Part shown: piece by piece, positions 1-64,000 of the stretch
Layout of the letters: each line of letters opens with the position of its first letter
Position numbering within the stretch: position 1 is the first letter of the stretch
Source: Basidiobolus meristosporus CBS 931.73
Lineage: Eukaryota > Fungi > Basidiobolomycota
Direction: 5' to 3'
Assembly: GCA_002104905.1 (NCBI GenBank)
Contig: MCFE01000458.1
Span: 7,806 to 71,805 of the forward strand
DNA: 64,000 nucleotides
Made by a program: the position numbers and the translations under genes
Notes under the pieces: model-generated
Told to the model about the DNA's origin: nothing
The model's input: only the letters and a program-made list of their open reading frames with translations
Database searches by the model: none

Positions 1-3000
1 TTTGCATAAGCACTGCAATGATATAATCAACTTAAAAGTGCTTTTCATTGTTCTATAGTGTGCTGTGACAATTTTAGCACAAATGCACAATATTGGGACA
101 AGTATCTACTTGATCTTGAGTACAACAGAGTAACCAAAAGATCCTACATATGATCAAAGTAGCAAAGTTTGGGCTTCAAGTTAATCTCAAAGCAACCAAA
201 ACTAGTCAAAAGGTGCTAAACATGTATTGAGCTACAGAATAATGCCAAATAGTCAAATATCTTTGCACAAACACTGTATGACCTGGTTGGAAGCCACTTG
301 AACTTATTCACTCTAATATTCCTTGATATATTGTGGTGACTGATGATGTTCTAGGAAACACAAGGTTGCTTCCACAATTAAGACTGTACTTTGTCAAAAA
401 ATGACTCTAATCACTTGCTGTAAGTAGTGTAAACATAGTGCCATACTGGACACAAACTTCAATTCTAAATAGGTTTACTACACCTATGGAAATTGCAGCT
501 GTTTGACCTGTTATTTATCTGCCCTACATCAATCACATCTTTTTCAGTCAGTCCAATTCCAGATTATAACCTAAGAAGGCAAATGTAATATTTGCTGGCT
601 AGCTGGATTGCTTATATGCTAGCAACTCAGCACAATGAGGTTGACAGCAACATGATACTTTTAAATAAATTAGATAGGTCTATAGAACTGTAGTCTGTTA
701 TAACTAGTTTGCATTGTGTATAAGAATAGGCTAACAGTATAGCCAGCTTCCCGTATACTGATGCTGAAGCTGATGATTGGGATTTTGACATACAAGTTTC
801 AGAAGGTGTCAAAGGGAGAATATATCAGCTAATGTCCAAAGTGGTGTTTTTAAACTAAAGGGGCTTCTTGAAGCTTCATTTCCACCCAAAAAGTGGTATT
901 TCTCAGTTACTGGATGTTGCAATTCTAGAAGTGATTTGGATATAAGCAACTTATCAAGCAATAGTGAAGATAGTTGAACTATTGTTTATTCACAAAGAGA
1001 ATCAGTAATTATATCTTTGTAGAAGTAATACAGCTGTAACATTAAACAAAGAGGGTTTCTTAACATTCAGGAGCATTCTGCAACAGTTTCAAGGTTAGTA
1101 CATAATGTTTGGTAAAAATGTTAATTTGATCATAAATCTAGGAGAAAATCATACAATTATAGATCTGAATAAACTGGCAAAGTTGGGGCTGCAAATTGAT
1201 CCTGCAGTAACCAAGAGTAGTCTAGAATTGTCAAGTAAACTTTTAGCTGCTGAATGATACCAAATAGTACAACATTTAAACACTGGACTTATGTGGCAGT
1301 GAGCATAATAATTATATAGCACTATGTGAGCTATTAAGGTTGAGTTGTAGATCTTCAAGCCTTAAAGTGGCATGGATATCTAGCTGGATGAGGTCCAGTC
1401 TTACTCTTTTACTTAAAGACCTCCCTATTACTTCTAACTTATAATTTTGAAAATCTGTTAAACAAACAGCCAGTGTAGGTGGTGTACTGCACAATACTGC
1501 CAGCTTACACAACTCATTCTTGCTAGCATGAATGTGCTTGTAAGAGCTTTACAAGTGCACAACTGGTCATGATATCTCATATCTTTGGTGTATTATATTG
1601 TGAAGTATTGCAAGCTAATCCACCTCTGGTAAGACCTTTCCTGGGCATCCTGTAGTGCCTACCTATAGCATTAAAGTATATATACACACCCTAATTCAGC
1701 CAGATACAGAAGATAATTCTATCCGTTCCAGATCAGAGTAGATTATCCCAGTTAGGAGATCTACCAGAATAATGAATGCCCCTGAATCTTGGTGGCAGAC
1801 ATCTAATGATCATGGAGAAGCTTATCTTGCCCTATGTGGTAAACCACAGAATCTAGAACAGCCAATGCAAAGCCCAGATGCTATTAGGTGGCAACATTAT
1901 GATCTGCTGCTTGAATTTTCAAATTAAACCAGCTTTGAGTAAAGTTAATTAGTATCATGTTTAGCCTATCAGTATATCAGTGTTATCTATCAAATTAGTA
2001 GCATTAGTCAGCAAATGAATCAGCATATTCTTGTCAGAGAAGTAGATATCTTAAATAGGATCTTATTGGGTGATGATGGTGCAATCTAATGAGTCATCAG
2101 TCACAACCTACATCAGGAAATACAATTAGTCAGCAATTAATGTGGTACAATGTACATAAGGAGCTGCTGGATCCTCAATAAAAATCAGTACAAGTTTTAG
2201 TGAATACAATACTAGCTAAACTCCCTATTCCTCTACAACTCTTATTTTCAAAACTTGTAACACAGACATATTATTATTTTACAATTACAAACTGACTTAG
2301 TCACTGTGAGCTTATATGCAACCTTAGGCTTGCCACTTATTTTCATATATGAGCATAGAAGTATTCCTGTGCAGCTTAGAGTAAGCTGGCACTTTTACCA
2401 AACCTATTGTGTTAAAATTGGAGCTAGTACTTTGGGCTCCTGTGTAACACAGTGTATTCCTGGCACAGTGCTTTTGGTACTAATATAGCCTCAGAGGTTA
2501 AAATTTTTGTATATTGAAGAATAAGCATAAGCCTTGTCAGTATCATAAGTTCCTCTCAAGTTCTTGATATCATAATAAATTCTGAGCCACAACAGGTCAT
2601 GAGACCTGTTGACTATATCCAACTGACTGATGACTTTGATTGGCAAACATAGCTACATTAATATTCTGCCAGCAAGGGGGTGGTCTAATTGGAACAAAGG
2701 CAGAGCTCAGAGAACCAAGTCAAATATTACTTAGTTGTAGAAAAGTTTTCAGAGAAAGTCACAACAGTGTAAGGTAGGCTTGTAGGTGCTTCAGAAAAAT
2801 TGAGATGTAAAATATTGAGACAGCAGTGCTAATGATGCTCTGTGTGTCAATATTCAAGACTTCTTCTTCAGGGAGATTTATGGTTTAAAGTCAGCCTAAG
2901 AAGCTTCAGAATCTCCTGGAGACAATCTTTGAGGCAAGGTTAGTTTCAAGTAGGTGCAGCCAAGTGAAGGTTTCTTGACAAGAGAAAAAAGTGAGCATGA

Positions 3001-3779
3001 TGGTTTCAGCCCATTCTGAGGATGAAGACACCTGCAAGAGACTAAGATAGTAATATTGCTGGCAAAAAGGGTTTGGTAATCAGTGTTATATATCAAATCA
3101 GTGGTGTTAGTAAGTAGATCAGTCTGCAGATCCCTATCAGACAGGAATAGATATATTTAGTAAGACCTAATTAGGTGATTATGATGCAACATAGTGAGTA
3201 ATCCGCTACAGCCTAAACTCTGCTAAGAAGGAAGCTGAAGACACTCCAACAGAAAGGAGAGGTTCAAGCGTTGATCAATGAGTATTGATGTCTACATGAC
3301 TAAATTGCAAGAATAGGCCCCCTTAATCAAGTTGAATACTCCATTAATGTGTGAACAGAAAGGACTTACAAGGTAAAGAACTATTGAAAACCCCAGTCAA
3401 TTGAATAAGCCATCAACATTGCCATTGATTATGACTCAGCTATGTTTGGAGTTGAAATGCATATGATGAATAGTTAAAAAGGCACCATCAATATGAAGGA
3501 AAAAAATCAGAAGCAGTGCCAATGAGAATAGAAGCTACACAGAAGAATCCCACCTCAGAAGAATGTGAGAAGAAACAACTTTGCTTTCATAGCTGCCAGC
3601 AAGGACAAATCCCAGAGCGCTGCCTTCAGAGAAGAAATGGACACCAGTCAACAAGACCATTCTACCATATTGAAGCCCTTGAACACAGTGATGTGGAGGA
3701 CAAGCTTGAAGAAGACTCATAACTCACCTTCTAAATCCATGCAGTAGAAAGAAATTACCCAACACATGAAAAGGAGATG

Positions 3780-4450
3780 CATACCATATTACACTGCTTG
3801 TGGGTATTGATATGCTACAGTGATGGAGTCCAGATCACTATGAAGTATTATTGCACCTCACTCAAATGTATTTTTACTGAGATGGTACTATCTACATGAT
3901 TACAAGATGGAGTGACTAGACTCATTAATTGAGTCATACAGTGACATTGTACAAATACTTTTCCAGAAGTGGATTACCAATGCCAGCTTGATGCATCTGC
4001 AGCTTTAATGCAACATGTTTTTGATGGGGTTTGAGTGGCTATACAACAAGTATAAAGCTGAACACGTAGATCTCTGCCACTACTGTTTCAATTCTTTACT
4101 CCTTCTTGCTTGATGTGTGAAGAGTATTGGAACTTACTTGACCTTTTGGGAGTTTTCTATGGAGCATATGTATGGGAAGATAGGACAACAAGTCAGGTTT
4201 AGGTACTACCATATCCCAATTTCATCAAGAATGTTGCCTTCAAGTCTGTCATAAATGAGATCAGTTGCCACATGGAGGACAGACAAGAAGAATTGGAAAA
4301 TAACCAGGACAGGTGTATACATGGCAACACCTATGCCTTTGGCACTAAGAAGCCTAAACAGCCCCAATGCGTGGGTAATCAGTTGAGTAATGAAAAGTGG
4401 GGCTTGGTGCAATGAGCAGTTAATTTTTGTTAGGATAGCTCTACCAAAGT
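3780..4450 (+). mobile_element. Degraded CACTA transposase C-terminal fragment (similar plus-strand fragments at about 9.69-10.49, 19.98-20.9, 23.9-24.5, 33.86-34.5 and 47.1-47.7 kb)
   Basis: Reverse-complement similarity to 11.4-12.0 kb, including the WEFPME-like motif (tgggagttttctatggag). Boundaries approximate. Confidence 0.6.
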
Positions 4451-4829
4451 ATGCTGGTTGGGTTGTGGTAGATGCTGTAGTCAGCAGGCTCTCTTTGAAA
4501 ACTCAGTGACTACAACTAAGAACTTATTTTGCAATTGCAGGCTCCTAATGATCCCTTACAAAAAAATTGCAATGGCCCTCTCAAAAGAGCACCACAGAAG
4601 CTTTATCTAACAGCTTAGAGTTATGGACACCATTGGGGTCCTATGCAAATCTGCTGGGGCAAAACTGAAACTGACATTTCACAAAAAGTATTGTCTAAAA
4701 CTTTCTTCACAATGATCCCCAAGTTGCTTGTAGCCAGTTTCCAGCCATTTCTTGCACTATGATTAGAATCAATTTGGCACAACTGACTTAATTTATCTGA
4801 CTCTTTGTACTTCATAATTCAGTTTCATA

Positions 4830-5470
4830 CAATTACCATGTATTCTGTCATTGTATTACATAATTATCCACAAACAATGGCTGGGTGATTTCATTGATGA
4901 CATGATTACAAATCTATCATTAAAAAGGATATCTGCAACTGCTGTGATTGGATCCATGTGAGTGCAATTCAAGATGCACCATGCACAATGTACAAAAAAC
5001 TTTATTGTCACATTGGTTTTTATATTCACTTCATGTAAGGCCAAGATAGCACCAGTACACTACTGAATAAACATTCAAATCTGTCCAAATGGTCCCTATA
5101 CTAAATTATTACTCATCATAATTCAAGCTAGGACAGAGTCCATCCCTCAGCTCACAAGCATAGTCTGGACTGGAGAAGTCAATATTAGATCTAATTAAGA
5201 TCTTGTCAAATGATTTTACTATGGCCCAAGTATTTATGATAAGCCTTCATACAGACACTTGGGCTTTACTCATCAATATAGCAGAGCTGGATACCTCAGA
5301 GAGTTGACAGAGTTGGAAGAATCTACATGGAAAGCTGTGGCATGAGTTCTATATCAAAATGCCTGTAAATGAATGTAAGAAGACACATAACAACACAAAT
5401 ATAGATATTAAGAATGAGCTGATAGTGAGGGGATTTCATGAGGAAGCCATGTGGGAACAACATCACGTGC
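4830..5470 (+). mobile_element. Harbinger internal fragment
   Basis: Direct similarity to about 14.05-14.7 kb (e.g. gatacctcagagagt..catgagttcta.atcaa.atgcc). Ends approximate. Confidence 0.6.
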
Positions 5471-5479
5471 ATTTTGCTC

Positions 5480-8400
5480 AGGACACACACATCTGTATGT
5501 GCCCATATTAGCAAGTATGTTGTCAGCTTGTACTAAAGCATTGATGAAGCAATTTGGTGCAGTAGCTGATAGCATAGATTCAATGGCCCAGAGAAATCAG
5601 TAAATAATCTAGAAACAGGATGAGTGGATAACACATGTGGAGCAATCAGTAGACTTGTTCCATTGTACCATGCCAGCGTGTGCAGTGCAGTCTGCAGTCT
5701 CTAAGAATGATTGGGTGCAATATTATAGCTACTAGTAGGCAGGATTGCTCTTGGAAAATTTTGCACCATATTGGACAATCTTGCACACTATGGCACAGTT
5801 GTACACATTGAGGTTGGCACAGATGATTGCACCAACTTGTAATGTTTGTATCACATGCACAAATGGATACTGCTGTTATAGTAGGTAAAATCTGGTATTT
5901 GGATATGTTTCTTTAATGTAAATGGAAATAAATACATATCACACTATAAACTACACTGATACTTACCATATTGGTTACCATCATTCCAATTGGTTGGAAT
6001 CTCAGTGGTTAATTGGTCTAAAAGTATTATGAAGCTGTCAGCCCCCAATTGTCTCTTTTACCAATACACAAGTTACCTGATTCATCATCAAATATCCTAC
6101 TTTGCCTATTGAGCAAGTAAATACCTGATCCTGATGATTGGACAAGGTGTTGTAGCTATCACACCGCTGATCAGATATGTGCAATACAGATCAAATGGCT
6201 GCACTGGTGCTACAGATGATATATATATATGCAGGGTGTTTATTTATAAGGGTTCTGTCTCAAATGTGTGACAACCTTTATGTTGCTTCAATCAAAAACT
6301 AAGAGATCATTGATTTGCAATGGCTTGATGCAGATTGCAAAAAAAAATGTGTAGTTTGGATCATGACTAATATTAGCAATTCAATGAGATCACATCATCT
6401 TCTCCTAGGTTTTTTTCTTGCAGGGATTACTACTGAAGCATTTGGTAATGATTCACTTTGCACACCTAAACTACTTCCTTATCAACAATCATCTTGGCTA
6501 CTTGTGTATTTGCGGTCAGTACTTTGCCTACTAATTGACAAGTACAATGCTGCAGCTTGGCTGTGCTGAATTGCTCCAGATGATGCTACCAAGCCAGCCT
6601 GCAGTGCTACATGCTGATGTGTACTTTTACTTGCAAAAAGCTCCAGTGGTGGAGGCACTTCATGTGGGTCATCATCAGTCAGTCCGCCAGAAAAAACTTG
6701 CTGATGGTGAGGAGTAATGGCACATGCAGACACAACTTGATGCACTGGTATGGCCCTTAGCTGAGTTTGATGTGATGCTGCTTGTTGATGCAACTTGGCC
6801 AGCTCCCATGGACTTGTGTCTGAATGAGCAGTTTGGTGAGTTCTAATGGTTTTGCTGTGAAGAGGGTGCATTGACCCAACATGCATTGACTTCATGCAGA
6901 GCACTCTGGTGAAGGGTGTTGGCATAGTTTGGACTGACATGCACCAACATGCTGATGTTGCAAGGGATAGTAAGGAACTCAGTGAGGTGTGCTGGCACAA
7001 TCTTGACACTGTTGCTTGCAGTCTGTATTCTTCCTCTTGAAGCTCAACTTTTGATTCCTCAAGGTATTCACTTACCCTCTGTCTGATACTCTGGAGCTGT
7101 TGCCTGGATAGGTCCTGTGTATATTGCTTTCAGTAGCCACTTAGCTCTATGAATATATCATGTAGTAAATTAGTCATTTGAGGCAAAAACTCATTTAAAT
7201 CTCTTTGGTTCCCAAAGTCAAGGTATATATGGACATGTCCAGCCTGTACTGAGCAATATGAAGAGATTCAGCATACTGGCAGGTAAATACAGAGGAAAGT
7301 CATATATAGAAGAAAATAGCAGAATAAGTAAAATAGTTAAGATACTTATCAATGCACAGTATATTCATACAAGAAGACATCCATTGAGAGAAAGGTGTCT
7401 GGAGCATTATGATGAGTAAATAAAGCAAGGAAAGCACTACTCTGAGCAACATAAGTAAGATTGGGTTAAATGACCAGTAACTATATCCTATCACTGGCAC
7501 TATGTGGCACTATCCAACAGAATAAGTCTAATACCTCAGGCAGAGAAAGCAGTACCTTTGCAGCAAAGAAGGAGCTCAAGTAGCTCAATGTCCCAGCAAA
7601 GAATTGAGCCATTTCCCAATGTCAAAGCAGAGGAACACTCTACAGTGTTTGAAGCACAACAATAGTGCCCAAAGATAAAACTCACAGAAAAAAGTATTGC
7701 AGCATAGGAGGGTGACAATGTGATATTTATACCAAAGACTAAAAATCAAAAGACATTGAAGATCAGTAAAGCTGGTGGCTGCAACAATGAAGAGTGGGCT
7801 AATATTCAAGAGGCTGTCAGAAGTCTAGCATACCAACACCAAAAGTCCAACATACCATGGAATCATCAGGAACTCAACGCCAAGTAGAATGAACTTGACT
7901 TGTTCCACTGGTTTTATCCTGAACTCAATTGGGCAAATGGATTTTGGGCCAGCATAGGCAGGCAAGGAAAGTATTGTAAGAGTAGCAGAAACTATCAAAG
8001 GCAGAAGAACAAGGGTTCCATGGCTAAAAATTGGCAGTTTCCTTAAGAGCCTGTTACAGGCAGGGCCAAAAGCTCCAAACAAACATCAGTGAGATGTCAG
8101 GCAGCTAGAAGAGTGCCAATAAGGGACAAGCAGGCAGACGTAGATGCACTAGCACAACATTTGCCAAGGAAGAAGTTTATTACCACTCAAGAAGCACTTG
8201 GTCAAGGTAGCAGTGAAGGACCTAGTGGTGATAAAAACCAGTGGCTTTCTCAGGAGCTCATCACAACTATGGTTGAGAGCTGAAAACAAGCAGTAAGGAA
8301 ATGTCAAGTTGCCAGGAGAGTGCCAGCAAGGGACAAGCAGGCCAAAACAGATGTGTTAGAGCTGAGGTCATTAAGGAGAATACATAGTTCTTTACAAGAA

Positions 8401-8940
8401 GCATTCACACAAAGTAGCAGTGAAAGACCTGGCAGCTATAATGAAAAAGATAAAGGAAATAATGTCTACCCAAGCCTGAGACAGGGAAGCATAAAAAAAA
8501 CTGCAGTTCTTGCCAATTAACTCCATAAGCCTGGAACAGACTGAATCCCATTATAGCCAAGATTTACCAACAAGAAAACAGCTGTTTTCACAACAGTTGG
8601 GAGCACAGGCAGTTGAGCTACACTCCAGCAAGGTAGAAGAGTTTGCAGAGAAAGACAATTTGTCTACCACAGCCTCTGCATCTTCCATTGTTGACAGAGT
8701 GGAGATCCTACTGACAGACAAGGCTACAACATCAATAACTCAAAAGACTATCACAATACCTTCAGTGGAATTTTGGAACATTAATAGGCACACCAAGAGG
8801 TTGCAGCTCTTCTCCAAGAGCAGTGCTCAAGAAAATTCACTTGAATATTGCAGGGACATATTGCAAATGCTGACAGATGAGGTGCTAGACCTTGCAGTGC
8901 TGGCTGAAGACCAGGACATATGATAACCAGGTGATGAACT
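5480..8940 (+). mobile_element. CACTA ORF2 fragment interrupted by the Harbinger copy at 5651-7529
   Basis: Flanks of the Harbinger align with 17.7-19.2 kb (EEWANIQEAVRSL region). Confidence 0.7.
5651..7529 (+). mobile_element. Internally deleted, inverted copy of the same Harbinger family
   Basis: Ends AGACTTGTTCCATTG and CAACAGAATAAGTCT; flanks AGT and AAT. 5.65-7.2 kb is the reverse complement of 14.8-16.3 kb, and 7.26-7.42 kb encodes the transposase C-terminus (KRFSILAGKYRG..CLEHYDE). Confidence 0.8.
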
Positions 8941-9690
8941 GACTGAAAAGTATCTTTGCCTGTACAATAACAAACTTGGGAAAACAATCAAATATAAAAA
9001 AATATACCTACTCTGAGTATTCCTCACAAGTAGTTCCTCCAAGGTCAGTTGGCTGTCAGCGTGGTTTCCTGGGAGTATTGTCAGGTTTGAGTCAGAAAGT
9101 AGAGGTAATAGGCAGCGGTGATCTCACTAATTAATAAGTTGGAATATTGGAAGAGGGATGATTTATTTTTAAGGGATAGCCTCCCTTATATACTTTTTCA
9201 TTGCTCATATTCTTGCTAGAAAATACTTTCTGGAAGTCTCCAGAAGGTAGTAGACAGCCAATCATGTCAATGTGTACTAAAAATAGCTCAAATTCTTAGG
9301 GGATTGTTCCATGACACATAGTAGTACCTAGCCAATCAGATAGTGGTAATATGAAACCTCTGTGTCATGTAGTTACCTCATATGGTAGTAGGATTGAAGG
9401 GTTATGAAGCCAGGATGGTCACATGACATAGGCACTGTTGTGGGTACTTGCCGTAGATGGTAACTATGTTATCTTGGAATTTTGGCATCTTGGCAAAGAA
9501 TAGGAATGGCTTGTGCAATGGGCTAATAGTGACACATAGTTTGCCAGGTCACATAGTATTAATCACACAGAGAGATAGAAAATATTGCAACTTGGGATGA
9601 TACTAATATAGGGGGGGTAGTCCTTTTTAGGGAAGTGAATATATGGGAATGAGTACATCTGCCTGTGGGTGTCACTGTGACCCCACTACA
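8941..9690 (-). mobile_element. Truncated second copy of the same solo LTR
   Basis: Aligns to 27.94-28.68 kb, ends CCCCACTACA, followed by ACGC (a mutated GCGC site of the CACTA transposase). Confidence 0.75.
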
Positions 9691-12600
9691 ACGCACCTAT
9701 AAGGGGGATTAGAATCCAGCAGGGAGAAGAAATATATTGGCTAAATACCAAAAGGTTCTTTGCAGATATACAGGATGTACTTGTGGCAGAAGTGGTGGTA
9801 ACCAATCATATGTTTGCAAGATACATATCTTACCACCAATGCAAGGTGTTTGGCAACTTTGCAAGTATCACACTAAAAAGCCATAAATCATAGGTGATAA
9901 AAGTATTTCAATTGCAGCAGGTGTGAGTTTTTGTAAAGCTTGGTAAGCAGGTGGCCATAGTATTTCTTGACTCAAGCTATATGTAGAATACGCAAGATAG
10001 TTGTGGGTGAGCAAATACAGAGGGGTTATTTTAATATGAAATATGTGAATTGTGCAAGGGGAGGTAGAAAAAGAAAATACAATTTGGTAAATTGGTACGG
10101 TAGCATTATACAGAGCTAGCTGTAGGCTAAAATACCACTGTGATGATGCCATCAGAGGCTTGCAACAAGGCCATCAAAGTACCATCAAGTTTTTTGTCAT
10201 AAAAGGCAATTAGATATACAGATTAGTAAGATCCACGCAAATAGCTATAAAGCACACTCAGTCTGCAACAATGTAGTGCCACCCTTGGCAAAGCACCATA
10301 CAAATGCTTTTATATTTTATTAACTTTGTTTGGCTGCAAAATTTGCAAAATACTGTTGTTATCCTGTCACAAGATTGCGCAGGTGCTGATTAGTTCCAAG
10401 CTGCTAGTGTTATTGCAGTCTCCTAATGGGATCTTGACAGCTTATCTGGACTGGATTTATCTGTAGGACCAAGTTCATTTCCATAGAGAACTCACACAAA
10501 CAAGTGCCAGAGTGCACATACAAGGGGAACTAGAATTCAGCAGTACAAAGGAATATATTGTTTAAATACCATGAGGTTCTTTATGGACATGCAGTAAGTA
10601 TTTATGGCAAAAGTGGCGGCAACCAAACATATGTTTGCAAGATGTATATGTTATAATCACTAAAAGGAATATGGTAGCTTTTTTTAACAGCTTCAAATTA
10701 GTGACCCTCTTAACAATGTTATAACAGGATCACAACAGTGTTTTGCTAATTTTACAGCCAAATATAGGTATAAAACTTGGCAATATTTAGTTGGTGCTAT
10801 GACAATAATTGCATGGTATTGTTGCAGTCTTTTTGGGCTCTACAATTATTTTAGGAGGATCCAACCAGCCAGAACTTTATTTTAATGGCCCCACAGCAAG
10901 ACTCTGATGGCATTACATTGGAAGTATGACAGCCTACAGCTGGTTCTGTATAATGCTACTGTACCAACTTACTAAATGGCATTTCCTTTTTCTATCTCCC
11001 CTTGTGCAACTCATATATTTCACTGAAGAATCACCCCTCTTTATTTGCTCACCCACTACTACCTTGGGTATTCCATATATAGTTCAAATAAAAAAAATTA
11101 TGGCCTCATGCTTACTAACCTCTACAAACATGCACACATGCCACAATTGACATATTTCTATGACCTCAACTTTACAGCTTTTAAGTGTGATACTTGCAAA
11201 GTTGCCATATACCTTGTACTGTGGGTAACATATACATCTTGCAAACATATACTTGGTTGTTGCCACTTCTGCCATGAATACCTCCTGAATATCTGCAAAG
11301 AACTTCTTGGTATTTAGTCAATAAATTCCTTCTCTCTGCTGGATTCTAGTCCCCCTCATAGGTGCACTATGGCTTTTGTTTGTGTGAATTCTGTATTGAA
11401 TGGTATAGAAGTTGGTGTGTGACCTAGAGAAATTCAGCATACCTTGGTAGAGCTTTTCTAATAGAAGTTAGTTGCTTGTTGCACCCAACACAACTTTGCA
11501 TTACTTAACTGATTACCCATGCATTGAGGCTGCTTAGCTTCTTAATGCTACAGGCATAGGTGTCTCCATGTGCACATTTGTCCTCAGTATTTTCCAATTC
11601 TTCCCGGCTGTCCTCCATCTGCCAACTCATCACATCCATGACAGAATTGAAGGTAATTTTCTTAATGAGGTGAAGATGTGGTAGTACCTGCAACTTGACT
11701 TGTCTTCCTATCTCCCCACACATGCACTCCATAGGAAACTTCCAAAAGGTGAAGCAAGTCCCAATATTCTCCTCACACTGTGCAAGATGGTGTAGAGAAT
11801 GGATACAGTAGTGTCAGAGATCTCTGTGTTCAGCTTTATGTTTGTGGTATAGCTGCTCAAATCCCATCACAAGCTCCTTGCACAACAGCTATGGATGCAT
11901 CAAGTTGGTATTGGTGATCTGCTTCTGGATAAATATTCCTACAATGTCCACATATGACTCCCAATGCTTCCAATGTACTCTTGGGTAGGAATGGCCTCAG
12001 AATGCCACTTGAATAAATACATATCCAGCTCATCTAGTATTTGCATTTGTATTGTTGCATGTGCTTATGAATATTAATTGAAGCCTGTGAGAAGTACTTA
12101 AGATGGCAGATACTCTGTAATATCTTGCCAATTCTTTCAGGTTGCTCCCAAATCTTGAAGGGCTCATTTAGCTTGAAATACCCCATGTACAACTTGGTCA
12201 TCAGTATAGGGATATTGTTGAAAGCAAATACATAGCTCTCTGTGCAATGCTTTTGCTCCAACAGATACCCTCTATCTTAAGTATCTCTAGCTTCCAATTG
12301 ATTCCATATTCTGGCTAATGGCAAATAGCTTGCCAACATTGCTGCAATTGCATGCTGTCATCTGTACATTGTCTCTGTGGAAAGAAGATGTTCTTAATAC
12401 TGGTGTTTGGGTAATAATAATGTGTGTGAGTTATGGAGTATATCCCTGGGATCTCACACATTTGACAGCAATACCTTCCATTGTGCCCAGAAAAGCTGGC
12501 TATCTTACAGATGGCTGGGGTATCTCCAATGCAGATAATAATATGCACTTTTACATGATGGCCATTTACTGCTATCCTGCTGGAAAGCATACAAAAATCA

Positions 12601-13069
12601 TCCAGCAATGGAGACAGGTGGCTATCCGGGTTGGACAGTGATTTAGGCCCTGATACCAGTGAGACTACTATTAGATCATTGCTCTGATACTGTAAGATGG
12701 GCAGCAGATTCAGATTGATGAGAATCAGTGGCCAGCAGAATTTGCCGGTAGAGTTGTTATGAGAATCCATCAAGAGCTACAGCAAAGGCATTATCACACA
12801 TACCTTCAAAGTAGATACTGTTTCTTAGCTGTTTGTAATGCTTGCCATCAAATATATTGGATATGCTAGTACTTGACTGATACTGTGTATAGTACTTGAC
12901 TTGTTCCATTGGATTGTGCCACATGGTGCAAGCTGGTTTTTAGTGCTGGATCAATCTGGCAACATCTGGCACTATAATTTCAACCATAATGCCAGTGGTA
13001 GGATATAGTTACTGGTAATTTTACTCAATTGAACTTGTGTTGCTCAGAGTAGTGCTTTTCTTGCTTTAT

Positions 13070-14029
13070 TTACTCTTCATAATGCTCCAGACACCTTTCT
13101 CTCAATGGATGTCTTCTTGTATGAATATACTGTGCATTGATAAGTCTCTTAACTATTTTACCTATTTTGCTGTTTTCTTCTATATATGACTTTCCTCTGT
13201 ATTTACCTGCCAATATGCTGAATCTCTTTAGATATCCAAGTGTATGCTCTACTCTCACTCTGAAATGATTAAATATCTCATTGTAGAGCTTCTGCTTCCT
13301 GCTAAGCACACCATTCCTTGGCTTCCTATAAGCTGTAATACATACCAATTTCTGACAATCCTCTCCTATATAAGCTAAGTCTGCCACACATCTTGCCCCT
13401 CTACTGAATTCTGCATTATTCTCTGCCCAGAATGCTTTGTCATGCCTAATTCTGGCAAATGTCCCACTAAGCCAGATGATGTTACCCCCAATGTCAGACA
13501 GTGCTTGAAACTTCACACAGTGTGCCTTGTACTTGCCAGAATAAATGTGCCTCTGCCCTCTAGAAGGTCTGTCAATCCTGTCAGGGAAGGTATCCAAAAT
13601 ACCTCTGGCATTGAACCTGTTCCTGAGCACTCTGGGATATGAAAGGCTATTGGAGCTTCTGAACCTAGTATTCCAAGCTTGATCTAAGTCATTCATACCT
13701 TCTACAAGGTGGTTCTTCATTGCTGTCAGCTGGGAATGAAAGCTTCTAGGACTTTTGTTGCCATGGATGGGAGGACAAAACCTGTGGGGTAATAATTCTT
13801 GTAATTGTAGAAAAGCTACAAGAGATCTCCTTGAGTAGCTTAGGGTAGATGGTCCACAGTACTTGGTATATATCTCCTTTAATATGTCAAAAAAAAATCC
13901 AGTGGTAGTGCTGGGAGTGATGAAAAAAGACCATTCAGATGAATAAATCATATTAAAATTGGTAGGTGATTGAGATGAGGTGATTTGAGTCAATTTGGCA
14001 CAATCAGCTTTATTTATCTGGTTCTCCAT
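13070..14029 (-). CDS. Harbinger DDE transposase (DDE_Tnp_4-like), 319-aa open frame
   Basis: Motifs ILDT..RIDRP, YSGKYKAHCVKFQ, G..RHD, VADLAYIG, YRKP..LS..QKLYN....RVRVEHTLGYLKRFSIL. Confidence 0.9.
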   Translation of the reverse strand: MENQINKADCAKLTQITSSQSPTNFNMIYSSEWSFFITPSTTTGFFFDILKEIYTKYCGPSTLSYSRRSLVAFLQLQELLPHRFCPPIHGNKSPRSFHSQLTAMKNHLVEGMNDLDQAWNTRFRSSNSLSYPRVLRNRFNARGILDTFPDRIDRPSRGQRHIYSGKYKAHCVKFQALSDIGGNIIWLSGTFARIRHDKAFWAENNAEFSRGARCVADLAYIGEDCQKLVCITAYRKPRNGVLSRKQKLYNEIFNHFRVRVEHTLGYLKRFSILAGKYRGKSYIEENSKIGKIVKRLINAQYIHTRRHPLRERCLEHYEE

Positions 14030-14449
14030 GCATTATGATTAAATCTTCATTAGTTACCATGTATCCCATCATTATGTTGCAAGAATCATCCTCCAACAAT
14101 GACTTGGCATTTTTATTGATGTTTTACTCACAAGTCTCTAATCAAATAGGAAATCAGCAACTGATGTAATCTAATATGTGTCAATGCAATCCAAGGTGCA
14201 TCATGCATAATATATGGAAAATTTAACAGTCACATTAGTTTTCATATATATTTCATATAAGACCAGGTTGATGCAATTCATACTGTACAGGTATCTAAGT
14301 CTGTCACTATGGTCCCTATACCAAGTCTCAACACATCTTTGGTACAACCCAGAAAAAACCCATCCCCCAGCTCACAAATGCAGTCTGGACCAGGGAAGTC
14401 AATGTTTGATGCGTTTGAGTTCTTGCCAAATGATTATAGTAAGGGCTAA

Positions 14450-15400
14450 GTGTCTACAATGAGCCTTTAAATAGATATTTGGGCACTACTCACTAATCTG
14501 GCAGAACTAGATACCTCAGAGAGTCAACAGAGATGGGAGAACCTGAGTAGAAAGCCATGGCATGAGTTCTACATCAAGATGCCAGCAGATGTATGTAAGA
14601 AGATATATAACAAGACAAGCATTGAAATCAAGAATGAGTTGAGCATAAGGGGATTTGATAAGGAAGCTGCATGGGAGCAATTTTGGACACAGTTTGCTCA
14701 GTATAGGCTGGACATGTCAGTATGTACCTTGACTTTGGGAACCAAACAGATTTTGAAAGGGTTTTTGCCTCAAATGACTAATGTACTACATGATATATCA
14801 ATAGAGCTGAGTGGCTTCCAAGAGCAATATACACAGGACTCATCCAGGCAACAGTTCCTAAGTATCCAACAGAGGGTAAGTGAATACCTTGGGGAATTAG
14901 AAGGTGAGCTTCAAGAGAAAGAATACGGACCTCCAGCAACAGCATCTAGATTGCGCCAGCCCACCTTGCTTGATTCCTTACCAGCCCTTGCAACTTCAGC
15001 ATACTGGTGCATGTCAGTCCAAACCACGGCAACACCCTTCACATGAGTGCCCTGCATCAAGTGAATGCATGTTGGGTCAATGTGTGCGCTTGAGAGCAAA
15101 ACCCCCAGAGCTTGACAAACTGCTCATTTAGACACAAGTCCATTGGAGTGGGCAAAGTTGCATCAAAACACAGCATCACATCAGACTCAGCCAAGAGCCA
15201 TGCCAGTGCATCAAGTTATCTCTGCGCATGCCATTATACCTGACCATCAGCAAGTTTCTTCTGGTGAACTGACTAATGATGACCCACAAGAAGTGCCTCC
15301 ACCACCTGAGCCTTTGGCAGGTAAAAGAACATTTCAGCACATAGTAATGCAGGCTAGCTCAGTAGCATCATCCGGAGCAATTTAGTGCAGCCAAGCTGCA
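14450..15400 (+). pseudogene. Probable Harbinger second ORF (divergent partner gene; Myb/SANT-like identity is inferred)
   Basis: Lies inside the TIRs, divergent from the transposase, and includes the 155-aa ORF 14579-15046 preceded by QRWENLSRKPWHEFYIK. Homologous pieces at 5.2-5.45 kb (+) and 6.5-7.2 kb (-). Confidence 0.45.
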
Positions 15401-18400
15401 GCATTGCACTCATTGACTAGGAGGCAATAACTGACTACAAATACACAAGTAGCCAAGATTGTAGTCAATAAGAAAGGGGCTTAGGTATATAAAGTGAATC
15501 ACTACCAGATGCTTCAGTAGTAATCCCTGTGAGAAAAAAACCTAGGAGAGGATGATGCAATTGCATTAAATCACTATTATTTGTCATAATCCAAACAGCA
15601 CATTTTTCTTGGAATCCGCATCAAGCCATTGCAAACCAGTGATTGCTAAATTTTTGATATAAGCAATATCAAGGTTGTCTCACATTTGAGACAGAACCCC
15701 CATAAATAAACACCCTGCATATATATACATCATCTGTGGCCCCAGTGCAGCCATTTAATCTGTTTTGCACCTATGAAATTGGTTGCGTGCTGGCTATGAC
15801 ACCTTGTCCAATCACTAGGATCAGGGATTTACTTACTCATGGGCAAATTGGCATATTTGATGGCAAATCAGGTAGCTTGTGTATTGGTCAAAGAGCCAAT
15901 TAAAGGCTTAAAGCTTCAGGATACTTTTGGACCAATTAACCAATGAGCTACCATCCAATTGGAGTGATGGTGACCAAAATGGTAAATATCAGTGTAGCTT
16001 ATAGTGTGATACATATCTATATTTATTTACATTGAAAAATGTATCCAAATAACAGATTTTATCTACTTTAATAGCGGTGTCTGATTGCTCATGTGATGCA
16101 AACATTACAAGTTGGTACAATCATTTGTGCCATCCTCATCATGTCAGATTTTGCCATAATGTGCAAGATTGCCCCATATGGTGCAAAATTGTCCTAGAGT
16201 AATCCTACCTACTGGTAGCTTCAATATTGCACCTAATTGGTCTAAGAGACCACAGATTGCACTGCATGCCCTGGCACAGTTCAATGGAACAAATCCACTA
16301 TATAGCTTTGCAATATTTGTTGCACTGCATCAGCTTCCTCAGATGGGGTATGACCAGAATATATCCGGAGTGTGAACAATGTTTTCCCTCAATAGTTGTG
16401 GATTCCTGACAATTTGGACATGTTGCATTGGTAGCATTTTTGGATGTGATTGCCATGCAACTGTTAACACATGCTGGAATCAGGGCAGTTTCTGGATCCT
16501 ATGCTGCCAGTCACATGATGGTTGCCCACTTGTACCATGTACATGGTAAGTTGCATCCTGGTATGATTTTGGCAAGAAGTAGTAATAAATCATCAAAGCC
16601 CCTACTACTGATATTAGTGGTAACACGCCACTTCTCTAGCCACAACATTACATCCTTCACCAGTAATTGGATTACTGGGCTCACTTGGCTCCATAAAGTA
16701 TCCTTGGCATTTGTTTCAATGGGTGTTGTCTCATTGCATATAGGGATTTGACTGGGCTCATATGTAATACTGTTGTTAGGGGAGATACACTCAAAATCCA
16801 TCAGTGAACCTTCTTTGTCAGGGCTATCACTCTGCATGTCATATCCAGATGCTGAGGTGAGCCTAAAGACATCACAAATTCACCTGACTTGGTTTGTGCA
16901 AGGTGACAAAGATGCCTGGTGCCAATAGAGAAGTATCAACTGGCCGGCAAAATAATGTTGGTACAGTAGTGACCTATGAATGGTCAAATTTGACTTTGTG
17001 GCAAAACACTGGCTATGATCCTTGTAATACTTCCTATGCTGTTTGCATGATTCATGACTGAGAGGCTTGCCACAATAGCCACATGGTCTTTTTTCTCTTC
17101 TCTTATGGTGTAGAATCAAAGAAGCCTTGTCTATGGGGCAAACAGTCTGACCTTCAACAACATAACTTTATTATATCACTTTTTGGTCAATACTTATGTG
17201 AACTAAAGACAGCCTTGTATTTGAGACATTGCACCCACATTAATGTAAGATTCAATGATGACCTGCCATAGTAAGCATTATAAATAAAGCTGTGGCGCCA
17301 CTTACACATGTATATTTAGCACTATTTCCCCTTTGGTTTGACTCACTTCCATATGTATTCCGCAAAAAATTAAAGCAAAGTTGCCTGGTTCCCAACCAAA
17401 CCCCACTGCTGACAGCAACATAAGAAAGGTTGGACAACAGCTTGCTTTGACATTGAGTGCAACAAGCAGGGCTTAATTCCAAAAAGGCCCTGTGGACAGT
17501 GTGCCCATTGAAGGTAATGATGCAGACTCCTCAGGCTCTCATTCAAGTAGACAATTGAGATCCTCTGTGGAGGCACAAGCTGACCGTTATGCTCAGGCAG
17601 ATGAGAATGTAGTAAACTCAGTGCCCTCAGCAGAAGACCAGTTAGTGGCTGTCATAACATCACCACTACCCATATTAGCAAGTATGTAGTCAGCTCATAC
17701 CAGAGCATTAATGAAGCAAATAGGCTCAGTGGCCAATAGGATAGATGTGATGGCTCAGAGAATTCAGGATATATTCCAGAAACAGGATGTGCAGATAATA
17801 CATGTGGATCAATCAATAATCCAGATAGAGAAAGCAGTATCCATGCTGCAAAGAAGGAACTCAAGTAGCTCAATATCACAGCCAAGAATTGAGCCATTTC
17901 CCAATGTAACAGCAAAGGAACACCGTACAGTCTTTGAAGCACAACAACAGTGCCCAAAGATAAAGCCCACAGAGAAAACTATCACACGGTGGGTGGGAGA
18001 CAATGTGGTGTTTATACCAAAGTCTAAAATCAATTGGCATTTGAGATCCTTGAAGCTGTTGAGTGCAATAGTGAAGAGTGGGCTAATATTCAAGAGGCTG
18101 TCAGAAGTCTAGCACACCATCACCTTAAGGCCAGCATATTATGGGACCATCAGGAACTCTAGCACAAGCAGAATGCACTTGACTTGTTCAATGAGCATTA
18201 TCCTGGACTCAAACAGGCAAATAGATTTTGGGCCAGCATAGGTATGCTAAGAAAGTATCTTAAGAATAGCAAAAACTATCAAAGGCAAAAGAACAAGGGT
18301 GCCATGGCAAAAGCCAGCGGCTTCCTCAAGAGCCTGTTACAAGTAGGGCCAAAAGCTTCAGAAAAGTGTCAAAGAGACATCAGGTAGCTGTAAGAATGCC

Positions 18401-20989
18401 AATGAGAGACAAGCTGGCCAACATAGATGCACCAGCACAACGTTTATCAAGGAAAAAGCATAGTATCACTCAAGAAGCACTCAGTCAAATCAGCAGTAAA
18501 AGACCTGGCAGTGATAAAAACCAGCAGCTTTTACAGGAGCCTGTTACATCTACAGTTGAGAGCTCAGAACAAGCAGTAAAGAAATGCCAGGTTGCCAGAA
18601 CAGTGCCAGCAAGGGACAAGCAGGCCAAAACAGATGCGTCAGAGCAGAATTTATCAAGGAGAAAACATAGTTCTTTACAAGAAGCACTCAGACAAAGTTG
18701 CAATGAAAGACCTGCTAGTGATTAAGGAGCTGGTAAAGGGAAAAATGTCTACCCAAGCCTGAGACAGGGAGGCACACAAAGAAAATGCAGTTCTTGCCAA
18801 TTAATGCGCAAACCTGAAACAGACTGAATCCCATTGTAGCCAAGAAGAACTACCAACAAGAAAACAGCAGTTTTCACAAGAGTTGGAAGCACAGCCAATT
18901 GAGCAACACTCCAGCACAGTAGATGAGTTTGCTGAAAAAGGCAATTTGTCTACCACAGCCTCCACATCCTCCATTGTTTACAGAGTGGCAATCCCACTGA
19001 CGGACAAGGCTATAACATCAACAACTCAAAAAACTATTGCAATGCCTTCAGTGGAGCTTTAGAACATTAATAGGCAAACCAAGAGGTTGCAGCACTTCTT
19101 CAAGAGCAGTGCTCAAGAAAACACACTGGAATATTGCAAGGATTTATTGTTAAGACTGGCAGATGAGGTGCTAGACCTTGCAGTGCCAGCTGAAGACTAG
19201 GACATGTGGGAACTAGTGGATGTACAGTGGCATAAAGCTTTTAGATTCCCACCATAGTTGTGGAACCAGAGCATTACAGCAGATCATTGATTGAATGGTG
19301 GATTTTATTATGGGTTACTTGTTGATTGTGGGGTTGGGCTTAATGTTAGTGTTGGGTATAGGGACTTGTACAGGTCAAGACAATTAGCAATTGAGATACA
19401 ACTGAAGTTTGAATGGAAATAAATCAATTTGTATGCATGAAAGTAAGAGAAACAGTGGAGTCAGGAAGTAAGGAGTGTGAAAATGAGGCAATAGTCAATC
19501 AGTGCACTCAAACATAGGAGGCAATTGAGTGTCTGGGATCAGAAAGTGAGCTAATTGGCAGGGAACCAATCAAAAGCCACTTATACATTGTTGTGTTGAA
19601 TAACTTTGACCAAGTTTTTGTGAAATCTGGGGTGCAACTATTTTTCAATGGTCTCTGGATGGTGTCCTGATGGGATCAGTACCTCTTAGTCACAGGACTT
19701 TATGCTGTGATGGCCTTTTGACAGGATTGTCCTAATAAAAATCCATAGGGAAAATTAGTAAAATGCGGTAACATTTATGTCATAAGATTGTGTGGAGGGT
19801 CAATAATTCCAAGCCACCAGCATTATAATAGACTCATTACAGGATTCTGAGGCCTGATATGGATTTGATCCAGCTGCAGGACCAAGTTATTATTTATAGG
19901 GATCTGTAATGAGGTTTTACTCCTACTTCTTGCCAAAATTACTTCAGGATGTTACTTACCAGGTACTTGGTATAATCAACAACTATCATGCAGCTGACAA
20001 CATATAACCCTGAGACCATCCTGATACCAGTATATATCAGCAGTTGCATGGTATTCACATCTAAAAGTGGCACCATTGTGTGGTGTCCAAGAATCCACTA
20101 CCACAGGGGGATACATTGATCACATTGCATTTGTATAGAAGTAATACCCCATCTCAAATGCTGATGCAGTCCAACAATTATTGTGAGGCTAAAAAGTACC
20201 ATACCCAGTATCAGTAAAGTGCCAACTTTGCTGATAGATTTGATGGCCAGCATTATAAGCAACTAAGTAGCAAGGGCTACTTTTAGGGTGTATGACCACC
20301 GTTTTGTGCTTGCACATTAAGAATTCTGACTGAACAAGTACTTGGCCTGAAAACTCTGCTGACCACCAATTCTTGTCAACCTGATTAAGTGGCCAACTGT
20401 ACAGTATCAGAGCAGAAATCTCATGGTAGTCTCACTGGTATCTGTGCCTGAACTGCTATGTGTGTGAGATCCAGGGACTTAGTCCATAATTAATACGCAT
20501 TATTATTATCCCAGTGCCAACTCTGAGGATATCATCCTCCCATATAGAGTGCATACAAAAGTCAGCATTTCATTGCTGCAAAGTTGACAAGTTATAAGTA
20601 ATTGGCCAGAGAATGGAACTTATTAAAAGCCAGATATACTAAAGATAGTGGGAATCTGCTGGAGCAAAAGCCTTGCACTGCAAGCAATGCATTTGCTCTT
20701 CAACAGTATCTCTATTTCAATGCTATATTAGCCCCTGATATGCTGGAGAATCTGTAAAGAATTTGAAATATAATACAGGGCATTAACTGCCAGCAGCACT
20801 TCTCACAGGCACCATTCAATATTCATACACATATGTAGCAATATCAATGCCAGGACTGGATTTACTGGATATGTACTTATTTAAGTGGCCTTTTGAGGCA
20901 ACTTCTACCAAGAGTATAATGGAAGTATTGGAAGTCATATAGTAACAATGTAGGAATATTTGTCCATTAGTGCATCAGCAATGACCACT

Positions 20990-23888
20990 CCAAATGAAAA
21001 GTAATATGGCCCTGCAGGTAGATTCCAACTGGATCAGCCATCAGGATCCCTTCAGGAGATCATTATAATACTACCAGCTTGGAATTAATGACCTTCTGCA
21101 CAACCCTATGAAAAGACTATAATATTGATTGGCTAATTGTATGGCCAAGTAAACTTTAACTTGAAGGTGTTTAGGCAGTGTTGTGCCAGGAGTGCCATAG
21201 TATTGTTGCAGTCTTAGTGCACTTTGCAACTATTTGAGTTGACCAGCCAGTGCATCTAATTTCCTTAAATGGCCAAAAGCTTGAGAGTGTTTTGAGAGTC
21301 TCATTGCAAGCCTCTTATAGCATTATAATGGCAGTATGGTGGCCTATAACTAGTTCTGTATAATGCTACTCTACCAACTTACCAAACGGTAGTTCCTTTT
21401 TCTACCTCCCTTTGTGCAACTGATATGTTCCACAGTAGAATCACCTTTCTTTATTTGCTTACCACATTTAATTCATATCAAAAAGTACTATAGCCTGCTG
21501 CTTACTAAACACTACAAACATGCACACTTGCCGCAAGTGACATATTTGTATCATCTCAACTGTACAGCTTTTTATTATGATACTTGCAAGGCTGCCATAT
21601 ACCCTGTATTGCTGGTAACATATGCATCTTGCAAATATATGCTTTGTTGCAGTCACATCTGCTATGAATAACTTCTGAATATCTGCAAAGATTTTCATGT
21701 AATTAGCCAAAACATTCCTTCTCCCTGCTGGATTCTAGCCCCCCTTATTTGTGCATTCTGGCTCTTGCTTGTGGGATATCCATATTGAATGGTGCAGAAA
21801 TGGGCTTGTGACCAAGAGAAATTCAGCATAACTTGGTAGAGTCAGACTCATAGTAATAGGTGCCTGTTGCATCCAACCCAACTTTGCATTCCTTAGCTGA
21901 TGACCCATGCTTTGGGGCTGCTCAGCTTCTTAATGCCATAGACATTAATGTCTCCATATGCACCTCTGTCCTCAGTATTTCCTACCTCTTCATGACTGTC
22001 CTCCAGATACCAACTCATCACTTCAATGACAAACTTGCAGGTAATATTCTTGAAGATATTTGGATACAGTAGCACATACAACTTGACTTGTTTTCCTATC
22101 TCCCCACACATCAGTATCATATGAAACTCCCAGAAGGTGAAGCAATATCCAAGATTCTGAATACACTAAGCAAGATGAAGTAGAGGATGTGAAGCTGTTG
22201 AGTGCAATGATGAAGAGTGGGCTAATATTCAAAAGGCTGTTAGAAGTCAAGCATGCCAACACCTTAAGGCCAGCATATCATGGGACCATCAGGAACTCAA
22301 GGCCAAGCAGAATGAGCTTGACTTGCTCCATGAGCATTTTCCTGGATTCAAAAAGGCAATCAAGTTTTGAGCCAGCTTTGTATTGATAAGAAAGCATCTC
22401 AGAAATAGTAGAAACTATCAAAGGCAGATGACAAGGGTGTAATGCCTAAGAACCAGCAGCTTCCTCAAGCGCCCATTACAAGCAGTGCCAAAAGCTCCAA
22501 GCAAGCTCCAATGAGAGATCAGGTAGCTGGAAGAGTGCCATTGAGGGAAAAGCATGCAGACACAGATCCTCCAGCACAACATTTTCCTTGGAAAAAGTGT
22601 AGCTCTACTCAAGAAGCACTTAGTCACAGTGGCAGTGAAGGACCTGGCAGTTATTAAAACCAGCAATTACCTCAAGATCCCATCATAGCATGGTCAGAGA
22701 GCTTAAAACAAGCAGGAAAGAAGTGTCAGGTTGCCTGCAGAGTGCCAGCAAGTGACAAGCAGGCCAAAACAAATGCATTGGAGCAGTGTCTATCAAGGAG
22801 AAAACATAGTTTAACACAAGAAGCACTCAGATAAAACAGCAGTGAAAGACCCAGCAAGGATAAAGGAAAAGGTTAAGGAAAAAAGTATACCCAAGCCAGA
22901 GACAGGGAAGTGAAAGAAAGAAGCTGCGGTTCTTGCCATTAATGCCATTAGCCTGCAACAGACTGAATCCCATCATAGCCAAGAAGAATTACAAACAAGA
23001 CGACTGCTTTATTCACAAGTGTTAGAAGCTCAGCCATTTGAGCTACACTCTGGGAGGGTAGATGAGTTTGCAGAGAAACGCAATCTGCCAGCCATAACCT
23101 CCACACCCTCCATAGTTGACAGAGCTGAGACACCACTGACTGAAAAAGTAACAACTTTGGGAACTCAAAATTCTATTATAATGCCTTCAGTGGAGTCTTG
23201 GAGAATTAAGAGGCACACCAAGAGGTTGCATCACTTATTTAAGGGCAGTGCTCAAGAAAGCACGCTTGAAAATTGCAAGGATTTATTGCAAAAGCTGGCA
23301 GAATAAGTTTTAAACCTTGCAGTGCTAGCTGAAGACCTGGATGTATGGGAACCAGTCAGTGAACAGTGGCATAAAGCCATAGGGTTCCTGCCAAAATCAT
23401 GGAAACAGAGTGCTACAGCAGATATACTTATTGATTGGGGGATCTTAATGGAGTTACTTGTTGAATGTGGGGTTGGGCTTAATGTTAGTGTAGGGTATAG
23501 GGACTTGTATGAGTTAATACAATTGGCAATTGAAGTACAACTGATGCTCAAACAGATATAAGTCAATCTGTATGCACAAAAAGTAAGAGAAATACTTGAG
23601 TCAGGAAGTAAGTGGTGAAAAAGAGGCAATGGTGAATCATGTACACATATATAGGAGGTGATAGAGTGTCTGGGATCAGAGAGTGAGAAAATTGCAGAGA
23701 ACCTATCAAAAGCCACTTTTGTATTGTTTTGACAAAAAGTTTATGAGTAAGTGCTTGTGAAATCTGGGGTGCAATTTATTTTTGATGGTCTTTGCATGGT
23801 CTTCTGATGGGGTCAATATCTCTCAGTCATGGGACTTAGAGTTTGTGCTGGTCTTTTGACAGGATCATCACTATAATTTTTCATAGGG
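20990..23888 (-). mobile_element. CACTA copy C, internally deleted (left end plus transposase C-terminus joined to the ORF2 C-terminus)
   Basis: Degenerate left end CCAAATGAAAAGTAATATGGCCC, right end TTTTTCATAGGG; junction near 22.18 kb. Confidence 0.7.
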
Positions 23889-26643
23889 AATATTCATTCT
23901 GAGGTGCATCATCAATGCCCATTTGGCACACCTACAACTTTTATGCAAGAGGTTTGTGACCAGATTTGTACAGCTAAGCTACAAGCATAAAGCTGAGCTC
24001 ATAAATATCTGCCACAACTGCATTGATCTTCTTCTTCACCTTGCTAGATGTGTAGAATATACTGAGCCTTGCCTCACCTTTTGGGAGTTTCCTATGAAGA
24101 AGATGAGTGGAGGATTAGAACACAAGTCAAGTCACAAGTACTGCTATATCCCAACTGCATCACAAATATTATCTTTAATTCCATAATAGAAGTCAGGAGT
24201 AGTCAAACACAGGATGGCTAGGAGGAGTAGAAAAATTAAGAGGACAGAAGTGTACTTGGAGACACCTATGCTGTTGGCATAAACTAGCAGACCAGCCCCA
24301 AAGGGTAGTGATCAGTCACATAAGGAATGGTTGGGTTGGAAGCAACAAGCAATCAACTTTTATTAAGAGAACTTTACCAAACTATGCAGGGCATCTCCTA
24401 GGTACAAGCCAATTTCTACACCATTCAATATGGAGCTTATACAAACCAGAACCAGAGCACACATTGGAAGGGGTTAGAAGCTATTGTGATGTTCTTGTCA
24501 AAATGCCATCACAAAATTAAGGTCCCATGACTAAAAGGTAGTGATCCTGTCAGGAAACCATGCCAGACTGTTGAAAAAAGTTGCACTCCAGAGCTCACAA
24601 AAACCAAGTCAAAATCTTTCATCACAACAATATGTCAGTTGCCTCTGATTGACTTCTTGTGGACATTGCAGAGAGTGACACCTTAGGGCTCATAACCTGT
24701 TAGTAAGAGTCTTGGAGATATTGGAAGTGATTGAGAGAACAAGTAGATTACATGGTTTTCACTTTACAATTTGTTGAATGAAAATGTAATATTTATACTT
24801 TCACATGGTCTTGACATAATAAACATGTAGAACTGGTTTAAGAAGATCCAAAGAAGATGAGTGCAAAGTTTGGGGCTGTTTGGACAACTTTGAGAATTTT
24901 CATGTTCTGGGTACCTGATATTTTGGTGAAAATACTCTAGGTAAATCCCAACAAGGAATTTGGTCAGTATTCTCAAGGATTTGAAGGTAATTATCTAAGT
25001 TACTAAGATAGGTGAATATTTAGGAGGAATACAAATTGTTGCAACACTCCCACTCAGCTAAATGTTTATCTTGACTAGTCCTAATTTGACCCAAGATATT
25101 CAAACTTGTCTCTAGCTAATGGCTTGGTGAATATGTCTGCAATTGTTTCATCTGAAGAACAGCAAACTAAGCTAACTAAGTTATTTTCTATAGCTTCACA
25201 TATAAAATGATGTCTAACATCTATGTGCTTAGTTCTAGTATGTAAAGCTGGACTTCTACCTAATTGTATACATCCTTGATTATCTTAAATAAAGTTATAG
25301 GCATTTTTTGACATAGGCCTAAATCTGTAAAAAGCTTTCTTAGCCACATTGCTTCTTTTGTAGCTTTACAGGCTGTCATATACTCTGCCTCTGTGTAGAA
25401 AGTGCTATGGTTGGTTGCTTTCTTAAATACCATGAAATTGCTCCTTGACAGTAAAGAAAGGTGTATTCTTTGGTGAATCTTCTGTCTTCTAAACTTGTCC
25501 CCAATCTGCATCAGAGTATCCCACAAGATCCAGCTCCAAATATTTATAAGTAATCTCAAGCAGATATCAGCAGTTTCTTTTAGGTATATAAAAATCCGCT
25601 TAACTGCTGCAATATGATCAGATCCATAGTTCTAATTATGTTGGCTGACAACTCCCACTGAATATGAGATATCTGGACATGTTTCAAGCATATAATGCAT
25701 TGGACTGCCATTCATAGATTGATAAGGAAAGTTAGGGCTTTCAGATGGCATCAAGCTCTCTTGATTTGGTTGAATTTTGACCTAGTGAAGGCTTGTCTCC
25801 ATTGGGGTAGCTGCTGGTTTACAGTCTTCCACTTGATACTTCTTTAGTATATCTTGAATGTACTTGGATTGGCTTACAGTGATAGTCTGCATACCTATGT
25901 CTATGAAGAACTTAATCACTAAGTAGTAACCAGGTTCTCCAAGATTGGACATCTTGAGCTTCTTAGATAGGCTGGATCTAGTCTCTTCCAATGTTGATAA
26001 GTTGTTGGCAGCTATAATAAGATCATCCACATATAGAGCTAATAGAACTGGATATACTCTATCTGGCATGTAGTATACACTATACTCAGCATTACTCCTT
26101 TTGAAACTCAAAGACTCCAAATAAAAATATATCTTCCAATTTTGGGCTCTTGGTGATAGTTTGTGACCATATAAAGATTTTTTAAGCTTGCAGACCTAGT
26201 GAGGGTTATCTTGGTCAACAAATCCATCAGGCTGGTCCATTTACACGTTCTCAGCAAGTTCTTCATTCAAAAATGCAGCTTTTACATCTATTTAATGTAC
26301 AAAAAACTTGTATTTGGCTGCAACAGCCAATATCAATCGGATGGAATTAAACTTAGCTACCAGTGCAAAGGCTGCAGTATAGTCAAGTCCTTTTGTTTGA
26401 GAGTATCCTTTGGCCACAAGACTTGCTTTGTATCTTTCAATTGTACCATCAGCCTTGTATTTTGTCTTGAAGACCCATCTGCATCCAGTTGATTTTTGGT
26501 TCATTAGTAATTTGACTAAGATGTCATTTTTGGTTAAAAATTTGAAATTTCATCAAACCACACATCCCTGGACTTGATCAGCTTCTTTGCTTCAGTATTG
26601 TAGAGTCTGTATGCCTTACTCTCATTGCAGCAGCCCAAAAATA

Positions 26644-29600
26644 TATTGTAAGAATTTGTAATTCCACCTAAATATTTACCTAACTTAGTCAGTTAGATCA
26701 GTACCCTCAAATCCTAGAGAATACTGACCAAATTCCTTGTTAGGGTTTACTTGGAATATTTTTGCCAAAATACCAGGTACCCAGAACATGAAAATTCTCA
26801 AAGTTGTCCAAACAGCCCCAAACCTTGCGCACATACTCTTGGGACATTCCTTAGCCTATTTTAGGTGTTTGTAATGCCAAGACCATGTAAAAGTATAAAT
26901 ACTACTTTTACATACAATAAATCATGAAGTGAAAACCACATAATATACTTGTTCTCCCAGTCACTTCCAATATTTCCAAGACTCTTACTAAAAGGTTATG
27001 AGCCCCAAGGTGTCACTCTCTGCAATGTCCACTACTGCTATTACTGGAATTTCTCCCTCTGCTAAAGAGTGGGATGGATCCAACTACCAAGTGTGGAAGG
27101 TGAAGATGAAGATGCTGCTACAAGAAAGAGGCCTTTGGTATATTGTCATGGGAGAATAATGCCCTCCTAAAAATGTGGGAGAGGAAACCTTGAAGTACCA
27201 GATGAAAGAACAAAGTGCCTTTAACTGCATTTGCCTTAAAGTTAAAGACAAGTTGCTAATTCAATGATCAAGAGCAAAAACAGCAAAGAATGCCTGGAAG
27301 GCATTTGAATACACCTACCAGTCATGTTTAGCTGCTAAGAAAATGTATCTTTGACAAAAATGCTTTACAACAAAGATGCTGCCAGGAGAAGAAATGAAAA
27401 ATCTAATAAACAGAATTACCTTGCGGGTAGATGAGATGGAATCTGTGGGCGCACCAACTACTGATGAGGATGTGATAGTTACCATCCTGAATAGCCTGAC
27501 AGACAAGTTTTAAGGCCTTGTATCAGCCCTAGAGTCCAGAACTGAATATTTGACCTTAAGTTATGTATATCAAAGGCTCCTAGATGAAGAATTAAGAAAA
27601 TTAAGCGCTGTGGTGGTGTATAAGTCCAAGGGAGGGATACATCCAACACTTCTCAAGTGTTTTGTGTGTGGGGTGTTCACTGGGTGCAATAACCTCTGGC
27701 AAAAGCTTGCTAGGAATACTTGGGTTCTGTCTCTATTCCCCTTCACATTAGATTAAAGCCACAAGCTTGTCAAGGGAAAACTATCAAGCTACAATCCCCA
27801 ACTAAGTTGGTGTCTTAACAAACGTATGTGCTGGGTTCAGCATCCTTTGAGATGACAATGTACTAAAGCTTCCAAAGTCAAAACAACTGTAAACTCCACC
27901 AGCAGGGACTTGATAAGAATGCAGCTATGGTCAATAGTTACAAAGACAGAAAAGTATCTTTGCCTGTACAAGAACAAACTTGGGAAAGAATCAAATATAA
28001 TAAAAGATACCTACTCTGAGTATTCCTCACAAGTAGTGCCTCCAAGGTCAGTTGGCTGTCAGCGCAGTTTCCTGGGAGTGTCCTGTGGTCTAGGGTTGGA
28101 AGTTCAGGTAGCAGTAGGTAGCAGTGATCACACTAATCAACAAGTTGGAATATTGATAAAAGGGATGATGGTTTATTGTTGAGGGATAGCCTCCCTTATA
28201 TACTTTTCTCACTGGCTAAGTGATTACTAATCATGGTGTTCCAGAAGACTCTGGATATCAACAGAAATCTTAATGACATCAGAATGACCTAAGAATGTTC
28301 TAAGTATGTGCCGGAAGGTTTCAAGAGGCACAGCACATCCAACCAATCAGGAATCAGTATTCTGAAACTTGTATAACATAGGGATACCTTATATGGTATG
28401 GAAATGGTAGGGATGGTGACACAGGTTAATCATGTGTCACGGGTACTGGTGCAGGTACTTGCCTAATATAGAAGTACTTGTAGCTAGTAATCTTACATAA
28501 AGTGAGGGGTAACTTATGCAATAAGGTAAGCAGGTGTGATAGTCAACCGGCCTATGGGATAGTACTGATTGGGTAAGACAAATGGGATAAAACTAAAATA
28601 AGTGTAGTAGAGATATAGGGAAGTAGAAAATAAGGGAATGAGCACATCTGTCAGTGGGTGTCACTGTCACCCCACTACAGCGCAAATAAGAAGGAAGAAG
28701 AAAATACTTCAATAAGCATGATAACCTAAAAAGGAGGTACCCAAGACTCTACAAAGGCTGCAGTCACCTGTCTTGTAACTGCTACAAAAGGAAAGGACAC
28801 ACATCAGAACGGTGCTTCAAGAAGAAAGATAGTCAGCAGAAAAAGCCTGAATATGGAAATGCTGCAACAACTGAAGTTAGACTATTCATATCTGCATTGA
28901 ATATGACCACAAACAAGGATTCTCACACATGGTATACTGGCTCTGGAGCATCGCAACACTTTACACACCAAAAAGAACTTTTTACCCAATATGAGGAAAT
29001 TCCAATTAAGAAGGTTTTCATTGGTGACAGTAAAACACTTGATGCAGTGGGAGAAGGAGCTATCTCAGTAAACCTTTGAAGCAGTGAAGGAAGCCATACA
29101 CTGACTTTCAAAGAAGTACTCTATGTACCAGAAATAGCTAAGAACCTACTATACAGAGCAGAAGAACTCAGTTTCAGCTTCAACAATTCTGGATGCAAGA
29201 TCACTGATCAAAATGGTTCCCATATTACTTCAGGTATCAGAGATCAGAATCTATAAAAGTGGACTTATATTCCATCATATTTGGAAGCCAATATAAGTAA
29301 CTTAAATGAAGAAACACCAATGCTTTGGCACAGCAGATTTAGGCACATCAATTTTGATTCTTTTGTGCAAAATGATCAAAGATCAGCTAATATCTGGAGT
29401 AAAAATTGATCCCCCAGCTAATTTGGAGCACTGTGAAGCCTGCATATATGGGAAACAAGCCAGACAACTGTTCAAGAGCTCTGGGTTGATCAAAACTTAG
29501 AAAAAATTAGATCCAATTCACTCAGATCTGTGTGGACCTATGCAAAATTTAACCTTAGGCAGGATGAAATATTTGAGCACGTTTATTGATGATTATACAA

Positions 29601-32361
29601 GATACAGATGGGTCTAAATCATGAAGAGAAAGGGAGAAGCTCTGTCTAAACTCAGGAAGTTTAAAGCCATGGTGGAGAGAGAACCTGGTGAAAAAGTCAA
29701 GAAAATACGCTCTGAATATGGTGGAGTATATACCTCAAAACTCTTCATCCACTTCTGCAAAATTCATGGGATAAAGCAAGAGACCACTGTACCATACTCC
29801 CCACAGTAAAATGGTGTAGCAGAATGTTCTAACAGACCAATAATTGATATGGCAAGATCTAAGATCCATGATCAAAAATTATCCTATGATTTTTGGGCAG
29901 AATCAGTTGCTGCTGCTGTATATCTTGAAAATAAGTGTTATAACAGAATACTTTGTGATTCTACTCCATTTGAAGCATGGTATGGATACAGACCAAATGC
30001 AGAACATCAAAGAATATTTGGATGTACAGCATATGCCAAGATACTGCCAGGAAATCAGTCATAATTTGAGCCAAAAAGTGTAAAATGCATATATTTAGGT
30101 TACTGCAATGAGAGTAAAGCATACAGACTCTACAATACTAAAGCAAAGAAGCTGATCAAGTGCAGGGATGTGTTGTTTGATGAAAATTCAGAATTTTTAC
30201 AAGAAATGACTTCAGATGATGACAAAAATTTGATCCCAATTCCACCAATTGACAGGATTGAATCAGAGCAAAGCAATTAAAATTTTTCACTCCAGAGAAC
30301 TTTACAACTGTGGTTCAGCCAGAACCAGTGCCCAGGAATATCCCAGAAGTGATCATTCCAGTATCAAATGCATGGAGATCTAATTGGACAACAAATAGCC
30401 CAAATTACTATATCAATGAGGGTACAAACTTAGCCTATGCCAATTCAGTCCATATTAATGAGCTCCAGACTGCAAAAGATGTCCTAAATAGCCCTCAGAC
30501 AAAGTTTTGGAGATCTGCAATGACTGAGGAATATCAGGCCCTGATGGAAAATCAAACTTGGGACTTGGTCAAATTTCCAGACAGGTCTTCAAGACAAAAT
30601 ACAAGGCTGATGGTACAATTGAAAGACACAAAGCAAGACCTGTGGCCAAAGGATACTCTCAACCAAAAGGACTTGACTATACTGAGACCTTTGCACCAGT
30701 TGCCAAGTTTAGTTACATCAGATTACTGTTGGCTATTGCAGCCAAATATAAGTTTTTTATTCATCAAATTGATGTAAAATGCATTTTTGAATGGAGAACT
30801 TGCTGAGGATGTGTATATGGACCAGCCTGATGGGCTTGTTGACCATGATAACCCCCATTTGGTCTGCAAGCTTAAAATGTCACTCTATGGTCTCAAGCAA
30901 TCACCAAGTGCCAGGAGTTGCAAGATAGATTCTTATTTGAGATCTTTGAGTTTCAAAAAGAGTAATGCTGACTATAGTATATACTACATGCCAGATAGAG
31001 CAATTCCATTTCTATTAGCTATGTATGGGATGATCTTATTATAGCCACCAATGACCTAGAAACATTGGAAGAGACTAAATCCAGCCTATCTAATGAGTTC
31101 AAGATGTCCAATCTAGTTGAACCTAGTTACTACTTAGGGATTAAGTTCTCCATAGACCAAAGTACCCAGACTATTACCCTAAGCCAATCCAAGTATATTC
31201 AAGATATCCTAAAGAAGTACCAAATGGAAGACTGTTAATAGGCAGCTACCCCAATGGAGATAAACCTTGACTTAGTCAAAACTCAACCAAATCAAGAGAG
31301 CTTGGTGCCATCTGAAAGCCCTGACTTTCTTTATCTACCTATAGTTGGCAGTATGATGTATTGCATGCTTGGAACATGTCCAGATATCTCATATTCAGTG
31401 GGAGTTGTCAGCCAACATAATCAGAACTATGCATCTGATCATATTGCAGCAGTTAAGCAGATACTTAGATACCTAAAAGGAACTGCTGATACCTGCTTAA
31501 GATTCACTTATAAATATTCAGACCAGGATCTTATGGGATACTCTGATGCAGATTAGGGATGAAATTTGGAAGACAGAAGATCCTCCACAGGATACCCCTT
31601 TCTTTACTGTAAAGGAGCAATTTCATGGAATTCCAAAAAGCAACCAACCATAGCACTTTCTACTACAGAGGCACAGTACATGGCAGCCTGTAAAGCTACA
31701 AAAGAAGTAATGTGGCTAAGAAAGCTTTTTACAGATTTAGGCCTATGTCAAAAGACACCTGTTACTTTACTTCAAGATAATAAGGATGTATACAACTAGG
31801 TAAAAATCCAACTTTTCATGCTAGAACTAAGCACATAGATAATAGACATCATTTCATATGTGAAGCTATAGAGAATAACTTAGTTAGCTTAGTTTACTGT
31901 CCTATATATGAAATGATTGCAGACATATTCACCAAACCATTTGCTACAGACAAGTTTGAATATCTTAGGTCAAAATTAGGTCTAGTCAATATGAAAATTT
32001 AGCTGAGTGGGAGTGTTGTAAAAATTTGTAATTCCACCTAAATACTCACCTAACTTAGTCACTTAGATCATTACCCTCAAATCCTAGAAAAACTGACCAA
32101 ATTCCTTGTTAGGATTTACTTAGAATATTATCACCAAAATACCAGGTACCCAGAACATGAAAATTCTCAAAGTTGTCAAAGCAGGCCCAAACTTTGCACA
32201 CAGGTTCCTGGGACCTTCCTTAGCCTATTCTGCTGGTTTGTAATGCCAAGACCATGTAAAAGTATGAATACTACATTCACATTCAATAAATCATTGAGTG
32301 AAAACCACATAATCTACTTATTCTCCCAATCACTTCCAATATCTCCAAGACTCTTACATCA
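26644..32361 (+). mobile_element. Full-length decayed Ty1/copia retrotransposon
   Basis: 5' LTR 26644-26993, PBS GGTTATGAGCCC, gag (split by a solo LTR), protease, LWH.RF.HIN, integrase, RT ([16 protein letters not shown]), RNase H (YSDAD, SKKQPTIALSTTEA), PPT GAGTGGGAG, 3' LTR 32014-32361. TSD AAATA/AAGTA. Many stops and frameshifts. Confidence 0.92.
27609..28679 (-). mobile_element. 1,071-bp solo LTR (probably Ty3/gypsy) inserted in copia gag
   Basis: TGTGGTGG..CCACTACA termini; 4-bp TSD GCGC at 27605-08 and 28680-83; TATATAAG on the minus strand near 28.2 kb. Confidence 0.75.
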
Positions 32362-35300
32362 AAGTATGCATTTTACGCTGGCTCAATTATGACTAATTTC
32401 CAGGCAGCTTTTTGGCATATTTGGTACACCCAAATATTCTTAGATGATCTGCACTTGGTCTGTATTCTTACCATGCTTCAAATGGAGCTGAATCACAAAG
32501 TATTTGGATATAACTCCTATTTTTATTGCATGCAGCTGTGGCAACTGATTCCACGCAAAAATCAAAGGATAAATTTTGATCATGGATCATACATCTTACC
32601 TTAAAAGTTATCAATCTGTTAGCCCATTCTGCTACTCCAATTTGCTGTGGGAAGTATGGTACAGCAGTCTCTTACTTTATCTCATGAGCTTTGCAGAAGT
32701 GGATGAAGAGCTTTGAGGTATATTCTCCACCAATGTCAGAGAGTATTTTCTTGATTTTTTCACCAGTTTCTCTCTCCACCATGGCTTTAAACTCCCTGAG
32801 CTTAGATAGAGCTTCTTCCTTTCTCTCCGTGAAGTAGACCCATGTGTATTTTGTATAACTATCAATAAAAGTGCTTAAATACTTCATCCCACTTGAGAAT
32901 AAATTTGGCTTAGGTTCACACAGATCTGAGTGAATTAGACCTAATTTTTCTTGGTTTTGATTAACTCAGAGCTCTTGAACAGCTGTCTGGCTTGTTTCCC
33001 ATATATGCAGGCTTCACTGTGCTCCAAATTAGCTGGAGGAACAATTTTTACTCCGGAAATTAGCTGATCTTTGATCATTTTGCGCAAATACTCAAAATTA
33101 ATGTGTCCAAATTTCCTGTGCCAAAGCATAGGTTTTTCTTCATTTAGTTACTTATATTGGCTTCCAGATATGATTTAATATAAGTCATCTTGTATAGTTT
33201 CTGATCTCTGATACCAAAAGCAATATGGGCACCATTTTGATCAGTGATCATGCATCCAGAATTGTCAAAACTGAAACTGAGTCCTCCTGCTGTGGCCTTG
33301 CTTACAGATAGTAGGTTCTTGGCTATTTCTAGTACATAGAGTACTTCTTTAAAGGTCAGTGTATGGCTTCCTTCACTGCTTCATAGGCTTACTTGGATAG
33401 TTTCTCCTCCCACTGCATCAAGAGTTCTGTTGTCACCCATGAAAACCTTCTTAATTGAAATTTCTTGATGTTGGGTAAAAAGTTTTTTTGGGTTTGTAAA
33501 GCATTGAGATGCTCCAGAGTCAATATACTGCATCTGAGAATCCTTTTTTGTGGTCATGTTTAGTGCAGATATGAATATTCTATCTTCAGTTGTTGCAGCA
33601 TTTCCAAATTCAGGCTTCTTTTGCTGATTATCTTTCTTTTTGAGACACCGGTCTGATGTGTGTCCTTTCCTTTTGTGGTAGTTGCAAAACAGGTTGCTGT
33701 TATCTTTGTAAGGTTTTGGGTACCTCCTTTGTTAGTTATTGTTGTTTATTAATGCATTCTCTTCTTCCCTCTTATTGGTGCTTGATTTTCTTAGTTTTTT
33801 ATCCAGGGGCCTTCCATATATGTATTTAAGGTTGAATCTTCAGTTCTAGGGCTAAGCAGCTCATTTCTATTAAGACAACTTAACCAGAGTGTGCCAGGTT
33901 TCTCCTGAGTGCAAGACAATTTCTACACCATTCAGCACAGAACTCATACAAAAAAGAAGCAGAGTGCACCTATATGGGGGACAAGAATCCACTGTGGAGA
34001 AGGAGTAAATTGGCTGAGTACCAAAAAGTATTCCGTGGATATTCAAGAGTTGGACATGACAAATGTTGGTGGCAACCAAAAACATGCTGGCAAAATATGT
34101 ATGTTACAAGCAATATAAGGTATACAGCAACTTTGCAAGTATTGCACTGAAAAGCCCTAAAGTTGAGGTGAGGGAAGTGTGTCAATTGCAGGGGGGGTGC
34201 ATGTTTGTGGGGGTTAGTAATCAGGAGGCCACAGTGTCTTTTGATTCAATCTGTATGTGGAATACTCATGATAGTAGTGGGTAAGCCAATAAATAGGAGT
34301 GATTCTGCAGTGATATGTATAAGGCATGGGGGGAGGATGAAAAAGGAAATACCATTTGGTAAATTGGTAAGGTAGCACTGAGCTAGCATGACAAGCAAAT
34401 GTAACTACACTGTCAAGGCAGCAATCTCCTTTTATGCTTGATTGAAGTGAACACATTGCTTCAACAAAGCAATAAATAATGTGCCACACACTCCACATAT
34501 TTGTTGAGCATGATGTACCCCAAGATTGAGTGGGATCCATTGGCACCAAAATTGGGTGTGAGAACTGCTTACTGCAAAACTTCACTGAGCCCTGACAAGC
34601 AATTGTTGTCAGCTCAGGCTGGCTTGAGTCTCACTTAGGAAGCCGTTGAATTGTCCAAATACAGGTAGTTCACGAAAGCTGCCGGGGTCTTTGCATCTGT
34701 GGATAGGGCAATAGAGTCTTACTGCGAAGTTACATGGCAGACATGGCTGGTACAAGATCTCCCTGTGTGGGGAGTACATAAAGTTGAAGCGACGTAATTC
34801 ACACGACTTTATATACGATCTGATCCTTATAAACCCAAGCCAGGGCACATGCTGCACAATGCAGGATTAGGCATTGTATTTGGCGTTGAGGTATATTCTA
34901 CACAGGTGAATTGGAGACAGAGTGATGGCTCCCCAGCAATTAGCATAGAAGGTAACGACACTCTTGGTAGCCTACAGATGCTTGGACATGAGGCAGGAGA
35001 CGGGACCCAACAAGGGACACCGAAGAAGGCGCGCGGAAAACCTTCCCGGGTAAGACGGGCCGTGCGTGTTCAGATCCCAACTGGGTCTACGGTGGATCCA
35101 TGAAAACCAGGTTAACACCAGACATGGGACCACCCCCCCTTCTACCATACCGAAGTCCGCCACATCCTTGGCCCTAGCTGACTTGGCCCGACCCCGGGAT
35201 GACCAACCAGGAATAAGCAGCACGGGCTCTGTGGGCCTGTCTCATCGAGCAACTTGAAATACGGTGGTGTATCGTTGCAGTTACAGTTCCTTCCGTGACA

Positions 35301-36071
35301 CCAGATGGATCACCAATCCCTGTCCCCCGATAGGGATGGGGAATCGAGCGACCTGATCTGGCCCAGAGATGGGCAAGAATCTCGTGGCCAACCCATGCAG
35401 CATAGATCAGCGCACCTCAACACTGATCCCCAAATCTATCCAGGGTGACCGTCACCCGCCATCGAAGCTTCCCACCAGTCGTGATGGGTATTGCCCAACG
35501 TCGGACAATCCCCGTTCCCCTGGGGGACAGGGTAAGCGAGGCTATGGTGAAGTAGGTGGGAAAACGCGTCGAACGGGTTTGCCCCCGAGCAGGAGTGAGG
35601 ACTTGGCCAGGTTGGGCTGGACATTCACATGGCGCCAAACACGAGCCCATTCCTCCACCAGGATCAAGAGCCGCGACCGGCGAGCTGTGCGATCGACCTG
35701 AGGCTCGCTGGAAATTCCATCTTCCCATTGCCCTTTGTGTCCACTGCTGCGTAACCTCGGCCCACCGGTAGACAGCAGGCTCACATGAAGACATCCACCG
35801 TACCTCCAACACACATCTCCAGGCCTGACCAGGATTCCAAGGAGCAGCCGAATGGAGCCAGACGGTGGTGCGCCATCAGGGGATCCGGTCGGGAGCCACC
35901 TCAGTGTCACGAGGCAACCAGTCGGTCAGGTAAGTGTCAGGATGGAGTACGCACGGGAAATCACGTCCAGATCAGGTTACTTTATTGCAGACCACGGGAA
36001 CAAATTCACGCTCAAAATGATTAAGAATACTACTAGCAATCAGATGACTAAACAGGCAGCCTAGGAAGCGT

Positions 36072-36725
36072 CTACTGCATCATGTAGGCGACCAAGGATG
36101 CGGGAAGGGCGACAAGCACGCTGGAGATGGCCAACTGGGCTGAGCCGCTCTTGGGCTCTTGCTTGTTTTGGGGGACGGGGGACGGTTGGGAGGGGAGAGC
36201 AACACTCTTGGTGTTGGGCGCAGTGGAGACACTGGGAGTTTGGGCGATGCTGGTAGAGGTGGCTGATTTAGAGGGGCTAGCAGTGGGGGAGGCGGTGGAC
36301 GAGGCAGAGGTACCGTTGTTACTGGGGTTAGTGATGGTGAAGTAGTGGCTGTACTTATCATTGCCAGCGAAGACGGTGTAGTTGACACCGGCAGCGATGC
36401 TGGCAGGCACAGCCCACTCGTATTTTCCAAGGTTGATGTCCACTCCAGAAGCAATGACGGTGGTGGTGCCGAGGTTGGTGGCAACACCGTACTTCAAGGT
36501 AAGATCGATCTTGTCGGGAACTCCAGTCTTGTCACCAACAATCCTATGCACAAAAGATCAGTAACCCTGGGGAGTGTCGACCGCGGGGAAAAAGGATTAC
36601 CAGGTGATGGTGGCGTTGGAGCCGGCCTTCCAGACGGTTCCATCCACAGGGCTGGTGATGTTGAAATCAGCAAACACGGAGGAAATCAAAACGGCAAGAC
36701 CGACAAGAGACTTGGAGAACATCAT
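36072..36725 (-). CDS. Secreted GPI-anchored Ser/Thr-rich cell-surface protein (Kre9/Knh1-like N-terminal domain), 2 exons, 198 aa
   Basis: Exon 1 36725-36601 MMFSKSLVGLAVLISSVFADFNITSPVDGTVWKAGSNATITW (signal peptide plus ITSP..W..G...ITW motif); 57-nt intron GTAATC..TACTGAT..TAG; exon 2 36543-36072 with an S/T/P-rich stalk and a KSGSA omega region followed by a hydrophobic tail. Confidence 0.9.
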
Positions 36726-37954
36726 TGCGTAGTATGAGGCTTGGGTGTGGGGAAGAGGGAGGGGGTTTCGCTTAAATACACCGAGAGCGGCCAGGACTTC
36801 CATTCATTGCTGGCGGTGGAGTGGTACAGACCACCAATCTAGCTTGACTTCGAATGGCGGTAATGAAGGTATAGATGAAGGCCAATATCGCTCGCAGGGA
36901 CAGCATTGGTGGTGTAACGGTCGTCTTGCACTCATTTAGTGCATCTAATAAACGGATCTGGTTGATTACTTGCAACCAGCCAGTCACCGCCCGGCTACCC
37001 ACAATTAAGGTTACTTTGATCGACCTATGGAATAAACAACTCCAACTGTGGGACATCTCATGTAGGCAGATACCAGCAGGAGCTGCTGCGCAACCTCCCT
37101 ATTCACTGAAATTAACCCGGATGCAATCAACCCCCTTGCCAATTCCAGCGATTTCCAGATCTCATCCGAGCTGATCCTGCCATGTCCGCATCGACCAGGA
37201 TCCGCTCACACCCTGGGCGCTAATAGCGTGCCCTCCCCCCGGTCACGTGGCTGGCGGGAATGGAGCCACCTTCAGCCAGAGCAGCGATCTCGTTTTCAAC
37301 GGCCGACCGCATGTCAGATTTGGGCATCTGCAGGCGAGCGTTGCACAAGATTTATTGTCTGGCCTGAAGCACCTAATGCTTGATGCAGATTCGTCCGTCG
37401 ACCCACCCCAAATGTCGTTGTACCAAGTGAGATGATCTTTAATTTCCACCTGTTGCCGGCAAGTGGCTTCCTTTCGGACGAGAGGCTAGCCATGAGTCAA
37501 GCAGAGGCAGCCGAGCATGAATCCAAGGTCGGCATGCTAGACATGGGGTCGCTCCTCTAAGCTCCTGGCAAGGTCATCATTACTAGGCTACCCTCCGCTG
37601 TGGCCATCCATGGGAGCGTTTGCTTCCGAAAGCGAATTCTCCATCTTGGCAAGAGGCCTCAACACACATTGCTTGGACTTCCAAGGGGGATGCTGGCAAA
37701 TGGGCGGAGGGAGGTAGCCATTCGCTCGAGGGATTACGACACCATCACAGCCCATAGGGGCCAGTGAAATCCGGCTGTGACAGGGGGAGTTTTTTTCCGG
37801 CTGCTGGCAGTGGTTGAGGATGATCCAGCTAGTGTTTGTGCTGGCCTGTAGCTGGTGATCATCGATGTTTGTGATGAGCCAAAATGATGTCTGTCATGAT
37901 GTTTCCACTCATGGAGCAAGTGACTACTGGTCGGACTGGTTAACCCCATTTCCC

Positions 37955-37998
37955 TCGCCCTCTCCTCTCCTCTCCTCTCCTTGCCCCGCCCCGCCCTA
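37955..37998 (+). repeat. (CTCTC)n and (GCCCC)n microsatellite
   Basis: ccctctcctctcctctcctctccttgccccgccccgccc, seen directly. Confidence 0.8.
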
Positions 37999-40549
37999 AA
38001 ACCAATGGGGGCTGCGACTGGATTCGCTGGAGCCTGTTTGCACTCAATTTAACCAGGCCAACCGCTCTATTTCAGATCGCCAGTTAGGTCATGGGACTGC
38101 TTGCAGCTGTGTGCCATACCGTTCCACCGCTATAGAGTGTTAGCTGGAAGCCCGTGGCAACCTCGGCTCTTCGGTCGGACTGTGGGCTCGGCTCTCTTGC
38201 ACCTTCAGCCTAGCTTCGACTAGGCTGTCATGGGTGGAGTGGGTGGTCTTTCGGCCAAACCTAGCAGCGCCATGTTTGTGTTGAGGGATCTATTCAGTAC
38301 CTTGTGAGGCTCAGCAAGAAATCCCAGATATCCACTGATGAATGGGAAGTTTTCCACTTTGTCCTCTTTTGGTCGTCCATCATTGGCGGACATTGATTTG
38401 TTGTGCATGCATGTTATTATTGATCTCTTGGTCTACCGTTCGTATTTGGCCCAACTCGGAGATTCGACTCCCACTGGCTAAGAGTGCTGCTGGCTGATGA
38501 AATGTCCCCATAGTCGGGGTATTCGAATCCACGAATGCAACCTCGAGGGCATCGTTCGAGTCGTAAACAGATCGTACTCGCAAAGCAGTGAAAGCTTTGT
38601 TGTTGGCTTTGCCTGCAGTTGCTTGTAAGCAGTAGGTCAGATGGAAGGAACATCCAGCAATCAGTTTGGATAATTGTTTGTTGCTCCTTTTGTTTGCGTT
38701 AGATTCAACACCAATGGTCCCGTCAACAAGGCTTTTCGGTGGTTTCAAAGTCTGCTGCATCGTCTGGGGACGATGAGACTTCTTCTGGTTTGAAATCACT
38801 CTGTGTCACAGTGATGTAGGTAGGGAGAATCGCCTGAAGCAGGCTACGAAATTGGTTTCCATGTAACGTTGTCAACTGGCAAATGCGAGTGGGACGTTAT
38901 TTACGCATTGTGCTCATAGAACCCATCATCAGTGCAAACCATAAATAGCAATCCTTTGCATCTCAATTGTAGAATGCAATCACCGCATTTGGTCGCACGC
39001 AGATGACATGGATGTTGATTTGTTGTTCCATCTATCAGGAATTTTCTATACATCACAGTCTTAACCCCGCTTGCTTAACCCTTGGTACCCCCTAGCTTAT
39101 TCCAAAGCACGTTCACTGCTTTACCCATCGGAACTTCGTATCTGCTTTCTACTAATTTGACTTATGGAGTGGCTAGTTGGGATCAAGGTATTGCAGATCT
39201 GGAAAAAATTGTTAATGGGTAATGAGGGCTGCATATCATATAGACAATCCAATTACTTGTGGTGTAGGATTATGTGCAAGAGCAGTTTGTTAAAATTCAC
39301 ATGAAAATCATGTTCTGATTCTGCATTATGAAGACTATTGATATTTACTCCAGAAGGCAGAAAGCAAGGTGTGTTCTTTTGCTGGCATCCTTGGACATGC
39401 AATTTTGTCCAATTCTTCTAATCCTTTTCTTTGTGGTTTTCATTAACCCATATAGAGGTATGCTGGGAGATGCAACTCTTGTCCTCTCAGAGCTTAATGC
39501 TAGCAATATTCCATTCAGATGTCATATACCTTACACTAGAGCTATTGGTGCACATAGCCATGCCTCAAGAGAGAATGTTAAGAAAAGGTCAGCAGAATAC
39601 CACAACAATATCAGCTGAATTACAAGTTTTTCAAAATATCTTTTGAGTTGCCACCATTATTAGTAATTTAAATCATGAGAGAGCTGGATTTTGGTGCCAA
39701 ATGATGCTGTATAGCTTTTATTGACAGATAGTCTTGTCTACCTGTGATTGTTACATTTTGAACATCAACCTCATTACTGTATTGGCTTAATATGTTTGGA
39801 TTCCATCTTCACACTCAAATAGTAACTTCTCAGAATCTACAATTGAATAGGTGTCTCTGAGTTAATGTACTTGTTTCATCTCCCTGGCAGGAGTTCCATA
39901 TGAGAAATCCCAAACTTGGTATTGAAGCCATTTCCAGCTGGCACTCAGCTGGTACATTCATGATATTTTGCTGTCATTCAGTTGGTGTTTTTCCTTGAAA
40001 TCTTCAGTGGGAATATCTTTAGGAAGTAGTGGGCAGTAGATTACCAAATTTGGTATGAATGTCAGCAAGCCTCATTTCCAATGCAAAATATGTCTGCTTG
40101 TCTGCCCAACAGTCCAAACATTATATATCAAGAGTTCTTGGTTGCACAAAACTTGGAATTCAGTTGATATCATGATGGTATTGTACTAGCCTTTTCTTAA
40201 CTTTTTTCTTATGGACCTTGTATCTTATATCATTATTTGTTCACTGACTCTTGAGCATCCAGAGCTTAATGTGACAGTTCAAGGTCTTAGGCCCCAGCTG
40301 GCAGATATTCCATTGGGTCCTGACAGCATTCATATGTATTTTCTTTACCACTGCTCTTGACAAAGTGCTGGAACCTCTGGAAATGTATAGTATTGTTTCA
40401 AAGCTACATAATGGGCACCACCAAAATACCATTGAAATACCAGCTAAAAATCCAATAAATTCCTAATGTGAGATCTTTCATAGGGATCAAATTCCTAACT
40501 TCCTGGTATTGGTACTTTGTGCATCAGTGAAGCTCTTACTGGAATCATA

Positions 40550-42035
40550 ACAGAGTCCAAGATTGCAAAAGTAGCTTTCCAGGAGGTTATTAACCTTACC
40601 CTACAAAAAATTCCAAGCAAAGGCCAGCCATATACTAGCATAATAGCAGGTGAAATATCTTGCTAGTGATGGCTCATAAGGAGGCTGCTGGTTTTTTGCT
40701 GCAGCACCCTTATGCTTGCACCTTTCAAAGTTTCTACAGTACTGGGAGATCTTCTGAGTACACCAATGCTTACCCAACAGATATATGCTCATTTCAAAGG
40801 TATTCTGCTATAGCTCCAATTTTCAAGATATAAAACAGCATAACTGATTTCATCTTGACTTTTTTCCACAAGTTTCTCTCTCCACCATAGCTTCAAGCAC
40901 TGTATGCTTAGAGGGTGCTTCTGCCTTTCTTTTCATGAAGTAGACTCAAAGTATCCAGTTTTTGCATCATTCAACATACATAAATACTCTAATCCAGCGA
41001 TGAGTAAATTTTGGATAGTACCACATAGATATATGTGAGTGAGATCTAGTTTTTTCTTGGGTGTGAGTAACACAGAGCTCATGGGCAGCTGTCTGGCTTG
41101 TTTGTCATATATGCAGGCATCACAATGCTTCAAACATCCAGGGGATCAGTTTTGCTTCAAGAATTTGATGATTTTTGAAATATTTTGTGCAACTAATCAA
41201 ATTGATATATCTAAATCTCCTTTGCCATAGCATGAATATTTCATTATTTAGGTAACTAATATTGGCCTCCAGAAAGGATGGAATATAAGTCAACTAGTAC
41301 AGAATCTGAGCTCTGATGCCTGAGGAAATATGAGTACCCCTTTGATCAGTGACCTGCATCCAGAACTGTCAAAACTGAAGCTGTGTCCTTGTGCTGTGGC
41401 CTTTCTGACAGATAACATATTCTTGGCTGTTTCTGCTACATTAAGGAATACTTTGAAGGTAAGTGTGTGGCTTCCTTCATAGCTTCTGATATTACTTTTC
41501 ATAGGGCTTTAAGAAGGATCTCCTCCCATGACAATATAACAAAGGCCTCTTCCCTATAGCTGCATCTTCATCTTCACCTTCCAGACTTACTATCTAGATC
41601 CATCCATCTTCTCAACAGAGGGAGAAATTACAGTAATAGCAGCATATCTCAATCCAGAGGGTGGCAGCCTGGGGCTCATTGCATTTTGGAAAAGTCTTTG
41701 ACAATCTTGGAAGTCTTTGGGAGAATCAGTGGATTATGTTGTTTTCACACAACAATTTGTTGAATATAAGTGTAGCATTTGTACCTTTTCATAGCCTTGG
41801 CAAAGCAAGAAAGGAGCATATGCTCAGAGGTCACAACAGCAGGAGTGCAAAGTTTGGGGCTGTTTGGACAATATTGAGGTATTTAATGCTTGAGATGCCT
41901 GATGTTTTGATGAAAATATTCCCAGTAAATACCAACAACAAATTTGGCAGAATTCTCTAAGACTTGTGAGCTATGATCTAAGTGACTAAGCTTGGCAAAT
42001 CTCTTGATGCAGTTACAGAGTTTACAACCTATTAT
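40550..42035 (-). mobile_element. Degraded related copia remnant (LTR about 41.69-42.03 kb, gag start, integrase pieces)
   Basis: KHCDACIYDKQARQ (40933-41133), HTLTFKVFL..AKNMLS (41290-41502), and LTR-like sequence similar to the 349-bp LTR. Confidence 0.7.
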
Positions 42036-45000
42036 GGAGTGGATCTATGGGGGGATAAGGAGAAAAGCTAAGTTGCAAGTACTGCCATGTCTAAATCTCA
42101 TTAAGTATATTATATTCAAGTGTGCTATTACCCTATGAAAAATAACTTGGTCCCATGGGTGGATTCAATTGAGATCAGTCGTCAGGATCCTGTTTAGAGA
42201 CCATCATAATACCAGCAGCTTGGAATTAGTGACTCTCTCAACAATCTTATGATGGGATCACAATGGTGATTGGCTAATTTTACTGCTAAATAAAGTTAAA
42301 AAACTTAATGGGGTTTAATTGATGCTGTGACAATAATTGCATGGCATTGTTGTGGTCTTATTGCACCCTACAACTTTTTAAATGGATCTAACCATCCAGT
42401 ACATCCAGCTGCTTTATATGGCGAAAAACTTGACATTGTCTTGACAACCTCTTTGTGAGTCTTGGATGGTAGTAATATGGCAGTATTTTGGCCTAGAGCT
42501 AGTTCTGTACAGTGCTACTGTACCAATTAATCAAATGGTATTTCCTTTTTCTACCTCCCCTTATGCAACTCATATATTCCACTGTAGAATCACCCTGCTT
42601 TCTTTGCTTACCCACTGTCACCTTGGGTATTTCACATATAGTTCAGATCAAGAAACACTATGGTCTCCTACTTACTAACCTCTACAAACACACACACTTG
42701 CCACAATTGACATACTTCTATTTCCTCAACTTTACAGCTTTTTAGTGTGATACTTGCAAAGTTGCCATATATCCTGTACTGCTAGTAACATATACATCTT
42801 ACAAACATATGTTTGGTTGTCACCACTTCTGCCATGAATACCTCCTGAATAACTGCAAAGAACTTTTTGGTTTTTGGCAAATATATCCCTTCTCCCAGCA
42901 GGATTCTAGACCCCATTATAGGTGCGCTCTGGCCCTTGTTTGTGTGAGTTCCATATTGAATGGTGTAGAAGTTGGCTTGTGACCAAGAGAAACCTGGCAT
43001 ACATTGGGAGAGCTTTCCTAATAAGATCAGTTTTATATTGCACCCAACCCAACTTTGCATTACTTAACTGATTACCCACAGATTGGGGCTACTTAGCCTT
43101 GTAATTCCATAGGCATAGGAGTCTCCATGTGCACATCTGTCCTCAGTAATTTGCAATTCTTCCTGACTGTCCTCCATGTACCAATCCATCACATCCATGA
43201 TGGACCTGAAGGTAATTTTATTGATGAGATTAGGATATGGTAGTACCTGCAACTTGACTTGTCTTCCTATTGCCCCACACATCTGCTCCATAGGAAACTC
43301 TCAAAAGGTGAAGCAAGGCCCAACATTCTCCACACACCAAGCAAGATGGAGTAGAGAATGGATACAGTAGTGGCAGAGATCTACACATTCAGCTTCATGT
43401 CTGTTGTATAGCCATGCAGATACTGTTACAAACTCCCTGCACAAGAGCTGTAGATGTGTCTAGTTGGTATTGGTGATTCACTTCTGGAAAATATTCCTAC
43501 AATGTCCACATATGACTCCCAATGCTTTCAATGTACTTTTGGTAGGAATGGCTTCAGAACGCCACTTGGATAAATACCTATCCAGTTCATCCAGTCTTTA
43601 CGGTTGTATTGTTGAATATGGATATGAATATTGATTGGAGCCTGTGAGAAGTACTTAAGGTAGTTGATACTCTGTAATATCTTGCCAACTCTTCTAAGTT
43701 TCTCCGGTATCTCAAAGGGCTCATTCAGCTTGGAATGCCCCATGTACAACTTAGTCATCTGTGTAGGGATATTGTTGAAGAGCAAATGCATTGCTCCCAG
43801 TGGAAAGCTTTTGCTTCAACAGTTACCCTCTATCTTAAGTATCTCCAGTTTCCAAAGGATTCCCTATTCTAGCCAATGGCTTATAGCTTGCCAACTTTGC
43901 TGCAATTGCATGGTGACTTCTGTACATTCTCTCTGTGGGAAGATGATGTGTTTAGTATTGGTATTTGGGTAATGATAATGTGTGTGAGTTTTGGAGTAAA
44001 TCCTCTGGATCTCATACATTTGGCAGCAATACCATCCATTGTGCCCATAAAAACCTGCTATCTTGCTGATGGCTGGGGTATCTCCAATGCAGATAATAAT
44101 ATGGGCTTTTACATGACAGTTACTTACTGTTATTCCACTGGAAAGCATACAAAATTCATCTAGTAGTGGATACAGGTAGCCATCCAGGTTGGATGGTGAT
44201 TTAGGCCCAAATACCAGTGAGACTACTATCAGATTTTTGCTCTGATACTGTAAGATGGGCAGCGGATTTGGATTGATGAGAATCAGTGGCCAGCAGGATT
44301 TGCTGCTAGAGTACTGTTTAATGAAGATCCATCAAGTGCCAAGGCAAAGGCATGGTCATACATACCTTCAAAGTAGCCCTTGCTTCTTAGCTGTGTGTAA
44401 TGTTTGCCATCAAATATATTGGATATGTGTGTGCTTGATTGATACTGAGTGTGGTACTGTGCAGCTTTGCAATAATAAATTGGACTGCATGAGCTGCTTT
44501 AAACAGGGCATTACCAAAATATATCTGGAGTGTGAATGATATTTTCCCTCTATGGTGGCTGATTCCTGACAATTTGGACATGTCGCAATGGGGGTATTTT
44601 CAGATGTGAATGCCATGCAACTGTTAACAGTCTCTGGATTGTATGTTGCCAGCTGCATGATGGTTGTCCACCTGTACCATGCACATAGTAGGTTGCATCC
44701 CACAATGATTTTGGCATGAAGTAGTAATAAATCCTCAAAGCCCCCATTACTGATATTAGTGGAAATGCGCCACTTCTCTAGCCACAACACTACATCATTC
44801 ACCAGTATATGGATTACTGGGCTTACTTGGCTCCATAAAGTATCCCTGGCATTTGTTTCAATGGGTGCTGTCTCATTGCATATGGAGAATTGTCTGGGCT
44901 CATGCCTGGCACTGTTGTTAGGGGAGATTGGCTTACAATCCATCAGTGAGCCTTCTTTGTCAGAGCTATCACTCTGCATGCCATATTCAGAAGGCTGAGG

Positions 45001-45589
45001 TGGGCCTAAAGGTGCACAAACTCACCTAACTCAGTTTATGCAAGGTGACAAAGACAGCCAGGTGCCAATATAGAAGTATCAACTGGCTGGCAAGATAATG
45101 TTGGTACAGCAGTGACCAATGAATGGTCAAATATGACTTGGGTGGCAAAACACTGGCTGTGGTCCTTGTGATACTTCCTATGCTGTCTGCATGCTTCATA
45201 GCTGAGAGGCTTGCCACAATAGCCACATTGTCTTTTCTCTTCTCTTATGGTGTTGAGTCAAAGTAGTCTTGTCCAAGAGGCAAACAGTTTGACCTTCAAC
45301 AACATAACGCTATTATATCACTTTTTGGTCAATACTCATGTGAACTTAAGACAGTCTTGTATTTGAAACATTGCACCCACATGAATGTAAGATTCAATGA
45401 TGACCCACCATAGTAAGCACTATAAATAAAGCTGCGGCACCACATACCCATGTATATGTAACACTATTTCCCCTTTGGTTTGACTCACTCCATATATATG
45501 CCACCAAGAAATAAAGCAAAGTTGTCTGGTTCTCAACCAAACCCCACTGCTGATGGCAGCAGAAGAGCAGTTGGACAACAGCTTGCTTT

Positions 45590-46882
45590 TGTTGTAAAAA
45601 TTTGTAATTCCACCTAAATATTCACCTAACTTAGTCACTTAGATCATTACCTTCAAATCCTAGAGAATACTGACCAAATTCCTTGTTGGGATTTACTTTG
45701 AATATTTTCACCAAAATACCAGGTACCCAGAGCATGAAAATTCTCAAAGCTGTCCAAACAGCCCCAATCTTTGCACACATGTTCTTGGGACCTTCCTTAA
45801 CCTATTCTACGTGTTTGTAATGCCAAGACCAGGTAAAAGTATAAATACTACTTTTACATTCAATAAATCAATAAGTGAGAACCACATAATATACTTGTTC
45901 TCCAAATCACTTCCAATATCTCCAAGACTCTTACAACAGGTTATGAGCCCCAAGCTGTCACTCTCTGCAGTGTCTACTACTGCTATTACTGGAATTTTTC
46001 CCTCTGCTGAAAAGTTGGATGGATCTAACTACCAAGTGTGGAAGGTGAAGATGAAGATGCTGCTACAAGAAAGAGGCCTTTGGGATATTGTCATGGGAGA
46101 AGAATGCCCTCCTAAAAACATGGGAGAGGAAGCCTTGAAGTACCAGAAGAAAGAACAAAGTGCCTTTAACTGCATTTGCCTTAATGTCAAGGACAAATTG
46201 CTAATTCAATGCTCAAGAGCAAAAACGGCAAAGAATGCCTGGAAAGCATTGGAAGACACCTACCAGTCATGTTCAGCTGCCAAGAAAATGTATCTGAGAC
46301 AAATATTCTTTACTACAAAGATGCTGCCAGGAGAAGAAATGAAAAATCTAATTAACAGAATTACCCTGCTGGTAGATGAGATGGAATCTGTGGGCATACC
46401 AACTACTGATGAGGATGTGATAGTTACCATCCTGAATAGCCTGACAGACAAGTTTCAGGGCCTTGTATCAGCCCTAGAGTCCAGAACTGAAGATTTGACC
46501 TTAAATTACGTATATGGAAGGCTCCTGGATGAAGAATTAAGAAAATCAAGCGCCAATAAGAATGAAGAAGAAAATGCTTTAATAAGCAATGCTAACCAAC
46601 AAAGGAGGTACCCAAGACCCTACAAAGGCAACAGCAACCTATTTTGCAACTACTGCAAAAGGAAAGGACACACATCAGACCGGTGTCTCAAAAAGAGAGA
46701 TTATCAGCAAAAGAAGCCTGAATATGGAAATGCTGTAACAACTGAAGATAGACTATTCATATCTGCACTAAATATGACCACAAACAAGGATTCTCAGACG
46801 TGGTATATTGACTCTGGAGCTTCTCAACACTTTACACACCAAAAAGAACTTTTTATCCAATATCTCCAAGACTCTTACAACA
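45590..46882 (+). mobile_element. Copia with intact 5' LTR (45590-45938), PBS and gag, and with pol deleted
   Basis: TGTTGTAA..TTACAACA LTR; PBS 45939-45950; gag fused to the last ~25 nt of an LTR at 46856-46882. Confidence 0.9.
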
Positions 46883-46890
46883 AGTACTAA
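45942..46890 (+). CDS. Copia Gag (UBN2-like core, CCHC zinc knuckle) plus protease start
   Basis: KLDGSNYQVWKVKMKMLLQERGLW, CNYCKRKGHTSDRC, WYIDSGASQH. ATG lies within the PBS. Confidence 0.88.
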
Positions 46891-48756
46891 TGAAGCAAGG
46901 TGCAGTGGCTGATAGGATACATGCAATGGCCCGGAGAAATCAGGAAATAGTCCAGAAACAGGATGAGCAGATAATATGTGTAGAGCAATCAATATCCTAG
47001 GTAGAGCAAGCAGTATCTTTGCAGCAAAGAAGGAACTCAAGTAGCTCAATATCACAGCCAAGAATTGGTCCATAAGAGTTGGAAGTCTGTGAGAACACAC
47101 ATTTCTTTGGCATCTAGAAGCTAAGCAGCCCCAACATCTGCATCATAAGTAAAGTAAGGCAAGGACACACTTGACACAACAAGCAACCAATTTTCTATTA
47201 GGACAATGTAAGTAAGGTGTGTCAGAAACCTCCTGGATGCAAGTCAATTTCCGCACCTTTGAATATGGAATTGACACAAAAATGGAGGGGAGTGCACCTG
47301 TTAGTGGTACTACAATCCAGCAGGGAGAAGGAATATATTGGCTAGGTACAGAGCAGTAATTTGCAGTTATTCAAGAGGGGATCATGGCAAACCTGGTGGC
47401 AACCAAGTGTATGTGAGCATGATGTAAGTGCTACCAACAATACAAGGCATATGGCAGCTTTGAAAGCATCACACCAAAAGACCATCTAGTCCAGGTGATA
47501 GAAGCGTGTGAATTGCAGCAGGTGTGAAAATATGTTGAGGTTAATACAAAGGAAGCAACGATTTTTTTTTGATTCAGGCGATTTGTCAAATACCCATGGT
47601 TATAATGGGTAAATAATAAGGAGGCATGATTTTGCAGTGCGATATATGAATGGTACAAGAGGAGGTAAAAAAGTGGAATACCATCAGGTAAATTGGTATG
47701 GCGGCATTATGCAATAAAAGTGGTTTCCAAGTGACAGTTTCAGCAACGTCAGAGCCCTTCCCCCGGGGGCAATGGAGAGTCACCAATCCAGGTAACAGCA
47801 CACCAAAAGATGCCAGACTGGGGTTTGAAACTCCACACGCATCTTTCAAAGGAAGCAAACCGAGGGGACCTCGAGCTATACCCACCATCTAGATGGGAAG
47901 AGGCCGGGTGCACAGTCGGTAGGCTCGGTTAGTGAGTTTGAGGTCGCTCAGCACTCTTGATGCTTCTCCAGTGCAGACAATCAGCAGGTTGTGGGTGGTG
48001 GCGCGGGGAGGGGGATTGACGGTCCACGAGAAACCAAGGTTTACCCGGAGGAAGTCTAGCCTGCTTCAAGAAGGGGAAGTGGAAAGACGCCTAGGGGGTA
48101 TTTGAGGTTTTCACCAGTTGGTTGCTGCCCCACCTAAACGATCAGTCACCGCTTGTGGCCGAGCTTGGTGAATCTATTAAGGTTCGGCACGCGCGATGTC
48201 AGCGGGTGAGCATATCTCACGATGGAGAGAACCATTAATTCGAGCATTGGATCCAATTAAGATCGCATCCTGTAAGACAGGGCAAATCAGGCTTCAGGAT
48301 GTTCTGGATTTGAGCACCCGTTTCTGGATACTGGACACAGTGGAATGTCTGTTGTTCAACAGACCCATCTGCGGGTCGGTGAGGACTGTCAAGCAACTCG
48401 GAATCAAGGCGCTCGTCGCAAAGGGAAGGGGCCCAGCCAAATGGCCAGCAACCTCCACCCTCCCAGCAGCAATGAGAAGAACCAGGGCTCGGAAGGCCGC
48501 TGGTGGGTCTCTCTGGACTTCTGCGTGGGGCACCTCGGTCATTCTTCGCCCTATGACACCCGCAGACCCACCTTCGAAAGAAAAATCCCAGTGGACTGCA
48601 GCAGTGGGAAACCTGTACCGTTGCCTCCTGTATCTAGAATTCGCCATCGCTGCCACACCATGCTGTTGCCATCGGTGAGATTAATTTATACTCATCGGCT
48701 CTAGATGAGCTAAGGCAATTATCCAACCACCGATTGATTAAGATCCAGGAGCCGCA

Positions 48757-48843
48757 ATCATCTCCATCAACCAAATCTCCATCATCTCCATCAACCAAAT
48801 CTCCATCATCTCCATCTCCATCTCCATTTCCATTTCCATTTCT
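48757..48843 (+). repeat. 24-bp tandem repeat (about 2.5 copies) grading into CCATCT/CCATTT hexamers
   Basis: atcatctccatcaaccaaatctcc twice, then ccatct and ccattt runs. Confidence 0.85.
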
Positions 48844-49285
48844 GTCGCCAACACTGAGGGTCGAGGGTAGAGGGTTGAGTGTTTGTGGATTCGGATCACT
48901 CGAAGGGTCTAGGAATCAGGTCAGCGTGAATCACCAGATGACTGTTTGATAGGATGTTCATTCAGTGCTTCACTCTCGGCCATCTAAAATCCGGTCTCTC
49001 ACCCCCTACATTCCTGTTCTCACCCTTAGATGGGCCTTGATGTAACATTGTTTGTTGTTGCCCACCGCCTCTGGTGGATTTCGTTCTTCATTAACTCCCT
49101 CGCATAAACTTTTCCTTTCATCGAAATATTCCCCTCTCCTCGTTTTGGCTTGATTTTCTAGCGAGAAAGCCGTTGCCTCGTCCCTTCCCTCCACCGCCAA
49201 AGCTCTTCTGCCCTACCCGTGTGACTCGTATTGTGGACAAGTTAGTACAGGAGACGCCGTGACCTTTCGCCCAACGTTCTTGGTG

Positions 49286-50273
49286 ATGCAACTTTCCCGT
49301 CGTAACACTTTGGCCTCTCAGTTGGTAGTATGGTTGTTGAGTTATTCCAGGGTATCGGTCAAGGTCGTCTTGGCCATCCTTCTGGCCCCCTTCACCATCC
49401 CCTTATTCAGACGCACCTCCACCATGCTGCTTACCATCCACAGGAAGTGGTTCTCTTATATTCCGACCATGTTTGATCCCCTTCACTACATCATCCAATT
49501 CATCTGGATTCCCGCTTCCAACACTCTGAAAGCCGCCTACCAGATCTGGGTTAGAAAGGGGTTCGAGACTCTGCTGCCCATGACCACCTGCAAAGAATAC
49601 GATCTAGAGTATGTCACCACCTTCCCGAAGCTCTCCCTCCCTCCCAGACGGCCCCGATTCAAGCCCGACACGAACAAGCTCCGGATGCAGATCGTGCGTA
49701 ATATCGAGGCGAAATGTCCGTAGGGATTCTGCCTGCTTCCTGTCGTCAGCCCACTAACGCTTTTTTGCACAGGGAGGCGCAAGGCGCTAACCAAATGGGT
49801 CAAAGAGGCTTCGATAGCCCTGGCGCAACCGCGTAGTAAGTGCTCTCCATTCCCTCTCAACCGAGCTGTGCTAACCCCTGGAATAGCGGAAAGAGGACAA
49901 CACCCTAGAGTGCTCGAGCTCCCCGAAAAGCCCCGGAGACGGGAGAAGGCTCGTTTCAAGGAAGAGACCCGGCGGGAGCTGTTTCTTTTCGAGCCCGCCG
50001 GCCTGGTCTCTCGGGCCTCATCAAGACTGCCGCCACGTCTGCTCACCGCTCCGAAATCACCACCTTCCCCCATCAGAATGCATAGGCAGGCCTTCCACGC
50101 TAGTTCGGGAATGCGAGCCATGAACTGCTCGGTGGACGAGTATCCGTTGCATCCCGGCGCGTCTGCCAGCTACCATACGTTAGTTTACCTAACACCCATT
50201 TAACCGAATTGTTCCTCCTGTCCTGTGGTCCATTAGCCACTGCCCCACCTCCACCGCACACGACTTCACCTAG
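49286..50273 (+). CDS. Uncharacterised 4-exon protein (about 273 aa) with hydrophobic N-terminal segments and a basic, Pro/Arg-rich C-terminus
   Basis: Exons 49286-49715, 49773-49835, 49887-50178, 50237-50273 join in phase to 822 nt. Introns of 57, 51 and 58 nt; the first two have CTAAC branch sites. Donors GTCCGT, GTAAGT, GTTAGT. CpG-rich context. The start is uncertain. Confidence 0.55.
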
Positions 50274-51671
50274 TGCCCATGACGAGAGATCCCGGGACTG
50301 GCATATAGCGCGCGGTCCACTTCTCCACCCTAACCCCTTTACTTATTCCCTCGTACATGTATTGCATTTTGTATCCACAGAAGCAATGAACCCGCGACAT
50401 TTGTTGATTGTCTATGCCCGTTATTTGAGTATCACCTGTCCTTTGCCCAGCCTCACCCGACCTCATAGGAAGCCTTGACGGGATAGCCTCCGTCCAATGT
50501 TTGATAAAAGCGATGTTTACATATACCACTGCCACAGGCCATTCTGTATCGCCCTCTCCTTTGCCACACAGCGGACACGTCGTCCAGGCTCGTCGCATCT
50601 GGCCCAGGGTCATCGACACTGGTTTCATGCTTTTGCCCATGCCAGATGGGATCCAAGCACCGCTCGAGACACGCCCCAGCCATCTAGCAGAGCCGTCGCT
50701 GAACTAGGATAGATGGATGCGGGAGGGAAATCCTGTTTCAGGGCCACCCGGCCACCGAGTCGAGCATTCCAGGGTCGGTTTCGCGGAGTAGTCGCCCGCA
50801 CCTTGGCGAAATCCGAAACGCCCTTCCTGTATAAGCAGCGCAGATCCCGAATCCTCCCACCAGAACGCTGATCGCAGATGGCTCCCATCTGAATCCCCAC
50901 CCCATTTCGCACCTGTTTGGCCGTATAACTGTATCTATCTCTAGTCTGAAGCGGCCGCCCGGACTGATGAGCAGCAGCCGTGTGTGCATATTCGCCGAAT
51001 CAGTAAATTAAATGCTGGGTTCTACCCCCATACACCCGGCAGCCCCGATGAGGCCATTGGTTGGCGCCTCCCAGGGAACAGCTCTGATTGGAGCTGCGAG
51101 ATGGCTGCCATACATCTGGCTAGTGCAGGGTAGTTGGGGACTGGCTGCCGCTTTTGCTGCTGATCAGTGTGCAGTCACATGAGCTGCGGGCGGGCATCTA
51201 GCTTCCTAGCCTCGATGGATCTGGCTGGCAATCTGGTCAGACAGCGCAAGGAGTGAGGCTGCACGCGGGGCACTCATTTCTCTATCCTTGCTCTTAGCGC
51301 CGGTGAGGCCCATCGGTCAAGGCAGTCAGCGCAGCCCCCAGCCCGCATCCCATGGATCTGTGCGCAAGCCACCTGGCTGGCGCCGGGCCGCATGCATCCC
51401 AAGGCAGTGACTGGTGTGTGGATTCAGCAGCAAACGGATGGTTGGGTGATGGTGAAATCAAGAAACATTTACTTGGTTATAATACTTCGGATAAATCAAA
51501 TTAAGGGTATTCTTAGTGGTCGGGACAGATCCAGCCCCATCACTCAACTGAAATCCAAGGAAAATGGAAAAATAATTCAGTTGTCGGTGGTTGGGACTTG
51601 GAAAATATAAACAACTTCAATTGGTGGACCCTATGCTAGGTGCTGAGTGGAATAAGAAATGCGCTGGGGTG

Positions 51672-53388
51672 TTAGACGTCTAGTGGGGTGAACTTGGGTA
51701 TGGGTGGTAGGGTGATACTGATGGCCTCGTGCGGTGTACTGGAGGTTGAGAGGCTGGTGGTACTGGACTGACTGGACAGTGTGGATGCCCTGTCCAAAGA
51801 TTCCACAGTAGCTGTGGATCTGGTTCTGGAGGTTGTGAACGAGGGGTCGGTGGAGTTGCTTGTCTTGGTAAAGAAGCGACGTTCCTGCATTGTCTTGACG
51901 TAGACTTCGGTGTCGATTGTTTGGGGAAATTCGTAGCCATCACCTGAACTGGTTCAAGGGTGAGGACCGGTGATATGAGCCAGTGGAGTGCAGGTTGATT
52001 CACTTACCTATTCACAGTTGGTGCTATGGAGTTGGCGTGAAGGTAGGAGAGTGAGTTAGTAATGTGACTGGGCACCACAGCACGAAGGAAACTGAGCTTT
52101 TAGTACCAAACCATAGCCAGAAGCTCGCGCCCATAATCGCCTTCCAGTTCTCCAACGGCCCCAAATCGTACACATTCACCCTGGGCTCAATATGCTTTTG
52201 CTTTTGTCTAATGTTCTCTATAGTCGTCTGGTTCCGGAGAATCAGTCTTGTGTGAAAAACGGTGAATGCAACCAAGAAGATCCCCAAGAGCGATGCCAAG
52301 GCTATCAGAAGCGTCCATTCGATATGGACACCCTGCCCTTCCTACAGTACTGATCAGTCATAGACCCGCACGGATGCGTCAAACTCGTACTTACATTGTA
52401 TCGCGCCACCACGGGATATGTGACTGATGCGGGAATGTAGATGCAGTACAGTGAGGTGTATAGAATTAATAAATAGAAGATCTTATAGTTGCGCCAACCG
52501 ACACATCGATTGATCCTAGGAGAGGAGGGTGGTTAATGGAAAGAAAGGTGGCCAGCGGCATGGACTCGGTCTTACCATGGGCAGTGACTATATTCCCAAG
52601 AAGCAAGGCGGAATGGATCGGGTTAGTGCCGTGCAGGGCATTACTAGGATGAACATGAACACTACGTACTGATCCATTTTTAAGATACACTTATCGCAGC
52701 TTGAGCAATGATGGCAACGCTGAGGCTTATGGGTCCCACAATGATTACAGTAGCTGACTTGGATCTGATCCGGCCCCGTTCCCTCCAGCACCCAATTGGT
52801 GCTTTTCATGGTATCATACTGTCCGACGTTGGGCAGCACCATAGCCATGTCGGGCTTTCGAAGGGCACTTTGATGGTATGCATCGCACCAAGGTTCTGAG
52901 ACTAAGCTTGGAAGGGACTCGTGGCTGTCCACAGCTAGCAATTCTCTCTGGCTCGCATGCCCCTTGCTATCGTGCAGAATATTGAACTGTCATTCATCGT
53001 TGGGAGTGGCTTAGTATACTTGATATCAAAATCGGGCCATGCTTGAGCAATTTACCTGGATTGGGGAGCCGGCGTGGGTCAGAACGGCACGAAGATAGCA
53101 TACTACAACCAGGGCGAAAAGAATACTAAAGATGGAAAGCTGAGCAACTGTAGGTGTGTTAGTAAGAAAATGCCGCCAGGTGAGTTTCCGATGCCTACAC
53201 TTACTCGCTTGCTCAAAGTTATACGAGATCAACTCAGCTTCAATAGAGTTAGAACCGGATCTTGGTGAATATGGCCTCTGAGCATACTAACCAACAAGAC
53301 TGAATACATATGTGTAATAGGACCAGCCTAGGAGAATTATGACAAACACTATTGGAAGGTTCCCGCGTATAAAACTCTTCTGTGCCAT
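51672..53388 (-). CDS. DHHC-type palmitoyltransferase (Pfa3/ZDHHC2-like), 9 exons, about 392 aa
   Basis: Exons 53388-53292, 53237-53205, 53147-53056, 52965-52670, 52587-52576, 52515-52395, 52341-52107, 52023-52008, 51948-51672 splice GT-AG in phase to 1179 nt. Motifs: [70 protein letters not shown]. The ATG is preceded by TTTCAG, so an upstream exon or 5'UTR intron is possible. Confidence 0.93.
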
Positions 53389-54200
53389 CTGAAATAGTAA
53401 TACTCCACGAATACACTGTAACTGTGATATTAATTCTCAGAAGATGACAAGTTGAAGAGTAAAAAGCCGAGGAAAATCTTAAATGAGAGCTGACTATGGC
53501 TAACTAGGAGACAGCAGTCAATAAATACTTTCATAGGGAGTAGGCCGCATTGTATGATATGTCGGCACCCAATGTGAGAAGATAAGACAATGCTGGGCTT
53601 CGAGTACGTGAAAGCACATGAAGAATAGAAGCCCAAGTGCTTGGGACTCATAGCATCACATATGTAAGCCCTATAAAACGTCTGGAGATATCTGTAAATT
53701 GGCAATGTACTCACGATATTCCATAGCACCACACAATAAAAAAATCAAAAACCCGATAAAAATTATACAGATAATTAAATATTTATTATGTATACGCTGC
53801 AAATTGATTGTAAAGGTCATAGGTTAGGAAAAAAAGATACATCAAACATGCGTATTTAGCCAACATAGATTGTTAAATACGAAATGGATTGTTGGAGACA
53901 CATACGTATGTAGTAATGCATGAAAAGTTCATGTTGCATCGGCCCAGAAAGCGGTAACAAAGTAATGCAGAGGAAATCAATGCATGTGAGTGATCGAGCC
54001 AATTCAACCACAACAAAATATAAACGCTTCACGATAGATATTAGGATTGACTATTTCACTATGATCAACAAATTCCCCAGCCCCTTAAAATCCTGGAAAT
54101 CGCTTCGATGAAAATCAGCTTGTGGCCCCACTCATGCCAGGAGATATATAGTTTATTGGGCTCGGTCAGATTTTAGTCAAAGCTTATCATAAGCGATAGT

Positions 54201-54282
54201 GACACTTTGGCGGAGTGGTTAACGCGGTGCCCTGCTAAGGCATTTCCCTATGGGAGCGCAGGTTCGAATCCTGCAGGTGTCG
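54201..54282 (+). tRNA. tRNA-Ser (GCT), unit 1
   Basis: GACACTT/AGGTGTC acceptor stem, anticodon arm GTGCC-CT GCT AA-GGCAT, long variable arm TCCC-TAT-GGGA, GTTCGAATC T-loop, TTTT terminator downstream. Confidence 0.97.
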
Positions 54283-54432
54283 ACTCTTTTGTAACATCTG
54301 TACTAGATGAGACTTTGGATATAATTTTGTATTCATCCAACTGTTGTGTGATGCCTGTGGCGGCTCATGTTCTCTATCCTCTATCGATTTAGATATCCTC
54401 AAACCGGCCACGGCCGTTCGAAATACCTAGGA

Positions 54433-54518
54433 GCTTCGTTAGCTTAGTGGGTTAGGCGGTGTAGCAAAGAGGAGGGGGCAACTCAAATCCCTGGTTCAAT
54501 GCCCTCCCGGCAGATGCT
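54433..54518 (+). pseudogene. Degenerate tRNA-like Pol III element (also at 57701-57786 and 60969-61054)
   Basis: GCTTCGT-TA-GCTT-AGTGGGTT-AGGC gives an intact D-arm and a consensus A box (TAGCTTAGTGG); B box GGTTCAATGC at 54493-54502. No anticodon stem, and the acceptor and T stems are broken. Confidence 0.55.
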
Positions 54519-55438
54519 AATGGCCACTAGATCGCCAGAAATGATAACCTAGAGCGGTTATGGCAAACTTTTTGATGGCACAAACTAAATTGACTAGGTC
54601 GCGTAACAATGAATCACATCATTAATTAGCCCTAAAACCCTAATTCAATTGCAGCAGGATAAGAGTTTAAACTTTTAATAAAGAAATCTGGGCTCCCATT
54701 TCTCCAGGAACGCAGACGTAGGAAGTTGACGGCCAGTCTAAAACAAAAGCACAATCATGAGATTTGAGCTTGTATTTCTTGCGGAGCTTGAGTGGCCACT
54801 GCCTGAGGGTGTGATACATACGCTTAGGGTCAACTCAATGATATTGCTGAAAGGTATTCAGGCTAATAATGCCACCACCTACACATACCTGGCTCCCGAG
54901 AAGAAGATTGCAATATTCACCCTATTCTACAGATGAGACTTCTCAGCTTAACTTCAGTTAGGGAAAGCTGATCCGTATGGCGGGAAGTCACGTACTCGAC
55001 AAACAAACAGGACGGCGCAGGCTTTTCGCCAAGTTTTCAGTTATTTCCCTTATAAGTGGAGTATCAGCATATCCAGTACTTTGTGATGGAGCGCAAAAAA
55101 AACATCAGCCCTATATTTGACACTGAAATCCCAGGTACCTGAAGACAATTTAGGCACCATAGGTGATACAAATTTCTCGGTATACTTATTATTTACAAGC
55201 ACAAAGATGCACTCATCAAACATGCTAGTCAGAATTACAGTCCTGGTGTTGAAAACAACTAATTCAGCCGACTAGCACTTCCAGTATACCTCTTTAGCAC
55301 CAACCGGCCCCGGTGCTACGAACCGAGATACCTAAGCACAGGACATGCCAGCGATTGAAAAGGTGCTTCTATGAAATAGAACGGTTGTGCCACTTGGAGC
55401 TCACCATATCTATGCCGAAATCAGAAAAATAAAATACA

Positions 55439-55511
55439 TGCCGTCTCTGCGGATCGAACGCAGGACCTTCAGAACTTCAGTCTGACGCTCTCCCAACTGA
55501 GCTAAGACGGC
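55439..55511 (-). tRNA. tRNA-Phe (GAA), unit 1, intronless
   Basis: Reverse complement GCCGTCTTAGCTCAGTTGGGAGAGCGTCAGACTGAAGTTCTGAAGGTCCTGCGTTCGATCCGCAGAGACGGCA folds into a cloverleaf; oligo-T follows. Confidence 0.97.
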
Positions 55512-55908
55512 GAGGATACATTACAGAAAGGACTAGCCTACCAACGACCTTCCACATACTACTATATCACCACAAGCTCAATACTTAGTTCTCACACTTT
55601 CTCAACGGAACCGTCAAACTTGAAGGATAGATCAGCCTACGCACTAGATGTCGTATACAAGGAGATGCCTAGCTTCTACACGGATAGCTTTTGTATGTCA
55701 TATTAATTTAACTATCCCAAGTAGCCGAGTGCCCGGAGGGTTCATTTTTACCGGGAAAAGGGCGTTACCATTGGATATTGCGTTCGAAATCAAACGTACA
55801 TATGATAATCCAATATCTATCTACTCCAAGTAATACTCGTTTGAGTGGTGAGCATAAAGTATTCCTCAGGATGGATAGATTTCCCAGAAACAGCTTTGGA
55901 AGCAAATA

Positions 55909-55982
55909 GCTCTTGTGGCGCAATTGGCTAGCGCGTCTGACTGTTAATCAGGAGGTTGGTGGTTCAAGCCCACCCAGGAGCG
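55909..55982 (+). tRNA. tRNA-Asn (GTT), unit 1
   Basis: GCTCTTG/CAGGAGC acceptor stem, TCTGA-CT GTT AA-TCAGG anticodon arm, GTTCAAGCC T-loop, TTTTT terminator. Confidence 0.97.
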
Positions 55983-56174
55983 ATTGTTTTTGCCTAGCTA
56001 CCTTAATGCTAGAGGCATTATACTTTTGGTCAGTTTTAACAACAACAATTGCGCTACCTCTTTTTGCCAGGTCAAGGCCAACCGACTCCTCTTGCTTCCC
56101 ATTGGGGAAGCTCCATGCACGCACTAATTTGTGAAAAGCGCAAGAAGTGTAGAGCCTCGAAGGAAATAAAAAAG

Positions 56175-56259
56175 TCCGAACACCCGGATTTGAACCAGGG
56201 ACCTAAAGATTGCTATGTAACACTACAGTCTTCCGCTCTACCAACTGAGCTATGTTCGG
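56175..56259 (-). tRNA. tRNA-Tyr (GTA), unit 1, 12-nt intron at 56211-56222
   Basis: CCGAACA/TGTTCGG acceptor stem; GAAGA-CT GTA G-[TGTTACATAGCA]-A-TCTTT puts the intron at canonical position 37/38, and it contains TTACA able to pair with the anticodon. Confidence 0.96.
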
Positions 56260-56522
56260 AATCTTACGAAAAAGGACATCCCTTGAAACATGATAGCTTT
56301 TCACTGTCGAAAGTAGTATGCATGCGTCTGATTAGTCTGGCACTGCTTTCGGACGTGTGGATTTTGACAAGGCTCAGGTACAATCTTACAATAGGCAAAA
56401 GGGTATGAGGTACAATCGTACTGTAGTCAAGCGATGTATCACTCTCCCGGTAGTAAAATTTCCGAACAGGCATTACAAAGAGTCCCCACGGTCGACCCTC
56501 CTTCAGACTTCACAAAAATGAA

Positions 56523-56595
56523 TGCCTTCTGCCGGAATCGAACCAGCGACCTTCTGCTTACTAGGCAGACGCTCTGCCAACTGAGCCAAGGAGGC
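56523..56595 (-). tRNA. tRNA-Thr (AGT), unit 1
   Basis: GCCTCCT/AGAAGGC acceptor stem (one C5-A68 mismatch), TCTGC-CT AGT AA-GCAGA anticodon arm, GTTCGATTC T-loop. Confidence 0.95.
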
Positions 56596-56729
56596 ATTTT
56601 CTGATGGGTTTTTGTGTATATATCTAATTTCTTAATGACAATCATCCTTGCGTATAAAGTATACAAATGCTATTCTCGATATTAAAGCCTTCCCCTTGAA
56701 GGGAAATACCACCACAGACAGTTTTAAAA

Positions 56730-56800
56730 TGCATACTCGGGGAATCGAACCCCGGTCTACCGCGTGGCAGGCGGTAATTATACCACTAAACCAAGTATGC
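56730..56800 (-). tRNA. tRNA-Gly (GCC), unit 1
   Basis: GCATACT/AGTATGC acceptor stem, ACCGC-CT GCC AC-GCGGT anticodon arm, 71 nt with short variable loop. Confidence 0.97.
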
Positions 56801-57224
56801 TTTGTTACGAATATTGTAGTAGCTGATCTACTCAATTACCAAATCCATGTATCATCATTAGGGGCTGTGGTGGATTACGTTGCCACTTAGTCATCGAAGG
56901 CTCACTTAAGCCGGCTAGACTCCTTAGGGTGGGCCCTCCGAATGTAAAACTACGAAAAACCAACAGACCCGGCCTTTCTCTACAGCCAAGAATGTAGATG
57001 CTTGGAGAGCAAAAGTGGCCAGAGCCAAAAGGGATCCATCGCATATCTAGTAGTATCATAAGCATGCCATCTCAATTCCTAAGAGATATCCATTAAGAAC
57101 CGAGTATGTACTGGCCCTTTGTAAATCTAGAAGGCTGGTTCATTCATTTTGTATGGTCCCAAGTGAGGCCACATGAAAAGGAAAGAAATATTGTGCACAC
57201 CAATCACGGCTGTTGCAAAAGAGA

Positions 57225-57295
57225 TGCGTTAACTGGGAGTCGAACCCAGGCCAACTGCTTGGAAGGCAGTTATTCTACCGCTATACTATTAACGC
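57225..57295 (-). tRNA. tRNA-Gly (TCC), spanning the unit 1/2 boundary
   Basis: GCGTTAA/TTAACGC acceptor stem, ACTGC-CT TCC AA-GCAGT anticodon arm, GTTCGACTC T-loop, TTTT terminator. Confidence 0.97.
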
Positions 57296-57468
57296 TTCAC
57301 GATAGATATTAGGATTGACTATTTCACTATGATCAACAAATTCCCCAGCCCCTTAAAATCCTGGAAATCGCTTCGATGAAAATCAGCTTGTGGCCCCACT
57401 CATGCCAGGAGATATATAGTTTATTGGGCTCGGTCAGATTTTAGTCAAAGCTTATCATAAGCGATAGT

Positions 57469-57550
57469 GACACTTTGGCGGAGTGGTTAACGCGGTGCCC
57501 TGCTAAGGCATTTCCCTATGGGAGCGCAGGTTCGAATCCTGCAGGTGTCG
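57469..57550 (+). tRNA. tRNA-Ser (GCT), unit 2
   Basis: Same sequence as 54201-54282 (+3268). Confidence 0.97.
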
Positions 57551-58706
57551 ACTCTTTTGTAACATCTGTACTAGATGAGACTTTGGATATAATTTTGTAT
57601 TCATCCAACTGTTGTGTGATGCCTGTGGCGGCTCATGTTCTCTATCCTCTATCGATTTAGATATCCTCAAACCGGCCACGGCCGTTCGAAATACCTAGGA
57701 GCTTCGTTAGCTTAGTGGGTTAGGCGGTGTAGCAAAGAGGAGGGGGCAACTCAAATCCCTGGTTCAATGCCCTCCCGGCAGATGCTAATGGCCACTAGAT
57801 CGCCAGAAATGATAACCTAGAGCGGTTATGGCAAACTTTTTGATGGCACAAACTAAATTGACTAGGTCGCGTAACAATGAATCACATCATTAATTAGCCC
57901 TAAAACCCTAATTCAATTGCAGCAGGATAAGAGTTTAAACTTTTAATAAAGAAATCTGGGCTCCCATTTCTCCAGGAACGCAGACGTAGGAAGTTGACGG
58001 CCAGTCTAAAACAAAAGCACAATCATGAGATTTGAGCTTGTATTTCTTGCGGAGCTTGAGTGGCCACTGCCTGAGGGTGTGATACATACGCTTAGGGTCA
58101 ACTCAATGATATTGCTGAAAGGTATTCAGGCTAATAATGCCACCACCTACACATACCTGGCTCCCGAGAAGAAGATTGCAATATTCACCCTATTCTACAG
58201 ATGAGACTTCTCAGCTTAACTTCAGTTAGGGAAAGCTGATCCGTATGGCGGGAAGTCACGTACTCGACAAACAAACAGGACGGCGCAGGCTTTTCGCCAA
58301 GTTTTCAGTTATTTCCCTTATAAGTGGAGTATCAGCATATCCAGTACTTTGTGATGGAGCGCAAAAAAAACATCAGCCCTATATTTGACACTGAAATCCC
58401 AGGTACCTGAAGACAATTTAGGCACCATAGGTGATACAAATTTCTCGGTATACTTATTATTTACAAGCACAAAGATGCACTCATCAAACATGCTAGTCAG
58501 AATTACAGTCCTGGTGTTGAAAACAACTAATTCAGCCGACTAGCACTTCCAGTATACCTCTTTAGCACCAACCGGCCCCGGTGCTACGAACCGAGATACC
58601 TAAGCACAGGACATGCCAGCGATTGAAAAGGTGCTTCTATGAAATAGAACGGTTGTGCCACTTGGAGCTCACCATATCTATGCCGAAATCAGAAAAATAA
58701 AATACA

Positions 58707-58779
58707 TGCCGTCTCTGCGGATCGAACGCAGGACCTTCAGAACTTCAGTCTGACGCTCTCCCAACTGAGCTAAGACGGC
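58707..58779 (-). tRNA. tRNA-Phe (GAA), unit 2
   Basis: Same sequence as 55439-55511 (+3268). Confidence 0.97.
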
Positions 58780-59176
58780 GAGGATACATTACAGAAAGGA
58801 CTAGCCTACCAACGACCTTCCACATACTACTATATCACCACAAGCTCAATACTTAGTTCTCACACTTTCTCAACGGAACCGTCAAACTTGAAGGATAGAT
58901 CAGCCTACGCACTAGATGTCGTATACAAGGAGATGCCTAGCTTCTACACGGATAGCTTTTGTATGTCATATTAATTTAACTATCCCAAGTAGCCGAGTGC
59001 CCGGAGGGTTCATTTTTACCGGGAAAAGGGCGTTACCATTGGATATTGCGTTCGAAATCAAACGTACATATGATAATCCAATATCTATCTACTCCAAGTA
59101 ATACTCGTTTGAGTGGTGAGCATAAAGTATTCCTCAGGATGGATAGATTTCCCAGAAACAGCTTTGGAAGCAAATA

Positions 59177-59250
59177 GCTCTTGTGGCGCAATTGGCTAGC
59201 GCGTCTGACTGTTAATCAGGAGGTTGGTGGTTCAAGCCCACCCAGGAGCG
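59177..59250 (+). tRNA. tRNA-Asn (GTT), unit 2
   Basis: Same sequence as 55909-55982 (+3268). Confidence 0.97.
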
Positions 59251-59442
59251 ATTGTTTTTGCCTAGCTACCTTAATGCTAGAGGCATTATACTTTTGGTCA
59301 GTTTTAACAACAACAATTGCGCTACCTCTTTTTGCCAGGTCAAGGCCAACCGACTCCTCTTGCTTCCCATTGGGGAAGCTCCATGCACGCACTAATTTGT
59401 GAAAAGCGCAAGAAGTGTAGAGCCTCGAAGGAAATAAAAAAG

Positions 59443-59527
59443 TCCGAACACCCGGATTTGAACCAGGGACCTAAAGATTGCTATGTAACACTACAGTCTT
59501 CCGCTCTACCAACTGAGCTATGTTCGG
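59443..59527 (-). tRNA. tRNA-Tyr (GTA) with 12-nt intron, unit 2
   Basis: Same sequence as 56175-56259 (+3268). Confidence 0.96.
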
Positions 59528-59790
59528 AATCTTACGAAAAAGGACATCCCTTGAAACATGATAGCTTTTCACTGTCGAAAGTAGTATGCATGCGTCTGAT
59601 TAGTCTGGCACTGCTTTCGGACGTGTGGATTTTGACAAGGCTCAGGTACAATCTTACAATAGGCAAAAGGGTATGAGGTACAATCGTACTGTAGTCAAGC
59701 GATGTATCACTCTCCCGGTAGTAAAATTTCCGAACAGGCATTACAAAGAGTCCCCACGGTCGACCCTCCTTCAGACTTCACAAAAATGAA

Positions 59791-59863
59791 TGCCTTCTGC
59801 CGGAATCGAACCAGCGACCTTCTGCTTACTAGGCAGACGCTCTGCCAACTGAGCCAAGGAGGC
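59791..59863 (-). tRNA. tRNA-Thr (AGT), unit 2
   Basis: Same sequence as 56523-56595 (+3268). Confidence 0.95.
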
Positions 59864-59997
59864 ATTTTCTGATGGGTTTTTGTGTATATATCTAATTTCT
59901 TAATGACAATCATCCTTGCGTATAAAGTATACAAATGCTATTCTCGATATTAAAGCCTTCCCCTTGAAGGGAAATACCACCACAGACAGTTTTAAAA

Positions 59998-60068
59998 TGC
60001 ATACTCGGGGAATCGAACCCCGGTCTACCGCGTGGCAGGCGGTAATTATACCACTAAACCAAGTATGC
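59998..60068 (-). tRNA. tRNA-Gly (GCC), unit 2
   Basis: Same sequence as 56730-56800 (+3268). Confidence 0.97.
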
Positions 60069-60492
60069 TTTGTTACGAATATTGTAGTAGCTGATCTACT
60101 CAATTACCAAATCCATGTATCATCATTAGGGGCTGTGGTGGATTACGTTGCCACTTAGTCATCGAAGGCTCACTTAAGCCGGCTAGACTCCTTAGGGTGG
60201 GCCCTCCGAATGTAAAACTACGAAAAACCAACAGACCCGGCCTTTCTCTACAGCCAAGAATGTAGATGCTTGGAGAGCAAAAGTGGCCAGAGCCAAAAGG
60301 GATCCATCGCATATCTAGTAGTATCATAAGCATGCCATCTCAATTCCTAAGAGATATCCATTAAGAACCGAGTATGTACTGGCCCTTTGTAAATCTAGAA
60401 GGCTGGTTCATTCATTTTGTATGGTCCCAAGTGAGGCCACATGAAAAGGAAAGAAATATTGTGCACACCAATCACGGCTGTTGCAAAAGAGA

Positions 60493-60563
60493 TGCGTTAA
60501 CTGGGAGTCGAACCCAGGCCAACTGCTTGGAAGGCAGTTATTCTACCGCTATACTATTAACGC
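60493..60563 (-). tRNA. tRNA-Gly (TCC), unit 2/3 boundary
   Basis: Same sequence as 57225-57295 (+3268). Confidence 0.97.
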
Positions 60564-60736
60564 TTCACGATAGATATTAGGATTGACTATTTCACTATGA
60601 TCAACAAATTCCCCAGCCCCTTAAAATCCTGGAAATCGCTTCGATGAAAATCAGCTTGTGGCCCCACTCATGCCAGGAGATATATAGTTTATTGGGCTCG
60701 GTCAGATTTTAGTCAAAGCTTATCATAAGCGATAGT

Positions 60737-60818
60737 GACACTTTGGCGGAGTGGTTAACGCGGTGCCCTGCTAAGGCATTTCCCTATGGGAGCGCAGGTT
60801 CGAATCCTGCAGGTGTCG
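60737..60818 (+). tRNA. tRNA-Ser (GCT), unit 3
   Basis: Same sequence as 54201-54282 (+6536). Confidence 0.97.
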
Positions 60819-61974
60819 ACTCTTTTGTAACATCTGTACTAGATGAGACTTTGGATATAATTTTGTATTCATCCAACTGTTGTGTGATGCCTGTGGCGGC
60901 TCATGTTCTCTATCCTCTATCGATTTAGATATCCTCAAACCGGCCACGGCCGTTCGAAATACCTAGGAGCTTCGTTAGCTTAGTGGGTTAGGCGGTGTAG
61001 CAAAGAGGAGGGGGCAACTCAAATCCCTGGTTCAATGCCCTCCCGGCAGATGCTAATGGCCACTAGATCGCCAGAAATGATAACCTAGAGCGGTTATGGC
61101 AAACTTTTTGATGGCACAAACTAAATTGACTAGGTCGCGTAACAATGAATCACATCATTAATTAGCCCTAAAACCCTAATTCAATTGCAGCAGGATAAGA
61201 GTTTAAACTTTTAATAAAGAAATCTGGGCTCCCATTTCTCCAGGAACGCAGACGTAGGAAGTTGACGGCCAGTCTAAAACAAAAGCACAATCATGAGATT
61301 TGAGCTTGTATTTCTTGCGGAGCTTGAGTGGCCACTGCCTGAGGGTGTGATACATACGCTTAGGGTCAACTCAATGATATTGCTGAAAGGTATTCAGGCT
61401 AATAATGCCACCACCTACACATACCTGGCTCCCGAGAAGAAGATTGCAATATTCACCCTATTCTACAGATGAGACTTCTCAGCTTAACTTCAGTTAGGGA
61501 AAGCTGATCCGTATGGCGGGAAGTCACGTACTCGACAAACAAACAGGACGGCGCAGGCTTTTCGCCAAGTTTTCAGTTATTTCCCTTATAAGTGGAGTAT
61601 CAGCATATCCAGTACTTTGTGATGGAGCGCAAAAAAAACATCAGCCCTATATTTGACACTGAAATCCCAGGTACCTGAAGACAATTTAGGCACCATAGGT
61701 GATACAAATTTCTCGGTATACTTATTATTTACAAGCACAAAGATGCACTCATCAAACATGCTAGTCAGAATTACAGTCCTGGTGTTGAAAACAACTAATT
61801 CAGCCGACTAGCACTTCCAGTATACCTCTTTAGCACCAACCGGCCCCGGTGCTACGAACCGAGATACCTAAGCACAGGACATGCCAGCGATTGAAAAGGT
61901 GCTTCTATGAAATAGAACGGTTGTGCCACTTGGAGCTCACCATATCTATGCCGAAATCAGAAAAATAAAATACA

Positions 61975-62047
61975 TGCCGTCTCTGCGGATCGAACGCAGG
62001 ACCTTCAGAACTTCAGTCTGACGCTCTCCCAACTGAGCTAAGACGGC
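61975..62047 (-). tRNA. tRNA-Phe (GAA), unit 3
   Basis: Same sequence as 55439-55511 (+6536). Confidence 0.97.
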
Positions 62048-62444
62048 GAGGATACATTACAGAAAGGACTAGCCTACCAACGACCTTCCACATACTACTA
62101 TATCACCACAAGCTCAATACTTAGTTCTCACACTTTCTCAACGGAACCGTCAAACTTGAAGGATAGATCAGCCTACGCACTAGATGTCGTATACAAGGAG
62201 ATGCCTAGCTTCTACACGGATAGCTTTTGTATGTCATATTAATTTAACTATCCCAAGTAGCCGAGTGCCCGGAGGGTTCATTTTTACCGGGAAAAGGGCG
62301 TTACCATTGGATATTGCGTTCGAAATCAAACGTACATATGATAATCCAATATCTATCTACTCCAAGTAATACTCGTTTGAGTGGTGAGCATAAAGTATTC
62401 CTCAGGATGGATAGATTTCCCAGAAACAGCTTTGGAAGCAAATA

Positions 62445-62518
62445 GCTCTTGTGGCGCAATTGGCTAGCGCGTCTGACTGTTAATCAGGAGGTTGGTGGTT
62501 CAAGCCCACCCAGGAGCG
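62445..62518 (+). tRNA. tRNA-Asn (GTT), unit 3
   Basis: Same sequence as 55909-55982 (+6536). Confidence 0.97.
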
Positions 62519-62710
62519 ATTGTTTTTGCCTAGCTACCTTAATGCTAGAGGCATTATACTTTTGGTCAGTTTTAACAACAACAATTGCGCTACCTCTTTT
62601 TGCCAGGTCAAGGCCAACCGACTCCTCTTGCTTCCCATTGGGGAAGCTCCATGCACGCACTAATTTGTGAAAAGCGCAAGAAGTGTAGAGCCTCGAAGGA
62701 AATAAAAAAG

Positions 62711-62795
62711 TCCGAACACCCGGATTTGAACCAGGGACCTAAAGATTGCTATGTAACACTACAGTCTTCCGCTCTACCAACTGAGCTATGTTCGG
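62711..62795 (-). tRNA. tRNA-Tyr (GTA) with 12-nt intron, unit 3
   Basis: Same sequence as 56175-56259 (+6536). Confidence 0.96.
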
Positions 62796-63058
62796 AATCT
62801 TACGAAAAAGGACATCCCTTGAAACATGATAGCTTTTCACTGTCGAAAGTAGTATGCATGCGTCTGATTAGTCTGGCACTGCTTTCGGACGTGTGGATTT
62901 TGACAAGGCTCAGGTACAATCTTACAATAGGCAAAAGGGTATGAGGTACAATCGTACTGTAGTCAAGCGATGTATCACTCTCCCGGTAGTAAAATTTCCG
63001 AACAGGCATTACAAAGAGTCCCCACGGTCGACCCTCCTTCAGACTTCACAAAAATGAA

Positions 63059-63131
63059 TGCCTTCTGCCGGAATCGAACCAGCGACCTTCTGCTTACTAG
63101 GCAGACGCTCTGCCAACTGAGCCAAGGAGGC
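63059..63131 (-). tRNA. tRNA-Thr (AGT), unit 3
   Basis: Same sequence as 56523-56595 (+6536). Confidence 0.95.
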
Positions 63132-63265
63132 ATTTTCTGATGGGTTTTTGTGTATATATCTAATTTCTTAATGACAATCATCCTTGCGTATAAAGTATAC
63201 AAATGCTATTCTCGATATTAAAGCCTTCCCCTTGAAGGGAAATACCACCACAGACAGTTTTAAAA

Positions 63266-63336
63266 TGCATACTCGGGGAATCGAACCCCGGTCTACCGCG
63301 TGGCAGGCGGTAATTATACCACTAAACCAAGTATGC
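63266..63336 (-). tRNA. tRNA-Gly (GCC), unit 3
   Basis: Same sequence as 56730-56800 (+6536). Confidence 0.97.
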
Positions 63337-63760
63337 TTTGTTACGAATATTGTAGTAGCTGATCTACTCAATTACCAAATCCATGTATCATCATTAGGGG
63401 CTGTGGTGGATTACGTTGCCACTTAGTCATCGAAGGCTCACTTAAGCCGGCTAGACTCCTTAGGGTGGGCCCTCCGAATGTAAAACTACGAAAAACCAAC
63501 AGACCCGGCCTTTCTCTACAGCCAAGAATGTAGATGCTTGGAGAGCAAAAGTGGCCAGAGCCAAAAGGGATCCATCGCATATCTAGTAGTATCATAAGCA
63601 TGCCATCTCAATTCCTAAGAGATATCCATTAAGAACCGAGTATGTACTGGCCCTTTGTAAATCTAGAAGGCTGGTTCATTCATTTTGTATGGTCCCAAGT
63701 GAGGCCACATGAAAAGGAAAGAAATATTGTGCACACCAATCACGGCTGTTGCAAAAGAGA

Positions 63761-63831
63761 TGCGTTAACTGGGAGTCGAACCCAGGCCAACTGCTTGGAA
63801 GGCAGTTATTCTACCGCTATACTATTAACGC
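63761..63831 (-). tRNA. tRNA-Gly (TCC), unit 3/4 boundary
   Basis: Same sequence as 57225-57295 (+6536). Confidence 0.97.
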
Positions 63832-64000
63832 TTCACGATAGATATTAGGATTGACTATTTCACTATGATCAACAAATTCCCCAGCCCCTTAAAATCCTGG
63901 AAATCGCTTCGATGAAAATCAGCTTGTGGCCCCACTCATGCCAGGAGATATATAGTTTATTGGGCTCGGTCAGATTTTAGTCAAAGCTTATCATAAGCGA

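Follow-up and report, generated by a model that had tools for sequence, protein, structure and literature searches.

In most fungi tRNA genes are dispersed. What is the nature of the tandem array of seven different tRNA genes that closes the window, the 64,000-bp stretch of Basidiobolus meristosporus CBS 931.73 DNA analysed here: a genuine chromosomal array of ordinary genes, a satellite that happens to carry them, a structural element of the chromosome or a product of assembly?

Organization of the array

Self-comparison of the DNA at a lag of 3,268 bp gave 0 mismatches throughout 54023-64000, and the period is exactly 3,268 bp. The array spans 3.05 units, namely unit 1 (54023-57290), unit 2 (57291-60558), unit 3 (60559-63826) and the first 174 bp of a partial unit 4 (63827-64000), in agreement with the original prediction of at least three identical head-to-tail copies. 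The window ends where contig MCFE01000458.1 ends, and thus the assembly breaks inside the array. The assignment to B. meristosporus CBS 931.73 agrees with a protein match of 100% to that strain. Comparison of the flank with the unit placed the true left junction at 54023, the start given in the prediction, and revealed in addition that it lies inside a Gly-TCC gene: a relic of this gene (54019-54027, minus strand) keeps the first 5 nt, or 9 nt with one mismatch, and is followed by an intact divergent spacer between Gly-TCC and Ser.

When the unit was compared with the other 54 kb of the window, no similarity and hence no decayed older unit was found to the left of the array, nor did comparison with the rest of the window reveal a transposon inside the three units. 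Dispersed repeats in the adjoining 54 kb are only 61-93% alike, so the uniformity belongs to the array itself and is not shared by its surroundings. Tandem Repeats Finder detected no short tandem repeats in 54-64 kb, and the longest homopolymer in the array is A8; the spacers are indeed complex sequence, as had been claimed.

Seven canonical tRNA genes per unit

ARAGORN detected 21 tRNA genes in the whole window, seven per unit and all between 54200 and 63831; the 54 kb that precede the array contained none. All 21 score 59.9-65.7 bits against the Rfam tRNA model, for which the gathering score is 29. The genes, called by ARAGORN and scored with Rfam, are tRNA-Ser(GCT) (54201-54282, plus strand, 61.3 bits, T4 downstream; copies at 57469-57550 and 60737-60818), tRNA-Phe(GAA) (55439-55511, minus, 65.7 bits; 58707-58779 and 61975-62047), tRNA-Asn(GTT) (55909-55982, plus, 65.7 bits; 59177-59250 and 62445-62518), tRNA-Tyr(GTA) with a 12-nt intron (56174-56259, minus, 59.9 bits; 59442-59527 and 62710-62795), tRNA-Thr(AGT) (56523-56595, minus, 65.1 bits; 59791-59863 and 63059-63131), tRNA-Gly(GCC) (56730-56800, minus, 65.6 bits; 59998-60068 and 63266-63336) and tRNA-Gly(TCC), which lies across the unit boundary (57225-57295, minus, 65.1 bits; 60493-60563 and 63761-63831). 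Anticodons and strands are those originally predicted. The intron of tRNA-Tyr(GTA) lies at the anticodon loop, and this gene has the C1-G72 pair that is typical of eukaryotic tRNA-Tyr.

The genes follow the strand order + - + - - - - and contain internal A and B boxes, with a T4-T6 run no more than 10 nt downstream of each. Judged by these sequence features, the seven genes look like separate RNA polymerase III (Pol III) units, as the prediction had held. A polycistronic tRNA transcription unit is ruled out by the mixed strands and by the T-run after every gene. We found no shared upstream promoter motif: the best 7-mer was present upstream of 5 of the 7 genes, a result equalled or bettered by 96 of 100 shuffles.

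Spacers and an annotated gene model

The long Ser-Phe spacer (54283-55438, 1,156 bp, with the Ser end set by Rfam coordinates) holds neither an RNA family nor a credible open reading frame (ORF). Rfam searches at E<=1 for the unit and at E<=10 for this 1.15-kb spacer returned only chance-level matches for other RNA genes, a 5S rRNA gene had no match in the unit at the gathering score or at E<=1, and the calls that ARAGORN made over the spacers at 75% thresholds were all weak and overlapping. ORFs in the unit are short, none of them credible as a protein gene. The annotated 97-aa gene model (56115-56408, plus strand; again at 59383-59676) runs antisense across tRNA-Tyr, has no Pfam match and is most likely spurious.

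The same model served as a probe for other contigs that might hold the distal end of the array, and this contig alone carries it. For the relatives' arrays, an all-protein HMMER search with the 97-aa antisense ORF gave no Basidiobolus matches. This search also met unrelated tRNA-Tyr repeats in metagenome contigs. JGI metagenome contigs yielded 0 matches for the Thr-Gly(GCC) adjacency and 0 for tRNA-Tyr with the intron. RNA runs with the long Ser-Phe spacer were not listed; poly-A libraries would not show tRNAs anyway.

Copy number and integrity of the assembly

As a measure of depth over the unit we used the assembler word depth of short-read contigs. In two runs of the source sample, array-specific spacer contigs had a depth of 996-1,330 compared with 83-111 for flank contigs. 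The ratio of ~12 corresponds to ~12 units or ~39 kb, a measure that cannot separate one 12-unit locus from two of 6; at this scale, the earlier description as "rDNA-like" is an overstatement. Could a long-read assembler have falsely expanded one cassette? The 100% identity of the units and their position at a contig end would fit such an error, but the ~12-fold depth of spacer-specific contigs in both runs indicates that the array is not an assembly artefact and that the assembly under-represents rather than over-represents it. We therefore regard false expansion as very improbable.

No variant reached 10% of depth or more among the short-read contigs of the array. In both runs these contigs are interrupted near 54,66x-54,73x, a hint that the units vary somewhat, and the lack of any difference among the three assembled units may derive in part from polishing of a collapsed long-read repeat. 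Depth summed over the tRNA bodies is far above spacer depth, implying that these tRNAs have many other copies.

Conservation in two relatives

We compared the array with contigs of two relatives, B and C, whose high-copy contigs could come from paralogous cassette families and not from the orthologous array. In relative B, the flank contig is 89-92% identical at a depth of 20, and contigs of the Asn-Tyr, Tyr-upstream, Thr-Gly(GCC) and Gly(TCC)-Ser spacers are 87-95% identical at depths of 1,222-1,673. The Phe-Asn, Asn-Tyr, Tyr-Thr, Thr-Gly(GCC) and Gly(TCC)-Ser adjacencies are all present there, whereas the long Ser-Phe spacer was not found at >=85% identity. In relative C, the Thr-Gly(GCC) adjacency has a depth of ~250 compared with a single-copy depth of ~5. 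Relative to these taxa the spacers show indels of 78-186 nt, and the copy excess by depth is ~12 here, ~60-80 in relative B and ~40-60 in relative C. Identity of 100% within the array, set against 87-95% to the spacers (89-92% for the flank) of relative B, fits the concerted evolution that had been proposed for this locus.

Discussion

We consider it probable that the locus is a genuine chromosomal array of about a dozen copies, made of separate Pol III genes, kept homogeneous and multiplying the dosage of seven tRNAs as a block. Each cassette comprises seven ordinary nuclear tRNA genes, each probably its own Pol III unit with a T-run terminator. Unequal exchange or gene conversion between units may keep the array uniform by concerted evolution, and its copy number may shift fast between related strains or species. 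We infer both the transcription of the genes and this homogenizing mechanism. The main effect would be to multiply the dosage of the seven tRNA genes as one block; that dosage is what selection acts on is our assumption. The further suggestion that the S/F/N/Y/T/G set is tied to secreted and cell-wall proteins gained no support from this analysis.

Several of the same observations could be read differently. Should the array be a neutral or selfish tDNA satellite of no selective advantage, growing and shrinking through unequal exchange, perhaps aided by replication-fork pausing at Pol III genes, with many copies possibly silent, one would expect what is seen in the several-fold difference in copy number between relatives (~12 versus ~60-80 and ~40-60), in the turnover of spacers, including the absence of the long Ser-Phe spacer from relative B and the indels of 78-186 nt, and in a left junction that cuts a tRNA gene, suggestive of sloppy rearrangement. 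The tRNA-body depth far above that of the spacers, and hence the many other copies of these tRNAs, points the same way. However, each of the 21 genes is complete and canonical, with a score of 60-66 bits, and gene order is kept in three taxa despite diverged spacers, as expected under constraint on the genes, so a satellite seems to us an unlikely account. Less likely again is a structural role, in which TFIIIC would bind the array as a boundary or the array would belong to a pericentromeric or subtelomeric domain. Comparable roles have been put forward for the centromeres of Schizosaccharomyces japonicus and the chromosome ends of Entamoeba, and the array borders gene-poor DNA rich in transposon fragments, with about four gene models in the last 38 kb and a flank that holds copia gag, PIF/Harbinger and CACTA transposase pieces and old dispersed repeats. 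Against this, no telomere repeat occurs in the window, the left neighbour is an ordinary DHHC palmitoyltransferase gene (K493DRAFT_233998, 52024-52809, minus strand) that starts 1.2 kb from the array, and ~39 kb is a modest size for an element of that kind.

We also asked whether the genes could be tRNA-derived SINEs or retro-copies instead of real tRNA genes. The stretch 54436-54510 seems by eye to be tRNA-like, with A and B boxes, but a search as permissive as E=10 returned no tRNA match for it, and a depth equal to the array's shows that it does not belong to a dispersed family. Seven full-length cloverleaves with high Rfam scores, one with a proper intron, the lack of poly-A tails and target-site duplications, and spacers that are array-specific in depth make this origin scarcely credible.

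Multi-tRNA tandem arrays have earlier examples in frogs, amoebae and a fission yeast, and Basidiobolus is a further case. In Xenopus laevis, an animal and not a fungus whose gene set overlaps only partly with the present one, the unit is said to carry several isoacceptors, among them Phe, Tyr and Asn, on both strands, with complex non-repetitive spacers, and to be repeated head to tail. Its genes are reportedly each transcribed on their own by Pol III, and the unit is said to be repeated in hundreds, compared with ~12 in Basidiobolus. The frog repeat is a 3.18-kb tandem tDNA unit with 8 tRNA genes, similar in size to the 3.27 kb found here (Muller, Clarkson & Galas, Nucleic Acids Res 1987; via PMC1635290). 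Entamoeba has homogenized mixed-tRNA arrays whose types and gene order are kept between species while spacers diverge, with units of 1-5 genes and STR-rich spacers at one end of every chromosome (PMC2652664; bioRxiv 10.64898/2026.07.06.736064); they contain nearly every tRNA gene and account for >10% of the genome (PMC2652664). The Basidiobolus unit differs in having 7 genes and complex spacers without short tandem repeats. The view in the prediction that such arrays were undescribed in fungi does not hold, since the telomere-to-telomere assembly of S. japonicus reports tandem units of 3 kb and 5.6-6.4 kb with 6-18 different tRNA genes, which had been collapsed in previous assemblies and which lie next to LTR-rich DNA (bioRxiv 10.1101/2023.09.04.556195). 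S. japonicus belongs to Taphrinomycotina and Basidiobolus to Zoopagomycota, distant lineages; the S. japonicus arrays fill centromeres and one subtelomere and consist of tRNA (plus 5S) genes, whereas the Basidiobolus unit lacks 5S and has another gene set. In Arabidopsis thaliana, chromosome 1 carries a tandem Ser-Tyr-Tyr tRNA array of 27 three-gene units that arose by local duplication; it likewise repeats a multi-tRNA unit, but in a plant, with two tRNA species per unit and mutually diverged units (PMC2886086). No report of tRNA arrays in Basidiobolus was found in the literature searched.

A second, unrelated fungal lineage with multi-tRNA arrays would show repeated origin, in a frog, an amoeba, a fission yeast and a zygomycete-grade gut fungus. 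In that case, what drives such arrays could be studied in the culturable Basidiobolus, whether tRNA supply for very large cells, Pol III/TFIIIC chromatin or repeat dynamics. Contig depth summed over tRNA bodies is hundreds to thousands of times that of the flank in all three taxa, a value that is not a copy number. We suggest, tentatively and as something rather doubtful, that Basidiobolus might keep most of a very large nuclear tRNA complement of about a thousand genes in a handful of homogenized cassette arrays conserved in the genus, a genome-wide arrangement that is Entamoeba-like but of independent origin in an early-diverging fungus, and that collapsed arrays might account for part of the difference between the assembly of roughly 90-110 Mb and the haploid genome estimate of 350 Mb for the related B. 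ranarum (PMC3281927).

The reference under-represents the present array about four-fold, contigs end at such arrays, and spurious protein models are drawn to them; for this fungus, corrections are therefore needed to tRNA counts, to codon-adaptation analyses and to genome-size accounting.

Structure of the tRNA gene array

In the 64-kb window, ARAGORN located 21 tRNA genes, every one of them within 54200-63831; the 54 kb left of the array has none. They fall into three sets of seven that are identical to one another, in the order Ser-GCT(+), Phe-GAA(-), Asn-GTT(+), Tyr-GTA(-), Thr-AGT(-), Gly-GCC(-) and Gly-TCC(-), and every gene scored 59.9-65.7 bits against the Rfam tRNA model (gathering score, 29). 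The array has a period of 3,268 bp with zero mismatches at that lag over 54023-64000, and 3.05 units lie inside the window. A and B boxes can be recognised in each gene, a run of 4-6 T residues comes no more than 10 nt after it, and encoded CCA is absent throughout. A 12-nt intron interrupts the tRNA-Tyr gene, which also shows the C1-G72 pair characteristic of eukaryotic tRNA-Tyr. Genes take up 530 nt (16%) of the unit, and the spacers range from 134 to 1,156 bp with a GC content of 32-44%.

The spacers contain no short tandem repeats, their longest homopolymer being A8, and no further Rfam families were matched in them, even at permissive thresholds. No credible ORF was found in the spacers of the unit. 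Two annotated 97-aa gene models (56115-56408 and 59383-59676, both +) are most likely spurious, because both cross tRNA-Tyr on its antisense strand and neither has a Pfam match. A search for an upstream motif common to the seven genes gave nothing beyond chance, and no RNA run containing the long Ser-Phe spacer was listed. In every detail checked, the array is as the original prediction described it.

Copy number of the array

Contigs from two public runs of the source sample, X1 and X2, were aligned to 52000-57999 of the window. Flank contigs had depths of 111 and 83 in X1 and 97 in X2, and spacer-only array contigs had depths of 996-1,275 in X1 and 1,013-1,330 in X2, all of these being assembler word depths rather than mapped reads, from runs of one sample. 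The spacer-to-flank ratio is therefore ~12 in both runs, clearly not the single-copy depth that the original prediction had named as fatal to it, and the genome thus holds ~12 units (~39 kb) per flank copy. Contig MCFE01000458.1 of assembly GCA_002104905.1, 71,805 bp long, displays just one quarter of these. The position of the K493DRAFT_233997 gene places the window at record bases 7806-71805, so the window ends where the contig ends, and thus the long-read assembly breaks off within the array. No variants at 10% of depth or more were found in X1 or X2, and contig breaks near 54,66x-54,73x in both runs hint at minor differences between units. Polishing of a collapsed repeat could in part account for the lack of mismatches among the three assembled units.

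In the source strain and two relatives, summed contig word depth over the tRNA bodies (55400-57400), which is not a copy number, exceeded the single-copy flank by a factor of 10^2 to almost 10^4, in contrast to the ~12-fold depth of the spacers in the source strain. About 1,200 different contigs match the 6-kb stretch, mostly at the tRNA genes. Since the summed depth of the tRNA bodies lies far above that of the spacers, many other copies of these tRNAs must reside elsewhere, which suggests that the tRNA gene complement is very large and occupies many sequence contexts. The proposal that the S/F/N/Y/T/G set serves secreted proteins finds no support.

Left junction and flanking region

The array starts inside a Gly-TCC gene, of which the first 5 nt are kept at positions 54023-27 (or 9 nt if one mismatch is allowed), the other 66 nt being absent. 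After this relic comes the divergent Gly(TCC)/Ser spacer, which is intact. Left of the array the window contains no decayed unit. Simple in-place duplication seems a poor fit, as it is not expected to begin just where every internal junction yields a complete gene. Later truncation of the leftmost unit is more likely, or else the insertion of a preformed stretch of array at this site.

The left neighbour of the array is a DHHC palmitoyltransferase gene (52024-52809, -), the start of which is 1.2 kb from the array. Leftward of it the region is gene-poor, and 1-47500 is dense with old dispersed repeats whose mutual identity is only 61-93%. Transposon fragments recognisable there are a copia gag ORF (45811-46890), a PIF/Harbinger DDE transposase ORF (13070-14029) and a CACTA tnp2 transposase fragment (12315-12773). 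No telomere repeats are present within the 64-kb window. Two islands of 51-54% GC (34000-38000 and 48000-52000) stand out from a background of ~40%. The first encloses a gene for a Kre9/KNH-like Ser/Thr-rich wall protein (36072-36722, -), and the ORF at 36072-36551 (-) is 100% identical to hypothetical protein K493DRAFT_233997 of B. meristosporus CBS 931.73. In the second, an annotated 269-aa gene (49286-50203, +) lacks a Pfam match, and many ORFs overlap on both strands; this island is adjoined by a short tandem repeat of coding-like character (48757-48842; 24-nt and CATCTC-type units).

Related taxa and probable concerted evolution

In relative B, a 6.7-kb contig of depth 20 carries the DHHC flank, and its identity to the window is 89-92%. 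Four array segments are shared with B at far greater depth: the Asn-Tyr spacer (55956-56198; identity 87%, depth 1,582), the Tyr gene start with its upstream sequence (56233-56317; 89%, 1,516), the Thr-Gly(GCC) spacer (56571-56754; 95%, 1,532) and the Gly(TCC)-Ser spacer (57269-57497; 94%, 1,673). The array-matching contigs of B stand at ~60-80 times single-copy depth, and they preserve the Phe-Asn, Asn-Tyr, Tyr-Thr, Thr-Gly(GCC) and Gly(TCC)-Ser joints. At 85% identity or more, B has no counterpart for the long Ser-Phe spacer, the Phe-Asn spacer or most of the Gly(GCC)-Gly(TCC) spacer. Relative C shares the Thr-Gly(GCC) adjacency, shortened by a deletion of 78 nt, at a depth of ~250 versus ~5 for single-copy DNA. 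On sequence comparison, these adjacencies and homologous spacers indicate that the cassette predates the split of these taxa, although the high-copy contigs of the relatives may belong to a sister cassette family.

Spacer divergence between the taxa is about that of neutral flank DNA, array copies are uniform within a genome, and copy number differs several-fold between taxa. Uniformity within a genome combined with spacer divergence between taxa is the signature of concerted evolution, presumably by unequal exchange or conversion, with the same proviso about a sister family.

An imperfect direct repeat of ~35 nt (CCGGCC..CG..ACGAA..ATACCTA) occurs at 54401-54435 and 55300-55337, flanking ~900 bp of the long Ser-Phe spacer. 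Because this portion is bracketed by the repeat and lacks a counterpart in B, it may be an old insertion.

Possible origin and role of the array

We consider it fairly likely that seven independent Pol III genes were amplified as one block, that the units would be homogenised through inter-unit recombination, and that the main effect of the array would be tRNA gene dosage. A neutral tDNA satellite is a distinctly less probable reading. A structural chromosome element, for which the centromeres of Schizosaccharomyces japonicus or the chromosome ends of Entamoeba offer a comparison, seems improbable. It is very improbable that the array is an assembly artefact, against which the ~12-fold spacer depth in both X1 and X2 argues, and a SINE array is, if anything, even harder to credit.

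Among known systems, the nearest architecture to the 3,268-bp unit is a tandem repeat of Xenopus laevis, 3.18 kb with 8 tRNA genes (Muller, Clarkson & Galas 1987). A 2010 survey reported independent origins of large tDNA clusters in many eukaryotes. The original prediction was wrong to regard this organisation as not described in fungi, as S. japonicus already has tandem multi-tRNA units of 3-6 kb (bioRxiv 10.1101/2023.09.04.556195). The genome papers on Basidiobolus or zygomycetes that were searched do not mention tRNA arrays. The kind of array is already known, and Zoopagomycota is a lineage for which we found no report. The haploid genome of Basidiobolus ranarum has been estimated at 350 Mb (PMC3281927), several times the CBS 931.73 assembly size. 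If true copy number lies behind the summed tRNA-body depths in the three taxa, collapsed tRNA arrays could explain part of the missing DNA.

Separately, an unrelated metagenome contig (ENA ERZ28675667 ctg598, 1-18498) carries a tandem array of ~207-bp period with ~79 intron-bearing tRNA-Tyr-like genes, which a gene caller reads as long repetitive ORFs. A second metagenome contig of 19 kb (ERZ26222911) displays a similar periodic ORF pattern.
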